Below are positions 1 to 64,000 of a stretch of DNA of 64,000 nucleotides, in pieces. The translations under genes were made by a program, and so were the position numbers. The stretch is from the IMG/VR virus record IMGVR_UViG_3300037483_001818, one strand, 5' to 3'. This DNA is from a virus. Its lineage: Duplodnaviria > Heunggongvirae > Uroviricota > Caudoviricetes. The notes below the pieces were generated by a model. That model did no database searches, was not told the origin of the DNA, and saw only the letters and a program-made list of their open reading frames with translations. How positions within the stretch are numbered: the first letter of the stretch is position 1; each line of letters opens with the position of its first letter.

Positions 1-85
1 CACGAGCGCGGACTTGCCGGGGATACCACCGGGGCCCATAACGTCGGGCTGCACGAGCGTCTCCCCGCCCGGCTTCTTCAGCTGA

Positions 86-523
86 TCATTGCCCACGGAG
101 CGTCTCCCGCGTGCGCGACGGAAGCACGATGCCCTGCCAGTGTTCGGTGCACTTGCCAGCAGGACGCTTTCGCTCGATCGTGACGTTGAGGACCTTGGGA
201 CCGTGATCCCCCCAACCCCAGTGGCGCACCTCGACGACGAGCGTTTTTGTACCGAATGTCCAGGTACCCGTTGCGTGGACGCCTGCGGAATACTGTGGTG
301 CCGCTGAGTCGCGAGAGTCACGCGTGGTGAACTGCATGTCCTCACGTCCGACGGTCACGACGGGCTGTCCCTTCAAGAGTCCGAACAGCTCATCGCGAGT
401 TTCCTCGCCACACGGAGACGTGGTCTTCTCGAATTCGCCCTCTGACGTGTGGACCACGTACGGCGTATCGGCTGCGGCCACGCTCAGGAACAAACACAGC
501 ATTGTCAGCGATCGAACAACCAT
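86..523 (-). CDS. Hypothetical exported protein
   Basis: 145-aa ORF with hydrophobic N-terminus ending AAA-D (signal-peptide-like); directly downstream of the RHH gene. Confidence 0.55.
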   Translation of the reverse strand: MVVRSLTMLCLFLSVAAADTPYVVHTSEGEFEKTTSPCGEETRDELFGLLKGQPVVTVGREDMQFTTRDSRDSAAPQYSAGVHATGTWTFGTKTLVVEVRHWGWGDHGPKVLNVTIERKRPAGKCTEHWQGIVLPSRTRETLRGQ

Positions 524-534
524 CGTGACTCCTT

Positions 535-735
535 TCAGGACCTCTCTGTTCCCGCGGCTGGCTGAGCGACGTGTGTTGGGGTGGCTTCCACCAGGCGAAG
601 CAGCGCCTCCCGGAGCACGCTGGATCTTGATGCCGAGACCTCGGCAGTCTTCGTTCGACGGCGTCGTACTTCCGCGTCGAGCAGGGAAACCTGCTTCGCG
701 GTCAACTTCACGCCAACGAGTTTCAAGCGCGTCAC
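535..735 (-). CDS. Ribbon-helix-helix (CopG/Arc-like) DNA-binding protein
   Basis: Beta strand LKLVGVKLT, helix A (AKQVSLLDAEV), helix B (SRSSVLREALLRLV): typical RHH pattern. Confidence 0.7.
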   Translation of the reverse strand: MTRLKLVGVKLTAKQVSLLDAEVRRRRTKTAEVSASRSSVLREALLRLVEATPTHVAQPAAGTERS

Positions 736-737
736 GT

Positions 738-765
738 CTCCAGTATAACCCGGGTTATACTGGAG
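738..765. promoter_or_regulatory. Perfect 28-bp palindrome overlapping the RHH promoter (likely operator)
   Basis: CTCCAGTATAACCC-GGGTTATACTGGAG; on the minus strand TTCACG-N18-TATACT-N6-GTG(735). Confidence 0.65.
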
Positions 766-874
766 CGTGAAGGACTAAGATTATCTCATGGCCCGAGATG
801 TCGACCAGTCCAGCATCCCAGCACTTGTCAGCGGTTAGCTGTACCGCAGGTAATGACCTCCGTCACTCCCGTCG

Positions 875-1147
875 TCAGCCGTTATCCGGCTCCAGCGCAT
901 GCGTGTGTTGATGCTCGAACTGTCCTTGGTGACAAGGTTTGCTCCAGCCGTCGCCGTTTGCAGGCATGGCCTCGTGCTGCATGTCGACGAAAGCGCCGCA
1001 GTTGTAGCAGACGTCGCTGTGTACCGCGCCGCAGTTGCACTCGAATACGAACGCTTGATAGCAGCCGCATGCGGTGCATGGTTTGTCAGCGATGTAGACC
1101 GGCGTATCGGCGTCCGTCGTGACCTTCGTCGCCTTCGTCGAAAGCAT
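875..1147 (-). CDS. Small Cys/His-rich (zinc-finger-like) protein
   Basis: CTACGC, CNCG and CYNC motifs; start re-assigned to MLSTK just after the upstream stop. Confidence 0.55.
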   Translation of the reverse strand: MLSTKATKVTTDADTPVYIADKPCTACGCYQAFVFECNCGAVHSDVCYNCGAFVDMQHEAMPANGDGWSKPCHQGQFEHQHTHALEPDNG

Positions 1148-1152
1148 CGAGG

Positions 1153-1365
1153 CTACTTCGTTCCCTGGGCCACGAAGCCTGTGGCTCGTCCTGGCTGGCG
1201 CGGGGTGCCGGTCCACACCTCGTACGAAACGAACTTCCGGGTGCGCGCGGCCTCGCTCACTGCGTAGGTCTCTGCGGCGTTCTTGTCATCGAACGTGCCG
1301 ACGAAGTGCGCCTTGCCGAGCATGCCGTTGATCACGTTCACCGTGAAGGTTGTCGGCGCGGCCAT
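1153..1365 (-). CDS. Small hypothetical beta-beta-alpha-beta protein
   Basis: Protein-like composition; GTFDDKNAAETYA helix motif. Confidence 0.6.
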   Translation of the reverse strand: MAAPTTFTVNVINGMLGKAHFVGTFDDKNAAETYAVSEAARTRKFVSYEVWTGTPRQPGRATGFVAQGTK

Positions 1366-1931
1366 CGTCAGTTCAATTCGTCCGGCGGCGTCGCGGGTAC
1401 CGGTGCGCGCCGCGGTTTGCGTGCCGCGCCCACAGCTACGCTGATGATGAACACCAAGGCAAATAGTCCCCAGGGCATTCTAGTTCGCTCCTTCGGCGCG
1501 GCGCGCGCGCTCGTTCCGTGCGACGTCGAGTGCATGCTCAAGTCCGGTGTCGCAGAGCGAGGTGAACAGCGCGGCGAGATGTTCGCGCAGCTCGTCGTGG
1601 TAGGCCGCATCGTGCTCGACGTGTGCCCGCGAGACTAGGAAGTCCGGTTCGGGAACGGGATCGGGTTCGATGATCGTGGTCTGCGTGCTGGGAGCGATCC
1701 TCTTGATCAGCGCGCCCAGCTCGTCGCCGACGTCGGCCAGCGCGTCGTCCGCGACTGCGATCCGCAGGCGCAGGGTTTCCCCGCGACGGACCTCGAAGTG
1801 TGTGAGGCGGACGCGCGGGGCGCGGGCCTTCTTGCGTGGGCGATCCGGCGGCGGCATGACGTTCGATGCAGTTGTCCTGGTGTCTTGGGTCGTTTTGCGC
1901 ACGCTCATCGGCATACGTTGTCGTCGCTCCA

Positions 1932-2423
1932 TCAGCCTAGCTTCCGAAGCATCGCAGCGGCTTCGTTCGCCCCTTCCTTCGTGCTGTAGCCGGTTCCATC
2001 TGCGTTGTAGATGCTTCCGCGGACGACGCGTCCGTTGCTGTTCACGGGCTGCCATCGAGAGCCGACCTTACGCACGGTGATCTTTGTGCGCGGTGTCTTC
2101 TTCGTGGCATGAGCACTCGGCGACGAGGGTTTTTTGCTGGACCGTGGTGAGCGTCGGATCAGGTAGCCCGTCAGATTCTCGTCGAACTCGGCTTCGTCCG
2201 CGATGCCGCGCTGCTCGTCGTCGGCGAATGCGAGAGCGCTGGAAGCAACCTCGTCGTACGCTTTGGGCGAGTCGTATGCGACTCCAGGTCCGAAGCCCGC
2301 GGGGGCGGGATTCACGATGCCGCGCCACAGGAGCTTGCCGCCGCTGCTCACTGCCGTGCGGTAGTGGTTCTTGTCGTCGTACACGACGCTGATCTGGAGG
2401 TTACCCGAGTATCGCTTCGCCAT
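1932..2423 (-). CDS. Two-domain basic protein with AHATKK linker (candidate virion core/cargo)
   Basis: Two compact domains separated by the S/K-rich linker SSKKPSSPSAHATKK. Confidence 0.65.
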   Translation of the reverse strand: MAKRYSGNLQISVVYDDKNHYRTAVSSGGKLLWRGIVNPAPAGFGPGVAYDSPKAYDEVASSALAFADDEQRGIADEAEFDENLTGYLIRRSPRSSKKPSSPSAHATKKTPRTKITVRKVGSRWQPVNSNGRVVRGSIYNADGTGYSTKEGANEAAAMLRKLG

Positions 2424-2500
2424 AGTACGTTCCTATCGGTTGGTGTCGCCGTCGCACGTGATCGCGCAGTCAGGATCTTCACGGCAGATCGCGTGCGCGT

Positions 2501-2785
2501 TCACGCCGCGTTCTCCACGCAGCCTTCGTGCGCGATCTGAAACACGCGCTTCCATTCGTAGAGCTTCTCGTCGAAGTCGGGAGGCACTCGACTCGCGAGC
2601 GCGTCTCCCCGAATGCCGCCCTGGAACGCGGCCAGCATGCTTGCTGGCAGCTCCATCTTCTCCTCAGCACCGCAGCGCGTGCACTTCTGGAGCAAGATCG
2701 TGCCGTCGAGCTTGTTGCCGATCCACTTCGCAGCAGGTGAGGCGCCAAGCGTCTCCGCTGCACGGATGGATTGTTCGTGGTTCAT
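2501..2785 (-). CDS. Hypothetical protein with CxxC...HxxC zinc-binding pattern
   Basis: CTRC...HEGC; RBS-like GGAG upstream. Confidence 0.55.
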   Translation of the reverse strand: MNHEQSIRAAETLGASPAAKWIGNKLDGTILLQKCTRCGAEEKMELPASMLAAFQGGIRGDALASRVPPDFDEKLYEWKRVFQIAHEGCVENAA

Positions 2786-2912
2786 CGTCGCACCCACTCC
2801 TCGAAGGAGTCTTGCAGGTGCCACAGCGCGCGCAAGATTCGGCGACGCGGCGGCCAGTCGAGCAGGAGGTAGCGTCGCGGTGACAGGCGGTCACGATGGT
2901 GCTTCGTTCGGC

Positions 2913-3278
2913 TCATCGAGCTTCTGCCTGCACAGCTGGTGGATTGGTGCTCCTCCTGCGCAGCTCCGCGCGGATCTCCTTGATCTCGTGCTCGATACCC
3001 TCCAGCGCGCGGGCCTGTCGATAGCTGAACGACTGCCCGACGCAGGACATGAACGACGCACCGACGCCGACAGCAGCGATCAAGACCGCGACGAGGAGCT
3101 TTCGGCGCAGAGAGCCCTTGCCTGGTAGATCACCGGGCGCGGATCCGGGCGTCGGCATCATTCCGGCCGTGAGCAGCTTGGCAAGGTCTTCGGGGGATAT
3201 CTCCTCGGCGGATAGCGGCACGGCGTGCGGCACACCCGGAGGCGGTTCGTTACCCAAGCTCCACCGCTCGTCGCTCAC
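2913..3278 (-). CDS. Single-pass membrane protein with C-terminal coiled coil
   Basis: LLVAVLIAAVGVGASF hydrophobic helix, then ALEGIEHEIKEIRAEL; GTGA-coupled start. Confidence 0.5.
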   Translation of the reverse strand: MSDERWSLGNEPPPGVPHAVPLSAEEISPEDLAKLLTAGMMPTPGSAPGDLPGKGSLRRKLLVAVLIAAVGVGASFMSCVGQSFSYRQARALEGIEHEIKEIRAELRRRSTNPPAVQAEAR

Positions 3279-3749
3279 GAGCGGCCTTTCGCGACGATCT
3301 GCTCCCAGCGTTGACATAGATCGTCCGAGACGACGATCTTCTTCTCGGAGGTGTGTGGCAGCGAAGAGCTTGCCGAAGAGCTGGAGAGTGGCGGGTGCTT
3401 CGGGATGCGTCGCCCCCGGACGGTCGCGGTGTTCACGAAGCCATCCTACCCGACGGTTCCGACGCCCGGCCAGTAAAGAGAGATCTCCTCGTCGTTTCAA
3501 TCCACGCGATCACGGCATAGTGATCGCGACTGGAGAACGCTAGCACGTGGCAGTAGGACACGACGACGGCAACGACGGCGAGCAGCGAAAACGGCAATGG
3601 AGCAATAGACGGGACCGCGGTGCTTGCGGACTGCCTCGATGATCGATCGCGCGAGGCTCTCACCTGCTTCCTGCCCGATGACGAGCGCGTTCTGGTGCGC
3701 TCGTGAGGGTTTCTTCGAGGCGGGCATTGGGGAGCGGTGGTGCTCAGGA

Positions 3750-4520
3750 TCATGAAGCTGTGCGGGATTCCATCGTAGCGGGTCGAACTGCTGGACGATC
3801 GACTCCTTCGTTCGCCCATGCAACTGCTTCGTTGAGGCGGCGCCAGATTTCATCTGGGCTGAGGTCCTCGCAGCCGACGAAGCGCGCGAGAAGCGCTTCT
3901 TGCGCGGCGTGATATGCCTGGGCATACGCCAGTGCGTAGACGTCGTCACCTACGAGTAATGAAATGCCTGGCGGCAGTGGCAATGAAATGCCCACTGGGG
4001 GCGGCAATGGAAAGTCGGCCAGCTCGCGGTAGCGGTTGAGCCAACGTAGGCCCTCAGCGAAGGTACGCGTCACTCGTCGAGATTCCTGTTCGACCGGTTC
4101 GGTCATTGCGGGACCGCGACCAATGACAGCTCCGTAGAAATGGGCACCTTCTGGGCGTTGTCCTGTGTAGGTCACGACGAACTCGAGCGATCTGTTGCAG
4201 GGCGCGATGTCGAGAGCCAGCCCGTATATTGGAACGTCCTTCGTCGAAAACTGTTCGATGACCTGTGAGACGCCGTCGACCACGATCTCGTGCACGAACC
4301 AATCCTCGCCGTAAGGTCCCTGAAGAAAGAGACGCTCGGCATGAAATGGGGTCGGGGTTTGGGTTTCGCTGGGTGTTGCGTAGCAGCGCACTCGTTCGTT
4401 GTGCTTGATCGAAGGTGTTGGCCTGGTGTTGTCCTCTTTGTCCGAGCACACTCGCATCATCTCTCGACTGCCTGGGATGGACGGCTTGTCGGAGGCTTCG
4501 ATCGTATTCTCTTCAGGCAT
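3750..4520 (-). CDS. Beta-sandwich (jelly-roll-like) domain protein, paralog A
   Basis: FHAERLFL...WFVHEIVVDGVSQ...LDIAPCNRSLEFVVTY aligns by eye with 43476-44198 and 58084-58566; TAGTCT-N6-ATG. Confidence 0.55.
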   Translation of the reverse strand: MPEENTIEASDKPSIPGSREMMRVCSDKEDNTRPTPSIKHNERVRCYATPSETQTPTPFHAERLFLQGPYGEDWFVHEIVVDGVSQVIEQFSTKDVPIYGLALDIAPCNRSLEFVVTYTGQRPEGAHFYGAVIGRGPAMTEPVEQESRRVTRTFAEGLRWLNRYRELADFPLPPPVGISLPLPPGISLLVGDDVYALAYAQAYHAAQEALLARFVGCEDLSPDEIWRRLNEAVAWANEGVDRPAVRPATMESRTAS

Positions 4521-4569
4521 GGGAGCAGACTACCGCGTGATGCATTCTCCTGGTCCGCGGTTCGCGGAA

Positions 4570-5049
4570 TCACCGCGTACGCTTGTCGCCGCGAAGCGCG
4601 TCGGCGATCTCGCGGTCGAGTTGCTTCTTTGACTTCGATGCCTTCGTCGGTACAGCAACGATTCGCTCGGCGATCTTGATGTCGGCTTGCGAGGTTGGCA
4701 GCCGGTCATCCACCACGTCATGAAGACCCCAGAACTTCTTGCGGGGTCGCGAGAGTGCGTCGCCGGGCTCGCGCACGAGGCGCCCGATCCGGATCGATTC
4801 GTCGACCACGATGTGGTCAGCACCGCCGTACGAACCAGTTTCCTGCGCGGTATACGCGTGCGCGATGTGCCAGCGAAAAGGTAGCTGGGCGAGCAGCAAG
4901 CGCAGGTATTGCTCTCGTTTGACGAGCAGCTCGTCGTAGAGCCGTTCGTTCTCCGCGCGCGCGGCGGGTTCGTAGAGACCGCGTGCGAGCTTCCACGCGC
5001 GGCGGCGATCCTTTTCCAGCTGTTCGTAGTCGCCGACCGCCACGTTCAA
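4570..5049 (-). CDS. Hypothetical protein with C-terminal KSKKQLDREIADAL tag
   Basis: Tag shared with ORFs at 6964, 8183 and 10733; TTGA-coupled start. Confidence 0.65.
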   Translation of the reverse strand: MNVAVGDYEQLEKDRRRAWKLARGLYEPAARAENERLYDELLVKREQYLRLLLAQLPFRWHIAHAYTAQETGSYGGADHIVVDESIRIGRLVREPGDALSRPRKKFWGLHDVVDDRLPTSQADIKIAERIVAVPTKASKSKKQLDREIADALRGDKRTR

Positions 5050-5489
5050 TCCAGCTCGAGGAGCGCGAAGCGTTTCACGGAGTCGTCGGAATCATGGTCA
5101 CGGTGTTGAGGCCCCGACGCCCCGGAGCTGGCCAACCGAGCTGCCTCACCGCGCAGCCGTGCGATTTCGTCGGTCAAGCGCTGGTTGTCCCTTCGAAGTC
5201 GCGCGCATTCCTCGACCAGTTCAAGCGCGGTCTGTGGCTCGGTCGCCGTCGATGCGGGAAGGGCGAGCCTGGTCGGTCGCGCGGTCGTTTGCCGCGGGCC
5301 GGTGATCGTGACCTGGCTGTGCACGGCGACCACGTTGGTCACGGCTTCTCGCGCCCGTGGTTGACCGCGTTGTCCCTCCAGTACAAATCCCGTTGCGGGG
5401 GCATCGGAGGGTGGCCGGCGTCGCGCGGTGATACCGCAGACGGCCAACTGTCCGACGAGATCGGGGTTGAAGAAGACGTGAACTGTCAC
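5046..5489 (-). CDS. Coiled-coil protein ending RFALLELD
   Basis: Heptad segment CARLRRDNQRLTDEIARLR; TACGAT-N6-GTG upstream. Confidence 0.6.
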   Translation of the reverse strand: MTVHVFFNPDLVGQLAVCGITARRRPPSDAPATGFVLEGQRGQPRAREAVTNVVAVHSQVTITGPRQTTARPTRLALPASTATEPQTALELVEECARLRRDNQRLTDEIARLRGEAARLASSGASGPQHRDHDSDDSVKRFALLELD

Positions 5490-5542
5490 CGATCGATCGT
5501 AGCGCGGGACCGGCTACGAATGAACAACGATCCCGTGGCGAT

Positions 5543-5716
5543 CTACCCGTGCAGCTTCGCTACCGCAGACGGTGCGAGCGCGATGAGTAGCGCGAGGATC
5601 GAGGAGAACAGGAGCATCTCGCCGATGCGTACGCGCTTGTTGTTCGCGCCTTCCGCGGGCAAGAGGAACATGAGGAGGCCGGCGATCAGGGCGACGAAGA
5701 GGAGATAGGATGCCAT
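5543..5716 (-). CDS. Small two-TM membrane protein (holin-like topology)
   Basis: Two hydrophobic helices joined by a basic loop; TTGAAC-N18-TACGAT-N6-ATG. Confidence 0.55.
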   Translation of the reverse strand: MASYLLFVALIAGLLMFLLPAEGANNKRVRIGEMLLFSSILALLIALAPSAVAKLHG

Positions 5717-5768
5717 GGCTAGATCGTAGGCCGCAGATCGATCGCGGTTCAAGGACGACCTTGGATGT

Positions 5769-6155
5769 ATGCTGCGGCACGTGCCCGTTCGCTACGTCGC
5801 GGTGATCATCGAAGATCTGCAAGGACGTGTGCTCCTTCTCCTACGTGGGCCTACGGCCCCGTTGATGCCGAACCGATGGAACTTGCCCGGCGGCAAGATC
5901 GAGTCCGGCGAGTCGACGGTGGAAGCTGCGATGCGCGAGACGCTTGAGGAGACGGCCCTTCGCGTATTCGCGCTCTCGTCTGTCGCGCGAATCGGCGATC
6001 TCGTGGTGTTCCACGCGGACGATTGGGCGGGTCGCGTGCGCCTCGTCGATCGCGAGCACACACGTGCGACGTGGGTACCTAAGGAGATCGCGTGGACGTG
6101 GGATCTTATCTCGCCGCAGGGTGAGGTATTGCGGCGTTTCGTTGGTAGTAGCTAG
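5769..6155 (+). CDS. Nudix hydrolase
   Basis: Nudix box G-KIESG-E-STVEAAM-RETLEETAL. Confidence 0.92.
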   Translation: MLRHVPVRYVAVIIEDLQGRVLLLLRGPTAPLMPNRWNLPGGKIESGESTVEAAMRETLEETALRVFALSSVARIGDLVVFHADDWAGRVRLVDREHTRATWVPKEIAWTWDLISPQGEVLRRFVGSS

Positions 6156-6185
6156 GCCGCCGTCGAGCCATCGAGCCGAGGTCGT

Positions 6186-6506
6186 TCAGTATCGCGCGGC
6201 AGCGCGTACGCGCATCAGATCTCCCTCTTCCAGCTTGAGGCCCTTCTTCGTGTAGTACGCGTCCCACGCACGATTTTGCTCGGCCTGGGACATACCTGGT
6301 GTGATGCCAACTTCGCGGGCGCGTGCACGACCCTCGCGTTCCAGATCCTGCATTTCTTTGACAATCGGGCGCGTAAGCAGGTAGGCGGCTCCGCCGATGA
6401 CGGCCGCGCCGATCGCGATCTTCCACCACGGTGTTGCCGTTGTCGGTTGATCTGCACCGACATGGGCATAGTGGCCGTTTGGTCCGTAATTTCCGCGTTC
6501 GTTCAT
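6186..6506 (-). CDS. Single-pass membrane protein
   Basis: WWKIAIGAAVIGGAAYLL TM helix; TATAGT-N6-ATG. Confidence 0.6.
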   Translation of the reverse strand: MNERGNYGPNGHYAHVGADQPTTATPWWKIAIGAAVIGGAAYLLTRPIVKEMQDLEREGRARAREVGITPGMSQAEQNRAWDAYYTKKGLKLEEGDLMRVRAAARY

Positions 6507-6513
6507 GTGATGA

Positions 6514-6714
6514 CTATACGCGTGCGACGCTCGTTGCGTCGAGCCAGCCACTCACGCCGCGCGGGCTCCGTAGGTGAACGCGCCAGTACGGGTTGCCGCG
6601 CGTCCCGAGGTTCTTGATCTCATCGACGATCAAGGTTTCGTCCTTGTAGAACGGAGGCACGCGGTAGTCGGATACGACGACGTCACCTGGCGACAGCGGT
6701 GCTCCACGAGGCAT
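6514..6714 (-). CDS. Small SH3/KOW-like beta protein
   Basis: LSPGDVVV...LIVDEI...YWRVHL...GWLDATSV pattern; GGAGG RBS. Confidence 0.55.
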   Translation of the reverse strand: MPRGAPLSPGDVVVSDYRVPPFYKDETLIVDEIKNLGTRGNPYWRVHLRSPRGVSGWLDATSVARV

Positions 6715-6963
6715 GGCTTAGCCTCCCATAGACAGTTTCTTGAGCCCAGTGCTTGCGATCGGCTACGCTCGCTTCGTGAAGCGAAACCTGATCGCCGTTC
6801 CGATGGGGGCATGCCCATACAACCCACGCATCATTCCGACCAGCACGGTCGTCATGCTGAGCATCGACACGGGACCGCTGGGCGTCTGTCAGGCACTGCC
6901 GTGCTTCGCCGGCCGGCGCCGCCGCCGTCGGTGCCGGTAGCACGGATCTGATAGGCTCAGGTC

Positions 6964-7377
6964 GTGGCCAAGTCCTCTGCCCAACTCGACCGCGAGATCG
7001 CCCAGTCGCTCGGATTGCCGGATGTGGTCACGAAGAAGTGGCGGTCCAAGGTCGCGGCGTACAAACGTGCGATCGCCAAGCTGGAAGCGGGCTACAGCGA
7101 TGAGCTTTTCTACGCGGCAGCTCGCGCGCGTGACGCGCTCGACAAGGTGATCTACGAAGCGACGTCGCACATACCGTACGATCCGGCCAAGCCTGCGCAC
7201 CTGTCCGATGCGATCCAGGCGCTCGAGCGCGAGCGAAACGCGCTCGTGTCGAGCACATGGGAGCCGGCGAAGGAACGCGGTCGCGAGGCGAATCGGCGCT
7301 CTGGTGAAGAGGAGATCAAGCGTCTCCGCGAAGCCGAGCGCGAAGCTCGCCGCCCCTACGACTGGATGCGCCGATGA
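6964..7377 (+). CDS. Helical protein with N-terminal KSSAQLDREIAQSL tag
   Basis: Tag motif; TAGGCT-N6-GTG leaderless-type promoter. Confidence 0.7.
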   Translation: MAKSSAQLDREIAQSLGLPDVVTKKWRSKVAAYKRAIAKLEAGYSDELFYAAARARDALDKVIYEATSHIPYDPAKPAHLSDAIQALERERNALVSSTWEPAKERGREANRRSGEEEIKRLREAEREARRPYDWMRR

Positions 7378-7562
7378 AGTTTCGATCTGCGCTCATCCGT
7401 ATTCAGCGTGAGGCTCTCGCGCGCCTCGCGGCGAAGTTGCCGACGCGGCTCTTGGATGATGCACGTATCGCGATGACTGACGAGCTGGCTCGGCGGGGTT
7501 ACCACCTGATTCCTCGTTCACGACCGCAGGCGCGCAAGAAAAGCATGTTGGGGAGGCACTAG

Positions 7563-8183
7563 ATGGCCCGCAAGTACGGCAAAAAGGCTTCCGAGAAGAT
7601 CGGCAAAACGATGCACGAGTTCAAGCGCGGCAAGCTCAAGAGCGGTGGCTCGGGCAAGAAGGTCACGAGTCGCAAGCAGGCGATCGCGATCGGCATCTCG
7701 CAGGCAGCACGCGCGGGCTACAAGGTTCCGCCGCCGCCGCGTGGGCACGCGACGATGAGTGATGATGAGCGTGTTCGCGCGTATCTCAGCAACATGCGAC
7801 CGGGCTCTGAGATCGATGGGTGGGGTCTGGCACGCGCTCTCAAGATCGAGCCGATCGCAGCAAGTTATGCGCTCGCACGTGCGGAGAAGGCAGGGCTCGC
7901 TGTCACGGGTGATGGTCAGTGGTTCGGCCCGGCAAGTTCGGAGCGAGGGCGCGCACACGCGAAGATGCGGAGCTCTCCCGTTGTGTTGACGGGCAGCGTG
8001 ACCATGCCGACCGGCAAGAGCGCCGAGATCCACATCCATCATGGCAAAGGCGGCTATGACGGCGTGCTCGTGCTCGCTAACGGCGAGGAGTTGCCGATGT
8101 CCGTCGGCAAACCTTCCACCGCGGCTGAGGCGCTGCGCAACGCGAAGAAGTTCCTCGCGCAGGTCTATGGAAGGAGCAACTGA
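7563..8183 (+). CDS. Three-module basic protein: DUF6496-like N-terminus plus two domains joined by GHATM and AHAKM linkers
   Basis: N-terminus KYGKKASEKIGKTMHEFKRGKLKSGGSGKKVTSRKQAIAIG resembles DUF6496 small basic proteins (family recalled, not searched). Confidence 0.7.
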   Translation: MARKYGKKASEKIGKTMHEFKRGKLKSGGSGKKVTSRKQAIAIGISQAARAGYKVPPPPRGHATMSDDERVRAYLSNMRPGSEIDGWGLARALKIEPIAASYALARAEKAGLAVTGDGQWFGPASSERGRAHAKMRSSPVVLTGSVTMPTGKSAEIHIHHGKGGYDGVLVLANGEELPMSVGKPSTAAEALRNAKKFLAQVYGRSN

Positions 8184-8743
8184 TGGCGAAAAAGACGTCG
8201 CCCGCGCAGCTCGATCGCGAGATCGCCGAAGTCCTCGCGAAGAAGCCTTCGGACCAGTGGACCGTGCATGATCGCCTCGCGGTTATGACGCCTGCCCAGA
8301 AGAAGCGCGAGCTGAAGGACTTGCAGCAGGCCAGGGAGCGGACCTTTCGGGCTCTGGGATATGCCGGGAACACGCCCGATCAGGTGCGCAAGTATCACGA
8401 CGCGATCGCAGAGATCGACGCGAAGATGAAGCTGTTCGTTGGCAGCTCGCACGCGACGCGGCGGAGCCATTCCACCAAGGCGGCGAGCAACGGTCTCTTC
8501 GCTGTAGAGATCGATCGTTCCGAGTTCGACAGCGGTCGCGAGCTGCCGGACGGCGCGCGCTGGCGTCCTGATCGCGCGAAGCTCGCGGAAGACGAGCTGG
8601 CACGCGGTCGGTCCTATCGCCGTCCCAAGGATGCTCGCTACGCCGTGATCGAGTGGACAGGATTTCGTGGCGCGGTAGGCCGCCTGCTCGACTGGTTGGA
8701 AGGGGCGGCGGGTGTTACGCGCTACGCAGAGATCTTCGAGTAA
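8183..8743 (+). CDS. Two-domain protein with N-terminal SPAQLDREIAEVL tag and SHATRRSHSTK linker
   Basis: Carries both recurrent motifs; TGATG coupling. Confidence 0.7.
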   Translation: MAKKTSPAQLDREIAEVLAKKPSDQWTVHDRLAVMTPAQKKRELKDLQQARERTFRALGYAGNTPDQVRKYHDAIAEIDAKMKLFVGSSHATRRSHSTKAASNGLFAVEIDRSEFDSGRELPDGARWRPDRAKLAEDELARGRSYRRPKDARYAVIEWTGFRGAVGRLLDWLEGAAGVTRYAEIFE

Positions 8744-8757
8744 CGAGGGACATTTCA

Positions 8758-9426
8758 ATGAAGCAGCCACTCACGCATCTCGGCACGACGCCGTCGGGCA
8801 AGAAGGTCTTCCTCGAGAAGCTGCCGCACGAGTATCCGCGCTTCTCGAAGAGCGATCACTTGTACGCGGCAGTTCTCCATGGAGCGAACCGCACTCGTGG
8901 CGGAGCGGTCGCAGATCTGCATCGCTTGGCGGCCGGCGATCGTGATCGCGGCTCCAGATCTGGTCGCGCTGCACACGCGACGAAGAAGGACTTCGACTGG
9001 TCGTCGTTCACGGATGGGGCGGCGTTCGGGTTCTGGGCGAGCCCGTACGTGAGTGAAGTCGAGAACCTCGCCGAGGAATCACGGGAAGCGTATCGCGCGC
9101 TGTCTCCGGGCTCTGGCGGCAAGTGGGCTTCCGTGATGCCCAAGACGCCGCCCTCGGCGGAGGCAGCGGCGAAGAAGTTCACCAAGGCCGTGAAGGCTAA
9201 GCTCACCGATGCTCAGTTGAGCGAGCTCTCAGAGAAGTTTTCCGCACACGACGCGGGCTACTACGGTGCGATGCAGGCGCAAGGTGAGGGCGTTGGCTGG
9301 TTCGATGAAGGAGTTCGTCTCGATCCTCCGCGGGGGTTCGAATACGATCCGAAGATCCAAAACGCGGTCGCGAGCGCAATTGCCAAGGGTGCTCGCGAGG
9401 CTGGCGTCAAGCTGCCGCGGCGATAA
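8758..9426 (+). CDS. Two-domain protein with AHATKK linker
   Basis: GAGGGA RBS; linker RGSRSGRAAHATKK. Confidence 0.65.
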   Translation: MKQPLTHLGTTPSGKKVFLEKLPHEYPRFSKSDHLYAAVLHGANRTRGGAVADLHRLAAGDRDRGSRSGRAAHATKKDFDWSSFTDGAAFGFWASPYVSEVENLAEESREAYRALSPGSGGKWASVMPKTPPSAEAAAKKFTKAVKAKLTDAQLSELSEKFSAHDAGYYGAMQAQGEGVGWFDEGVRLDPPRGFEYDPKIQNAVASAIAKGAREAGVKLPRR

Positions 9427-9490
9427 GGCGCCTTCGTCTACAGCGCGTGCAGCGGGATCTGAGCTACTACGATCATAAGGAGAGCCGGCC

Positions 9491-10270
9491 ATGGCAGCAA
9501 AGAACCCCATCAACGACGTTCCGTTCGGGCAGGAACGTTCGCTCAAGGATCACCTTCAGCGCGCTGAATGGGAGCGCGATCAAGCGGCGCAACTGCGCGC
9601 GAAGAAGCAGCCTGTCGGGTACGAGCACATCGCTCAGGGGCATGAAGATGCGGCGCGCGCGTACGAGAAGCGGGTGAAGGATCTGGAGCGTGAAACGCGG
9701 GAAGGGCACGTCGCAGAGCGTCGGAAGCGCGATCCGGGCGCTTGGAGCTCGCGTGAGCAGCTCATCAACGTTGCACGCGTCGCGGCTGCTGCGGTGTTCG
9801 CGCCGCGCAAGGTCTCTCCGTCGGAGGTCGCGATCAAGAAGGCTCGCGAAGCAGCGTTCAAGGCGATCAAGCGGCACGATCCACTCTCGGGCACGTCGGA
9901 GCATCCCGTTGCGGCTTACGCGCACGGTATCGCCGCGCTCGCCGCTGAGGGGACAGAAGAGGCGCGGCAGCGCTGGGAGACGCAGCGCGCATCTGCGGGC
10001 AAGAGCCGACGCTCCTCGCACAGTACGATCGCTGTACCTGCAACGCGCAACTACGAGTACGTCGTCTACCCGGAGACGTCGCACCGCAACGCTGAACGTG
10101 CGGTGAAGGTTCCCACGCGTCGCGTCGGAGGCGCGGTGCGGCCCTACGATCTTACCGACGCCAAGCGCGTGGCCAAGGAGATGGGATCTCCCGCGTCGAT
10201 CTACAGCGTTAGCAAGGGTCGCTTCGTGGGCTACGTGCACCCGAGCGGTCGTTACGTGACCTTTCGCTGA
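9491..10270 (+). CDS. Multi-module basic protein with SSHSTI linker
   Basis: AAGGAG RBS; linkers REGHVAERRKR and GKSRRSSHSTIA. Confidence 0.65.
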   Translation: MAAKNPINDVPFGQERSLKDHLQRAEWERDQAAQLRAKKQPVGYEHIAQGHEDAARAYEKRVKDLERETREGHVAERRKRDPGAWSSREQLINVARVAAAAVFAPRKVSPSEVAIKKAREAAFKAIKRHDPLSGTSEHPVAAYAHGIAALAAEGTEEARQRWETQRASAGKSRRSSHSTIAVPATRNYEYVVYPETSHRNAERAVKVPTRRVGGAVRPYDLTDAKRVAKEMGSPASIYSVSKGRFVGYVHPSGRYVTFR

Positions 10271-10276
10271 GCGATC

Positions 10277-10369
10277 ATGTGGGTACGGCTCAACAAACGG
10301 GATCGATCCCTCGTGATCGGTATCGTGCTGCTGCTGGGCTCGCTGCTGATCTATACCCAGTCGCAGTAG
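10277..10369 (+). CDS. 30-aa single-TM microprotein
   Basis: MWVRLNKRDRSLVIGIVLLLGSLLIYTQSQ; below the length cutoff of the ORF track. Confidence 0.45.
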   Translation: MWVRLNKRDRSLVIGIVLLLGSLLIYTQSQ

Positions 10370-10388
10370 GTGCTGAGATTAAAGCTGG

Positions 10389-10733
10389 CTACGCATCCTC
10401 CAGCTCTTCAACTTCCCAGCGTTTGACGAGCGTGAGAGAGAAGACGTTGTTGTTCCGTCGGACCGCGCGCAAGACCTTATGGTGACCTGGCTCCGCCAGG
10501 CCGAAGCGCCAGTAGGCCGTTTCTTCGTCGATGGGATCGAAGCCGTACTTGTTCACGCAGCCCTTCCTCAACGTAGGATGTGCTCTCCAAAAGCTGATCA
10601 GTTCGCTGCGGGAATCGGCAGGGATTCGCAGCCCCTCGACGGGTTGAAGCTTGGACATTCGTCTCGCGTTCCGACTGCTCTTGAAGAGCGTCTCTGCGAT
10701 CTCCGCGTCGAGTTGGGCCGGGGTCTTAGCCAT
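10389..10733 (-). CDS. Protein with N-terminal KTPAQLDAEIAETL tag
   Basis: Tag motif; TAGAAT-N6-ATG. Confidence 0.7.
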   Translation of the reverse strand: MAKTPAQLDAEIAETLFKSSRNARRMSKLQPVEGLRIPADSRSELISFWRAHPTLRKGCVNKYGFDPIDEETAYWRFGLAEPGHHKVLRAVRRNNNVFSLTLVKRWEVEELEDA

Positions 10734-10866
10734 AGCCGGATTCTACAGGCGCCGTGAGGTCATTCGGCAATTCCGTACAGGGCGCAGCAAGCCGTGATGT
10801 GAGCACCACGAGCACGCGCTCTTGGCCTAAGATGCCTGCGCACAATTTCACAGAAAGGCCGATGAC

Positions 10867-11442
10867 ATGATGAAGCGAACGATGGCGTGGATGATTGTGG
10901 TGACGATGTTTGTTGCGTGCTCGAATGACCAGGCGCTCTCGTCCGATGACCAGGATCAAGGCCAGGATCAGGGCCTCCCCGAGGGCACTGCGGCGCTCAA
11001 GCGTGATGCCGCAGTTGACGCGCCCTTGTCGATGGATGCGTACGCGGGTGCGAATTCCATCGCATGCCCGAAGGCATCGAACGCGGCGTGGACATGCCAC
11101 CTTCCGCCGGACCACTGCTGCGTCGGCGGCTACGGCACCCCGGTGGTCGGTCAGTGCACGTCCGCGCTCTGCACGGCTCACCAGCTGGACTGCGATGGAC
11201 CGGAGGATTGCACGTCCGGTCAGAAGTGCTGGTCGTATCGGTATCATGATCCTGCACCCCTCGAGACGGCGCACTGGCACCTGATGTGCTCGGCGACAGC
11301 ACCGGGTGGCGAGCTGGACTGGGTGGTCTGCCATTTGAACGCCGACTGCGCGTCGGTTCCTGGCACGACCTGCAAACCCGTGCAATCGCCGTCGGTCGGC
11401 GCGTACGATCTGCCGATCCCGTACAACGTTTGTCACGCGTGA
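10867..11442 (+). CDS. Cys-rich lipoprotein
   Basis: Signal peptide with lipobox FVAC; many paired Cys including CDGPEDC; AGAAAGG RBS. Confidence 0.7.
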   Translation: MMKRTMAWMIVVTMFVACSNDQALSSDDQDQGQDQGLPEGTAALKRDAAVDAPLSMDAYAGANSIACPKASNAAWTCHLPPDHCCVGGYGTPVVGQCTSALCTAHQLDCDGPEDCTSGQKCWSYRYHDPAPLETAHWHLMCSATAPGGELDWVVCHLNADCASVPGTTCKPVQSPSVGAYDLPIPYNVCHA

Positions 11443-12134
11443 TCTAGGATCGCTCGCGCGAGCGTGAGCTTGTTCGGCGACAGATAGCTGCCGATGCTCT
11501 TGAGCCGGACCTTGTCGCGATCGGTGCGCCCCCAGTTTTCGAGATCGACGAAGGCGATCTTGCCGTCGTACGTGAACTGGACGTTCTTGCTGTTGGAGTC
11601 GAGGCCCGGAAGCGCCACCAGCACGCGGAGCAGTTCGCGCAGGACGTTGTCTGCGATGTCCTGGTAGCGGCGTTCGGACTCTTCGCGTCCAACGATGTCG
11701 ATGCGCTCGACGATGAGCACACGCGCTTTCTTGCCAAAGCTCTTGGGCAGCTCGTGGAGGTACTTTTGTGGCACGGAGACGTGCTGTAGGCCCTCGCGGC
11801 GGATGATCTCCGCGACACGCGCAGCGCCCTCGATGCGTGCGGCGTAGTTGGCGTTCTGCTCTTTTTTCGAGACGTCGTCCGCGTACTTTTTGAACAGGTA
11901 GCCAGGCGCTGATGGGTGGGCTGCGACCATGCACTCGGTGTCTTTCGCCGGATCGAGGATGTCAAAGCCCGCTCGCCGCCACGCACGTCGCTTGTCGAAC
12001 ATGTCGGGATCAACAAATAGGGCGGCGAGGTCGAGCGATTTCGGGTCGAAGATCACGCGCTCGACATTACGTGAGTGCTTGCGGACTAGCGATCGGGATC
12101 GATGCGTGTCCAGCCGATCCAACCTGATGGACAC
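11433..12134 (-). CDS. Minimal protein-kinase-like protein
   Basis: YLFKKY (beta3 Lys), LDSNSKNV (DxxxxN catalytic loop), IAFVDLE (DFG equivalent). Confidence 0.65.
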   Translation of the reverse strand: MSIRLDRLDTHRSRSLVRKHSRNVERVIFDPKSLDLAALFVDPDMFDKRRAWRRAGFDILDPAKDTECMVAAHPSAPGYLFKKYADDVSKKEQNANYAARIEGAARVAEIIRREGLQHVSVPQKYLHELPKSFGKKARVLIVERIDIVGREESERRYQDIADNVLRELLRVLVALPGLDSNSKNVQFTYDGKIAFVDLENWGRTDRDKVRLKSIGSYLSPNKLTLARAILDHA

Positions 12135-12517
12135 TAGGAAGGGGGCTGTCCGTTTTCATCGACAGCGAACACTTCGATGTAGTGCCGTGGCTTTCGTCGC
12201 TTTCGTTTGGACAGCGTTAACAACGATGCGAGCGCCTGTAGCATGACCACGCGTCTCTTCTTAGTTTCCTGAGGGATCTTTGTCGCTTGCGGCGAGCTGT
12301 GCGAGGACTGTGGGATCGATGGAGAGGCTGGCTTTCCAGCGTTCCGCGTCGAGCTTTCGCACGTAGCATGTGGCGGCTGTCTCGAGGTCGAGCCCGGCGC
12401 CGCCGACGCCTGTGTTCGCAGCGACCGCACGCGCGAAGTGCAGTGCGGCTTCTTGAAGAGCTTCGATCTCGGGAGCCAACAGCTCGATGTCGATGCCTCG
12501 ATCCTGCTCTGTGGTGC

Positions 12518-13054
12518 TCACGAGGCGGCCCGGCGCTGTCGAGCGGTGACGATGCGGTTTTTGATCCCAGCAAATACCTCCGGCGTCAGGCACAGGTCGT
12601 CGCCGTAGGTCTTGTGCCGGAGCACGGGACCTTGGCGGCAGCGGCGGATCATGGAGTGGCCGCCTGCGTAGCCGAGCAGTGCCTCGCGATCGCTGCGTAC
12701 ATCGCGAGCTCGTCGCCAGTCGATCGCCCAGTGCCGTGCACCATCGAGGTACTGCGCGAGCAGGGGCTTGGATACGCACGTCTTCGTCGGATACGGCGTC
12801 ATCGCGCCGCAGGACACGCGATTGCCCGGCTCTTTTGCCACGACGTTCGTGGTGAACCGCGACTCGTGATAGCTGATCGCGAGGACCATGTCGGCGTTCA
12901 AGTCGTACGCCGCGGCTGCGACTCGGGCGGCCCACACGTGCTCGCGAGCTGTGTCGATGGTGACGTAGCGGGGCGCGAAGCGTTGGAGGGCCTCGGCGTC
13001 CGCGTCGCTGGTCGGCGTGAAGAATGCGAGCGCAATTCGGAGGAGGATCTGCAT
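12518..13054 (-). CDS. Lytic transglycosylase (SLT-like)
   Basis: VLAISYHESRF catalytic Glu, CGAMTP (GLMQ equivalent), ALLGYAGG (AYNAG equivalent); hydrophobic N-terminus. Confidence 0.7.
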   Translation of the reverse strand: MQILLRIALAFFTPTSDADAEALQRFAPRYVTIDTAREHVWAARVAAAAYDLNADMVLAISYHESRFTTNVVAKEPGNRVSCGAMTPYPTKTCVSKPLLAQYLDGARHWAIDWRRARDVRSDREALLGYAGGHSMIRRCRQGPVLRHKTYGDDLCLTPEVFAGIKNRIVTARQRRAAS

Positions 13055-13139
13055 GGGCCCCGTCCTATCACGGAGCTGTGGCAAGAAAGACAGCTGGCGC
13101 GCCCTGGGACGATCCCGTCGCAGTTGGCGTGTCGCATAG

Positions 13140-14195
<1,056 letters not shown>

Positions 14196-14292
14196 GGACG
14201 AATGGCTGAGGCGAGGCGATGATGCCGTTCGGCCAGAAGCCTACTGATTGCCGAATACTGGACCTTGTTTTCGTACGTCGCTAAAGTTAGTC

Positions 14293-15543
14293 GTGGCCGA
14301 CGTCAGCAAGCGCTCTTCGGGCTGCGAGGATGATTGCGAAGATGAGTGCGGCGAGCGCGGTCGCCGAGGTCATCGAGGTCATCGAGGTCACCGCGGACAC
14401 GATGGGCGCGACGGTGACACCGGTCCGACGGGCGCGACGGGCCCTGGATCAGACGCGACAGGAATGACGGGTCCGACGGGATCGACCGGTCCCACTGGCT
14501 CGACGGGGCCGATGGGAACGGCTGCTAACACCGGCGCAACGGGACCGACGGGACCGAACGGCCTCACGGGACCGACCGGTACGATCGGCGGGATCGGCGC
14601 GACGGGACCGATTGGGTCCACAGGATCTACAGGTCCAACAGGTGCGACCGGAGCCGGAGCCATCGGAGCTACTGGCAGTACGGGACCAACGGGCAATGCG
14701 GGACTGACAGGTGAGACCGGTGCTACCGGCAATACGGGATCCGCGGGACCGATCGGAATTACTGGACCGACCGGAAGCACCGGATCGATCGGAGCTACAG
14801 GAACGACCGGTTCCACCGGATCGATCGGAGTCACTGGACCGACCGGCGCGACTGGTGCCGCGTCGACGGTGACCGGACCAACAGGCGACACAGGACCGAT
14901 CGGCGCCGCGTCGACGATCACGGGACCCACAGGCGACACAGGACCGATCGGCGCCGCGTCGACGGTGACGGGACCAACAGGCGACACAGGACCGACCGGA
15001 GCCGCGTCGACGGTGACGGGACCAACAGGCGACACAGGACTGACCGGAGCCGCGTCGACGGTGACGGGCCCAACGGGCAATACAGGACCGACGGGTCCCA
15101 CCGGACCGACGGGTGCGACCGGAACCGCAGGAACTGCTGGAGCTACTGGAGCTACTGGAGCTACTGGAGCTACCGGTGCGACCGGTCCCTCTGGAGCAGC
15201 ACTCAACGTCGCCAACACGTGGACTGCATCTCAAAACGTCGCACGCGTGGCGCTGGTTGATGGCGCTACGATCAACACCGACGCGAGCCTCAGCAACAGT
15301 TTCTCGGTGACGCTCGGCGGTAATCGAACGCTCGCGAACCCGACCAACCTCGTCGACGGTGGAATGTATACCTGGATCATCACGCAGGACGGCACCGGTA
15401 CACGAACGCTAGCGTTCGACACCCTGTTCAAGTGGACAGGCGGCGCTCCCGTGATGTCGACGCCGGCTGGATCCATCGACACCGTGACCGCGTACTACAA
15501 CGGCACCGTGCTCCTGGCGTCGCTTCAGAAAGCCTATGTCTAA
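14293..15543 (+). CDS. Collagen-like fibre with phage tail-fibre-type C-terminal domain
   Basis: Gly-X-Y tract; C-terminus LVDGATI...[16 protein letters not shown]...[11 protein letters not shown] typical of phage fibre tips; GTG start. Confidence 0.8.
14854..15093 (+). repeat. Five tandem 48-bp repeats encoding [16 protein letters not shown]
   Basis: Units start at 14854, 14902, 14950, 14998 and 15046. Confidence 0.9.
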
Positions 15544-16052
15544 TGGGTTTTTTTAACCCGATCTCCAAACACCCGACACAGGTCTGCGCCGCCTTCACGC
15601 CTGGCGCCGGTCAGCAGGCGTACACGATTGGTAACTGGCCCGTCACGCAGATGGATGGCGGTGTGTGGTCTTTCACATTCCGGCCGAACACGGCGAGCGG
15701 TAGTTCGGACTGGGCCGGATTCACGGGGCTCTATGCCCAAGATCAAGGAGCGTTGTGGCAAAACGCTCGTGCGTTCGAGCTGTATGCCAATCCGTCGGGA
15801 ACGGACATCCTGGCACTGTCGCGCCCAGCCACTTGGGTGGCGGGCGCGACTATCTCGATCACCATGAACATGCCGATCAAGACGATGACCCTTCAGGGCT
15901 GCTTGACCGGTAACGGAGCCTTCACTTGGACGCAGGTCGGCCCGTACTACAGCAGCACGTTCACCGGGGATGGTGTGTTGGGACGCATGGACTGTGGCGC
16001 GATTGGCTCAAGTCTCGTCTCGAATGCGACCATTCAAGGGATTTGGACTTGA
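15543..16052 (+). CDS. All-beta protein, possible fibre accessory or receptor-binding domain
   Basis: TAATG-coupled to the fibre gene; Trp/Gly/Thr-rich beta pattern. Confidence 0.55.
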   Translation: MGFFNPISKHPTQVCAAFTPGAGQQAYTIGNWPVTQMDGGVWSFTFRPNTASGSSDWAGFTGLYAQDQGALWQNARAFELYANPSGTDILALSRPATWVAGATISITMNMPIKTMTLQGCLTGNGAFTWTQVGPYYSSTFTGDGVLGRMDCGAIGSSLVSNATIQGIWT

Positions 16053-17427
16053 TCGCTTCGAGTCTCAGATCTCCGGTAGTAGTCGTCAGCAAAGCGACGA
16101 CGGCCGCGGCGCACACATCGCGATGCTCGCTTGAAGCATCGCGAGGTGCTGTCGACATAGACGAAGCGTGTAGCCGCCGAGGCGAAAGACGTAGAGGTCG
16201 TCGCCGCGATCGTCGTTGGGATCGCACTCGACGCAGCCGCCGTGTGCCGCGGCGGTGACAGGGCCCAAGATGTCAAGCATGCGGCTTTTCCGGGGCTGTT
16301 TCAGCACTGGGCGCTGTTTCCTCGTAGTGCTCGTGGCAGCGAGAGCGACCAGGTCGCCTTGGTCGTACTTCGTCGGGGATGAACCACTTGGCAGGTCTCT
16401 CACACTTCTCGCACTTCATGTTGCTTCTGGTTTCTTGAGTACCCGCCAAGCGATGGCGGGCACCAGGCGATAGGTGAACCCCGGCTCGTACACGAAGTCG
16501 GCCGGTGACCAGCGGTCGGACGCGCGTGATCCCGCGATCGCGAAACGTACCTGCTCAACGAGGCCCTGGATGTCGAGACGCGCCGTGTGTGCGATGCACT
16601 GGCGCAAAGTGTCGGCTCCCTCGTGCAGGCGTGCACGCGTCTCTGGTGATAATCGCCGCTCGAACGGCGACGGACGTGGCGGGTCAGGATCGTACTCGGC
16701 CAGCGTGGACGAAATACGCCGGAGTCTGTCCCTCGTACCTGATCGAAGACGCTCCCAAAGCTCGGGTACGAGAACGCGCTGGAGGTCTCGATCGGATCCT
16801 GCGGCGAGATAGTCGAGGCGTTCCAAGTTTCGCAGGCAGACCTCTGTCGCGCGAAGAAGGTCGTCGTCGGTCATGGCGATGTATCGCGAGACTTCGTCCA
16901 AGAAGGCGGGACGATCGGTGACCCGCCGCAGGACGGAGGACGGAATCACGCGAGCGAAGGCCGCGGTCACTTTGCGCGCTCTGTCGCCCGTGATGGAAGT
17001 GCACGTGCTTGTGCGGGCTCCATGTGTACGAGACGTGGCATGTACGGCGCGTACCAGTGTCTGGCGACGCTCTCTTCAAGTGCGCTCCAGATCGCAGCGA
17101 AGCGGTGACCGCGCTCGTTGTCCTCGGAGTCCCACTCGAACACTTGGATGTCGAACGGTTGGTGGGGATTGTTGCGCCAGAGGCCGATCGTACGCGCGTC
17201 CTTGAGGGGGCTGCCATCGGCGCTGAGCAGCACGAGCTGGTTGTCGTGCAGATCGTGATCGATCGTTGGCACCGTGAGTACGAATACGGGCCATGCGCCT
17301 TCGGTACCGAAGCCGCGGATCTCGCAGCGGCTGCGGACACGCTCGAGCACGAGCGCGTTGCAGTGTGTCCGCAGGTCTTTGTCGAGAATGACTTGTCCGA
17401 GGTTCGTGATGAGCACTCGCTTTTCGA

Positions 17428-17748
17428 TCATGGAATAGCCTCCGATGTGGACTCGGGAATCTCGTGATCGGCGTAGATCTTCCCCCAGCGAAGGATGCTC
17501 GCGACCATCCAGTCGTAGCCTTCGAAGCCGTGCGACTGCTTGAGGGCCTCGCCTGCGTGAATGATGCGTGCGCGGACCTCGGCTCTCCAGCCATCAGGCC
17601 AGCTGTAGGACCACGATCGTCCGTCGAGCTGGAGGGCACGCTTGTCGTCGAGTTCTTGTATGAGCGTGTAGTTGCGCTCCTCGCCGGACCACTTGCCGTC
17701 CCAGCTGCCCCGGTTGGGCATCGCGAGCTTGAATGCGACGCGAGTCAT
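17428..17748 (-). CDS. Phage-type hypothetical protein (MPNRGSWDGKWSGE...GYDWMV)
   Basis: Trp-rich motif pattern I recall from phage proteins (not searched); ATGA coupling. Confidence 0.6.
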   Translation of the reverse strand: MTRVAFKLAMPNRGSWDGKWSGEERNYTLIQELDDKRALQLDGRSWSYSWPDGWRAEVRARIIHAGEALKQSHGFEGYDWMVASILRWGKIYADHEIPESTSEAIP

Positions 17749-18168
17749 CGGCGCACCGCCAGTCGTGTCGAGAGCGTCGCCGCGCAGCTCATGGCCGCCG
17801 CGTCGAGCACATCCGACGGATACCCACCGACGCGTAGCGCCGTGAGAAACGTCATCAGCAGCAAAGGTACGTTGTCGCGGTTGATCACGACCTTCGCCAA
17901 GCCGGCATCGTGTGTTACCTCAAGGTGCACTTCACCGTTCTCCTGGCTGTGCGTCAGCAATTTTAGTTGGATCATCGGTCTTTCCTCTTCGAGGTATTTC
18001 GGGGGCTTTGCGGCGGCGCAGCGAGGATCTTGGCGACCTCGTCAGCCAATGCAGCAACCAACGTCGCAAGTGTAGTTGGGTCAAGCGCCCGTCCCAAGAC
18101 AGCAAGGTAGCGCGCCTCGACCGCGATCTTCTTCACGCGGGCGAGGGCTGCTTTTCGCGCGGCGTCGG

Positions 18169-18606
18169 TCACGGCAAGTCCTGGCACCGTCGTAATGGTC
18201 TCGCGTCGATCAGCATCGTGATTGCGCTCGGCAGCATGGCGAACAGTGGCGAAGGCAACGCGTCAATCGCGTACCAATCCCAACGTTCGATTTTGTCCGG
18301 CTCGCGGACCTCGGGCTCGCCGGTCTTCCACTGCGTGACAAACGCGAGATCGACGTAGTGCTTCGGCGCGTAGTCCGTGGTGTTGAGCACGCGCAAGAAG
18401 AGCAGCGGCCCGATCTCGATGCCGGTCTCTTCCAGCACCTCGCGGATCGCGCAGCGCTCGAAACTCTCCAGGTGCTCGAGATGGCCGCCGGGTGCCGCGT
18501 ATTCTCCAGCGCCGTGCGACCCCTTGCGTTTGCCGAGCAGTAGCTTGCCTTCCTTCATGACGAGGACAGATATGCCGACGAGAGGTCTAGCGGTGTGTTC
18601 GGTCAT
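18169..18606 (-). CDS. Nudix hydrolase, NUDT15/MTH2-like
   Basis: VGISVLV..LLGKRKGSHGAGEYAAPGGHLE..ESFERCAIREVLEETG..EPDK..WDW. Confidence 0.92.
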   Translation of the reverse strand: MTEHTARPLVGISVLVMKEGKLLLGKRKGSHGAGEYAAPGGHLEHLESFERCAIREVLEETGIEIGPLLFLRVLNTTDYAPKHYVDLAFVTQWKTGEPEVREPDKIERWDWYAIDALPSPLFAMLPSAITMLIDARPLRRCQDLP

Positions 18607-20451
18607 AGTAGTGGCTCCGTTCGTGCGATGCCGACCTTCTCCGCAGCTTCGCGGGCGAACCGCGCGAGCGTGTTGTCGAGTACCTTCCACAGGGCCTTGT
18701 CGTAGCCCTCTTTGCCGACCGCTGCTGTCCACAGGCGGTGGAGTGCTGCGTGCGCCTCGCGAAACATGGCGAAAAACTCCTCTCGCGGATAGGCGGCGAT
18801 GTGCTCTTGCCAGCCGCTGCCGTAGGGTGCCGGTGGTTCGTCGTCGACGGGCGGCTCCAACACCGATCGGCACTCGTCGACTGCTCCGACGAGCTGGAAG
18901 TGATCAGTGAATGTGACCGGAAATGCTCGCAGACGCGCGGCGAGGACGTAGACCTTGATCAGCTCCTCGCGCTCGGCGCGCAGCTGATTGATCGTGGCGC
19001 GGTTGTGAAGGCAGGCCCGACACAAGTATGGCGATCCAGGCTTGGCAGCGCAGCTCTCGCATTCGACGAATTCGGGATGTTCGATCATCGCTAGTTCTCC
19101 TTCCGCACGCGCTCGATATCACGCTCGATGGTGTCTGGATCCGTTTCGCCGTAGTACGTGCAAAACGGGATCGGATGCATAAGGGCGCGTTCGACGCGTC
19201 CCGTGTGCGGATTCTCGACGGGACCTACGTACAGATCGATCCCGCAGCTGGGGCACGGTCCGAGGACCTCGCTGAGATGGACAGCGCCTACGTCGCCAGC
19301 TCCAGCGGCGTCGAGCCCATGCACACGCTTGTCATTTACGCCGCTCACACGCCTAACCGCCGTGTGCTCATCCAGTGCTTGGCGACCTGGACCGCGCGTG
19401 CCTTGTATTCGGGTGACAGCGCGTCGTAGGAGATACCAAGTGCGTCGATCACCGCGCGAACGAGCCGTGTTTCGGGCAGCGTCTCCGACGGTGCGATCGG
19501 TCGGTCGTCGTCTCCGCACGCCTTGCAGTCCAGGGTGAGGCCCTGGGGTGTGATGAGACACGTGCCGATGCACTGGTGGCGCAGGTCGTCACGATCTTTG
19601 TGCGAGCAGTGCGATCGCCGGATCGCTTGCTCGACGGGGTGTTCGCTCGTCACGGCGAGGATCCGTTCGATGTTCCGTTCGCGCATTCGGGGCACGGCAG
19701 TCGAAGCGGTTTCGGGCGTCTGGTTGCGCTCTTCCACACCTCGTGGCCGCACGTCAATGTCACGAGCCAGCGGCTCGCGTTCATGGGTGACTGCGTGATC
19801 GTCGCGACAGGCACCTTTGGAATGGGTGTCTTCACGGCCGGTCCTTCCCGCCGTTGACCTTGACGAACGCAGCAAGCATCCGCTCGATGCTGAGGCACTG
19901 CATGCAGCGCGCGCAGGAGACGCTCTCGTCCCCTGAACCGGCTCGATGGATGCGCCAGGAGTGACCAAGCGCATCACACCCCTCCCCCCCGGGTGCTTTG
20001 GGTCCTTCCGGCGGATGGCTCCCGTGCGGGTCTTCGAGTGGGGGCAGGATTTTCTCAAGTGCGTCGAGCTCGGCCACCTCGTCCGCATCGTTCTTGTCGA
20101 GGTCGTTCCAGGCTTCGCGAGCCAGCTGGACCGCACGGCGTAGGTGCGTCCGTAGATCGGCGATCTGCGCGCGCTGGACCTCCCGCGCCATCTTCTTGGC
20201 CTCGTCGAAGCTCTTGGTCATCGACTCGCCGTAAAGGTGATCGAGCCAGCTCTCCTCGATTCTGAGCATTGGCGGCGGACGATCGTGGACGCGCGCCTCG
20301 TCCTTCTTTGCGCGCACGTGCAGGTGCGCCTGCTCTTCGCTGGTGTCGATGGCGACGAGATAGGGTCGCCCACCGTCGGCCGCTGCCTCCCACACGATCC
20401 AGCAGGGCTCCATGCTGGCCACTGCCTTGAGCTTCTGGGACTCTTGCTCGT

Positions 20452-21111
20452 TCACGTGGCAACCTCCTGGTAGTTTTGCTTTCCCGGTATCGCGCCGCGG
20501 ATCCCGCCTCGCGGATCGTCGACATCTCCGGCGTAGCGGGGGATCACATGCACGTGCATGTGGGGGACGGTTTGTCCCGCGGCGATGCCGGCGTTGAAGC
20601 CGACGTTGAAGCCGTCGGGTGCTCGTAGTGTCACGATCGCGTTCTGCACCTGGTCGACCAAGCGCCAGATTGCAGTTTTCTCGTCGGCGGTGCAGTCGAA
20701 GTAGGTTGCAACGTGGCGGCGCGTGACGATGAGCGCGTGTCCGAGCGACACGGGATGTTCGTCTTCGAAAGCGAACGCGAGCGACGACTCCGCAAGATGC
20801 ACACGCGCGCTGTCGCAGAATGGGCATGGAGGGCAGGACATTTCTACCTGAACGGGTTTTTCCGCGTGGAACCCGGGCCGCGCCGCAGCAACGCGGACGA
20901 CAACGTCGAAGGTGCCGCGATCTGTCCTGACCCGGACCTCCAGGTAGGTGAACGTATTGTGGCGGAAGTCTACTTCAGCGTACTTCTGAGCGGCCACCTT
21001 TGCCACGCTCCGCGGGCTATCCGTCTCGTAGGTCACCACGATGCGCCGCGCGTGATCGCGCGTCTCTCTGCGCGATGGCACCCAGCACTCTGTGCACTCG
21101 CTCCACGGCAT
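20452..21111 (-). CDS. HIT-family nucleotide hydrolase with extra N-terminal domain
   Basis: CPFC, PVSLGHALIV, GFNVGFNAGIAAGQTVPHMHVHVIPR (HxHxH triad). Confidence 0.92.
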   Translation of the reverse strand: MPWSECTECWVPSRRETRDHARRIVVTYETDSPRSVAKVAAQKYAEVDFRHNTFTYLEVRVRTDRGTFDVVVRVAAARPGFHAEKPVQVEMSCPPCPFCDSARVHLAESSLAFAFEDEHPVSLGHALIVTRRHVATYFDCTADEKTAIWRLVDQVQNAIVTLRAPDGFNVGFNAGIAAGQTVPHMHVHVIPRYAGDVDDPRGGIRGAIPGKQNYQEVAT

Positions 21112-22081
21112 GACGTCAGTTCCTTCCCGGCTGCGGTGCGTGTTGAAGGTGCACGTAGTCCGCGACGAGCCGGGCGGCCTGGCGCCGAGTAAGGCCGGGC
21201 GGATCTTCCTCGGCGAGGGCGTCCTTTTTGTAGCAGCTGCACGTGCCCTGGACGTGCCCTATCGATCCGAGCGATGCGCGCAGTGCGCACGCATAGTGGT
21301 AGCCGGGCAGCAAGGAATGCCGGAGGTCGCCGGGAAGGACCAGCTCCTCGCACCACAGGCATCGGAACGGCTTGTTCACGGGACCTCAGCTATGTGCTCG
21401 GGGCACGTGTGTGTGATCGTCCTCGACGCGGCCGTGAGCCGTGCAGCGAACGCCTGCGCGGCGCACGCAGCGCAGGGATCGACTTTGTCGTCGAGACGAT
21501 GAGCTTCGAGCGCATCGATCAGGAAGGGAATGGACGATCTGCGCACGCGCACGCTGTGCTGGGGGTAGTTGCCGACGCTCTCGCGGACGACCAAGCGGAT
21601 CTCGATGGCCTCGTATTCGTCGCCATAGGGTGTGGATGCAATCTCGATCCCAGCGGGCTGTGAGAGGTCGGCAGCCGGGATCGTGGTGAGAAGCCTGGGC
21701 GCGTGTGCCTTCGTGCGCTCCGCGGTGATGTGATCAGCGACGGCGCTGTAGGCGGTATTGCGGTAGCCGCAGCGGCACGTGTACGTGATGGGCCTATTGC
21801 CAAGCTCGGGCCCGAAGCCGTGGTGGGTGCTCATGGGATTCCTTCAATGCGCATGATTCTGTCGAACTCCACTGACGCCACGTAGAGGCCGTCGACGATG
21901 TAGTCGGTGCCGTAGACGATGGGATCAGCCCAGCCGCGCACCAGACCGAATTGCTCGATGACGAATCGTCGGCCGTTGATCGTCTTGTCGAGCAGCAGCC
22001 AGTAGGCGTACAGCCGCGCGTATCTGGCATAGATGGGCGGTCGCAGGGGAACACCGCTTAGGTCCAATGGGAGAGGGGGCG

Positions 22082-22477
22082 TCACGGGGCTCTCCGTCGG
22101 ATTGCCGCGAGCATCTCGTTACATTCGCGTGTCCACACGTTGTGAACGAGGACGTAGTGGTCGGCCTTCTCCGGCCAGACGAAGCCGTGACCGAAGAAGT
22201 CCCGCGAGCCCAGCTCCTCGCCGCAAATCCGGCATTCCGCGTGGCCCATGTAGCCCATGAAGATGTCGCCGCCAGTCGGGTTTGCAGCCGATCGGGGCTG
22301 GAGCGCGCGGGCCAGCTCTTCGCGATCCACCTGCGGCACGTCTTGCCAAATGTGGTCGCGCGGCTGACCGTACTTGCGTCCGCCGGGAACCACGCCGAGG
22401 ACGTCGAGTAGGTGTCCGAGTCCTCCGTCGACCTTTTCGTCCCAGAAGAGGAGAGGCTTGCCCGTCGGTGGACTCAT
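22082..22477 (-). CDS. Hypothetical zinc-binding protein (YMGHAECRICG..WP..HY..H)
   Basis: Cys/His motif pattern; TGATG coupling. Confidence 0.55.
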   Translation of the reverse strand: MSPPTGKPLLFWDEKVDGGLGHLLDVLGVVPGGRKYGQPRDHIWQDVPQVDREELARALQPRSAANPTGGDIFMGYMGHAECRICGEELGSRDFFGHGFVWPEKADHYVLVHNVWTRECNEMLAAIRRRAP

Positions 22478-24024
22478 CACGGGATTCCAGCCTTCTTGAG
22501 CTCCTTCAAGTCGAAGGCAGAAACGCCCGCAGAGCGCGCGGACGCGAGGGTCAATCCGGCGTTGCGGGCCGCGGCGCAAATGCCCGAGCTGTTGTTGCCA
22601 TGCAGCAGCTGGCGATGGATCTCGGCGAGTGCGACAGCAAAGCCGCTCAGCCAGGCGTCGCGCTCGTTGCGCGGAGCGTCCCGGTTGACGCGCGGCTTGG
22701 CCTTTCTGATGTTCAGCTTGCTCAGAATGCAGTCGCCCAGGCGATACGGGTGCGTCGAGGTCGAGTCGTAGGTCTCGGCGACGGAGGCCGCTGCGATCGC
22801 GCCTTGCTGAAATTCACTGCGTTTCATGGGCGACTCCTTGGTGTCTTGTTGAGGTCCCACACGATGTCTGCCACTGCGGCGCCGTACGTTTTCTTCGTGA
22901 GGCCCGTTCGCCGTAGATGGACCTCGACGGCGCGCTGGGTGTCGCCGAGCTGCGCGTAGCAGTCGCTCCACCAGCCGCACGAGCAACGCGCGCGGTGGCC
23001 GTTGTGCGGCATATACGCGCCGCGCTCGCAGCTGATCGAGATCTTGTGCTGAGCAGTGGGCGTTCTCATCGGCGTGCGTGTCGGCATCTACTCCTCCCTG
23101 GTTTCTTCGATCACGTTCGCGATCTCCTGCTCTTCTTTCGCCGTCAGAATGGGATCGCTGCCATCCTCGAAGTACCAGTACGCGCCGCCATCCGCCGGAT
23201 CGGGCGACTGTTCGGTCTCGACGATGATCTCGCGAGACTCTCCACGGAACGTGATCGTGAGCGTTCTCATGACGGACGCTCTGAATCTCGGTGCGTGAAC
23301 TCATCCGCGATGATCTGGAGCCACGCGGATCTAAACGCGTCCAGATCGAGATCGACGGTATCGTCGACCAAGCGCTCTTGCTCGGCGACGAAGTCGCGAG
23401 CGTTCTCACGGCCGGCCCGTTCGTCGTATCCTGGTGTCAGCTCTCTACGCAGCATGTCTTCAATGCTGAGCAGATGACTGGCGGTGATCGCCGCGACGTT
23501 CAGGTAGCGACCGTCTTCGGTCATCCATGTCTTGGAGCGGATGGAGTCGTCGCGGGTCATCGGTTATGGAACTGGATGCTCGAGATGACCTGGCCGATCG
23601 CGGCCTCTAGCCACTTGGCAAGGATCGCGGCGCCGTTCTCGCGTGCCAGGCGTGCGATCTCTTCGCCAGCTCGCTGCTTGTTGCCGTCCCAGTAGCTCTG
23701 CCAGTCGGGGCCGGCGAGCATTTCGCGCACGCGCTTCTTGACCTCCTCTTCGAGCACGCCAAGGACGATCCGGCGGAACTCGCTGGGCTGTTCCCGTTGC
23801 TCCCCGTAGTGCGAGGTGGTCTTCGACTTGAAGAAGCCCTCGATCTCGGCCTTGAGCATCGTGTTCCACTGCTCGTCGGGGATGACGTCGATCAGGGATT
23901 GCTTGATCTTGTCGCGAACCTTGTCGACGTACGTGGCTGGATCGAACTTTGTGACTTCTGTCGTGCTCATGGTGCTCCTACCGGTTCGGTGGACGGATTG
24001 ATCCCGCTTGTGCTGCTGCGCCTC

Positions 24025-24873
24025 TTAGGCGCCCTTGAACCAGCGACCGATCTCGCTCATGAAGGCGGCAGTCTCGGTACCGTCGCTGATATCGCCGAAC
24101 GGGTTCTTGAACTTCATGTTGCTGCCTTCGAGAAGCGTGGCCTCGTTGCGGAGCCACGTTTCACGATGTTCGAGGATCAACTTCGCGCCGAGCACCTCCT
24201 CCTCCGGGGGCACGCTGTTGTCGTGAAAATGCAAGACCTGACCATCGTCCAGATCGAAGCACATCCTGGTGTTGAAGGCGGCGACGGTGCTGTGCCTGTG
24301 GGCGAGGATGTAGCGATGGCCGGTGAGGCCCCCTGTCACCACGATGGCGCGTTCACGCGCCCAGGTGTCGTGCTCTTCTTCGTTCAGGAACGAGAGCAGG
24401 ACTTCACTGGCAGGTGCGATGGATCCAACCTCGCAGTCCGGGCAACACGGAGTCGGGCGCCGCACGCTGGCGGCTTTCGCGGGTTGTTCGGTGGTCTCAG
24501 TCGCCGTAGCCTTCTCGACGGCATCCGAGATCTTCGCGATGGCAGCGTCGTCAGCTCCCTCAATGACGCTCAGCTTGCCGTCGGAGAACGAGACTGCCGT
24601 CAAGGTCTGCTTCTTCGGTCGAGTGAGCTTGATGAGGATCTTCGACGCCTTCGACAGGGGCGCGGAGATCGCCACCTCGCTTCTGGAGCCTTGGTCGAAA
24701 CGGGCATCTCGATCTCGATCGAGCACCCAGCCCTTGGCTCCGGCCTGGCGCAAGAACTCTTCGACGATCTTCTGCTCGTGCGGCGTCGGATCGTGGACGA
24801 CAAGCTTCGCGCCTCCCTTGCCGTCGTCCTCAAGACGAAAGTCGCCGTTCCACGAAGGAATGTAGAACTTCAC
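24025..24873 (-). CDS. Hypothetical phage protein (282 aa)
   Basis: Long coupled ORF with PTPCCPDC and HFHD motifs. Confidence 0.6.
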   Translation of the reverse strand: MKFYIPSWNGDFRLEDDGKGGAKLVVHDPTPHEQKIVEEFLRQAGAKGWVLDRDRDARFDQGSRSEVAISAPLSKASKILIKLTRPKKQTLTAVSFSDGKLSVIEGADDAAIAKISDAVEKATATETTEQPAKAASVRRPTPCCPDCEVGSIAPASEVLLSFLNEEEHDTWARERAIVVTGGLTGHRYILAHRHSTVAAFNTRMCFDLDDGQVLHFHDNSVPPEEEVLGAKLILEHRETWLRNEATLLEGSNMKFKNPFGDISDGTETAAFMSEIGRWFKGA

Positions 24874-25439
24874 GACGGGCCTCCTGTGACTTCGCCATCG
24901 GGTGGCGAGTCGGCTTTCGATACGCCGAGCTTCTGCTCCAGGACGGCGACGACGTCCGTGAGGTTGTTCGAGCGTGCGACGGCGAGCGCCTCGACGAGCT
25001 TCGCAGGCGAGTCGCCCATCGTTCGGATCGCGTCGACGACTTGCTTGATGGCCTGGACGCCGAAGTTTTCGTTGTTGACGATCCCAGATGCGCCAAGAGG
25101 CATGAGGCTGCCAGTGTCGATGAAACTACCGCCGAGTCCGCCATAAGGGCCGCCCAGAGGATGCTTGCGCATCATCATGAGGGACGTGAGATCGTTCTTG
25201 GCGAGATTCTCCGTCATCAGGATCTCTCGCGCGGCGACGGCGAACTTCTCGACGAGCGTGGCGATGGCGACGGTGAACGCACCCTCGTTCTGATCGTCGC
25301 CTGTCGTGAGGATCCTGATCAGCTCGTCGCGGAGCTGATGAGAGATCACCGATGGTGTATTTTTCTTGGCCGCGCGCGAACCGTTGCTCTCCAACGAGGG
25401 CGCGACACTCTTACTCGCCACAAAATCATCATCCATCAT
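24870..25439 (-). CDS. Hypothetical helical protein
   Basis: AGAAAGGA RBS before MMDDDF; GTGA coupling to the next gene. Confidence 0.6.
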   Translation of the reverse strand: MMDDDFVASKSVAPSLESNGSRAAKKNTPSVISHQLRDELIRILTTGDDQNEGAFTVAIATLVEKFAVAAREILMTENLAKNDLTSLMMMRKHPLGGPYGGLGGSFIDTGSLMPLGASGIVNNENFGVQAIKQVVDAIRTMGDSPAKLVEALAVARSNNLTDVVAVLEQKLGVSKADSPPDGEVTGGPS

Positions 25440-25532
25440 CCCGTTTCCTTTCTTGCTGTCGATCCGACGATCCCAACGGAATCCCAAAATTTTGCCCGGT
25501 GTCCGTGCGGTACTTATGATCGAGTGCCTGCG

Positions 25533-26846
25533 CTACCCCTCCGTGCCAAGGAGCTTGGAGAGGACAGTCAGCGCCGCCCATGCCTTGTCACACCAGCCGT
25601 TCGTGCGGTTCTCTGTATTGAGCGTCGTACGCAGGTCGCCAGCCAGCCATTTCAGCGCTGCTCGGTCCCCATCGCTCAGCGCTGAAGCGCGATGGGAGCG
25701 GAGTTCGGCGAGTGCGGCGTCGCGTTCGCCGACGAGCTTCTCGCGATGCTGGTGCCAGTGGTGACCAGCACGCTCCGCTTCGAGCTTCGCGACGAATGCG
25801 GTTTGTTGCTTGGCGTGCGCCTCCAACTTCGCTACCTGCGCGATCCGCCCTTGGAGCTTCTGCTCGATTCGGAAGAGGCTCTCTTCGGTCGTCTCGGGTC
25901 GTGTTACGCCACAGCAGTTGGTGACGATCGACGTGATGCGCGCTTGCAGCTTGTCGAGGACGCTCATGGTGTCGGTCCGTTCTTCAAAAGGTCGCGCGCG
26001 GTCACATGCTGTTGCGGACAGCGTGCCCGAGTGAGCCGCGTCCGCGAGCAAATCAGCGAGCCCAGCGCGATACGCATCCCTCTCCTCCTCCGTCTTCCGA
26101 AGCGCCGCGCGAGTGGTGGAGAGGTCGGTGCGGAGGGAGTCGCGCTCGGCGCTGGCCATCAGCACGCGCTCTGCGACAGTTTCCGCCGCATCTCCACCAG
26201 CCAACTCGACCAGCGCCTCGCGTTCGCGGTGCCACTGCCATGCGTCGGCGTCGCCCTTGTCGTGCTTGTGCGCGTCACAGACGTACTGACCGCCGACGTC
26301 CCACACGCCGGGCTCTGTGCAGTCGCGTGCGTACTTGCGATGACCACCGCTGCCTGACAGCCATGTCTCAGAGCAGCGCGGCAATAGCGCCCTGCACCGC
26401 TCCACCTCGCCGACTGCATCATCCCGCTCCTTTGCGATCCGCATCTGGCGCGCCAGTGCCGCCTCGTGTAGTCGGCGGGCCTCGTCGCGCTGGGTGTGGG
26501 CGACCGCGAGAACCGCGCCGAACTTTGCGATCTCGACGTTGCTGTCATACCAGCCGACTTGAGCCTCTTGCGCCTCCTTCCTGAGCGCGTCGCGTTCTGC
26601 GATGGCGGTGTCGCGTTGGGTGGTGAGGGTGGCGAGGCGCTCCAGCGCAATCTCGCCCCGGTCGGAGCAGTTGCTCCACTCTTCTTCAACGCCGAGACTG
26701 TCGGCGATCTGGTCTACTCGTTCGTGGAGCGCGTCGCGCTGTTCGATCGTGTGCGTGTGCGCCACGTCCTCGCGCTCCAGTTGCTTCCTGAGTTCATCGA
26801 GCGCCGCCTTGCGGTTGGTGCAGTCGGTCATGGGGTCATCAGCCAT
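25533..26846 (-). CDS. Coiled-coil protein; apparent in-frame fusion of two ancestral genes
   Basis: Junction at (CG)4, 25993-26000; the internal ATG at 25967 overlaps an out-of-frame TGA. Confidence 0.6.
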   Translation of the reverse strand: MADDPMTDCTNRKAALDELRKQLEREDVAHTHTIEQRDALHERVDQIADSLGVEEEWSNCSDRGEIALERLATLTTQRDTAIAERDALRKEAQEAQVGWYDSNVEIAKFGAVLAVAHTQRDEARRLHEAALARQMRIAKERDDAVGEVERCRALLPRCSETWLSGSGGHRKYARDCTEPGVWDVGGQYVCDAHKHDKGDADAWQWHREREALVELAGGDAAETVAERVLMASAERDSLRTDLSTTRAALRKTEEERDAYRAGLADLLADAAHSGTLSATACDRARPFEERTDTMSVLDKLQARITSIVTNCCGVTRPETTEESLFRIEQKLQGRIAQVAKLEAHAKQQTAFVAKLEAERAGHHWHQHREKLVGERDAALAELRSHRASALSDGDRAALKWLAGDLRTTLNTENRTNGWCDKAWAALTVLSKLLGTEG

Positions 26847-27138
26847 AACTATCGCGTTTCCTTCCGCCCGCACGAGTGGGGCGTGGTGTTGGTGTCAGGG
26901 CCGTTCTTGAGCAGATCGCGAGCACGAGCACGAGCCTCGTCGGTGGCCGCGTAGCCTCGCACCATCGTCGCGAACAGGTCGGCGAGGCCGGCCCGATATG
27001 CGTCACGCTCTGCGGTGACAGCGCGGGCCTCGTCGGCGAATACCTTTGCGGTTCGCTCGGCGGCGTCGCGTTGTTTGGTCACTGCCTCCAGCATGCGCGC
27101 CCATTCGTGGCAGTCGCCTGGATTATCGAGATCGACGG

Positions 27139-27654
27139 TCACACGCCTCCATCCGCGCGAATCGCGGCGATGCTATCAAGCGCACCGCTGCTGCCCGTCT
27201 CGGCCGCCAGCAGGTCCGCGATATCGCACGTCTCCTTGAGCAGCGCGCGGAAGTGCTCGCGCATCTCGCAACGCTGACGCTCAGTGCCGTCCTGATCGTC
27301 GCGCGCCTGCTGTAGTTCCGCCCTCACCGCGGCAAGCTCGGTGATGGCGGTGTCGCGTTGGGTGGTGGCCATAGCGAGTTGTTCGCACTTCAGCTTGTGA
27401 TTGCGGCGCAGGCAGTCCTTGTCGATCTCGGCCTGCTCGGCGACGACCCTGAGCGCCTCGATCTCGTCGAGCGCCGCGTTGATGAGCGGTCGCGCCTCAG
27501 CGTGCTCGGGATCGAGCGCGCTCTCGACGTCGTTGCAGTCGAGCGGGCAGCCCATGTACGGCCGATGCGACTTGCACTGCCGCGCGAGTAGCCCGGCGCA
27601 TGCCGCGTCCAGCCGTTCCCACGCGAGCCGCGCTGCCTCCACATCCACGCTCAC
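27139..27654 (-). CDS. Coiled-coil protein sharing the TTQRDTAI module
   Basis: 25-bp exact repeat shared between 26601 and 27343. Confidence 0.6.
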   Translation of the reverse strand: MSVDVEAARLAWERLDAACAGLLARQCKSHRPYMGCPLDCNDVESALDPEHAEARPLINAALDEIEALRVVAEQAEIDKDCLRRNHKLKCEQLAMATTQRDTAITELAAVRAELQQARDDQDGTERQRCEMREHFRALLKETCDIADLLAAETGSSGALDSIAAIRADGGV

Positions 27655-28172
27655 TGTTCCCCCGTGCGCGTGGCGAGCAGGGTGGCGTTGACGATCTTGG
27701 CGCATCGGGCTCGGCATTCGATCCGGTATGCGGCAACGTCGCAGTCCGAGTCCAAGTCAGAGCTCGCGACATCGCAGATTCCGATCAGCCAGGTGTTTCG
27801 ATTCGCCCGTGCACTCGCGCGCAGTTCCCTGATCTGCTCATCCGTAATCGTCTCCGCGGTCACTAGCTCGCTCATGGTGTGGCTTCTGGGGTGACGGCGT
27901 ACGGCTTCGCGCAACCGCCAATGAACTCGGGGCACATGTCGCGGCTGACCTCGACCTGCCAATACTGCTCGCCGTCATGCACGATGACGTCAATGGGCCA
28001 CGACCATTCCCAGCCGTCGCGGCGCGCGTGGCAGTAATCGGCGAATAGCTCGGCGCACTCACGCGGAGACCTCAACGCGGAGTAGAGCGTCGTCTTGTGC
28101 GGGTCCCACGCGTTGTCGGCACGCTCGTCCTCGTCGTACTGCGCGAACTCGTCGGCTCGCCATGCGCGGTAG

Positions 28173-28748
28173 CTACTCATCTTTCAAATCTCCTTGCCCC
28201 GCTGGAGAGCGAAGGGAGTTGAGCAGTGCGCGAGCGCGGTCTCGGGCCGCACCGGACAGCGTGCCCGAGTGGGCCGTATCAGCGAGCAGATCCGAGACCA
28301 TCGCGCGATACGCCTCCCGCTCCGCTTGCACTGCGGCAAGCTCGGCGATGGCAATGTCGCGTGCGGCGGTGAGGGCAGCGTTTTTCTCGCGTAACTGCTC
28401 GTTGCCTCGCTCGCGATCCTCCAGGTCCGACTGTGCGAACCGGAGTTGAACGTCGACGCCACCCTTGGCGCATTCCGCCACAGTCAGCAGCTCGCGCGGC
28501 GTCTTACCGCCTGGGCGAATCAGGACCACGGCGGCGCGGTCGAACGGCAGCGCGAGGCCGACCATCTGAATCTCGACGAAGTTGCGCGCCTCGGCGACGT
28601 CCGCTGCAACGCGAAGTGCGGTGACCGCGGCTTGGATCATCTCGTAGCCTGCGATGACGTCGGGCGTGACGTCCTTCGCAGCTAACTGCTCGGCGATGTC
28701 AGCAACGGCCTTCGCCCGCGCCTCCGCCACGTCCAGCGGAGCGCTCAT
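28173..28748 (-). CDS. Coiled-coil protein sharing the ERxAYRA..DLLAD.AHSGTLS module
   Basis: Module also present in 25533-26846 and partly in 26849-27142. Confidence 0.6.
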   Translation of the reverse strand: MSAPLDVAEARAKAVADIAEQLAAKDVTPDVIAGYEMIQAAVTALRVAADVAEARNFVEIQMVGLALPFDRAAVVLIRPGGKTPRELLTVAECAKGGVDVQLRFAQSDLEDRERGNEQLREKNAALTAARDIAIAELAAVQAEREAYRAMVSDLLADTAHSGTLSGAARDRARALLNSLRSPAGQGDLKDE

Positions 28749-28920
28749 TGATTCGCCTCGGGGTGCGCGGTGCATCGGTTCGGATACCAGCGCAGCATGC
28801 ACGTGCAGTTCTCGCCTTCGATGCCGCGATAGAAGTGGCCTTGCCAGTGGCCAGCCGCGCGCAAGCATGCGCGCCCGTCGGCTAGCTTAGCGTCGCACAG
28901 CGGCGTGCCGCTACGCGCGC

Positions 28921-29292
28921 TCACTGGTGGCTCCAAGTGGAGGCGGACGCGGCTACTTCAATGCTGTCGGCCGCACGAGATTTGAACGCTTCGGGGACGA
29001 GCGCCATGCGCTTGCCCTTCCATCGGCGCGGATCAGGCGCCGCGATCTCCAGCGGTGTTAGGCGGCCCGGACAGGCGGCAGCCGTGCAACGTCGGCTGAG
29101 ATCGGCGCGTTCAGCGTGCATTTGGCCTTTGAGGGTGTTGATGAGCACGGCGTGCCTTTCGAAGCCGACGCCGCACTTGAACGCTTCGATGATCCACGGA
29201 GGTGACGACGCGAGCCTGTTCGAGATGTCGTCGAGCACATCGTCTGCACGGACAGCCTCGATCACGACCGGTTTCTTGCGGAACTTCGGCAT
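28921..29292 (-). CDS. KKPVVIEA-family phage protein with an atypical C-terminus (possible chimera)
   Basis: MPKFRKKPVVIEAV...INTLKGQMHA; the usual GDWII...TYE end is absent. Confidence 0.5.
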   Translation of the reverse strand: MPKFRKKPVVIEAVRADDVLDDISNRLASSPPWIIEAFKCGVGFERHAVLINTLKGQMHAERADLSRRCTAAACPGRLTPLEIAAPDPRRWKGKRMALVPEAFKSRAADSIEVAASASTWSHQ

Positions 29293-32077
29293 CTCATCAC
29301 TCCTTAACCGGATAGGCATGGCTTGTCCCATGTGCATTAGAAGCCTCGTCGCTGACGGCTCTCGGGATACATCCACGAGTACGCACGACGAAACGCGACC
29401 TCAACGCGCCGTTTCGCTGCGCGCAGCGCAGGCTCTTTGCCACGAAGTTTCGGATCGGCATCGACGCCCCACGAGTACACGCGCGTGTGGCCGCGTGGCG
29501 ACAAACCGACATGCCCCATGCGCTGGCCGTTGAGCCAATAGCCGTGAACGCGATGTCCTCGCTCCCAAACGGGGAACGGACGATCCTTTTTGGGTGCCGC
29601 GTTAGTCCACATTTGGCGTCAAGGTCACGGCTTCGCTCCAGGAGCGTAGACATTGGAGAGGTTCAACAGCGCGTCGAGCACGTCACCTTGGTTCCGATAC
29701 GGCAGTCGGGTGTCAACCTCATCGCTGTTCGCCCATGCCGCGACGTGCGTAGCAAGCGCGCGCAGTGCAATGATCTCGGCATCCGGCGCTGGCCCGTTTT
29801 GAGGGATCAGTGCGGCGTCGAAGAAGTGATCGTCCGTGCGTTGCGCGGCGGTGTCGGCGGCGTCGGTGGCGTGGACGTTCGGTGGCTCGCCGCACTCCTG
29901 ACACCAGTCTGCGCCGCGTGTCATGACGTGCATGTTTCGACAGACCAGTTGAATGGCAGGGTTACTCACTGCATTCCGCCGATGCTGGTAGTGCCGTCCG
30001 CGTAGACGAACTCGGCCCGCACGGGATAGTGCTCAGTGCCGGCGTAGCCGGGGATCTCGATCGTGGCGAGCGCGCGAGCCTCGTCGAGGGTCACCGTTCG
30101 TGACCACAAGAGCTCTCCGGTCTTTCCACTGTAGAGCTGGATCTTGAACGGGAAACTCTTCGGCGGAAGGTCGTGGCGCGCGGCCGGTTTGGTCACGGCA
30201 TCGTTCATGGCGTCCTTTTCGGCCGCGGCGCCGGGCCGTCTTCCTGGACGTAGACGAACGGCAACGCTTGCCACTCACCCGCGGTCAGTAGCACGGTCTG
30301 TGTGTCGTCGTCACGCAGTGCGTAGGCGTACATGGCGTCGCTGATCGGCTGACCATTTAGGAGATCACGCATGAACGCGCTTGGCACGAGGTAGCGCTTG
30401 GCCGTCGTGGGATCGGTCCAGACCTTCATGCGAACACGGAGTTTTGCCGCGGGCTCTTCGCTCCGCACAGCCGTAGTCTCTTCGATCTGCGCGGCTGTGG
30501 ATTCCTCGGTCGGCGCGGCTGTGGACTCTTCGTTCGGAGTTCGAGCTACGGCAGCACGCCCGTCGAGCGTTTCGCTCTTGAACTTGATCGTGACCGGCGG
30601 TTCGAGCTGTTCAACCGAATCGTTCGGTGGGGATTGGGTCACTGTTGTCACGGCTGCGACGGCGTCGGCTTGCATGGAGGCGGGCTTCTGGTGGTGCTGA
30701 TGCCGTTGCTTCTTGGACTTGTTCTTGTGTTTGTTCTTCGTCGCGGACGGCACGTCCAGAGCGCTGCTCTCCGCTGCCGCATTGGGCGGACGCATGCTAT
30801 TGGAGTCTCCGTGTCCGTTCGGCGCTGGCGGCTGATCGGTGGTGGTTGTGTCGGTCATCTTGTTCATGTCCTCGGTCATCGCAGCACCTCGCGTTGTTAG
30901 CAGGTCTCGTTTCATCCGCGCGTCAGCCGGTAGCGATCGCGAAACACCGTAGTTTACACGTGCTTGTCTGTGGTGATCTTGAGGTTTCGCAGATAGCCGC
31001 GATGGAGCCGCGCGAGATCGCACAGGGCGGCTCTCGCGCTGCGCCAATGCCGCACGAGCAGCTGGTGGTCTTCGCAATTGTCGGCGCCTTGGTCGTCGCA
31101 TGTTCGGCAGTCGGTCGCCTGAAACCGGCGATCGACCTCCACGAAGATCGCCTCCGCGTCGCGACGCTCGTGCAGCTCGTCGACGATCAGACGCAGATAC
31201 AACCCCGCCATCGACGGCCGGTTGATGCCCGCACGTTCTGCCCACGCGGTCAGCTCCACGTCAGAAAGGCAGTCGGTCGCCATGGACTCTTGTGGCCCGG
31301 CCGCTCGAGACGCGAAGATCTTTGCAATGGTTTCTGACAGACACGTGTTTTCACTGACGAGCCGAGCAATGACCTCCTCGTCGCGGCAGATTAACGTGGC
31401 GGCCTTGGCCAAGTGCTCCATGTTCTTGGAGAACTGTGCGTCGCGCCGCCGGGTGAGATCGTCGCGTCGGGAGATCAGCGAGGTTGTCTCCGCGATGTGG
31501 TGCTCGCGCAGCGATTGATAGGCAGCACGCAGTTCGTCCGGCGTCGCGGCGTCGATTTCGGCGTCGGCCAGTGTCTTGGTCGTTTCGGTAGTCATGTGAT
31601 GTAGCTCACGGCGACGCACATCGCACCGACGTCCGCCAGGCACAGCCACCCATCGGTGGTGGGGTCGCGCCACGCTTGGCCTAGGTAGCGTATGCCAGTC
31701 CTCGGATCGATCTTGTTGTCGAGATCGATTCGCGTTGGATCGAGACGATTGCTAAACGCACGTACGGTCACGCCGTGGCCTCCTGGGATGCAGGCGCGCT
31801 CACGGTGCCTCCGATCGAGCGGCGACGATCTTCGTCGCGACGGCTTCTCCGCGTGGCAGGAGGCGGCGCCGCGCTTCGTGTGTGCTGCCGCGGCAAAACC
31901 CGAACGATGGCTCGCAGAGCTGGCCGATCGCTGCTTTGCACGTGGGGCACGCCACGACGGCAACCGAGGCGTGGGTCTTCCACCACGAGCTGCGTGTCGT
32001 GGGGTTGGCGACGAACGCAACGTCACCGATCACGTAGATCGTATGCGTGCGCTTGTACGTCTTGGCCGCCAGCAGGG

Positions 32078-33127
32078 TCATGGGTGCATCTCCGCTGGTT
32101 TCTCCAGCGCAGCGTCCTCGGCATCAATCTCAGCCCAGATCGCCAGATACTGTTCGCGTGTCAGGTGCTGCTGCTGCTTTACCTTCTGGATGAAACGCCA
32201 CTCGCGGTTGCCCGTCGTCCGATGCTGGTGCTGTTGTCCCTTCAACTCTCCGAGCTTCATTTGCAACGCGAGAGACGTTGTCTGGAGATTTGCGAGGTGT
32301 TGTTTGCGTTGGAGAACAATGTCCGGTGGCTCGTAGACACGGTTTGCCCCCGGCACCTTCAGCCGCTGCACCTTGAGTTGACGAATCTCGTCGTCGACCT
32401 TGTGCTTCAGCAGGACGATCTCCGCACGCTGCTTTTCGAAGGTAGTGGCGGTTGGCGAGGTCTGGATCTGGACGTGCCGCGCGGCCTCTTCTGCGCGCTT
32501 CTGCTGGTTTAGGACGGAATTGTCGTCGTTATCGTGCTGCTTAGGCATCTCTACGCTTTGACGTCGCAGCGACTTTATTTCCGCGAGCTTCTGCTGCAAT
32601 GCGATTGACGTTGTCTGAAGGTCGGCGAGGCGCTGCTCGCGATTGCGATACACGGTAGGCGGTTCGTAGATACCGCGCGTTGCAGCGTTTGCTTTCACCC
32701 GGCCGATTTGCACCTTGAGCTGGCGAATCTCGTCGTCGACCTTGTGTTTCATCAGGACGATCTCTGCACGCTGCTTCTCGAGGGTGGTGGCGGTCGGCGA
32801 GAGATGGATCTGGACGTGCTTTGCAGCTTCTTCTTCGCGTTGCCGCTGCGCGATTACGGAGTTTTCTTCGTTTTCGCTCTGCTTGATGTTGCGCCACCAG
32901 CGGTTTCGATCGCCCTCCCGGGTGTCGTGCGGCACGTCGTGACCGTCGAGCGCGTCGCTCACGGCGTCGAGTTCGAATGGCGTTGCCAGCGTGGGCAGCC
33001 ACAGTGCCTGGCCATCTGGTACATAGATCAAGATCGTCTGCGGGTGCTCGGGAAACAGCGTGATCCGCAGGGGCCGCGTATCGAACACGCACGGCATCGG
33101 CTTTGGTGGAGCTGGCTTCGTGGTCAT
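32078..33127 (-). CDS. Protein with a 114-aa internal tandem duplication (coiled coil)
   Basis: SPTATTxEKQRAEIVLxKHKVDDEIRQLKVQ occurs twice, 342 bp apart. Confidence 0.7.
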   Translation of the reverse strand: MTTKPAPPKPMPCVFDTRPLRITLFPEHPQTILIYVPDGQALWLPTLATPFELDAVSDALDGHDVPHDTREGDRNRWWRNIKQSENEENSVIAQRQREEEAAKHVQIHLSPTATTLEKQRAEIVLMKHKVDDEIRQLKVQIGRVKANAATRGIYEPPTVYRNREQRLADLQTTSIALQQKLAEIKSLRRQSVEMPKQHDNDDNSVLNQQKRAEEAARHVQIQTSPTATTFEKQRAEIVLLKHKVDDEIRQLKVQRLKVPGANRVYEPPDIVLQRKQHLANLQTTSLALQMKLGELKGQQHQHRTTGNREWRFIQKVKQQQHLTREQYLAIWAEIDAEDAALEKPAEMHP

Positions 33128-33522
33128 CGGGGCTTCCTCGGGCGCAGCGGCGTCATTCTCGAACGCCTGGGTAGCGGGATCTTGTTCGCGCGCATCATCG
33201 CGGTGAACGTCGGGAACAGCTTGGGGCCGGCCTTGTCCTCGACTTCTTCGAACGTGGCCTGGCCACGCATGACGAGGAGGCGGACGCCGATCGCGTCGAA
33301 GCCCATCACGCGGATCCAGCCCTGGCACGGGATGTTGCCGCGCTCGCTAGGGGGCCGCGCGGTCGACTTGTGACACAGCATGACGTGCGTGCCGTCGTCC
33401 TTGCAGTTCCGCCAGATGTCGACGAAGTGCTGCGGGTCCCAATGCTCGCGCGCAGCGTCGACGCGCCACGGGCACGATGAGCAAGGTTGCCGGAGCTTGG
33501 CGGTTGTCACGATCTTGGCCAT
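33124..33522 (-). CDS. DUF6283-like Cys-rich protein (intact copy)
   Basis: PCSSCPWR...CHKS...CQGW...LFPTF motif set (family recalled, not searched). Confidence 0.7.
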   Translation of the reverse strand: MAKIVTTAKLRQPCSSCPWRVDAAREHWDPQHFVDIWRNCKDDGTHVMLCHKSTARPPSERGNIPCQGWIRVMGFDAIGVRLLVMRGQATFEEVEDKAGPKLFPTFTAMMRANKIPLPRRSRMTPLRPRKPR

Positions 33523-33570
33523 GGTGTCTTCGTCTCTTCTTGAACTGAACCGTTCGTGTGAGGGCACGCT

Positions 33571-34257
33571 TCAGGATTCAGCAGAATCGAGGCCCCAATG
33601 CAGCTCTCGATGGCAATTGGTACAGACCAAAATAACATTCGCAGCCCTCAGCTTTTTAAGCGCGACTTCCAGTGTGTGGCGTCGCACGCGCGCCCAAGTT
33701 ATTTCTTTCTTGGAAGGATCGAGATGGTGAAAATCAAGCGCTGCCATGCATTTGTTATACGGACAACGTGAGCATTTTCCTCCAAAGGCGTCCACAACGG
33801 CCTTCTTGAGCGCTCTTTCACGTTTGACATCATAGGCTGTGGAGTGCTTCCTGCACTGACTTCGCATCAGGCCGGGACTGAATTCTGATAAGGGCAGATG
33901 TTTCTTACAGTCGCTGCACCACCAGGTACCAGGCGGGCGTTTGGCCAAAACATCATTGCTTCTTAGTTTGCCCGCGCACTTATTTGAACAGGTTGTTCTG
34001 GTGACGCCATTACGCCGCCTTAACATCACCTTTTTGCAGATCGGACATTTAGTTTTTTTTGGATGGCGTGGGCGCGCGGCGCTGCACGCGCGACTACAGA
34101 AACGCCCCCGACGCTTACGACTTGCTCGAAGGTTAACGAATTTTCGGCCGCAGCTTGGACAGTCGTGGTGCTTGCACTTGTCACTGCAAAAGCGCCTTCG
34201 AGAAATCGATCTCTCGAACGGCTTGGAGCATTGAGCGCATTGCGCAATCGTTCCCAT
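33571..34257 (-). CDS. HNH (homing-type) endonuclease with N-terminal zinc-finger repeats
   Basis: Three CxxC...CSxxC repeats, then GGKCSRC...LDFHHLDP...LVCTNCHRELH; visibly lower GC than the flanks. Confidence 0.88.
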   Translation of the reverse strand: MGTIAQCAQCSKPFERSISRRRFCSDKCKHHDCPSCGRKFVNLRASRKRRGRFCSRACSAARPRHPKKTKCPICKKVMLRRRNGVTRTTCSNKCAGKLRSNDVLAKRPPGTWWCSDCKKHLPLSEFSPGLMRSQCRKHSTAYDVKRERALKKAVVDAFGGKCSRCPYNKCMAALDFHHLDPSKKEITWARVRRHTLEVALKKLRAANVILVCTNCHRELHWGLDSAES

Positions 34258-34285
34258 GCGTCGAAGATATCTTCATGGTCTGACA

Positions 34286-34387
34286 GATGCTGACGAAGTG
34301 TTGCGGATCCCAGTAGTCGCGGGGCGCATCGACGCGCCAAGGGCAATTGGTGCACGGGCGCCGAAGCTTGGTGGTTTCAGCTGGCAC
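34286..34387 (-). pseudogene. 5-prime fragment of a second DUF6283-like gene, interrupted just before the HNH gene
   Basis: GGAGG RBS and GTG; KLRRPCTNCPWRVDAPRDYWDPQHFVSI is 21/28 identical to the intact copy. Confidence 0.8.
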
Positions 34388-34649
34388 GGCGTGCAGCCTC
34401 CTTCGCCCGGCGTGTGTGCGTGACGTACAGCGACAACTGCCCACCGCCGATGCCACCGAGCAGAAATGCGGCAGCGGCATTCAGCGTCGAGACGTGGGGC
34501 GCATAGCGATACAAGGTGAGCGCGGCCGAACCTTGAATCAGCGACGTTACCCCCGTGCGCCAACGCCATCCGTTGACCACGTTCACGGTCTGGAAGCATC
34601 CCAGTCCAATGGATGTGAACGCTGCGACGAAGATGAGCAGTGCGCTCAC
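34377..34649 (-). CDS. Small multi-pass membrane protein
   Basis: Three hydrophobic segments, 90 aa. Confidence 0.6.
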   Translation of the reverse strand: MSALLIFVAAFTSIGLGCFQTVNVVNGWRWRTGVTSLIQGSAALTLYRYAPHVSTLNAAAAFLLGGIGGGQLSLYVTHTRRAKEAARRAS

Positions 34650-36213
34650 TGCGGCACCAGCTTTCGTAGCTCAACGGCGCGCTCGAACACCTCTGGCCTC
34701 GGCTGGTGACCGTGCTCGGGACACCAGTTTGCGTCGAAGAGATCGAGGGCTTCGCGGAGTGCTGCGCGCAGTTGAGCGTTCTCGGCCGACGTGGCGATCT
34801 TGACAGCTTCCAGGAATTCTGGAGCTTCGACCACGACCTTCGTGAGTCGGGCGTTATCAGCGAGCAGCCTCGGAATGGCGTCGACCTGTTTGCGCAACCG
34901 CTCGACCTCGACGATCAGAGCTGGAACGAGCTTCTTGGGGTCATCTTCGGTCATGCGCCGACCTTCCTCAGCTCGGCGACGCGCGTGCTGCCCAGCTTGT
35001 TGCGACGACCGATGAAGTCACCTTTCAGCTTGATTGCTGTGTCTGCGATGTCACACGCCTCGTCGCGCGCTGCGGTCAGTACGTCGAGCGCTCGGCGCAG
35101 CTCTCGCTCAAGCAAGCTGTCATGATCGAGGCGCGCGAAGTTGTGCTTGCCTCCGTGGTCCGCATAGTAGCGGCACGCGCGGTCTGAGATCTGGTCGTAG
35201 ACCGAGCACAGCGGTGCATCCGTGGTGGAGGCTTTCACGTTAGTAGTCCCAGTTCGCTACGCGCGTGTGGACGAGTTGGAAGGTGGACTCGAGCGCCTTG
35301 GTGGCGTTGCACATCGTGGCTTCAAACTGTCCGTGTTCGAGACCATCACGTCGACGGATCGACTCACGTTGGAAGTCGTCGGCCATGTCGCGGATTCGGC
35401 AGTAGAGCTGCTCGAACGCTGCCGCCTTACGGCGTTTGCGTGTCTGCTGTTGTTTGTCACGAATGTCCGGATCGTCGGACGCACCGCCCTGGACCTGGTA
35501 TGCGAGATCGCAGATCCGCTCCGCAAGTGCGAACGCCGCAGCGGGTGTGACCTCGTTCGATGCAAGCTCCTCGGCAAGTTGGATGATTTGGATCTTAGTT
35601 ATTGGCATCGACGCTCCTGCTTTCACGGGTCGTCCTTGTTGAACGAGAAGCCGTGCAGCTCGGCGAACGTGTCATCCCAGAACCGCGCGATGATCTCGCT
35701 GGCCGAGGGCTTCTTCGCGTTCGACGGGCCGATGTAAAGGCCGCCGTCAGGCGCGCTCTTGCTCTCCAGTTCGCGCGTGGTGAGCGTGGTGAGCCAGCGC
35801 CAGAACGTGCACGATCGGCCGTCGTACGAGACCCAGAGCTTTACGGCCCAGCAGTCGGGGTTGTTCGTGGCTTGATCGGGATGCGGACGGATGTCGAGGA
35901 CACGCACTTCGATCATGACGACTTCCTTCCAGCGGACGGCTTTCCGACCAATGCACGACATTCGTGGTGTTCGAGAAACCACGCGATCTGCTCCTTGATA
36001 CTGTCGGCGCTGCCAAGCTCGACGGTGAGGGCCAAGTACGCTTGGCAGCCCGGCAGTGCGCACTGGACGACGCCAAGGCACTGATCGACGGGAGCGTTCA
36101 GCACCAGCGCGCGGATCTTCCGGCCGTTCTTGCTTGCCGTCAGCATCAGGCGCTGCCTTCCGACGACCGCACGGCGCCGTTCACGCGGCGTAATGAAAAA
36201 CGATGTGCCGACC

Positions 36214-36702
36214 TCACGGGGTTGCCTCTTCTCGGGCGCATGTCTGGATCGCGGCGAACAGTTTAGGGCCTTGCCCGCTTGGCGATTCCTCGACGAACAG
36301 CGCCTCAAGCTTCGGCCATGCGTCGACGAGCGCGGACCACCCGCGAATCTTCCGCATTTCGTCGAGCCGCTCACGCCATGCGGGGAACGCTGCGAGCAGG
36401 CGGTAGCACCGACCGAAGTCGGACGGGTCGCACGGCGTTGCCCCCATGGTCACGTTCTGGCCCATCATCACGCGCCAGATCGTCTTCGAAGATTCGCCCG
36501 TGTCCCAACTCCGCCACCACTCCTCGGGCGTCTTCCACTTCATCCGCTCGGCGCCCGCCTCGGATGGCTTGCATTGCTTGTGGTCGTCGTCGAAGGCTCG
36601 CATCGCCGCGACCCATTGGCTGATCGGTCCCGGGTTCACCTCGTAGGTCCCGCCGCAGTGGAGGCATCGGAGTTCGTTGCCGTGGATGGTCGTATGACTC
36701 AT
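36214..36702 (-). CDS. Phage-type hypothetical protein (DTGxSS...PxDPSDFxRCxxLL)
   Basis: Motif pattern recalled from phage proteins; N-terminal CLHC zinc ribbon. Confidence 0.6.
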   Translation of the reverse strand: MSHTTIHGNELRCLHCGGTYEVNPGPISQWVAAMRAFDDDHKQCKPSEAGAERMKWKTPEEWWRSWDTGESSKTIWRVMMGQNVTMGATPCDPSDFGRCYRLLAAFPAWRERLDEMRKIRGWSALVDAWPKLEALFVEESPSGQGPKLFAAIQTCAREEATP

Positions 36703-39700
36703 GGCAACCTCTGCGGCTCGTCGGTACGGATCGCCGCGGAGTGATTTCCCCTTGCGATCCAGTGACCGCACGTCCAGCGAAACAGCGCGTCAACGTTTCC
36801 CAGGGCGGCAGGAGCTGCTCCGCAGTGAGGGCAGACGATTGACCGAAGTACGTGCGCCTCCAAGGCGGCGTAATCGTCGAATTTTTCGCCGCAGGCGCAG
36901 TTCCAGCCCGGAGGCCCCAGGAAGGCATGGGCGGGAGGTTTCGTCTCCGCAGCATTCGCGGTTAGTTCGGGCATCGATGCTCCTGGCGCCCTTGGGTACT
37001 CGGGAAGTACATGACGCACGTCTCGCAGAAGCGCTGATCGAAGCATGCGTTGCACATTTCGAAGCGCACCGTGCCGTCCTTACGCCGCACGATCGTGCGC
37101 TCGTCGCCCAAGCGACAACGACACGCGACGCATGTTGGCCGCATCGTCATCAGGCGTTGCCTCCCGGAGAGGTGGGCCGCTTGTTTTCGATGGCGACACG
37201 GAGCGCGTCGGTGGCCGTCGTGACGAGCTGCCGTGTGATCTCGAGGGCGTGGAGGACCTCGCGCAAAGCCTCGGGATCAGAGGGCACTTCGCCGTCTGCG
37301 ATGCGCCCTAGCTTCCGTTGCGCGGGGGCTGCGATTGCGATTGCTGATTCGACGAGGCCGCGGACAACTCCGATCGGATTGTCGGACAAGCTGCCGATCA
37401 GCTGGGCGGCGGTGTCGGCGTCGACCTTGTGACTCATCGAGCCCTCGTGTCTGATCGTCGTGCCGTCAGCTCGCTGATTGCCCGCTTGAGCAGCGTGTTG
37501 CCCGACGACGATGACGAACCCCGCAGAGAGTTCAGCTCGGTGGTGGTCAGGTCGCTAGTGACCGTGCCCGCACGGTGCGCCGTCAGCTCGTCGAGCGCGC
37601 GCACGAGCAGCGTGTTGCCCGACGTCGTCGACGCCCGCAGAAAGCTCAGCTCAGCGTCGGTCAAATAGCCGGTGTTCGCGTTCTCGGCGATTTGTTCGAT
37701 CTCGGTTGTGGCGGCGGCCGTTCGCGGCAGGCTGTCATCCTTGTCGCAGCCGTGACCCCGGTGCCAGTCACGCCAGTGACCGACGAACCGCGGCGGCGTG
37801 TTGTTGGTACAAGAGGGCGGTTTGGTCATTGTGGGTTCTCCAGGTCTGCGATGAGGATTCCGTGCGTCTCGAACGTGCCGCTTTTGGAGCCCGCGTAATC
37901 AGGGGCGGACCACCAGACAGCTCCGGTGGAGGTCACGTGGACACGGGGATCCTTCGCGGGGGCACGTGTGGTCGTAAGCGGGAGGGTGAGCGCGTTATCG
38001 AGCACGACGTACTCGTTACGCTCGAAGCCCTCGCGCTGCGCGGTCGTCAGAAGCGGTAGAAGCTCGTAGACGCTGTAGTAGATCTGGTCGCCACGAAACG
38101 AGATCTGTGCCCCAGCGTCGCGCACGTCGATCTCGGCCGCGATGGCACGGCGACGGCGTAGCGCGGCGAGATCGGTCGTGACGAGCGCGATCTCGTTGCT
38201 GCTTCCTCGTATGAGGATCTTCATTGCTTGGTCCTGCATGGTTACCGACGTCATCGTTAGTCCCAGTTGCTCACCAACCACCAGGCTGCCTTGAGGCCGT
38301 CGGTCTTGATGCCCATCGCCGCGCAGAACTCGGCGAGCGCTTCGTTCCAGGTAGGATCGACGGCCAGCGTGGCGATCTCGCGCATTTCGCCGCGGGAGCT
38401 GATCGTTCGCGATGCTTTCACGGCCACGTAGGGCATCGGGTGTTTATCAGAGCAGTGCGTGTCGACACAGCACAGTGCGGCTTCGACGAGTTTTTCTTTC
38501 ACGTCCCAGTAGGCGATATGCCGATCGACGATCGTTTGCTCTGCGTCGCTGTAGTCTGTCGGTGTTGAATTCCAGCCGTTCTCGCGCGTCGGCGTGACCC
38601 TGCGCGCGGGGAACGGCGTGCTCGGTGGCAGGCAGCCCTTCGTACGCGCGTAGCGACCCTCCCAATCCTTGGTCTCGTCATCCTCGTCGTCAGCATCCTC
38701 GTTGGCGTCGGGATTGTCGTTAGCGGAATCGATCTCCCATGGGCGCGAGGACTCTACGTTCCAGCAGTAGCCGTAGAACAAGATTGCGTTCGTCGAGGTC
38801 GTCATCGCGATGGCTCCTCATCGCGCAGCAACTGGCGTGGACGCATCGGACAGGTATCCATGCCCCATCCCGGGCAGACACCTCCGCACCAGGGACAGAT
38901 CGTTCGCGGAGCAGCCTCGACGAGGTCGACGCCGATCTCGTCGGGGACTTCGTCGTGGACGTGCAGTGGTTCATCGAACGCGATCGTGCACGTTCCGTAG
39001 CGGCCGGCTGGATCACCGAACGACTTGATCGTGTAGAGCTGTCCACGCCAGCGCACCCGATCTCCAACGCGGATCATTCGGCCGGTACTGTCCTGCGAAT
39101 CTTTCACGGGTCCTCCGCGAACTCGTCGAGGCTACCGTCGGTGCTTCGCGGGCACCCGTGATAGCCAACTCCGTTTTCTCCGCAGTCGGTACAGGCGAAA
39201 GGTTGTCCGGGGCAATGCCGCTTGTGACCGTCTTCGTAGTAGTACGTTTTGCCGCACGCTTCGCATGCCTTGCCCTCTTCGTCTGGGTTGCAATACGTGC
39301 AGTCGCTGAACGCGTGGTCGTCCGCGTCACGTGGGCACGAAGGTGCGCCGTCGTCGTCATACTTGGAGCTGTGTGCGTGGTCCCACCGGCCGCAGCCGTG
39401 ATCACAGCGTTTGCGCTCGTCGACAGCCCACGTGATCGTAACCATGTGCCCGTGGCGCTCGAATTCCTCCTTGTGGAGGCCGTCGTGGTTCAGCGCGAGT
39501 TGACAACGGATCGACGCGCTGCCATCGCCGTAGTTGTCAGCGATAAACAGTCGGGCGTTGCACTCACCTTCTTTGTCTGAGGGTTCACCGAACACGATCA
39601 GCTTCCTGCGTGGCCACGCCGATATCCGGCATGACCGCGACCCACCAGCCATGCTCGTGGTGGATCTCGATCGACTTGATTACGGCCTTGATGTCAGCGT

Positions 39701-39948
39701 CCGTCATCAGCGCTCCTTGATTCTTTCGCGCAGATCTTGTCGACGGAACACGCCCTCGACGGCCTCGTGCAACTTCTGCCGGACCTCTGCATAGACGGCC
39801 TGACGCGCGAGGTGGTCGGAGGTTTCGACGACGTGATGCTCGACGCTCGCGACACCGCGGACGTGCTCGATCGCCGCCACGATTGGTGCGAGGTCATCCT
39901 CGCGGAAGTCCTCGTCGAGTGTGACGGTCAGGTGGCGGACTCGATCGG

Positions 39949-40254
39949 TCATGCGTCCTGCTCAAGCACCGCCAAGACGTCGTCTTCGCGCAGGATCAGG
40001 TGCTCGCCGCCGTCGAGGGCGATCTTGATCTCGTTACCGCTGTACTTGGAGAACAGCACACGATCGCCGGCCTTGACGTCGAGCGGGATATGCTCGCCGT
40101 CCTTGGTCAGCACGCCGTTGCCGACCGCGATCACGAGGCCCTCGACGGGTTTCTCCTTGGCATTGTCGGGGATGATGAGGCCGCCGGGAGTCTTGCTCTC
40201 GGCTTCGAGGCGCTTGATGAGGATGCGATCGTGTAGTGGACGGACGTTGTTCAT
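39949..40254 (-). CDS. groES: Co-chaperonin GroES (Cpn10)
   Basis: [12 protein letters not shown]...[16 protein letters not shown]...VGNG...[14 protein letters not shown]...[10 protein letters not shown]. Confidence 0.97.
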
Positions 40255-40278
40255 GGGCGGAGATCCTTTCAGCGTGGT

Positions 40279-40485
40279 CTATCGGCGGGTGGTGCGCGTG
40301 CTGTTGCCGCGGCGCGTCGTCGCCCGCGTCGAGCTGGACGCGCGTACCGTGGGCTTCTTCTTGCCGGTGGTCTTGACCTTGTCCCTCTCGGTGACGGTCG
40401 TTCTGGGGTTTCGTCGCGCGGTGTCCTTTTGGACGTACTTGCCGGAGCCGGCGCTTCGATAACGGGTGCGTGTCTCTGTGGCCAT
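40279..40485 (-). CDS. Small, very basic protein (RSAGSGKYV...ARRNPRTTVTE)
   Basis: R/K/T-rich 68-aa ORF. Confidence 0.55.
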   Translation of the reverse strand: MATETRTRYRSAGSGKYVQKDTARRNPRTTVTERDKVKTTGKKKPTVRASSSTRATTRRGNSTRTTRR

Positions 40486-40852
40486 TGCGCTAGTTACCTT
40501 TCTTCGTCGGTTGGGTCGTTGATCGATCCATGCTTGTCCGGTTGTCCTTCCAACATGGTCGCGTCGACGGCGTCATCATGCTGGTCACACATCGCCTTGA
40601 ATTCACGGCAGGCGCTGCATAGCCCATCCAACCCATCGACGACAGCCTGGCACGGGTCACTGCTCACGGACCGAATCAGCGAGCCGCACCGCTGCCACTC
40701 ACTGTGCGTCCAGCAGCGCCCGTGCGTCTCGCACGCACCGACTGGGAAGCATTCCAGCAACTCCGTCACCGTTTGGATATCGGTGGCTTCACAGCCGATG
40801 GCGTTGGCGATCGACGTGCGCCACTCTTCTAGCGTGGGATCCTTCGAGTGGC

Positions 40853-41158
40853 TCACGAGAGCTCCTCGGCGGCCTGCTTGGCGGTCATCGCGAGCCGGAT
40901 GCCGGCCTTGAGCGCACAGACGCGCGTCGCGATCGCGCACGACGACCTGCCGTGAGCAGTAGCAGCTGCCACGACTGTTGGATCTGACCAGATGATCGAT
41001 CGCGCCCCGGCGACGCGACGTAGAAGATCTCGATCTTCGGCCGACGTCCACGGTAGTCCGCGCCGCGTTCGGCCCTCTTCGCTCGGCGCCCACGACGGGC
41101 GGCTCATGGCCTGCGCCCAGCCGCGAACGTCGATCGTGATCTCGAACGGATTGGTCAT
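40853..41158 (-). CDS. Myb/SANT-like HTH protein
   Basis: RGLPWTSAEDRDLL...AHGRSSCAIATR. Confidence 0.55.
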   Translation of the reverse strand: MTNPFEITIDVRGWAQAMSRPSWAPSEEGRTRRGLPWTSAEDRDLLRRVAGARSIIWSDPTVVAAATAHGRSSCAIATRVCALKAGIRLAMTAKQAAEELS

Positions 41159-42966
41159 GTGCGCTCGAGATCGGCGTCCTTCGTGCCGAGGCGATTGGTG
41201 CGGGAGTTGATGCCTGCGAGGAACATCTTGGAGCGCTCGTAGGTCTCTTTCGCTGTTTCGATCTCGGCTCGAATGGCGATGTTGTTCAGGTGCAGGTCGA
41301 CGGATTCCAGGACGTCCTTTGGCTGCACGCTCATGTGCTCGCGGATCTTTCCGTGCAAGACGGCGCGGCGCACTCCGTTGAAGCTGCTCAGCTGGAACTG
41401 CTCTTTCTCGTCGAGGAACGCGAGGAGCTTCTCCGCGTGCCCGGGGTGATTGTCCACGAGCCACGTCATCTTCTCGCGCCAGACGTAATCGGCGACCTTT
41501 CGGATCGTGTCTCCGACCGCGCCTTCGAGCTTCTCGGCCGCGTCTGACCACGTCTGATCGGAGAAGTCCTCGGCAATGGGAAGAAAACCGACGAAGTGCT
41601 TCAAGAGCTTGATGCGCGCGGCCTGATCCAGCTCTCCGACGATCGCGACCTTGGAGAAGCGCCGGATCATTGGCATCGGGATCCGCTCCGGGTGGTTCGT
41701 CGCGGCCCATACGGCGATGTGGGGGTACTGGAGGATGCCGTCCATGAGCTGCTGGAACTCGGTCGTCAGGTTCGTCGCCCCGAAGCCACCACGCGCGTGG
41801 TCATCGTTGAGGATAGTGTCGACCTCGTCGATCAGGATGAAGACCTGCTTCTTGCTCGCCTTCTGGATGCGGAGTGCTTCCTCGAACAGCCGCTTCGGAT
41901 TCTTCTCAGCTTCGCCCTTCCAGCAGGTGAGGAAGTCGCTGGGCTGTGCGTAGATGCCAACGCTCTTCTTGTCGCCACCGACGGCGCGGAGCACCTCACT
42001 TTTGCCACAGCCCATTGGGCCGATGAGCAGGGCGTTGGCCTTGTCGGCGCTCTTCGACGGCGACGTTGCCAAGAACAGGTTGTGCCACTTGGCACTCTTC
42101 CGAACCTGCTCGATGAAGGTCTTGACGTGGTTGAAGCCGGAGCCCACGACGTCGTTGATGTCGACGATGGGTTTGATGCCGGGAATGACGGTGAGCTGGC
42201 CGGGGGCCTCGCCCGTGAACGGGTTCCCGTTCCCGATCTTGCAGACGTAGAAGCTGTTGACGTCTTGGTAGTAGACGTGCAGCTCGTGCTTGCGCCGCAA
42301 GATGTGTTCGATCAGGGCCTGTGTGGAGCAGCTCGGATCGTGGAGTCGATGCGCCACCTGGGCGATGGTCTCGTTGCGGAATTCGACCTCGAAGCGCTCC
42401 TCCGACGTGAGGAGCCCTGTCTTGTCTTTGTACGTGATGCCCTGCGGGTTCAAATCCTCCAAGAAGAGGAGCGCACGCTGGAACTCGGAATCGTCCAAGA
42501 GTCGAGGCTTCTTCGCGTCCACATCGAGGAGAGATCGAATCTTGTCGGCCGTGGGCGTCGCGAAGGTGGCGAGCTGCTCTGCGGTTGCCCAGAGGATGAG
42601 GAGATTCGTCTTGATGAACTCCAAGAGCCGGGTAGGCGTGCGGATGAACTCGCCGACGAGACCCTTCTTGATGGCGTCGGCGACAATCGTCGCCTTGCGA
42701 ACGGAGTAGGCACTTACCTCGTCAGGCTTCTTCCCGTCGGTGATTTCGCCGCTGGAGTCCACGTTCTCGTAGATCGAGATCGCGATGTCAGTCGTGACAG
42801 GATCGCGATGGATCTTGATTCCGTCCACCGTGTGCCGACGAAGGAGCGCGGCGTAGTATTCGTCGAGGAAGTCCACGACGCGCCTCCCTACGCTGATTAC
42901 CGCGGTCTTGATCTTCTCTGCGTTGAGAACGCCTTGGGTGAAGCGGTTGAGGGCGGCCCGGTTCAT
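41155..42966 (-). CDS. AAA ATPase (classic clade), C-terminal part of a split gene
   Basis: Walker A GPMGCGKS, Walker B VFILIDEVD, SRH AATNHPERI..MIRRF. Confidence 0.9.
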   Translation of the reverse strand: MNRAALNRFTQGVLNAEKIKTAVISVGRRVVDFLDEYYAALLRRHTVDGIKIHRDPVTTDIAISIYENVDSSGEITDGKKPDEVSAYSVRKATIVADAIKKGLVGEFIRTPTRLLEFIKTNLLILWATAEQLATFATPTADKIRSLLDVDAKKPRLLDDSEFQRALLFLEDLNPQGITYKDKTGLLTSEERFEVEFRNETIAQVAHRLHDPSCSTQALIEHILRRKHELHVYYQDVNSFYVCKIGNGNPFTGEAPGQLTVIPGIKPIVDINDVVGSGFNHVKTFIEQVRKSAKWHNLFLATSPSKSADKANALLIGPMGCGKSEVLRAVGGDKKSVGIYAQPSDFLTCWKGEAEKNPKRLFEEALRIQKASKKQVFILIDEVDTILNDDHARGGFGATNLTTEFQQLMDGILQYPHIAVWAATNHPERIPMPMIRRFSKVAIVGELDQAARIKLLKHFVGFLPIAEDFSDQTWSDAAEKLEGAVGDTIRKVADYVWREKMTWLVDNHPGHAEKLLAFLDEKEQFQLSSFNGVRRAVLHGKIREHMSVQPKDVLESVDLHLNNIAIRAEIETAKETYERSKMFLAGINSRTNRLGTKDADLERT

Positions 42967-43469
42967 CTCGAACTGCACGGAGAACGCCTGGAGAACGCCT
43001 GGAGCTGCTCGATCGACTCGGGAACCTCCCCGAGACGCTTGCCGATGACCAGGAACTTGCCAGGCCGTATGGCTTCTGCCGCCGCCATGAGCTCGTGGAA
43101 TGCGAGCTGGATGATCGACGCCACGTTGAAGATGACGTGCATGAACGTGCGACCGCTGACCGTGTGGCGCAGGTCCGTAAAGTCGTTGTCGGCCTCTTGA
43201 TCGGTCTTGAACGGGTTGTACTTCTGCCTGGTCGTGTTTCGGGCCTCGGAGAGGAGGCTGTTGTTGATCTGGGCGAGGTTTGCGACGCCATGGTCTGCTT
43301 GCTCGCAGAGGTCGCGCATGTCCTTGATCAGCTTGTCGAGGGCCACGAGTTCCTTCTTGTCGGAAGCGGACTTGGCGAGATCGATCAGGCTGTAGAACTT
43401 GAGGGGATTCAACTCCACCGCGGTGGGGATGATCGCTCGAGCAGTGCCGGGGTCGCGAAGATCGAACAT
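42963..43469 (-). CDS. N-terminal part of the split AAA ATPase gene
   Basis: AAGGA RBS; joins the ATPase frame if one 11-bp repeat unit at 42979-43000 is removed. Confidence 0.7.
   Translation of the reverse strand: MFDLRDPGTARAIIPTAVELNPLKFYSLIDLAKSASDKKELVALDKLIKDMRDLCEQADHGVANLAQINNSLLSEARNTTRQKYNPFKTDQEADNDFTDLRHTVSGRTFMHVIFNVASIIQLAFHELMAAAEAIRPGKFLVIGKRLGEVPESIEQLQAFSRRSPCSSR
42979..43004. repeat. 11-bp tandem duplication GGAGAACGCCT x2 (+GGAG) causing a frameshift
   Basis: Read directly from the sequence. Confidence 0.92.
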
Positions 43470-43475
43470 GCGAGC

Positions 43476-44198
43476 TTATTCCTTTGGGTCCGTGCTTGGC
43501 GTTGAACGAGAAACCGTCGACGATTCCCCTCGAAAGGTTGCTTCCCATTTGCCGCTCGGTAGCATGGCGTGGGCGATAGCCTTCGCTCCACGCGGCTTAC
43601 GAAAGTCGTCAGCCCAGCGCTGATCCCGTGCGGTATCGGCCGCGGCCACCGGCAGATCGCTTGCCTCGCACACGACAACGCCGTGCAGTTCTACCGGCGT
43701 CGCTTTGGTCGGTGGACGATCGTGGGGACACTCCACCTCAAGATCGATCCAACGATTCCCAGGGCAGACCAGATACGGCAGTTCACCGTATGGGCGTGCA
43801 ACACCGTCGATGGTTACCGTGATCACGCGCCACGCAGTGCCGTCCGGCTCTTTCACATGCACAGCAGTCGGGCGTACGCTGCGCGTCGGCGACACTGAAA
43901 ACAGCATCTTCACGTCGACCGCGCGCGCGTGCAATGGGATGATCTCGCACTTCAGTTGGGAACGCCCAAGCGCACCAGCCTCACTTGAGGCGTCATGTTC
44001 CTTGAGCCATTCGACAAAGGCGCGCGTACATCCTTCGCACAGTCTTCCCCGTGGCTGTTGATCCGTGTCCGTTTTGAGCCCCGATGCATTCACGCTCAAA
44101 CGTGCCGTGTAGAAGTACAGCTCGTTGCGAGGGGTGGCCGTGAGCGGCTGGTCCGCTTCGCACCGAAGGCACGGCGTAGGTTTATCTTCGCGGGTCAC
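43476..44198 (-). CDS. Zn-ribbon plus jelly-roll-like beta-sandwich protein, paralog C
   Basis: VRPTAVHVKEPDGTAWRVITVTIDGVAR is colinear with paralog A (P, G, W, V, DGV conserved). Confidence 0.55.
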   Translation of the reverse strand: MTREDKPTPCLRCEADQPLTATPRNELYFYTARLSVNASGLKTDTDQQPRGRLCEGCTRAFVEWLKEHDASSEAGALGRSQLKCEIIPLHARAVDVKMLFSVSPTRSVRPTAVHVKEPDGTAWRVITVTIDGVARPYGELPYLVCPGNRWIDLEVECPHDRPPTKATPVELHGVVVCEASDLPVAAADTARDQRWADDFRKPRGAKAIAHAMLPSGKWEATFRGESSTVSRSTPSTDPKE

Positions 44199-44210
44199 GG
44201 AATGCTCCTA

Positions 44211-44561
44211 CTACGTGGTGGTGAGGGACTGGCGCGCAGCGCGACACATCACGCTGCCAACGCGAAACTTCTGGCAGATCTCGGGACGCGTCGCGTAGAT
44301 CGAGCACGAGCAGCGTTGTCCCGGCGTGCCGCGCAGGTGCTGGCAACCGATCGCTCCCGAGGCGAGTTGCTTAGCGCGTGTCGTGTGGCGTGTCTCGCCT
44401 CCGACGAAGACCTTGAGCAGCTGCCGCCGCACGTGGGGCGATATGCGCGCGACGTCCTCGTCGGTTAGGTCAGCGTAACCGTAATCGATCACGTCTGTGT
44501 CGCTGCCCGTGCTGATGCAGCACGCCCCGCACGATCGGCAGTCTGCTGACGTGAGCTTCAC
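44211..44561 (-). CDS. YkgJ-family Cys-cluster protein
   Basis: CRSCGACC...CQHL...CSIYATRPEICQKF. Confidence 0.85.
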   Translation of the reverse strand: MKLTSADCRSCGACCISTGSDTDVIDYGYADLTDEDVARISPHVRRQLLKVFVGGETRHTTRAKQLASGAIGCQHLRGTPGQRCSCSIYATRPEICQKFRVGSVMCRAARQSLTTT

Positions 44562-45065
44562 CGTTTTCTCCTAGCCGCGGCCAACGCGAGCGACTTGTCG
44601 CCGAGCCGTCGCTTGTCAGCACGCCGATCGGTATCGCTACGACGATCGGCCTTGCCGGCTTCGCGGCCTTTGATCGACGTGTCGCGCTGAAGCTGAACCT
44701 GGGAGTGATGCGTGCCGATAAGTTTTTCGACGCTCCATTCCACATTGTCCCAGTCAGCGCTGATCGCTTCCGCGGTGTCGATTGCTCCTTGGCGCGAGTT
44801 CGCGTCGACGCGAACGCGCGCCACTTGCTGCACGTCACGCCGGAGCGCGACCTCGTACGTTTGCGGCTTCTTGCTCACGTCTGCACCTCGGCCCCGGCGA
44901 GCCACAGGATCCAGCGCCGGAGGTCATCCATCTCGGCCGTCGAGGCCAAGGAAAAAAGCGCCTCGTGACGACGCCTTTGTTCGCGCAGGTATGCGAGCAG
45001 CGAGACGCGCAGCTCGTTCGCTGGCGAGTCCGGGTTCCAGCCCATCCGCACCGTCGGCCTCTCCA

Positions 45066-45419
45066 TCACGCTACCGTCCAACGGTTGCGGATCGCGAACC
45101 GGCACAACGCGACGTTGTTCCTGAGACCGAGCTTCCGGAGGAGGTGACCGCGGTGTGTGTCGACCGTCTTGATCGAGATCTTGAGCTCGTCGCCGATCTC
45201 GCGGTTGGTCTTGCCCTCGGCGAGAAGCAGCGCGACCTGGCGCTCACGGTTGGTTAGTGTGGGGAACGGCCCGAGGTATCCGCCCTCAGGCTCGGCCGTG
45301 CCATCGACGATCACACGCGTGAGATCCCCTTCTGGGGTATCTTGAAATTGCGGTTGCGGAAGAGGGGTCTCTGTTCCGTGCGTCTCGACGCGCGCGCCAA
45401 GGACGTTGTCGATGTTCAC
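45066..45419 (-). CDS. LuxR/NarL-type HTH regulator without a receiver domain
   Basis: LTNRERQVALLLAEGKTNREIGDELKISIKTVDTHRGHLLRKLG; GGAGG RBS and GTG. Confidence 0.88.
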   Translation of the reverse strand: MNIDNVLGARVETHGTETPLPQPQFQDTPEGDLTRVIVDGTAEPEGGYLGPFPTLTNRERQVALLLAEGKTNREIGDELKISIKTVDTHRGHLLRKLGLRNNVALCRFAIRNRWTVA

Positions 45420-46604
45420 GGGACCTCCGTCACGCGATCCGGCATCCGTGTGAGGGCCTGGATGCGCCGCACGCCCTCGTGCAGGCTGTGCGCTCTCTTG
45501 CGGTATCGGTGCATCAGTGGCTTCCCAATGTCTTGGCGAAGTCGGCCCAGACTCTGATCTGTCGATCGACGTCGGCAAACGGGCGGGCGTTGTACGTTTC
45601 GGCGACGCGCCAGACGACGCCGGCCTCGTCGACGACACGCTTGCCTATCCTGGCGAGGTCGTTGTCGATCCAGAACACGTCTTCGCCGGGCGCTCCCTCA
45701 CGGACGAGCTTGACCTGACGCAGCATCTTCGACTTGGACTTGGTCGTCGTCATTGCTCAGGCGCTCCATCTCGGGCGCCCTTCATCGGTGTCTTCCGCAG
45801 GCTGTCCGCGCAGAGTTTCAGGAACTCGTGCGGTTTCGGCGTTTCGTTCGCCAGGAGAACGATCGCGCACACGAGCTGCGCGGAGGCGCGCACGGGATCG
45901 CCGCCGCTCTGCTGTCGCGCGAGCTGGAGGATCTGGAGCGCCGAGGCCCAGTGCGGATCGGTCGCGCACAGACTGTCGAGGACGTCCTTGTCCATCTCCT
46001 TGCTCACGAGATTCCCTTTTCGCGCAGCATCTGCAAGACGCCGCTGTAGAACTTGATCTTGTTGTGCACGCGAAAGGTTGGGCCTTGCGCGGCGCAGACC
46101 ATCTCGACGAGGGCGCGCATGATCGCCAAGAGGACCGGAGCGGAGTGCTCCTGGGCGAGCCGAGCGACCTCGGCCTCAAATTGCCGCAGATCGGTGTCCT
46201 GAGCGGCGACGCGTGCCTTGGCCTCGTCGATGTTCACGCGATCTCCTCGTGGGTGAAGAACGCCTCGATCCAAGGCTCCACGATGCGTAACTCCGTGACG
46301 GACTGCGAACGATCGTTCTGGCGGAGACGCTCCTCGGCGTGGGTTGTGATCCGTTGCAGGACCTGTTCGGCAGGACGCGTCAGGTCGTGATCCGGTTGTT
46401 CGCGGTGCTTCTTGATCCAGCCCGAAACCACGTTCCAGCCTTCGACCGCTTTTTGAGGTCCTTCGGGATCGTCCAGGAAGTTGTCGACGGCTGTACGTAT
46501 CCACACGAGCAGCACCTTCGCAGGATCGCCGTCTTTGAGATATTCCGCGAGTGACGCGCGAGCCAAGAAACCCTGGCCGAACGCTTTTGCTTTCTCGAAC
46601 GTCG

Positions 46605-46850
46605 TCACGCGGGAATCTCCTCGTAGTCATCGCGGAACGACTCATCCTCCATCGCGATGAACTCGTTGTCGGAGTAGAGGATCCACTCGCCTTCAGAGGC
46701 GGTGCCTTCCTCGGGCAAGACGACCAAGGGTCCGCGCGTCTCGAACATCGCATCATGCTTGTCGAACCACGTAGCAAACGCCTCGCGGTTCGCGTCCGTG
46801 TCCGTCCAGCGCATCGCCTCGACGGCGTGTTTGCAACGGTAGGTTTTCAC
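46605..46850 (-). CDS. KKPVVIEA-family phage protein
   Basis: AVEAMRW...GEWIL...FRDDYE. Confidence 0.55.
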   Translation of the reverse strand: MKTYRCKHAVEAMRWTDTDANREAFATWFDKHDAMFETRGPLVVLPEEGTASEGEWILYSDNEFIAMEDESFRDDYEEIPA

Positions 46851-47415
46851 GCGGCCTCCGTGATTCGACGGATCGTGGCGTCAGCGATCACGATCGCGCG
46901 CTGGACGAGGATGTCGTCGTCGACAAAGACTGCTGCACTGCCCGACAGCGCCGCCGCGACGAGCTTCATCCGCGCTTCGTTCTTGAGCGCTTTTTCCATC
47001 TTCGCGTAGTCCTTCTTGAGACTCTCGCGGAGGACGTACAGTTGGCGGTGGTGGAGGCAGGCTTCCGCGTAGTCGAGGTAGCTGTAGTTGTCGTTCTCGA
47101 TGTGGCGGCAGATGCAGCCGGTCGGTGTCGCGGAGACCAACTCTTCGAGATGGATCGCTGCGCCACGCATCAGGTCGGCTGCTTGACGGAGGTCCTTCTC
47201 GGTCGCGTGATCGGGCATGTACGAGATCGCGCCGATCCGCACGAGATTTTCGAGGAACTGCGCATGGTCGTTCAGCTCGAGAGCGCGTTTGCTGAAGCGG
47301 TGACGGTTCACGCTATGCCCCTACGATCGAGGTGTTTCCCACGCCAATCTTGTTGAGAGGCATGGCGGAGAGATCTCTTGGCAACCAGCAGTTCATGCGC
47401 GATGCAGATCGGTAA

Positions 47416-47454
47416 CACACCTTGATTGTCTATACAATGTCTGGTAGATGACTA
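47416..47454. promoter_or_regulatory. Overlapping divergent sigma70-like promoters with operator-like repeats
   Basis: Plus: TTGATT-N17-TAGATG. Minus: TAGTCA-N18-GACAAT-N6-GTG. Inverted repeat ATTGT-ctat-ACAAT; TGTCT repeated 11 bp apart. Confidence 0.55.
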
Positions 47455-47466
47455 GCTGCACTCGAC

Positions 47467-47694
47467 ATGGCATCCCGACGAGATCTCCACGACACTCAAT
47501 TCGCGATTCGCGTGCGTAAGCGAGATCTTGCTGCGTGGAAACGCGCAGCGAAATCTGCGGATGAGCCGCTGTCCTCGTGGGCGCGCAAGATGCTCAACCT
47601 CTCCGCGATTCCTTCACCGCCGTCAGTTCCTCCTACGGTGTCTGGAGATCAAGTAGAGCTGCCCTTTCTGAAAGGTAAGAGGAAACAGTCGTGA
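47467..47694 (+). CDS. Ribbon-helix-helix transcriptional regulator
   Basis: TQFAIRV strand, RDLAAWKRAAK helix, PLSSWARKML helix; located at the strand switch. Confidence 0.7.
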   Translation: MASRRDLHDTQFAIRVRKRDLAAWKRAAKSADEPLSSWARKMLNLSAIPSPPSVPPTVSGDQVELPFLKGKRKQS

Positions 47695-49420
47695 ACGGTT
47701 GGGTTTACTTCTCTCGCAATGAAGGTGCGCTGCGATGACACCGCTCACCGTCCCTGAGGCGCGCGCGATCCTTCTTGCTGACGAGGGTCTTCAGCTCTCG
47801 TACGAAACACGGCTGGCGGCGGGACAGACGTTCGGTATCGAGGAGCGAGAAGCGTGGGCCAGACTCGTCGCGAGCGCGACCGCCCGGATCGCGGCGTACG
47901 AGCGACCGCCGACCATACCGACACCGACACTGTCCCCCGGCGGCAACGAGCCTGACTTTCAGACTCTCGCTCTGGAAGCTGTCGCGGCGGCGCAGGAGAT
48001 CTCGTGCGGCATCGAGCAGCACATCGCAGCGCCGATGGCGGCCATGCTCAACGCGGCCGGTCCGCTCGCCCGCGCACTCACCGAGAAGGTGGAGCGGCTG
48101 GAGGCACTTGTTAGCAACCTGCGTACCGGCGTCATCAACGCGTGTGACGCGGCATGCGACAGCATCGATCAACGCCGCTTCTTGCGGCAGGTACGCCACA
48201 CCGCGAACCACCTCAATTTGCCGTTCAACTGGGACGACATCGTGGAGGACTTCGCGACGTCGCAACTGGAACACACCAAAGGTAGCGCCCCATGAGCTGC
48301 TTCCAGTGTGATCTGGATATTCCGCACGTCTGCTACGCGGGCATGCCTGACGCGCGATGGGGCTTGGGCGACGAGGCCATGGCCGTTCTTGAGGGCGCGC
48401 AGCGGCATGGCTATATGTTGACGCCTGCACAGCATCAAGCGCGGGCGCGATCGGCGGCGAAGCTCCGCACGGTTAACCACGTTCTCAGTAAACCCCTGCG
48501 TGCGAAGAAGCGGAGGGTACGGTGACCGTCGAGGCGCCAGCTGTCCGCTGTGACGGGTGTGGACGACCGCACCCACAGCGAAAACTGTCTGAGCCGGCGA
48601 CCGTCATTATGCACTGCGCGGATTGCAAGGTGCCGTTCTCGCTTGATGAGATTGGAACGCTATTCCGCAAGGCGAACATGCGCGACACCAACGCCGCACG
48701 TCAGCTGCGCGGCGTCATCGTCAACGACTTCATCGCAGCGCTGCGCACAGCGCGGGGCAGGTGATGCCATGAAGCAACGCACCACAACGATTCGTGTCTT
48801 GAACGAGACCTGGCGTGTGCCTCGCGGCTTCGGCGCTGTGTACCGCCGCGTGCTCAAAGATCACTTCGCGCTGGTCGCGGCCGGCAAGCCTGGCAAGCTG
48901 ATCTCCGAGGTGGTCGATCTGCTCGCGCTGGTCGGCTACGACGGGACTCGCGAGCAAGTCGCTAACTGGGATCTGCGCAAGCGCGTCGAGGCGGTGATCT
49001 ACGCGGCGACCGAGCATGCACGCGCGTCGGACAATCCCGTGCAGCGTTACCCGCGGCCGAGCTGGCTGCCGACCCCGTGGCAGGGACCGCCCGCTGACGT
49101 CAGCGGCATCAGAGCCGATCTGCGCGGCGCGTTCGCCGGACCGAGCGGAACACCGATCGCGGAGGGAGCAAAGGCGTGAAGTACGCGGCTCTCGTGACGA
49201 AGTCGATCCTGATCCCTGGCGACGAGCGTTCACGCTCGGCACCAGGCCACGGATATTCCGAGCACACCCAGGACTATCTCGAGCTGGTGACGTTCGAGAA
49301 CAAGACGGCCATGGAGGCGTGGGTGAAGCGATCCACGACGGGCTACAGCAAGCCGACGTTCAAGCTCATCCAGTACGAGGAGCTGAACTACGAGACGACG
49401 GTGTCCGTGAAGGTGACGCC

Positions 49421-50056
49421 GTGACAACACCCATTGAAGAGGCGGTTGTCGCTCCAGTCGCCACGCCTGTCGCGTTACGGCCGCGCTATGTCCCGAACTA
49501 CGTCGACGCCTCGCCGGAAGACCTCGCGAGCGTTCCCTGGGGAACGTTCACAGAGGCCCGTCAGGAGTGCTTCATGGCGCTCACGACGATGAACTACACC
49601 TACGGCTCAGGTCGCGGTGTGAGGACGTACACCTCGGTTCCATATCTGCCCTGGGTGGAGACGATTCGTCAGCATCTGAACCAGAGCCCGCTCCTGCACG
49701 ACGGGCTCGGGCTCTCCGTCAAGAAGCGCCAGTACAACGTTTGCTTCCTCAACCGTTACGAGGACGCTGGTCAGCATCTCGGGTGGCACGCGGATGACTC
49801 ACCGGGCATGAACCATGAGCACCCGATCGCCGTGGTCTCGTTCGGTCAGGCACGCGAAATCTGGTGGCGCAGGAGCGATCACAAGGGCGTGATTTCGGTT
49901 GAACAACGGCAGCGCCTCGAACACGGATCACTGCTCGTGATGCCCGTCGGCTTTCAGCGCGAGCACCAGCACAAGATCCCGAAGGGCGATCGGAAGATGC
50001 AGCCCCGGGTGAGTCTGACGTTCAGGCACTACATCCCAGCGTTGGGGGACGCATGA
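49421..50056 (+). CDS. AlkB-family 2OG-Fe(II) dioxygenase
   Basis: CFLNRYED...GWHADD...VSFG...HKIPK...RVSLTFR (HxD...H...R). Confidence 0.9.
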   Translation: MTTPIEEAVVAPVATPVALRPRYVPNYVDASPEDLASVPWGTFTEARQECFMALTTMNYTYGSGRGVRTYTSVPYLPWVETIRQHLNQSPLLHDGLGLSVKKRQYNVCFLNRYEDAGQHLGWHADDSPGMNHEHPIAVVSFGQAREIWWRRSDHKGVISVEQRQRLEHGSLLVMPVGFQREHQHKIPKGDRKMQPRVSLTFRHYIPALGDA

Positions 50057-50559
50057 AGCATTTCGCGAAGAGACGAGAGCCTATCGTCGCCGTGCAATGG
50101 ACGGGCGAGCTGACGCCGGACATGACGGCGTTGATCGGCGATCGTCTGTTCCACGTTGACGGCGATCGGCAGCTGGTGTTTGGTAACGCCAAGGGGTGTG
50201 GCCGGTTCGCGTGCGTTGGTGACTGGATCGTGTCGTCCTCCGGCGAGGACCTCACTGTGATCGGCAACGAGGTGTTCGAAAGGGTCTACGAGGAGGTTGA
50301 CGATACCGGTCGCAGCTTGCCTCCGACCGACGCCGAGTACGAACTCACGAGCCGCAGCTTCGTGCGAGAGCTCGACGCGCTGCTCGTCGAGGGCTTGAGG
50401 CTCTCTCGCAAGGAGCACCCGAATATCTTCCTCGGTCGCGATCGACTGTTGAACCGGGTGCGGTGTCTGCTCGACGATGAAAGGTACAGAGCGTCATACC
50501 GCGAGCAGCGGCGGATCATGGCGAAGATCGCCCAGATCGTCCAGGAGCGGACACTGTGA
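50053..50559 (+). CDS. KKPVVIEA-family phage protein with C-terminal extension
   Basis: PIVAVQWTG...GDWIV...FERVYEE. Confidence 0.55.
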   Translation: MKHFAKRREPIVAVQWTGELTPDMTALIGDRLFHVDGDRQLVFGNAKGCGRFACVGDWIVSSSGEDLTVIGNEVFERVYEEVDDTGRSLPPTDAEYELTSRSFVRELDALLVEGLRLSRKEHPNIFLGRDRLLNRVRCLLDDERYRASYREQRRIMAKIAQIVQERTL

Positions 50560-53135
50560 GCAATCAAGTGCGCATCGACTACGACGACGATCAGTTGAAC
50601 GTTGTCGAGAAGATCAACCGTGCCTTGAAAGCGCACGGGCTTGTCTTGGTCGACGACGACTTGCCTCACGATGGGTACTGCCTCTTCACCCTGCGCGTGA
50701 TTCCGGTACCTACAGAGACGAAACGATGAAGCAGCCGACGTGGCTTCCCATGTGCAACCGCTGCGATCGCGCGAAGGCTCCGCGTGGTTGCGTCCCGGTC
50801 GATGCTACGGAGATCGAGGATTACTGCACGCGGCGATGCGTTGGTTACGAGGAGCATCCTCGGCCCATCCGACTGTCGTCGAGCACGGAGGCGTCGTCGT
50901 GAGCGCTAGCGTCGATCACACGCCGGACAGGCTTCGCGTGAAGGTACGAGAGCAGTGCTCTCAAATCTCGCTCCAGGATCTACGTGTCGTGATCGCGGTG
51001 CATCGCGTGAACTGTCACCAAGCGGACTGCCCGATCCTCTCCATCATGGAGCAGGACGCGCAGGCGAGGTCGTTGACGCCATGACGACGCGCGGATCGTT
51101 CCTTCCGAGCCAGGTCATGCTTAGCAGCTCGCCGTTGGTTGGCACGATGGACAACTCGGAGCGCGAGTTTGCTGCCGCGCTGCTCGTCCGTGCCTGTCAG
51201 GTTCTCGGCGACGCGTGGAAGCCGGTAGAGCTTCGCGACCTCGGTCAGGTCATGAAGTCCGACGTTGACCAAGGCCACGAACCGCTGACGAGCTTCAAGG
51301 CCAATTCCTTCTTCAATCCTAACTTCGATCTGTTCGCGGACGGAGTCTATGGTCGATGGCTTGGGGTGCCCCGGGAGAGTGCGCTCGAATTCACCGAGCG
51401 TGGCATCGAAGCGTTGCGCAGGTGGGTGACGCCGTGAGGTCCGACAATCCCGGCGTTTCGATCGTTCCGACTGCCGACGATCGCGGGTGGGTCGTCTGCA
51501 ATCTGTGCGAAGCCATCGAAGACGGCAATGCCACATGCTGGGCGTGCGTCGATCGATGGGGATGGGCGCGTGGGAAGACGTGGCACACGGAACTCGTCGC
51601 GAAGCTGCGCACGCAGAAGCCTGGACCGCCGATGGACGAAGCTGAGATCGCTGCGTTTGTCGCGAGGCTCGAGAGGTCGTCGATATGAGCGTTTCAGAAG
51701 AAAGCGCCAGCGCGAAGGTCTTCGAGACGTTCGATCGGCAAGCGCTTGTAGTCTTGCAGGCGCGCGACGTTCCGCGCGTTCGCGCAGCCGACTACCTGAG
51801 CAAGACTCCCGAGTCTGACGCTGAGGCCGACGAAGAGTTGGCGCGCTGGGACGACTACTTCGCGAAGTTCGCCAAGCTGACCGGTGCCGCGTGCCTGTGC
51901 TGCGGCAATAGCCTGCGCTGCCATCTCAACATGGGCCTTTTCGGAGGTTTCGAGTGGGGCTTGGCGCACGGCGAGGGGCACTGCGCGTATTGCCGTTACC
52001 CGATGCGCGGCCATCACGTTGTTGACGGCCTTGGCACGATCCGAAATCTATTTCTGCCGTATCACCCGAGCACGCTCTCGTTTGCACCCGAGGAGGAACC
52101 GTGAAGAAACTTCCCAAGACGTATCAAGGTGCTGAAGTCGCGCGTGGGCTTGGCATGAATTTCGACGCTCTCGACACGTTCATCGACAAGAAGGCGATGG
52201 ACAACTTCGATGCGACGCGTGAGATGTGGATCGTCGTCGAGGACAAGGCGCTCGAAGACATCGACAGCTCTGTCGAGATCAAGGGGTTCGCGAGCAAGGC
52301 CAACGCAGTGCGCTTCGCTCGTGCCCGTTCCAAGGGCAACGTCGATCACCGCGTGCTGCGCGTGACCGAGCAGGTGCTCGTGGTCGCAACGGACAACGAG
52401 CTGTGATCGAGATCGATGGGCCGTTGTGGTTCGCGGGGGCGATCGTGATCTGTGGCGCGCACGCACTCTACCTCCGCAGCTGGCGTCGCGAACAGCGGAA
52501 GCAGGTGACGTGGTGGAAGAAGCACGACGCCGATGCGGAGCGTCGCCACGCGGAGTTCATGCGTGCGCTCGACGATCGCGGTGACGCGCTCGGATGGAAC
52601 CTCGACGGTGGAAGCGTGCGGGGGCAAGCATGATCGACCGCCGTGCAGAGCTCGCGGAGTCCGCCGTGTTGGAGCGCTCCAAAGCGCGAGAGAGCAATCG
52701 TTTGCTGCGCATTGGCGACGACGGCATCCCGTACTGTTCGTACGAGGCTTGCGCGCAGTACGACGGGAAACGCTGCCGCGAGCTGGGGCATCGCCCTGCA
52801 AGCCTGTGTGAGCCCCAGATCGCCGATATGGCGCGAGATCTCGCCGCGTACCGCGCGCACTACGTGACCAAGAAGAGCGCAGATCTGATGCTGCAAGCCG
52901 CTCTCATTGAGCTTGATCGCGCTACCCAGCAAGTTGTCGCGAACTTTGACGAGCATGCCAAGAAGGCGGGCATCGTCGACCTTTGGACTTCTCTCCGTGA
53001 ACGACTCGGCGTTTCCCTAGATCAGCTGGAGGCGGTCTTCGAGGCGGCGCTCGCGTGGCGAGAGAACGCCCTTCCGGGCGGTGTGCCCGAGCAACAGTTG
53101 ATCGCCGCGATCGGCGCGGCACGAAAGGAACGTCC

Positions 53136-53501
53136 ATGAAGGAGCACAACTGGACCGTCACTGTTCGCTACGCGGGGGTGCCTGGATCTCGCCCCAAAAC
53201 GCGCCGTCATCCCTCCCCGGAGGATTTCCTCCGGCGCACCGTCGTCGGCCCCGCGAGTCCGTTGACCGTCGAGGCGGCTCTCGCCTTGCTGGACATTCCC
53301 GAGAATGTGCGCGTGATGATTCGCGCGAAGGACGTCGTGCGGGACTTCGTGGAAGGCAGGCTCGTGCCCGATCAGCCGTATCCGCACCACACGGTCGGGA
53401 TGCACTACGTCAGCAACGCGCCCGACGCGCAGCTCGTGGAATGGTCGATCGACTTCGCGTTCGTCACGCGGGTGATTGTTGAAACCGGAGGTCTGGCATG
53501 A
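53136..53501 (+). CDS. Hypothetical protein, tandem paralog 1
   Basis: VVGPA..TVEAALALL.IPENVR.MIRA...VRDFVEG shared with the next gene. Confidence 0.6.
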   Translation: MKEHNWTVTVRYAGVPGSRPKTRRHPSPEDFLRRTVVGPASPLTVEAALALLDIPENVRVMIRAKDVVRDFVEGRLVPDQPYPHHTVGMHYVSNAPDAQLVEWSIDFAFVTRVIVETGGLA

Positions 53502-53788
53502 AGGTACAGGACTGGTTCTTCAGCATTCGTCTCTGGCCAGATCCCGCGACGCGGGTGATGAAACGTGTCGCGGTCGTGGGACCCGCCCGCGCGTCGACCG
53601 TTGAATCGGCGTTGCACCTCGTGGGCGCGCCCGAGGATGTGCGCACCGAGATCCGCGCTGACGAGACGGTGCGCAAGTTCGTCGAAGGCGGGCTCGATCC
53701 TGAATCGAACGGCTACTACGTGCCGTGCCGTCGGGAAGGGGGATCGTGGGTTGTTTGCATCGCTTCGATTCAGGAGGTGATCCGATGA
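53498..53788 (+). CDS. Hypothetical protein, tandem paralog 2
   Basis: VVGPA..TVESALHLV.APEDVR.EIRA...VRKFVEG. Confidence 0.6.
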   Translation: MKVQDWFFSIRLWPDPATRVMKRVAVVGPARASTVESALHLVGAPEDVRTEIRADETVRKFVEGGLDPESNGYYVPCRREGGSWVVCIASIQEVIR

Positions 53789-54675
53789 TCACGTCGATGA
53801 CGATCGAAGTCGATCGGAAGGAGGGCCGATGACGACATCAGAGCAGCCAGAGCAAGATCTGCCGCTAACGCCGCTTGAAGCCGAGGTCTCGGATCTTCGC
53901 CGTAGGCTCGACGTTCTTGCCGAACGTGCACGGATCGATGCGCATGCTGTCTCGTTTCTGCAAGGGAGCCACCCGGTGCGCGAGGGTGACTGCTGTTTGA
54001 TAGACGATCATCCGACGCGCTTCCTGATTCATGCTCCGCCGAGGCGCTCGCATCTTCGAGTTCAGTCCTCGGCCGAGATCCGACGACTCTATACGATCGA
54101 GGAAGTCGCCGAGATCGTGGCGAAGGTACGGCAGGAGGCACCGTGGAGACCGAGCTCCGAGGACATGACTTCCCTGGTCAAAGGCTTGGAGGTCGCGATC
54201 TACGGCCACGAAGAGCGGCGAACTTCGACCGAAGACGAAGGTCGCTGGAAGATCTTGCGGGATCAGCTTGTGGGCCTTGTTTCCAGTAAGGAGGATCGAT
54301 GATCGCTCCAATGACGATGGATGCGCTCGCTGATATTGCCCAGGCCCTCGGGTTCGAGCTACGTCGTGCGCCGCTCTCGGTGCCGGTAGGTGTCGATTTC
54401 GATCGTGCCAAGGACGAGACGCAGTTTGCGCTCTTGCACGCGGGAAAGGTCGCGTTCGACGGGACCGCACGTGAATGCGCGGCGTTCTTGATTGGCTGGC
54501 GTGATCTCCGGTCGCGCATGCTTACCGAGCTGCGTGCCCACGAGACCAAGGTACTGCCGGATATGCATGCCAGTACGCGGTGCGGGGTACTCGACAAGGC
54601 GGGGCATCGCTGCATCAAGCTCGTGGGCCATGATGGATGGAGGCACGCGACGCTCGTGTACTGGGAGGACCCGCA

Positions 54676-55236
54676 ATGACAACGGGGAGTCCGCCGATCG
54701 ACGTTGTGCGCTTGCTGTTTCGCCATCAACGCCAGGTGCTGCTCGTCGATTGGGCCCGCAAAGCATTCGGTGACGTCGAGGCAACCAGCGTTCCGCAACG
54801 GGGCCTGCGTCTTCTCGAGGAAGCGATCGAAGCGTTTCAGGCGTGCGGCGGCGACGAGGCAATGGCGCACAAGCTCGTCAAGTTCGTGTTCGAGCGCGAA
54901 CCGGGTCAGATCGGACAGGAGCTGGGTGGCGTCGCGGTGACGGTGCTCCTCTTGGCGTCAGCCGCTGGACTGTCGGCCGACGAGGAGGAGTGTCGCGAGG
55001 TTCACCGCGTGCTCAGTAAGCCCCTGCGTGAATTCACGGATCGTAACGCGAACAAGAATGCCGCGGGGTTCAGGATCGTGCCCCCGACAGCACCGCGCTG
55101 TCCGTGGGCGGGCTGCTCGACGCCGGACGCGTGTGACGGTACGAAGCACCGGCGTAACACATGTTGCGGCAATGTCGGCACGCACGGTGAAGGCGGACGC
55201 GAATACTGCTCGACGTGCGGACAGGAGGTCATGTGA
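54676..55236 (+). CDS. MazG-like / all-alpha NTP pyrophosphohydrolase with C-terminal Zn-finger
   Basis: WARKAFG...RLLEEAIE...QELGGV acidic motifs. Confidence 0.6.
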   Translation: MTTGSPPIDVVRLLFRHQRQVLLVDWARKAFGDVEATSVPQRGLRLLEEAIEAFQACGGDEAMAHKLVKFVFEREPGQIGQELGGVAVTVLLLASAAGLSADEEECREVHRVLSKPLREFTDRNANKNAAGFRIVPPTAPRCPWAGCSTPDACDGTKHRRNTCCGNVGTHGEGGREYCSTCGQEVM

Positions 55237-55837
55237 TTTTTGTTCGACACAACGCGAAATGCGCCGGCAAGCCAAATGCCGCAGGACGTTTGACAGGCAA
55301 ATGTAACTGCAAGACGGCCTCGCTCGACGAGGCAGCTCGAACACAGCTCAAGCGTTTGCTCGGCAAGCTCGCGAATGACTCGATTCGTGCGGGTGAAGAA
55401 TCCGAGTATTTTGCGCTGCGTCTCGACGAGCTGGCGGAGCAAATCGCGAAGGACGCGCGCGGCGTGCGGCGAACGGCCAAGCGATCGGACCTAACGACCC
55501 GCCGCGGTACGAGGCATAAGACGAAGAGGCTCAAGCCGAGGATCGCATGAGCTTTATCATTTCTGACAATTTAGTCGGCACCATCGTCCGCGTTCTCAGC
55601 CGCCACGATCAGACGGAACGTGCCCGTGGCGTAGTCCGTGCGGTCGCCATGGAGCACGGATCATTTGTGATCTTGCTTCAATCTACGGAGACACGCGACG
55701 GCGACAGCTACTACCAGCTTGTCAAAGGGGAATTCCTCCAGGTGTCGACGTTCGACGAGACGGTGCACGTCGTCGCAGATGCGTCATGAGTGAACGGACC
55801 ATGCCTATCCGGTTGCGCCCCTGCGCGGAGTTGAACA

Positions 55838-56092
55838 ATGAAATTTGAGCTTCACCACCAGACCGAAGAAATCGTCTACGACGACGTGAATGGAAATACG
55901 GTCGAATCACCACGTGGCTACTGGTTTCGGATCGTCGGTAATAATGGAACCACGCTCGCGGCTTCGGAGCTGAGGCTCGCAAGGCGCGCTAGCGTACGAA
56001 AAGTCATCCGCGAGATCGTCATCGGCATGGGCGGAGATACCCAAAAACTCGACCAACTGATTGTCGATCAGACGGGGGAAGACGATGCGTAG
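55838..56092 (+). CDS. DUF1508/YegP-like protein
   Basis: YWFRIVGNNGTTLAASE motif. Confidence 0.6.
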   Translation: MKFELHHQTEEIVYDDVNGNTVESPRGYWFRIVGNNGTTLAASELRLARRASVRKVIREIVIGMGGDTQKLDQLIVDQTGEDDA

Positions 56093-58083
56093 GGGCGACA
56101 ACATGGAACGGACAGGCCCTCGCCGAATTTCGGATCGTGAAGTGCCTGTCAACATTACAGGCTACTTCATGCCGACGTACGCGCCGAACAAGCCCGTGCT
56201 GATCGGGATGGCAGACACAGACGACATGTTCGTCTTCGTATTCTCGACGGAGGAGAAGCTCGCCGTAGCAATGGCGGACCTTGGGCTCGAATACAAGCGT
56301 GTGGCGATCGTGCCTGATGGTGGCGAACTACTGGCGGAGATCATGGCAACCAACGCACGCGGGGAGAGGCCGTACTGGCTTCGTGTCGCTGTTGACCCCT
56401 ACAAGGCGGATAACGGTCGCACGCGGTTTGCCGAGCCGTTCAGTCTTGGGGCGATGAAGCGGTCATGACCAAGACCAAGGTCAGACGCTTCTGGCTTCAA
56501 CAAACGAAGTCCTTCGAGGAAGGCGCTCCGCAACGCGAGAGCTATGTCGATGATCGCGGCTTCGATCGCGCATGCGTGGCGTACGCGAAGGAATGGCGGC
56601 GACAATATTCCTGCGCGGGTTGTGGTGAAGCGGAGTGTCCGCAGTGTGGGGCACAAGGAACGCCGTGAAGCGTGGGTTCTCACCCAAAGGAGCTGCCCGA
56701 TGCCTGATCTACTGACCGTTGGCCCTGACGAAATCATCAAAGTCTGGCGTGACAGCATCACGCACACGTTCAAGGGAGAGCGCTGTGTGGGAGCGCCGTT
56801 CGAACAACTGTTCGTGCAGTTCCACGGGTGCCGGACCGTGCAGATCGACATTCGCAAGAGTGCCGTTCGCGATGGAATGCCGACGTGCGTGCCTGGCTTG
56901 GTCATGCTGCGCGACGAGCTGAACAAAATCATTGACGAGTACACGGGCACCTGTCCGACCTGTAAGCGCCATGGGTGACAACCGGACAGGTAGCGTACTT
57001 TTCTGTGAGGTACGCCAGTGACGGAGCAAGATCAGCTTGAGGCACTACGCGATGCACTTGAGGAAGCCTGCGATCGCTGGGAGGAGCAGGCACAACTTGT
57101 ACGACCCGATCGGATCTTCCAAATGACGCCGGAATTCGCGCGGCTCGACAGCCTACGAAGGATCGCTCTACAAGGTTTTCGATCCGGCGATTATTGCTAC
57201 GTCTGCGGACGTGTCGGATCACACGAATCTAACGAATTGTCCGAGCCGCAACGGCTCGCGCATGAAGCAGAAGATGCGTCACAACACAGATGATCGACCT
57301 CAAGTCGGGGCAGATCGTTGCTGTGGGCGGCAAGCTTTACGGTCGCTGCGCGGACTGCGTGTCCATGAAAGGTGACCGATGAGCGTACTTTCGACGATGA
57401 AACACTCTGACGGTTGCCAGGTCGTGCGCGAGAACGGTGTCGCTGTGTGGATGTGCGTAGGGACCTGCCCGGCGATCGCCGAGTTCATTCGATCCGGCCA
57501 GGTCGATGCCCAGCCATGGGACCAGTTCGACAAAGACCAGTGCGAGACAGTGATCAACGCGGTCTCCGAGCACTCGCTTCCCAGGCTCGACACGGGCACT
57601 TCGGAAGGGGAAGACAACGGATGAAGGTCATCGTTTCCAAGGACGAAGATGCAACAGCGCTGCGCCTCGAGATGCAGGTGAAGTTCAACGAGCTGAAGCA
57701 GCGCTTCGCACAGCAGGATCGGCAGCAGGAGTACGTCGTCGACGAGTGCTGTCGCGCCGTGAACTTGGTGCTTGTCACCTGGCTCCAGGCTCAGGGATTC
57801 AAGGTTCCGTGACCATGAAGAAGATCGACGCCAGCAAGAAGCACCCGGTGAAGCTCACCTTCCTTCTCGACAAGGAGATCTCGCCGCAGGAGTTCGCCCA
57901 GAAGCTCGCGCTGGTGTGCGGCGGCAGTTTGCTCCGGCCCGGTGAGGGAATTCTCGTCGAGCACGCCAAGATCGCGTGCGTCGTGACGGACGAAACACTG
58001 TCGCTGCCGTCGTTCGGCTGCCAGTGGTGCAGCTCTCTGAAGGCGCCGAAGCCGTTGAAGCTCACGCGGAACCGGTGCCGGTG

Positions 58084-58566
58084 ATGAGCACTTTGTCGCC
58101 TGAGGGGCAGCGCGTGCTCGCGTGCTACGTGGATCGAGGCTGGTTCGACGCGAACGGCGACACCAGGCTTCGTGACGATTTCTCTCGGTCGGTGCCCCCT
58201 CGGCCAGCGTACTTGGTCATTGCGAGCGGCATGCTGGTCCTTCCGAGGTCCGAGGTGCAGATCACGGCGAGGTGTAATTACCGGTCGTTCCGCTGCACGC
58301 AGTTGGTCGTTGCATCCGAGATGACTCGGCGCTTCGATCTGATTGATCTGAAGGTCATGTACCGATCGCAGTTTCGCAGCGGCGAATCCCTTCCCCTGCG
58401 TGACTACGTCGACGAAGCGACGCCCGAATTGATCCAGTGGCCGTTGGATATTTGCAGAGTGGGCGGTGAGATCAGCGCTCATGCAATCATTCCTGCTCAT
58501 GCGTCCGAGGAAGAAGCGGATCTCGGCGCTGCGTTTGAGCTGATCCTGCTTGGAGAGGTGATCTAA
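58084..58566 (+). CDS. Jelly-roll-like beta-sandwich protein, paralog B
   Basis: FRCTQLVVASEMTRRFDLIDLKVMYRSQ...WPLDIC is colinear with paralog A. Confidence 0.5.
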   Translation: MSTLSPEGQRVLACYVDRGWFDANGDTRLRDDFSRSVPPRPAYLVIASGMLVLPRSEVQITARCNYRSFRCTQLVVASEMTRRFDLIDLKVMYRSQFRSGESLPLRDYVDEATPELIQWPLDICRVGGEISAHAIIPAHASEEEADLGAAFELILLGEVI

Positions 58567-58752
58567 ATGAGCATGCGCAAGTGCGCCACCATCAAGTGTT
58601 CGCGCCAGGTGCGCGAAGGGCTACGCCGGGATGGAGCCGGTGTCGACGGCCAGGAGTTGGCCGACGGTCGATTCTGTTGGCGCTGTCGCGCACGGCACGC
58701 CTCTAATGAACGCGCGGATGCCCGCCGAGATGCGCGGAAGCAAGGGGACTAA

Positions 58753-59949
58753 ATGAGGAAAGAAGACGCGATGGGCGACATTTCAGATCTCAAAGCACAG
58801 AACCGTGCCATCAACGGGCGAATTTCTGACGTCGTGAACTGGATCACGCCCATCGTCGAACGGATACTAAAACTTGAGGAGGCGCTTATCACGACGGAGG
58901 CGGATCGCAACTACTCGGAGCGTGAACTCCGGCTGATGGCCGAGCGGGATGCGGCGCTGGCTCGTGCCGAGAAAGCAGAGAAGGAACGCGACGAGGCCCT
59001 CGCGGACGGTGTGCTGTCACAGCGCGTTTGCGATCTTGAGAACGAAGTCGCGCACTGGAGGACGCAGGCGGATGCGTTCCGCCAAGAGCGAGACATCGCG
59101 CGTACGAACGAGAGGCATCTTGTTGATAGGACGTCGGAGGTCGACCGGCTTAGCGAGCGCAACGACGCGTTGTGCGTGGCGGTGTGCCGCCTGCTATGGA
59201 GGAGCGTTGCTGTCGACAAAGCGTGTACTTGCGATATCTATCCGAATTGCGAGAAATGTATCGAGTGCTTTGCGATGCATGCAATCGGCCTAGCGTCGTG
59301 GAATAACGCCAATGACTCGGCGAGACTCCTGCGCGCTCATTGGACCGAACGCAGACGTCAGGCTGATCCGCCGTTTGGTTTAGGGCTTGGGAGCCACAGC
59401 GTCGACAACTTACCAAAGAACACACCCCGCATGCGGTACGCCCATCCTAAGGAGATGGTGTTCGTGTTGCTGAGTCGCGATGCCGCCGCGCCTGTCGCCA
59501 TTCGCGCGTGGGTAGCCGAGCGTCTCCGGCTCGGAAAGAACGTGGGGACCGACGCACAGATCGTTGAAGCGCTGGCGCGCGCGAACACGATGGAGACTGA
59601 AGGTCGTTTGTGGCCCGTCTCTTCGTCCACTCGACGACGAGCGCGATCGTTCGACTGCGAGGACTTTGATGTGCAAGGTAAGGAAGGGCCGCTGATGAAG
59701 CTCCTTGAAATTGCCCTCGATGCAGCGCTGGCGGAGATCCGGCGTCAAGGAGGGACTGAGTATCTCTTGGCGGAGGCCCGAAGCGCGGGCCTCGTAGCAG
59801 CAAAGGCTCTCGAAGCTGCGCTGATCGATCGGATCTGCTTTCAGATTGGACAGACGCACGATACGAGCGAGCTGTGGGCCCACATGCGGCGCGATCCCGA
59901 CGCGTTCAGGGCCGCGGTCCGAGTCGCGATGGTCGGTCATGGTGGTTGA
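58753..59949 (+). CDS. Mosaic coiled-coil protein
   Basis: N-terminal heptads, a Cys cluster, and an internal EMVFVLLSRDAAAP..IRAW module. Confidence 0.55.
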   Translation: MRKEDAMGDISDLKAQNRAINGRISDVVNWITPIVERILKLEEALITTEADRNYSERELRLMAERDAALARAEKAEKERDEALADGVLSQRVCDLENEVAHWRTQADAFRQERDIARTNERHLVDRTSEVDRLSERNDALCVAVCRLLWRSVAVDKACTCDIYPNCEKCIECFAMHAIGLASWNNANDSARLLRAHWTERRRQADPPFGLGLGSHSVDNLPKNTPRMRYAHPKEMVFVLLSRDAAAPVAIRAWVAERLRLGKNVGTDAQIVEALARANTMETEGRLWPVSSSTRRRARSFDCEDFDVQGKEGPLMKLLEIALDAALAEIRRQGGTEYLLAEARSAGLVAAKALEAALIDRICFQIGQTHDTSELWAHMRRDPDAFRAAVRVAMVGHGG

Positions 59950-62750
59950 GATCCGCATGACCTTGACAGTTATGGGCAACGACCGGAGAAGGCGCGCTGA
60001 CAACAGCGCGCTGACCCCAAAAAAGGGCCGGCGGGCGAAAGCTCAGCAGGAAATGCGTACGCCGAGAGCAAGTAGCTGCCCACCTTTTCGCTGGATAACG
60101 TACTGCCTCTCTTGCGGCGGCTGCGTCTCAAGGAGAATCCCAACCTCAGCTCAAAGAAATGCAAGACCTTGTGACGAAGCTAGGAGCAGCAGGCAAATGA
60201 GAACTGAACAGCAGATGGCGACCATCATCACGCGATCAACGAAGGACCATCAGATCGAGATTGCGCGGAAGTGGGGAATTCCAGCCGCCGTGGTCGCGGG
60301 CGCGACCTTCGGGCTCGGCGTCACGATGATGTTCGAGAGTGGTCACACCGCGGAGCAGCTTGTCGAGATCGTCCGCCAGCTCGTAGCAGATCTGTCTGGT
60401 TCGCCGGGGGGAAGAAGCGCGTCGTGAGCGACTACACCGAAGGCGCCATGACGCGGGCAGAACTGAAGGAGCGGTGCCGTCGAGAGCTGTGGCAAGCGCT
60501 CGGTTTCCTGCCGGACCAGTTACCTTCCAGCGACTGGGACGCGGCGATCGCCGCCGTCAAACGGCAGACCCAGCAGCTCGCTGACGTGCGAAGGATCATC
60601 CGATGAAGTCGTCCAGCGACTCTCAGGTCGACTGCCGCGCATGCTCCGCTGGCCTCCCACTCACCTGGCACGTGCAGAGCAGGAAGACGATGCACCTTGC
60701 CCAGGGGCTCAGCGTGGTCTCGTGCAAGCGTATCGACGCACGTGAGCAGCGGGCGCGCGATATCGCGAACGATCGCGGGAACGAGGACCAGCGTGGTCGC
60801 TAACGTCTCCGATCACGAGCTGCACTGTCCGCACTGCCGGGCGGGAGAGCCGAGCGTCTGGGATGATGTTTTGTTCCACTACGCGCACCCTCATTCGGCC
60901 GACAACAAGCTGAAGTTCTGCCACGAGCCGTGGCGCGAGCGGTGCCGTCGCTGTAGTGCGCGTGTCGGCGCGTGCTCCTGCGGAGCGGAGGTCGTGGCGC
61001 GATGAAGGAGGTGCTCGGCCCACTGATCCGCGACGTCACGCTCCGCGAGATGCTGGAGGCGATGTCTAACTACCGGGATGACGAGGCGTTTCGGTGGTTC
61101 CAGACGTCAACGGACACCCTGCGTGTTTCGATGGGCCAGGCGCGGAGCGAGGTGCTGCGATGATCTCTGTGGAGGCTTCCAGCGCTGGCACGTGGACGTG
61201 TACCCAGTGTCTTGAGAAGCAAGATCGCGATGTCGTTATCGTGACAGCCGGTGAAACGACGATCGTGCTGTGTCAGGAGTGCGCCCCCAACGTGGCGAAC
61301 GCGATCCACAACAAGGAATGGCAGCTCAGGCATTCCGCGCTATTGCGCGACGAAGTAACTGCGAAGGAGGTGGCCTCATTCGCGACGTATCCTCTAGGCT
61401 TACTCCTCAACGAGTTGGTCGAGTGCACGGTGCGCTGGCACGTTGGTCCTCTCGATGCGGACGAGCGCCGGATCGCGACGGCATTACTCGAGCGTCTGGC
61501 CGCGCTGGGGCTCGCGCGCAAGGTGCATCGCGTTGGATGTGAGCTTTGGCCGAACTACCGGCTCTGTAAATGTCCCTGGGACGTACCCTCGTGAAGGGCG
61601 AGTGGGAGACGATCAGCGGTGTTCCGCTCGGACTGTCGCGGGACTACGAGCAGCTTCCTCGAACGGGACCCCTGCGTTCGATCCGCTGCCAGGGCTGCTC
61701 GCAGCTGTATGAAGACGTCGAGCGCTTGATGGCGGACGGCTGTCGTGTTCTGGCGATCATGTGCACGTCTTGTCGAGAAGAGGGGCGGCTGCGGTGGATC
61801 ACGGAGAAGATTGTCGCACTGCCGATGGCCACCGCGACCTATCGCAAGGGATCCCAATGAAGCGAGCGATCCACACGTCTCACCGCATGGGCAAGTCCTT
61901 CTCGGCCGTGCGAGCTCCTGCCGGCACGCCGCGGTTCTACGGCGTCCGCCAGTGCAAAGACTGTGGCGCCGAAGAGATCGCGCACGCGGCCGGCCAGTTC
62001 ACTGACAATGATCTCGTGAAACCATGTCATGCGAGGAGCAAAAAAATGACGGCGAGCAAGTCCGTGGTCATCGTCCGTGAAGCGCGTCGCGTCATGGCGC
62101 CCGCCTGCATCCGCTGCGTGCTCTGCAAGCTCTACGCGGGGGACAACGAGCGTCCTCCGGGAGTCGTCCACTTTGAGGTCAAGTACAACGGCGATGACGG
62201 ACTGCCGGAAAACCCGCTGTGCGCGCTCACGCGTCGCAAGTACATCTGCGATGAATGCATCGACACGATCAAGAGGTCGCCGTGAAGACGTGTCCCGCTT
62301 GCACACGCGATCCGGATCTTTCCGACGCACACGTCGCCCGCGTCGCGCGTCGGCTCTTTCGCGCGTTTGACGACGCGAATAAGGGCCGCGAGCCGCTGCA
62401 CGACTTCGACGTTATGGCCGAGTGCGAGTACGAGGGCCGGGCCGTCATCGACAACTGGCGCGCGCTTGCGCGCGAGTCGATCCGGCTCGGCGCGGTAGTA
62501 GCGCCCCACGAGGCGGACGGCCGATGAGCGAACCATTCGACGTCGACGCGTGGCAGAAGGACGTTATCCTGCACAACGTCGAGAAGGATCCGTACTACGC
62601 GCCGTACTGCATGCGCTGCACGGGCCTCGTGCGCATGCGAGTTGTAGAAAGGCACTACTGGCGGTGTCACTGCGGCGCGCAGTGCGACTACCGGCAGATC
62701 GAGGCCGCTCCGGATCACGCCTGTGTATGAGAGCGTGTAGGCTCGGCGCA

Positions 62751-64000
62751 ATGCTCAAAACAAAACTGTTGTTACTGCCTGTACTCCTACTGATCGGCTG
62801 TGGCCTCGTGCAGGAGGCTCAACCAAACGAAGCTGCGTACGAATCGCAGCTGGCAACGATCGTTACCTCCGCAGCTGGCGGCGGGACATCCGGTACGGGG
62901 GATCGAACGGCAACGATCACTCCGTCTACCAGCGAGCTGATCGTGGCCTTTGCCTCGTTCAGCGACAACACGCAGGCAGCTCCTGTGATGACCGACAACC
63001 GGGGCGGTACGTACGTCTTCGTTGCCCGTGCGAGCTGGAGTGGTGGGGGGAACAATTCGGCCGTGTACGTTCGGAACACGTTGACGACGACAAGATCGTC
63101 GCACGTGGTGAAGCTCGACACAGACACGAACTCTGCCGGCGAGATCGTGCTGATCAGCGTGGCAGGCATGGACAGGACGGGTGCCGTAGCGGTTCGGCAG
63201 GTTGGTATTTCATCCGATCAGGCGTCCTCGACAACGCCTGCGGTGACGTTCGGTGCGACTACCCTGACCTCGAGTGTCGTGCTGGGTGGGGTCGCCTCTG
63301 CCGATACTACAACCACTCCGCCAAGCGGGTGGACCGAGCGGAAGGACGCTTCGCAGGCAACACCAACCACAGCGCTGGAGGTTGCAACCAAGGACTCCGG
63401 CTATACGTCGTCCACGGTGACGTGGGGTGCCTCCCAGAGCACTGCATACGCTGCGATCGCGATCGAACTTGATACGAGCCCGCCGCCGAACGATCTCGGG
63501 TTCGCGCACGGCATCAACGTGCAGGGCTACGGCAGCGCCATCGGACCGGTCAAGATTACCCGGGACACGACGTCGGGTAACACGTTCTTGGTTGTCCTTG
63601 GTGGCAACCACTCCGATATCGACGATGCCCCAACGGATACGTACGGCAACACGTGGACCCTGGTCGGGATCGATGACTACACCGATTGGCCAGGGTACGG
63701 GAGCGCGGTGTGGGCGGCCACAAATGCCACGGGCGGCTCCTCGCACACGTTCAGCCAGACCGTGACGGCGTTCGACGAGCTGACGATGTTCCTCGTGGAG
63801 GTACCAGCGGGGGCAACGCCCACCGTCCTATCGTCGTTCACCCAGAAGGCCAACTCGGTCGGTGGGACGACGATGGCCAGTGCGAGCATCACGACGAGCG
63901 CGCCTGCTCGGTTCGTATCGTTCTGGTACGGCGCGGGCAACGCCGGTAGCGGCAATCATACGGCTGCCACCAACACAGGCACCGGCCTTGATGGGTACGG
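62751..64000 (+). CDS. Thr/Ser-rich lipoprotein with repeated beta-sandwich domains (runs off the window)
   Basis: MLKTKLLLLPVLLLIGC lipobox; frame open to the window end; TDNRGGTY/TDTYGNTW repeats; TAGGCT-N7-ATG. Confidence 0.75.
   Translation, partial: MLKTKLLLLPVLLLIGCGLVQEAQPNEAAYESQLATIVTSAAGGGTSGTGDRTATITPSTSELIVAFASFSDNTQAAPVMTDNRGGTYVFVARASWSGGGNNSAVYVRNTLTTTRSSHVVKLDTDTNSAGEIVLISVAGMDRTGAVAVRQVGISSDQASSTTPAVTFGATTLTSSVVLGGVASADTTTTPPSGWTERKDASQATPTTALEVATKDSGYTSSTVTWGASQSTAYAAIAIELDTSPPPNDLGFAHGINVQGYGSAIGPVKITRDTTSGNTFLVVLGGNHSDIDDAPTDTYGNTWTLVGIDDYTDWPGYGSAVWAATNATGGSSHTFSQTVTAFDELTMFLVEVPAGATPTVLSSFTQKANSVGGTTMASASITTSAPARFVSFWYGAGNAGSGNHTAATNTGTGLDGY

What the first reader, a model, noticed from the sequence alone, without database searches (positions are those of the whole stretch)
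2097..10027. Recurrent basic (S/A/G)-H-(A/S)-(T/K) linker between small domains: candidate polyprotein cleavage code
Seen: seven copies in five proteins. AHATKK (2097-2114), GHATM (7743-7757), AHAKM (7953-7967), SHATRR-SHSTK (8447-8479, two copies), AHATKK (8971-8988) and SHSTI (10016-10030). All sit in Ser/Arg/Lys-rich segments at apparent domain boundaries. ORF 8183 carries both this linker and the QLDREIA tag, which ties the two motifs into one system. Known: several large DNA viruses mature core polyproteins at short motifs (poxvirus AG|X, ASFV GG|X, adenovirus (M/L/I)xGG|X). Inference: a His-containing protease site or docking linker that lets the virus chain small cargo domains. I do not recognise a described precedent.
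Basis: partly seen in the sequence, partly recalled or inferred. Interest (0 to 1): 0.8.

Follow-up and report, generated by a model that had tools for sequence, protein, structure and literature searches.

The report
Conserved His-Ala-Thr joint between phage modules
An uncultivated 330-kb phage and its relatives join small, otherwise free-standing proteins into chains through a conserved, disordered His-Ala/Ser-Thr joint, which usually sits just before a shared helical tag. The joint is most likely a protease cutting site, but no cutting has been shown.

Summary
All seven copies lie at the stated coordinates, in five basic proteins, and each sits at a module boundary. Enrichment in the window alone is modest (9 observed against 4.2 expected, p about 0.03). 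The comparative evidence is strong. The joint (small)-H-(A/S)-(T/K/R) is kept at the same junctions in hundreds of metagenomic homologues while the surrounding linker changes. Its codons vary synonymously. The four copies covered by the two AlphaFold models fall in the only low-confidence segments of those models.

In internal copies of the QLDREIA tag the His lies 8-9 residues before the Gln. That is close to where the start Met lies in N-terminal tags (5-10 residues, mostly 6 or 8). A distant relative encodes the same modules as separate tagged genes and has no such joint. The motif is therefore specific to junctions.

A profile of the cassette (consensus RHHATKK-SPAQLDREIAEAL) finds 602 protein clusters. 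I read the motif as a processing site in modular, probably capsid-targeted, cargo proteins (confidence 0.5). No protease, head gene or cleavage product could be reached.

This scan had already noted the tag in this genome. It had also noted comparable cargo chains with other linkers in other huge phages.

The parts
1932..2423 (-). 163-aa basic protein (pI 9.8) made of two modules joined by the motif
   Evidence: ORF. pI. The N-module recurs with other partners in L001 433-1110 and P0234.
2097..2114 (-). Motif copy AHATKK (His at residue 105)
   Evidence: The surrounding 15-residue window has no hydrophobic residue.
7563..8183 (+). 206-aa three-module protein: DUF6496, then a winged-helix-like module, then a beta/alpha module
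   Evidence: Pfam PF20106, E 2.2e-19. The AlphaFold model has three confident domains and pTM 0.35. Only weak winged-helix fold matches. 441 homologues.
7743..7757 (+). Motif copy GHATM (His 62), the DUF6496/winged-helix junction
   Evidence: Lies in the pLDDT<50 segment 59-63. H-A is kept in 128 of 130 homologues while the linker varies.
7953..7967 (+). Motif copy AHAKM (His 132), the winged-helix/beta-module junction
   Evidence: Lies in the pLDDT<50 segment 128-135. Conserved as HAK/HSK-M in relatives.
8183..8743 (+). 186-aa protein: N-terminal tag, helical module, double motif, then the conserved C-terminal 'LFAVEID' module
   Evidence: 87 homologues with varied architectures. AlphaFold model. 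The start overlaps the previous stop (TGATG), with GGAAGGAG upstream.
8183..8242 (+). N-terminal QLDREIA tag (helix, residues 7-20)
8447..8479 (+). Tandem motif SHATRR-SHSTK (His 90 and His 96)
   Evidence: Residues 88-100 are the only pLDDT<50 segment of the model. Conserved as (H-A-x-R-R)-x-H-S-T-K in close homologues.
8758..9426 (+). 222-aa two-module protein
   Evidence: The N-module is found with other partners in L001 11538-11999 and P0209. The C-module stands alone with an N-terminal tag in L012 5701-6234.
8971..8988 (+). Motif copy AHATKK (His 73)
   Evidence: The same junction reads AAHATKKAFDW in L009.
9491..10270 (+). 259-aa protein: helical N-part plus the conserved C-terminal 'YEYVVYPE' module
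   Evidence: 60 homologues, and the C-module is joined to at least six different N-parts.
10016..10030 (+). Motif copy SHSTI (His 177)
   Evidence: H-S/A-T-I/V precedes this module in nearly all homologues.
6964..7377 (+). 137-aa protein with an N-terminal tag. Its L004 counterpart carries an extra N-module joined by HHATKK
10389..10733 (-). 114-aa protein with an N-terminal tag variant (QLDAEIA)
4570..5043 (-). 157-aa protein with a C-terminal tag and no motif. Its relatives are recorded as DUF8336

Best explanation
The motif (small)-His-(Ala/Ser)-(Thr/Lys/Arg), followed by a basic or hydrophobic residue, is a junction signal. It occurs where this huge phage lineage has fused small, independently occurring modules into chains of two to five modules. 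Its commonest form is the front end of a portable cassette with consensus R-H-H-A-T-K-K-S-P-A-Q-L-D-R-E-I-A-E-A-L, that is, the motif followed directly by the helical address tag.

I propose that a phage-encoded protease cuts at or next to the His-Ala/Ser pair after the chain has been delivered to its destination. The destination is most likely the assembling capsid, as with T4 internal proteins. Cutting would free an untagged upstream module. It would leave the downstream module with an N-terminus much like that of a free-standing tagged protein after removal of its start Met (Ala-Thr-Lys-Lys against Ala-Lys-Lys). Where a second motif follows the tag by 5-25 residues, the tag itself would be trimmed off, as the T4 capsid-targeting sequence is.

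Shown here: the motif is real, is selected at protein level, lies in disordered linkers, is specific to junctions, and is linked to the tag. Inferred: cleavage, the scissile bond, the protease and the capsid destination.
For: 1. Protein-level selection. Codons vary synonymously, including a switch between TCN and AGY serine codons. At the DUF6496/winged-helix junction H-A is kept in 128 of 130 homologues, while linker length and sequence change.

2. Accessibility. The four copies in the two AlphaFold models are in the only pLDDT<50 segments, between confident domains.

3. Module boundaries. 66% of left and 55% of right homology breakpoints lie within 12 residues of a motif, against 27-28% for random positions.

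4. Junction specificity. N-terminal tags start with Met 5-10 residues before the Gln, mostly 6 or 8. In internal tags 90 of 115 have H-[A/S] upstream, 78 of them exactly 8-9 residues before the Gln. Free-standing DUF6496 begins MARKYG, and internal copies begin HATKY or HATKKYG. In relative L012 the same modules are separate, translationally coupled genes; the six tagged genes show no motif, and the locus has only one H-[A/S]-T, in an unrelated protein.

5. Layout like the T4 targeting sequence. Several small proteins read N-terminal tag, 5-10 basic residues, HAT, then module. 80 of 163 tags have a second motif within 30 residues downstream.

6. Spread. A 36-position cassette profile finds 602 clusters at E<=0.001. 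The flanks of the best 150 hits fall into 122 unrelated families.

7. Indirect link to heads. In unrelated IMG/VR phages DUF6496 genes lie beside major head, portal, 'DNA pilot' or virion structural genes in four of five loci checked. One DUF6496 is fused to InPase, a domain of phage polyvalent proteins (PMC5512222).

8. Tagged zincin peptidases (YgjP-like, SprT-like) that carry the motif occur in relatives.
Against: No cleavage product, protease or head gene of this phage was seen. The Pfam and PHROG summaries of 137 window proteins list no protease family, though the PHROG table shows only 25 of 38 matched families.

The third position is Thr in only about 70-76% of copies, so the sequence requirement is just two to three residues. 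No characterised phage head protease is known to use His: the T4 type cuts after L/I-x-E and the phiKZ/SPN3US type after a Glu-ending motif.

Some junctions lack the motif. 25 of 115 internal tags have none, mostly the '...ARKPPR...KKTPAQLDAEI' junction. The junction before the 'YEYVVYPE' module lacks it in P0233, P0239 and P0241. Cutting therefore cannot be obligatory.

Module families upstream and downstream of the cassette hardly overlap (1 of 122 clusters). That would also fit stable two-domain proteins with a central helix.

The pooled statistics count homologous copies, and the profile search was built with the His-Ala pair in it.
Confidence: 0.5

Rival explanations
1. The joint is not cut. 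It is a short linear motif in a permanent flexible linker. It could be a docking site for a partner such as a packaging factor, chaperone or DNA, or a modification site such as phosphorylation of the Thr or the His. The chains would then work as intact multi-domain proteins.
For: The motif lies in disordered, very basic linkers. Tandem copies such as HATRRSHSTK are common and would give avidity. Upstream and downstream module families are almost disjoint, as expected for fixed two-domain designs. A substitution of Thr by Glu, which could mimic phosphorylation, occurs at one junction (HAEM).
Against: Free-standing versions of the same modules and tags lack the motif entirely (L012; N-terminal tags). 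So neither the modules nor the tag need it. A docking or modification site needed by the cargo should persist on single-module proteins. The Thr is replaced by Ala, Met, Gly, Val, Arg or Lys in a quarter of copies.
Confidence: 0.25
2. The motif has no biochemical role of its own. It travels with the tag cassette, which serves as a microhomology for in-frame recombination, and is seen at junctions because that is where cassettes were pasted.
For: Close relatives (about 85% identity in shared modules) differ in module order and fusion state. Two tag copies in the window share a 21-base identical run. CAC-GCG-ACG is the commonest coding form of the motif.
Against: The motif is kept at junctions that have no tag (HATM before the winged helix, HSTI before the C-terminal module) across homologues down to about 50% identity, while neighbouring linker residues drift. 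Codons differ between copies. A neutral scar would decay.
Confidence: 0.12
3. The joint cuts itself. This would be cis-autoproteolysis by an N-to-O acyl shift at His-x-Thr/Ser, as at the GPS site of adhesion receptors (H-L|T) or in Nup98 (H-F|S).
For: Formal likeness of H-A-T and H-S-T to H-(hydrophobic)-(S/T). This likeness comes from my own knowledge of those systems and was not tested here.
Against: The known cases need the motif held in a strained beta structure. Here it lies in segments with pLDDT below 50. The nucleophile position is not Thr or Ser in about a quarter of copies.
Confidence: 0.05
4. Chance or composition: His simply falls next to abundant Ala, Ser, Thr and Lys in low-complexity linkers.
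For: Enrichment in the window alone is only about two-fold once local composition is kept (p about 0.03).
Against: The reversed motif is barely enriched (z 2). HAT is among the most over-represented tripeptides and the most abundant of them in the pooled loci (60 observed against 10 expected). Position is conserved across hundreds of homologues.
Confidence: 0.02

Closest known systems
Phage T4 internal proteins IPI-III and Alt, with the N-terminal capsid-targeting sequence removed by the gp21 prohead protease
   Same: A short portable peptide is shared by unrelated small basic proteins. A short site next to it would remove the tag or separate parts. Several proteins here have the layout tag, spacer, motif, module.
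   Different: The T4 site is (L/I)-x-Glu and has no His. The T4 tag is strictly N-terminal and T4 cargo is not chained. Here the tag is often internal and the motif lies mainly in front of it. Packaging and cutting are proven in T4 and not here.
Head-protease substrates of giant phages phiKZ, 201phi2-1 and SPN3US (gp175 and gp245; PMC10052503, PMC5694885)
   Same: Huge phages in which many head and ejection proteins are cut at a short consensus, some at several sites.
   Different: Those motifs end in Glu, and cuts mostly remove N-terminal propeptides. Module chains with a repeated joint plus address cassette are not described there. No sequence relationship was found (PHROG scan of the cluster proteins: no hits).
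Polyvalent proteins of phages and conjugative elements (Iyer et al. 2017, PMC5512222)
   Same: Many independently occurring domains are strung in one polypeptide and combine freely. They are proposed to be packaged and then processed into units by a zincin metallopeptidase domain. Here DUF6496 is fused to the polyvalent-protein domain InPase in one IMG/VR phage, and tagged zincins occur in relatives.
   Different: Polyvalent proteins are long, enzyme-rich and have no defined linker code. The chains here have 2-5 tiny modules of no known family, with one repeated joint and a shared helix.
Polyprotein maturation in large eukaryotic DNA viruses (poxvirus AG|X, ASFV GG|X, adenovirus (M/L/I)xGG|X)
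   Same: A short motif repeated at boundaries of basic core proteins.
   Different: Different motif, different (cysteine) proteases and unrelated viruses. Analogy only.
Small-x-small cleavage rule of signal peptidase I and other Ser-Lys-dyad proteases, and the (V/L/I)-x-Ala|Ser rule of herpesvirus assemblin (from my own knowledge)
   Same: If the cut follows the Ala/Ser, the pattern (S/A/G/T)-His-(A/S)|x has small residues at -3 and -1.
   Different: In the wider family the -3 position is often His or Arg. There is no hydrophobic region, and no such protease has been identified here.

Membership tests
T4-type capsid-targeting and prohead-protease cargo system | One short portable peptide shared by otherwise unrelated small proteins | tested here: met
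   The QLDREIA tag is on four window proteins and on dozens of unrelated modules in relatives. The cassette profile finds 602 clusters.
T4-type capsid-targeting and prohead-protease cargo system | Cleavage motif (L/I)-x-Glu, or S/A/G-x-Glu in phiKZ-like phages | tested here: not met
   The motif is (small or His)-His-(Ala/Ser)-(Thr/Lys/Arg). Glu is not enriched at any flanking position.
T4-type capsid-targeting and prohead-protease cargo system | A prohead protease encoded by the same genome | not testable with these tools
   No whole genome is held. The family summaries for 137 window proteins list no protease. Walking 20 kb to the right and 10 kb in a relative found none.
T4-type capsid-targeting and prohead-protease cargo system | Proteins present in virions in cleaved form | not testable with these tools
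   Uncultivated phage. No proteomic data are available.
Polyvalent proteins (Iyer et al. 2017) | Two to fifteen independently occurring domains in one polypeptide, with variable combinations | tested here: met
   The same modules are separate genes in L012 and are fused in different orders in the window, L001, L002, L004, L009 and L011.
Polyvalent proteins (Iyer et al. 2017) | Signature domains (MuF, zincin MPTase, ART, helicases, InPase and others) in the same protein | tested here: not met
   Pfam finds only DUF6496 in the window cluster. Of 140 cassette proteins, 5 carry DUF6496, 1 is SprT-like and the rest have no family. InPase and YgjP-like domains occur only in other phages.
DUF6496 (PF20106), N-terminal module of ORF 7563-8183 | Match to the Pfam model above its gathering score | tested here: met
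   70 bits against a cut-off of 24, E 2.2e-19, residues 4-57.
Cis-autoproteolytic His-x-Ser/Thr sites (GPS/GAIN, Nup98) | Invariant Ser/Thr nucleophile after His-x, held in a folded beta structure | tested here: not met
   The third position is Thr in 80 of 118 contexts and is otherwise Arg or Lys. At one junction it is Ala, Glu, Ser, Met, Gly or Val. The motif lies in pLDDT<50 linkers.
Large-DNA-virus core polyprotein processing (AG|X, GG|X) | Gly-Gly or Ala-Gly motif and an adenain- or SUMO-type cysteine protease | tested here: not met
   The motif has no Gly-Gly. No such protease family appears among the window proteins.

The most novel reading that the evidence does not exclude
Huge phages of this lineage use a previously unknown protease specificity centred on a His-Ala/Ser pair. 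It is coupled to a portable 'cut-and-address' cassette (RHHATKK-SPAQLDREIAEAL) present in at least 600 protein clusters. Untagged small effector modules ride into the capsid, or into another compartment, fused in front of tagged ones and are then released. The cassette also lets modules be swapped in frame between phages.
Probability: 0.35. Interest if true: 0.75.

Novelty: new variant of a known kind. Interest (0 to 1): 0.6.

Why it matters
If the joint is a cutting site, it defines a new recognition code for a phage maturation or processing protease. It would also give a simple rule for reading hundreds of unannotated huge-phage genes as chains of separate small proteins.

It would explain how these phages deliver and exchange many tiny proteins of unknown family, possibly host-takeover or anti-defence factors. 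It would also offer a compact tag-plus-site cassette for loading foreign proteins into large capsids.

Even if the joint is not cut, the cassette marks one of the largest families of modular proteins of unknown function in huge phages.

Tried and rejected
Related DNA. Megablast of the first 12 kb and tblastn of two cluster proteins against GenBank phages gave no match. IMG/VR and GTDB genome scans with the C-terminal module found no relatives. IMG/VR holds only distant DUF6496 proteins.

Whole genomes. None is held for the window or for loci L001-L015. I therefore could not look for the prohead protease, capsid, scaffold or portal.

Walking with exact-protein look-ups. These gave only more small early-type genes and one uninformative 3-kb contig for the tagged SprT-like protein.

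Function of the modules. PHROGs gave no hits for the cluster proteins. Foldseek against the PDB gave only weak winged-helix matches. Two ESM Atlas searches gave nothing usable.

Internal translation starts. I rejected these because the motif holds no start codon. At the HATM and HAKM junctions the Met follows the motif.

A nucleotide-level signal. I rejected this because of synonymous variation.

Complex prediction. I did not run one for a zincin peptidase with a linker peptide, because I do not claim that pair binds.

Literature. Searches for DUF6496 and for the peptide strings found nothing relevant.


Full report
WHAT THE WINDOW IS. The window has 63% G+C and about 140 mostly small genes, many with overlapping stop and start codons. 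Exact copies of its proteins lie on a 328,796-bp metagenomic contig. Earlier notes of this scan describe the same genome as a roughly 330-kb huge phage. No whole genome is held for it.

THE OBSERVATION. The proteins are ORFs 1932-2423 (-), 7563-8183, 8183-8743, 8758-9426 and 9491-10270. All five are strongly basic, with pI 9.5-10.3 against a window median of 6.3.

In the window alone the enrichment is modest. The count is 9 against 2.1 expected in plain shuffles. It is 9 against 4.2 when local composition is kept, which gives p of about 0.03 for a motif defined after the fact. The case rests on comparison with relatives.

CONSERVATION AND SELECTION. ORF 8183-8743 has 87 metagenomic homologues, ORF 7563-8183 has 441 and ORF 9491-10270 has 60. 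Fifteen related loci were fetched.

- In the pooled loci HAT is among the most over-represented tripeptides and the most abundant of them (60 observed, 10 expected). The reverse, TAH, is not enriched.
- Local-composition shuffles give z of 12-16 for the motif and z of 2 for its reverse. Homologous copies inflate these values.
- Codons differ between copies: CAC or CAT for His, GCG, GCC or GCT for Ala, and both TCN and AGY for Ser. Selection therefore acts on the peptide.
- At the junction after DUF6496 the His-Ala pair is present in 128 of 130 homologues. The proline-rich linker before it changes in length and sequence. The third residue is Thr in about three quarters and otherwise Ala, Glu, Ser, Met, Gly or Val.
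- Over 118 distinct contexts the pattern is Ala, Ser, Gly or His at -1, then His, then Ala (83%) or Ser (17%), then Thr (68%), Arg or Lys. The next residue is Lys, Arg, Met or Ile.

WHERE THE MOTIF SITS. The AlphaFold model of ORF 7563-8183 (59-sequence alignment) has three confident domains. Its only segments with pLDDT below 50 are residues 59-63 and 128-135, which hold the two motif copies. The pTM of 0.35 fits beads on a string. The model of ORF 8183-8743 (85 sequences) has one such segment, residues 88-100, which holds the tandem motif. The tag forms helix 7-20.

In an all-against-all comparison, 66% of left and 55% of right alignment breakpoints fall within 12 residues of a motif. Random positions give 27-28%. 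The flanking pieces are independent modules. DUF6496, a winged-helix-like domain (weak fold matches), the 'LFAVEID' module, the 'YEYVVYPE' module and about ten others appear in different orders and fusion states in relatives that are about 85% identical within shared modules.

THE MOTIF IS JUNCTION-SPECIFIC AND TIED TO THE TAG. This is the key result.

- N-terminal tags begin with Met 5-10 residues before the Gln of QLDREIA, mostly 6 or 8.
- Of 115 internal tags, 90 have His-(Ala/Ser) just upstream. In 78 of these the His lies exactly 8-9 residues before the Gln.
- MAKKTSPAQLD and HATKKSPAQLD align residue for residue, with His in the place of the start Met.
- The same holds for DUF6496: MARKYG when free-standing, HATKY or HATKKYG when internal.
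- In the more distant relative L012 the same modules are separate, translationally coupled small genes. Each of six starts with its own tag, and none shows the motif. The locus has only one H-[A/S]-T, in an unrelated protein.

So neither the modules nor the tag need the His-Ala-Thr. It appears when something is fused upstream.

Half of the tags (80 of 163) also have a second motif within 30 residues downstream. Several small proteins read tag, short basic spacer, HAT, module. That is the layout of the T4 capsid-targeting sequence and its cleavage site.

SPREAD. A 36-position profile of the cassette found 602 cluster representatives at E<=0.001 among 1.84 billion proteins. In the best 150 the consensus is R-H-H-A-T-K-K-S-P-A-Q-L-D-R-E-I-A-E-A-L. 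The flanking segments fall into 122 unrelated families. Nearly all have no Pfam family: 5 carry DUF6496 and 1 is SprT-like. The profile contained the His-Ala pair, so these hits show spread. They are not an independent test of the link between motif and tag.

INTERPRETATION. A residue pair that is conserved, disordered, accessible and present only at fusion points is what a processing site looks like. Cutting at or beside the His would give downstream modules an N-terminus like that of free-standing tagged proteins. It would also release upstream modules that have no tag of their own.

The capsid as destination is inferred from two lines. The first is the T4 and phiKZ/SPN3US precedents (PMC10052503). 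The second is the genomic context of DUF6496 in unrelated IMG/VR phages:

- L047: downstream of the major head gene and next to a 'DNA pilot'-like gene.
- L061: just after the terminase and portal genes.
- L055: about 2 kb downstream of the major head gene.
- L063: beside a virion structural gene, at the start of a 2,260-residue protein.
- L084: fused to InPase, a domain specific to phage polyvalent proteins.

These come and from PMC5512222. The fifth locus whose gene neighbours were checked (L053) has a helicase beside the DUF6496 gene.

Candidate enzymes are the unseen head protease or zincin peptidases. A YgjP-like peptidase with an N-terminal tag and two His-Ala-(Arg/Lys) motifs lies 9 kb from the cluster in L008/L015. 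A SprT-like fragment also carries the cassette.

WHAT SPEAKS AGAINST, AND WHAT IS MISSING.

- No cleavage, protease or head gene of this phage was seen.
- The requirement is only two to three residues.
- No characterised phage head protease uses His.
- About a fifth of internal tags and some other junctions lack the motif.
- Upstream-type and downstream-type module families barely overlap. This would also suit permanent two-domain proteins.

RIVALS. My estimates are a non-cut docking or modification motif (0.25), a recombination cassette boundary without its own function (0.12), self-cleavage (0.05) and chance (0.02). Self-cleavage is disfavoured by the disorder and the variable third residue.

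NOVELTY. The literature searches found no description of the motif, the tag or DUF6496 function. The principle of an address peptide plus a short protease site on head cargo is known from T4 and the phiKZ-like phages. Chained independent domains are known as polyvalent proteins. New here are the His-centred joint, its fusion with the tag into one portable cassette, and chains of tiny modules of no known family.

This scan had already noted the tag in this genome (e1-1681689). It had also noted cargo-chain systems with other linkers in other huge phages. Those notes are unchecked and were used only as context.

Noticed in passing
L012 4768-7312: A distant relative (70-kb contig) encodes the same modules as six separate, mostly translationally coupled small genes. 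Each starts with its own QLDREIA-type tag. None of the six has the His-Ala-Thr joint.
   Followed up: yes
L008 374-1057 (same gene in L015): A 227-aa protein with an N-terminal tag variant, two His-Ala-(Arg/Lys) motifs, a zinc ribbon and a YgjP-like HExxH metallopeptidase domain (PF01863, E 2e-25). It is a candidate processing enzyme. No homologue is present in the window.
   Followed up: partly
L047 9950-10372; L061 10001-10117; L055 9998-10543; L063 9977-16759; L084 8256-10118: In unrelated IMG/VR phages DUF6496 lies in head modules, next to major head, portal, terminase, 'DNA pilot' or virion structural genes. It also starts a 2,260-aa protein and is fused to an InPase domain.
   Followed up: partly
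window 11433-12134 (-): A 233-aa protein of no known family beside the cluster. By eye its sequence has a kinase-like D-x-x-x-x-N loop and a later D-L-E. Pfam and a PDB sequence search gave nothing.
   Followed up: partly
window 20553-20626 (+): ARAGORN calls a tRNA-Gly(GCC) inside the - strand ORF 20452-21111, whose product has a HIT domain. This is either an overlap or a false call.
   Followed up: no
window 8181-8185: The stop of ORF 7563-8183 and the start of ORF 8183-8743 overlap as TGATG. GGAAGGAG lies just upstream, which suggests translational coupling. In relatives (P0011, L004 9230-10261) the equivalent modules are fused into one protein.
   Followed up: partly
L002 10686-10904 and 17314-17970: One module gene ('LDPFTRSYIETMLWE...') is split by about 6.4 kb of inserted DNA. 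The insert includes an HTH gene and a gene with a faint IS1-type transposase hit. The same gene is intact in L001 10974-11516.
   Followed up: no
P0246 (hit of the cassette profile): A 264-aa protein with seven copies of 'LLQCGPAQLGREI'. It looks like the translation of a DNA repeat array rather than a true cassette protein.
   Followed up: no
window (members not identified): Two of the 137 scanned window proteins match phrog_15528, which is annotated 'portal protein' (best E 7e-10). They are not among the ten largest proteins tested.
   Followed up: partly
record behind (right of the window, no DNA returned): About 15-17 kb beyond the window's right end the gene table lists an AcrVA2-like protein (398 aa) and a weak RNA-ligase hit.
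   Followed up: no

Follow-up and report, generated by a model that had tools for sequence, protein, structure and literature searches.

We found that a peptide of 15 residues, (K/R)K(S/T)x-[A/K]QLDxEIAxxL, composed of two lysines and a short helix, is a modular and portable tag on small proteins, that it is restricted to one clade of uncultured huge phages, and that it is part of a beads-on-a-string grammar, new here, in which protein modules are joined at the tripeptide H-(A/S)-(T/R/K). The tag is also optional: a given cargo family can have members that carry it and members that lack it. Four copies are located on four small genes of the window, which is the whole 64-kb stretch of viral DNA analyzed. 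The tag can be read as a portable docking module that most likely brings its carriers into the phage head during assembly, and H-(A/S)-(T/R/K) is most likely a protease site. This reading of the tagged proteins as virion cargo is plausible and unproven, and we give it a probability of roughly 40%.

Tag copies in the window

The first-pass annotation had reported four peptides of this type, and all of them were recovered at their coordinates and on their strands (Table 1). A degenerate DNA pattern for QLDxEIA gave four matches in the 64 kb, which were exactly the four tag copies, and 0 matches in each of 100 dinucleotide-preserving shuffles. The tag is thus not at the chance frequency that the annotation had named as an objection to its own proposal (4 copies vs 0 expected). 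No fifth copy was present in a six-frame scan of the window. The C-terminal copy is followed by a basic tail, RGDKRTR, and then by the stop, and the tagged genes lie on both strands amid genes without a link to the virion.

The remaining parts of the four proteins had been described as dissimilar, and this was confirmed by BLASTP with the tag masked, in which the four tagged proteins and five neighbors yielded no pair at E < 0.1, as expected of a modular tag. The accompanying argument, that the peptide and not the DNA is conserved, holds only in part. The copies do differ at synonymous positions (CAA/CAG, GAC/GAT, GCC/GCA) and their DNA flanks are unalignable, but the synonymous-site argument is weak when taken alone because the core DNA is ~85-90% identical in a genome with 63% G+C and a strong codon bias. 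Stronger evidence for conservation at the peptide level comes from the relatives.

Table 1. Positions of tag copies, module junctions, -10-like hexamers and the genes that carry them in the window.
Feature	Position	Strand	Remarks
H-A-T-K-K-T-P junction	2103..2111	-	Inside ORF 1932-2423; no helix after it
Cargo protein, 159 aa	4570..5049	-	DUF8336 family (PF27025), from precomputed annotation of its homologues
Tag copy KSKKQLDREIADAL	4594-4635	-	C-terminal; 7 residues before stop of 159-aa ORF 4570-5049
TAGGCT, -10-like hexamer	6952..6957	+	6 nt before start codon of 6964..7377; no Shine-Dalgarno
Helical cargo protein, 137 aa	6964..7377	+	GTG start
Tag copy KSSAQLDREIAQSL	6970-7011	+	N-terminal; residues 3-16 of 137-aa ORF 6964-7377
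206-aa protein (p7563)	7563..8183	+	DUF6496 module, HAT junction, winged-helix-like module, HAK junction, beta module
H-A-T junction	7746..7754	+	Between DUF6496 module and next module of 7563..8183
H-A-K junction	7956..7964	+	In 7563..8183
186-aa protein (p8183)	8183..8743	+	Tag, helical module, disordered HAT/HST linker, ferredoxin-like module
Tag copy TSPAQLDREIAEVL	8195-8236	+	N-terminal; residues 5-18 of 186-aa ORF 8183-8743
Double junction H-A-T-R-R-S-H-S-T	8450..8476	+	Linker residues 89-100 of p8183, pLDDT below 50
Untagged two-module protein	8758..9426	+	H-A-T-K-K junction at 8974-8982
Untagged 259-aa protein (p9491)	9491..10270	+	H-S-T junction at 10019-10027
Cargo protein, 114 aa	10389..10733	-
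Tag copy KTPAQLDAEIAETL	10686-10727	-	N-terminal; residues 3-16 of 114-aa ORF 10389-10733
TAGAAT, -10-like hexamer	10740..10745	-	6 nt before ATG of 10389..10733

Distribution, position and cargo of the tag

In a search that required neither K/R at -4 nor S/T at -3, the core pattern of the tag was found in at least 120 metagenome loci from soil and sediment, and 82 of the 134 matches carried both of these residues as well. The same core gave 66 matches in 185,579 prokaryote species genomes, none with the Lys-Lys/Ser-Thr prefix, and one chance match in IMG/VR; the prefixed tag was found neither in IMG/VR nor in 50,697 GenBank phages. No Pfam or PHROG family covered the tag itself in a profile search, and the string QLDREIA had no occurrence in a literature search.

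After masking of the tag, 130 tagged proteins fell into at least 73 unrelated families. The tagged proteins are small (median 175 aa) and basic (pI 9.6, vs 6.8 for the ORFs of the window), often with Arg/Lys-rich linkers, and most contain one cargo module, some two to four. A basic protein set of this kind equally fits nucleic-acid-bound or host-directed early proteins. Tagged genes occur in arrays, such as nine within 5.9 kb of a single related locus.

The annotation had expected the tag to work from either terminus, and its position proved even more flexible: among 147 occurrences ~60% were N-terminal, about a third internal and nine C-terminal, one of these being the copy of the window at 4594-4635. 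In several families the tag is N-terminal in some members and internal in others, as in the relatives of the 114-aa protein (N-terminal in locus L078, internal in L095). The domain of the 137-aa protein is found in relatives after an internal tag that is preceded by HHATKK (L027). Of the 120 DUF8336 homologues, ~75-90 have a C-terminal tag and ~30 end without one; the 159-aa window protein itself had no match in the Pfam profile search. Over its central domain, the untagged p9491 shares 65% identity with a relative whose sequence opens with the tag.

The tag sits on distinct folds, comprising a PARP-like ADP-ribosyltransferase (ART; 31.8 bits, above cut-off), a YgjP-like metallopeptidase in a relative (90.5 bits), DUF6496, DUF8336, DUF5661 and a ferredoxin-like domain. 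Matches to ART-PolyVal (26.5 bits) and ParB_N (20.4 bits) were weak and both below cut-offs, and no MPTase-PolyVal or MuF domains were seen in the tagged proteins. ART, ParB-like and peptidase domain types are hubs of the polyvalent proteins that phages pack and inject (PMC5512222). By analogy, some of the cargoes (the PARP-like ART, the ParB-like domain and the YgjP metallopeptidase) may be of the kinds that are packed and injected, a likeness drawn from few proteins because only ~10 of 131 tagged proteins have a recognizable domain.

Predicted helix and module junctions

In the tag, two lysines are followed by a Ser/Thr-Pro helix cap and then by three helical turns, [A/K]-Q-L-D-R-E-I-A-x-x-L. 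In agreement with the helix proposed in the first-pass annotation, AlphaFold2 predicts an isolated three-turn helix between disordered linkers. The predicted helix spans residues 7-20 of p8183, with Ser6 as the N-cap and Pro7 as the first helix residue, and residues 143-154 of a related polyprotein (P0028), where it is flanked by two linkers of pLDDT below 50; the pTM of the models is only 0.38-0.45. A hydrophobic stripe at i, i+4 and i+8 (L3, I7, L11) has a small Ala beside it, most of the helix surface is covered by conserved residues, and Q, L, D, E, I, A and L are near-invariant in the homology-collected tag sets.

Comparisons between tagged proteins and their free-standing counterparts showed that His occupies the module junctions where free-standing genes have Met. 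In one homology-collected set, H-[AS] was located eight residues before the Gln in 44 of 49 internal tags, which is where Met most often lies when the tag is N-terminal. Likewise, HAT or HAR precedes each of the five internal DUF6496 modules, and N-terminal DUF6496 modules start with MAR. Disordered linkers hold the junctions, which flank internal tags on both sides and also separate other modules. Downstream of the tag, H-[AS]-T was found within 45 aa in 24 of 135 cases (18%), vs 2.0 +/- 1.4 in shuffles, at a median of 9.5 residues. In the window, the stop of the gene for p7563 overlaps the start of the tagged gene for p8183 (TGATG), and the two genes are fused in many relatives.

H-(A/S)-(T/R/K) is probably a processing site, and a cut after His would leave the same N-terminus as Met removal in the free-standing genes. 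Most cargo would keep its tag, because the motif lies downstream of only 18% of tags. The junction motif can also stand alone, since H-A-T-K-K-T-P at 2103..2111 is not followed by a helix.

Known systems and possible destinations of the tag

The first-pass annotation had compared the tag with the capsid-targeting sequence (CTS) of phage T4, which brings IPI-III and Alt, a packed ADP-ribosyltransferase, to the scaffolding core before its own removal by cleavage (PMC3012670, PMC5694885). Like the tag, the CTS is a short conserved peptide and the sole shared element of diverse, often basic, hypervariable small proteins, and in both cases the cargo includes an ADP-ribosyltransferase (Alt in T4, the PARP-like ART here). 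The CTS, however, is strictly N-terminal with 10-20 residues, whereas the tag is internal or C-terminal in ~35-40% of cases; the CTS is cut at (L/I)xE by gp21, whereas the candidate cut site here, H-(A/S)-(T/R/K), lies some residues away. Cleavage after (I/L)xE, as the annotation had envisaged from T4, does not fit the tags: a Glu follows EIA in only 71 of 131 (54%), and Ala, Gln, Lys, Asp and Val are found there too. By analogy, H-(A/S)-(T/R/K) in the flanking disordered linkers could take the role of the T4 cleavage site. No gp21- or gp22-like genes were seen in the window or related loci.

The encapsulation peptides of bacterial microcompartments (BMC; PduP, PduD, EutC) and the cargo-loading peptides of encapsulins likewise combine a short helix, a flexible linker and unrelated cargo. 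They are amphipathic helices of ~10-20 residues that dock on a shell protein from either terminus. Their sequence motif is unrelated to the tag, the context of which is a phage, and no BMC-H/T or encapsulin shell genes (Pfam) were found among 106 window proteins and 90 large tag-neighboring proteins. Polyvalent proteins, with 2-15 domains, predicted proteolytic release and a proposed delivery with the DNA (Iyer et al. 2017; PMC5512222), may resemble the tagged proteins in their ART, ParB-like and zincin-like peptidase types, and both have a beads-on-a-string build from which units are predicted to be freed by proteolysis. They are giant and anchored by MuF or portal-associated domains, whereas the modules here mostly occur as separate small genes or in proteins of two to four modules, each of which bears the short tag and a tripeptide junction that is conserved. 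The head and ejection propeptides of giant phages (phiKZ, 201phi2-1, SPN3US), in which the removed part contains multiple cleavage sites (PMC5694885), are similar as removable segments thought to target proteins to the prohead. These propeptides have 80-160 residues, are cut at (S/A/G)-x-E and are not conserved between proteins, in contrast to the 15-residue motif common to all carriers of the tag.

In the mechanism that we favor, the tag, attached through flexible basic linkers to either end or to the middle of many unrelated small basic proteins, would be bound by one common partner, and the tagged proteins would most likely be taken into the phage head as it assembles. A protease acting at H-(A/S)-(T/R/K) would split the short polyproteins and free cargo from the tag. 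The existence of the partner, the prohead location and the cutting at the junctions are all three what we infer. A search of the window and of ~0.7 Mb of related loci turned up no genes for virion, scaffold, portal or capsid proteins or for a protease, and thus no candidate receptor for the tag. Also counting against this mechanism are the internal and C-terminal tags, the small share of tags with a downstream junction, the placement of the tagged window genes on both strands amid genes unrelated to the virion, and the equally good fit of a basic protein set to early proteins that bind nucleic acid or act on the host.

A hub outside the virion, which may be a host machine, a phage-made compartment or a ubiquitin-like tagging system of the phage, appears on the whole unlikely, with the portability and the free helix fitting it as well as they fit loading into the head. 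RNA polymerase, the ribosome, the nucleoid, a chaperone or an AAA+ unfoldase could serve as such a hub, and the window does encode a 797-aa AAA+ protein; DnaJ, Ro60, RNA ligase and KaiC/AAA_25 ATPases are encoded near tags in relatives, and basic proteins with Arg/Lys-rich linkers are typical of nucleic-acid association. One tag variant matched the RNAP-binding domain of SutA (PF20661) at 21.2 bits, but this is under the gathering cut-off of 29.3, and nine other tags tested, including all four window copies, had no match. No candidate hub was found, the idea that the two lysines are ubiquitin-like acceptor sites is pure conjecture, and the ART, ParB and peptidase cargo types fit injected proteins at least as well. 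There is a small likelihood that the tag carries no address and is an exosite for a protease that cuts nearby junctions, like leader peptides that guide maturation enzymes. The junctions are in disordered linkers at fixed distances from internal tags (His at -8 and, downstream of the tag, H-[AS]-T at a median distance of 9.5 residues), and a relative encodes the tagged YgjP-like metallopeptidase, but ~80% of N-terminal tags have no nearby junction motif and hence nothing to cut. Junctions are also present in the untagged p7563, 8758-9426 protein and p9491, so that cutting cannot require a tag in the same protein.

Self-association, in which the helices would bundle mutually or with a coiled-coil scaffold into one complex or condensate, is quite improbable. 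It draws on the hydrophobic stripe with its neighboring Ala and on a search of the tag profile against 177,635 PDB sequences, which matched only peptides of de novo coiled-coil barrels with the heptad EIAxALK (best E = 1.6e-4). These matches span just 7-8 positions, however, the helix of ~11-14 residues (1.5-2 heptads) is too short for a stable bundle alone, and the conserved polar Q, D and E suggest a specific partner and not generic bundling. We regard it as very improbable that the tag has no partner and is a Lys-codon-rich start that aids translation of leaderless mRNA and then forms a stable spacer helix. In 19 of 54 N-terminally tagged genes, and in 5 of 109 window genes, two of which are tagged, a -10 hexamer resembling TAGGAT lies 5-8 nt ahead of the ATG and no Shine-Dalgarno sequence is present; AAG AAG typically follows the start codon directly, and TAGGCT at 6952..6957 is a possible promoter of a leaderless mRNA. 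Such a role leaves unexplained the internal and C-terminal copies, the S/T-P cap and the near-invariant Q, L, D, E, I, A and L. Since most cargo regions have no recognizable family, very remote homology could also make the tag merely the best-conserved segment of one fast-evolving family, a proposal of negligible probability that is contradicted by the varied position of the tag, its occurrence on clearly different folds and the families found both with and without it.

Beyond the favored loading into the head, a broader and somewhat doubtful proposal is that the tag and the junction form an undescribed loading-and-processing code of one clade of huge phages, in which the helix would direct proteins to the prohead or another hub and a clade-specific protease would cut after His and free the effectors. 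If so, one copy of the helix would suffice to draw in a protein or a short polyprotein, and the tagged proteins would represent disaggregated polyvalent proteins, with injected effectors that could be swapped as cassettes.

The tag in the window and among related loci

The first-pass annotation had placed a short peptide tag, K(S/T)xxQLDxEIAxxL, on four window proteins, and the positions it gave for the four peptides were exact in a six-frame peptide scan and a DNA pattern search; the six-frame scan of the window found no fifth copy. A degenerate DNA pattern for QLDxEIA matched these four copies only across the 64 kb and gave no match in 100 shuffles, so the objection that the motif occurs at chance frequency fails. 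The objection of whole-length homology fails as well, since the tagged proteins were not alike along their length once the tag was masked; in tag-masked BLASTP among the four proteins and five neighbours the best E value exceeded 0.1, in line with the proposed dissimilarity of the remaining parts. Comparison of the core DNA agreed that the copies differ at synonymous sites, and the core DNA was still mostly identical between copies, in a genome of 63% G+C. That the four window copies share a surrounding DNA cassette was ruled out, as their flanks could not be aligned.

Coordinates of the tag copies, junction motifs and hexamers in the window, and of two members of the tagged gene array at locus L005
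Feature	Coordinates (strand)	Remark
Tag copy, C-terminal	4594-4635 (-)	ORF 4570-5049 (-); ends 7 residues ahead of stop
Tag copy, N-terminal	6970-7011 (+)	ORF 6964-7377 (+); 2-4 residues past start codon
Tag copy, N-terminal	8195-8236 (+)	ORF 8183-8743 (+); 2-4 residues past start codon
Tag copy, N-terminal	10686-10727 (-)	ORF 10389-10733 (-); 2-4 residues past start codon
Junction motif	2103-2111	
Junction motif	7746-7754	
Junction motif	7956-7964	
Junction motif	8450-8476	
Junction motif	8974-8982	
Junction motif	10019-10027	
Upstream hexamer	6952-6957 (+)	
Upstream hexamer	10740-10745 (-)	
PARP-like ADP-ribosyltransferase	4211-4675	L005 array member
ParB_N-like protein	5235-5684	L005 array member

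The window sits on a 328,796-bp contig and holds about 110 ORFs, mostly small and almost all without a Pfam family; the families recognised were NUDIX, HIT, AAA, DUF6496 and a Cys-rich domain, and about a dozen ORFs matched PHROGs, all of them families of unknown function. No structural genes were recognised in the window (106 ORFs against Pfam and PHROGs; ESM Atlas) or among 90 large ORFs next to tags in relatives. A 797-aa protein (41155-43548, minus strand), distantly FtsH-like in tblastn, combines a single AAA+ module (residues 507-636) with an N-terminal part of 470 residues that belongs to no known family. An ORF of at least 483 aa (62550-63998, plus strand) overruns the window end; it is without a Pfam family, and all of its neighbours in the Atlas were hypothetical proteins. 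Adjoining the tagged gene cluster, a 233-aa ORF (11433-12134, minus strand) shows a strong coding signal and no Pfam match; judged by eye, its D-S-N-S-K-N and, further on, V-D-L-E look like the catalytic loop and the metal-binding motif found in small enzymes of the protein-kinase-like type.

No relatives were found among 50,697 GenBank phage records (blastn and tblastn) or in the IMG/VR relatives search, and a pattern scan of IMG/VR gave one match, without the Lys-Lys/Ser-Thr prefix, which was taken as chance. A DNA pattern of AQLDREIAxxL, searched against JGI/ENA metagenomes and prokaryote genomes, matched at least 120 metagenome loci, several of them on contigs 200-460 kb in length and frequently with more than one copy each, as well as 66 sites in prokaryote genomes (185,579 species, one genome each). 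Lys or Arg at -4 with Ser or Thr at -3, which were not part of the query, accompanied 82 of 134 metagenome matches listed versus none of the 66 cellular matches, and the latter were therefore read as chance background. The extended logo was K/R(-5) K(-4) S/T(-3) P/A(-2) A(-1) QLDREIAxxL, followed by a Gly/Ser/Arg/Lys-rich stretch, with AQLQREIDEVL, AQLNREIAEAL and AQFDREIAEAL as variants. By its sequence distribution, the tag is a marker of one clade. One related protein combining DUF6496, tag and a further domain (P0075) is labelled at NCBI as belonging to a Gaiellaceae MAG, on a 29-kb contig; possibly this is phage sequence that entered the bin along with the host genome, which would be in keeping with the host being an actinobacterium.

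Cargo proteins and predicted structure

When the tag was masked and chance matches were removed, single-linkage clustering (E < 1e-4) of the tagged proteins from the matches listed and the window distributed 130 proteins over 73 families, 50 of which were singletons. The tagged proteins had a median length of 175 aa and a median pI of 9.6, with pI above 8.5 in 78%, versus a median pI of 6.8 for the window ORFs. The tag was N-terminal in about 60% of the matches listed, internal in about one third and C-terminal in 9 copies. Even within a family its position varied: members that had gained an additional upstream module carried it internally, the others at the N-terminus. In the DUF8336 family, represented in the window by the protein of ORF 4570-5049 (p4570), a linker, the tag and a basic tail end about 75-90 of 120 homologues, and about 30 finish straight after the domain. 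Homologues of p4570 are annotated PF27025 (DUF8336); a Pfam search of p4570 itself gave no match. The central domain of the untagged protein of ORF 9491-10270 (+) shares 65% identity with a relative that starts with the tag.

Tagged genes were also arrayed, with nine consecutive small ones in 5.9 kb at L005 (Ga0334722_10019048), which looks like an effector cassette array. ORF 7563-8183 (+), encoding a DUF6496 protein (p7563), overlaps the tagged ORF 8183-8743 (p8183) by one base (TGATG), and in many relatives the two are fused as a protein of 250-316 aa; from relative to relative the modules are freely shuffled. A Pfam family was recognised in about 10 of 131 tagged proteins. These cargoes included a PARP-like ADP-ribosyltransferase (PARP, 31.8 bits; ART-PolyVal, 26.5), a YgjP/WLM-like metallopeptidase (90.5 bits), DUF5661 and DUF6496; a weak ParB_N match was found in one cargo, and three further DGxHR-motif proteins had no Pfam match.

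AlphaFold2 modelled p8183 (81-sequence alignment, mean pLDDT 81) as the tag helix (7-20, Pro7-Lys20), a helical module (28-90), a linker (89-100) modelled as disordered with pLDDT below 50, and an alpha/beta module (101-186). The S/T-P directly ahead of the tag helix is consistent with an N-cap. In the model of P0028, a 255-aa fused relative (mean pLDDT 83), DUF6496 and a winged-helix-like module come first; the tag then stands as a lone helix (143-154) between two disordered linkers (130-139 and 161-170), ahead of the alpha/beta module also present in p8183. A pTM of 0.38 for this model is in line with a beads-on-a-string build. In the model, the last module of p8183 looks ferredoxin-like, and a Foldseek search of the PDB with the p8183 model found nothing at E <= 0.001. 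Complex prediction for p7563 and residues 1-40 of p8183 scored 0.00, with partner pLDDT below 50, an outcome that counts neither for nor against binding.

Junction motif and upstream hexamer

We found the motif H-(A/S)-(T/R/K) in basic, disordered linkers at nearly every module boundary in the alignment of p8183 homologues and in relatives P0011-P0083; in the p8183 homologues the sites lie after DUF6496, ahead of the tag and past the tag. In the p8183 set collected by homology, 44 of 49 internal tags had H-[AS] with His 8 residues ahead of the Gln, which is where the initiator Met most often stands in N-terminal forms. All five non-N-terminal DUF6496 modules were preceded by HAT, HATK, HATKR or HAR, and N-terminal ones begin with MAR. 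Among the metagenome matches listed, the motif lay just upstream in 32 of 52 internal or C-terminal tags, and 24 of 135 tags were followed within 45 residues by H-[AS]-T (2.0 +/- 1.4 in shuffles), most often in the form R-(S/A)-H-(A/S)-T and at a median distance of 9.5 residues. The window contained 16 H[AS][TK] versus 7.4 +/- 2.7 expected; linker-type copies cluster in a run of four adjacent genes (7563-10270), and a further one lies in 1932-2423.

Junction codons vary (CAC/CAT; GCG/GCA/GCC; ACG/ACC/ACA) and no conservation is seen in the DNA upstream, so it is the junction peptide that is under selection. The linkers as translated ribosome-binding sites were rejected, as the 24 nt ahead of the His codon are neither conserved nor SD-like. 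Loss of a stop codon alone would leave Met at the junction; the near-constant His argues for some factor that reads the site. We infer from these sequences a candidate protease site: a cut after His would yield products starting A/S-T/R/K-K, the same ends as would be left by Met removal in free-standing genes. A candidate for the enzyme cutting the junctions is a tagged protein at L071:9095-9775, which carries the tag variant KSARQLQREVDVFL and two HA(R/K)K junctions, together with a zinc ribbon and a metallopeptidase of the YgjP/WLM-like type (HELVH).

Nineteen of 54 N-terminally tagged genes (L005-L124) had a TAGGAT/TAGAAT-like hexamer ending 5-8 nt ahead of the start and no Shine-Dalgarno, an arrangement seen in just 5 of 109 window genes, 2 of them tagged. 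From its sequence the hexamer looks like the TAnnnT type of -10 box that serves leaderless mRNAs in actinobacteria, and may point to co-regulation and an actinobacterial host.

Possible role of the tag

By analogy, loading into the virion is our best single guess for the role of the tag (probability about 0.4), given the ADP-ribosyltransferase, ParB-like and peptidase cargoes, the small basic proteins, the arrays and the parallel with T4. Domains of the ADP-ribosyltransferase, ParB-like and zincin peptidase types act as hubs in the polyvalent proteins of phages, for which packing, injection and cleavage into units have been proposed (PMC5512222). The ADP-ribosyltransferase Alt of T4 is packed via a capsid-targeting sequence, and the T4 internal proteins are diverse, counter defence and have this sequence alone in common (PMC3012670, PMC5694885). 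The T4 sequence is strictly N-terminal, whereas the tag here is also internal and C-terminal, and the T4-type cut at I/L-x-E, raised in the first-pass annotation, does not appear as a strict feature in the logo of the tags.

Docking on a destination other than the virion is a less probable role, though one to be taken seriously. The sole PDB matches of the tag profile were designed coiled-coil heptads (EIAxALK), which hint at helix-helix packing as its binding mode; that the tag is a self-association module is improbable. A handle for a processing protease, set beside the candidate cut sites at the junctions, is only slightly less unlikely than that. A SutA RNAP-binding domain was dropped, the resemblance being confined to one variant and below threshold.

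No Pfam or PHROG model covered the tag, and the literature search returned no paper with the string QLDREIA and none with DUF6496. Portable docking peptides as a kind have precedents in T4, microcompartments and encapsulins; what is new is the sequence of this tag, together with its independence of position and its link to a junction containing His. To our knowledge, it is largely unknown how giant phages choose among their hundreds of accessory proteins for the particle or another common site, and a 15-residue label on dozens of unrelated families is a direct experimental handle for finding the reader. The tag also provides a sequence-based means of listing candidate injected or anti-defence effectors of uncultured phages and might be used to load foreign proteins, and the His-Ala-Thr junction, if cut, would represent a rare case of polyprotein processing in tailed phages.
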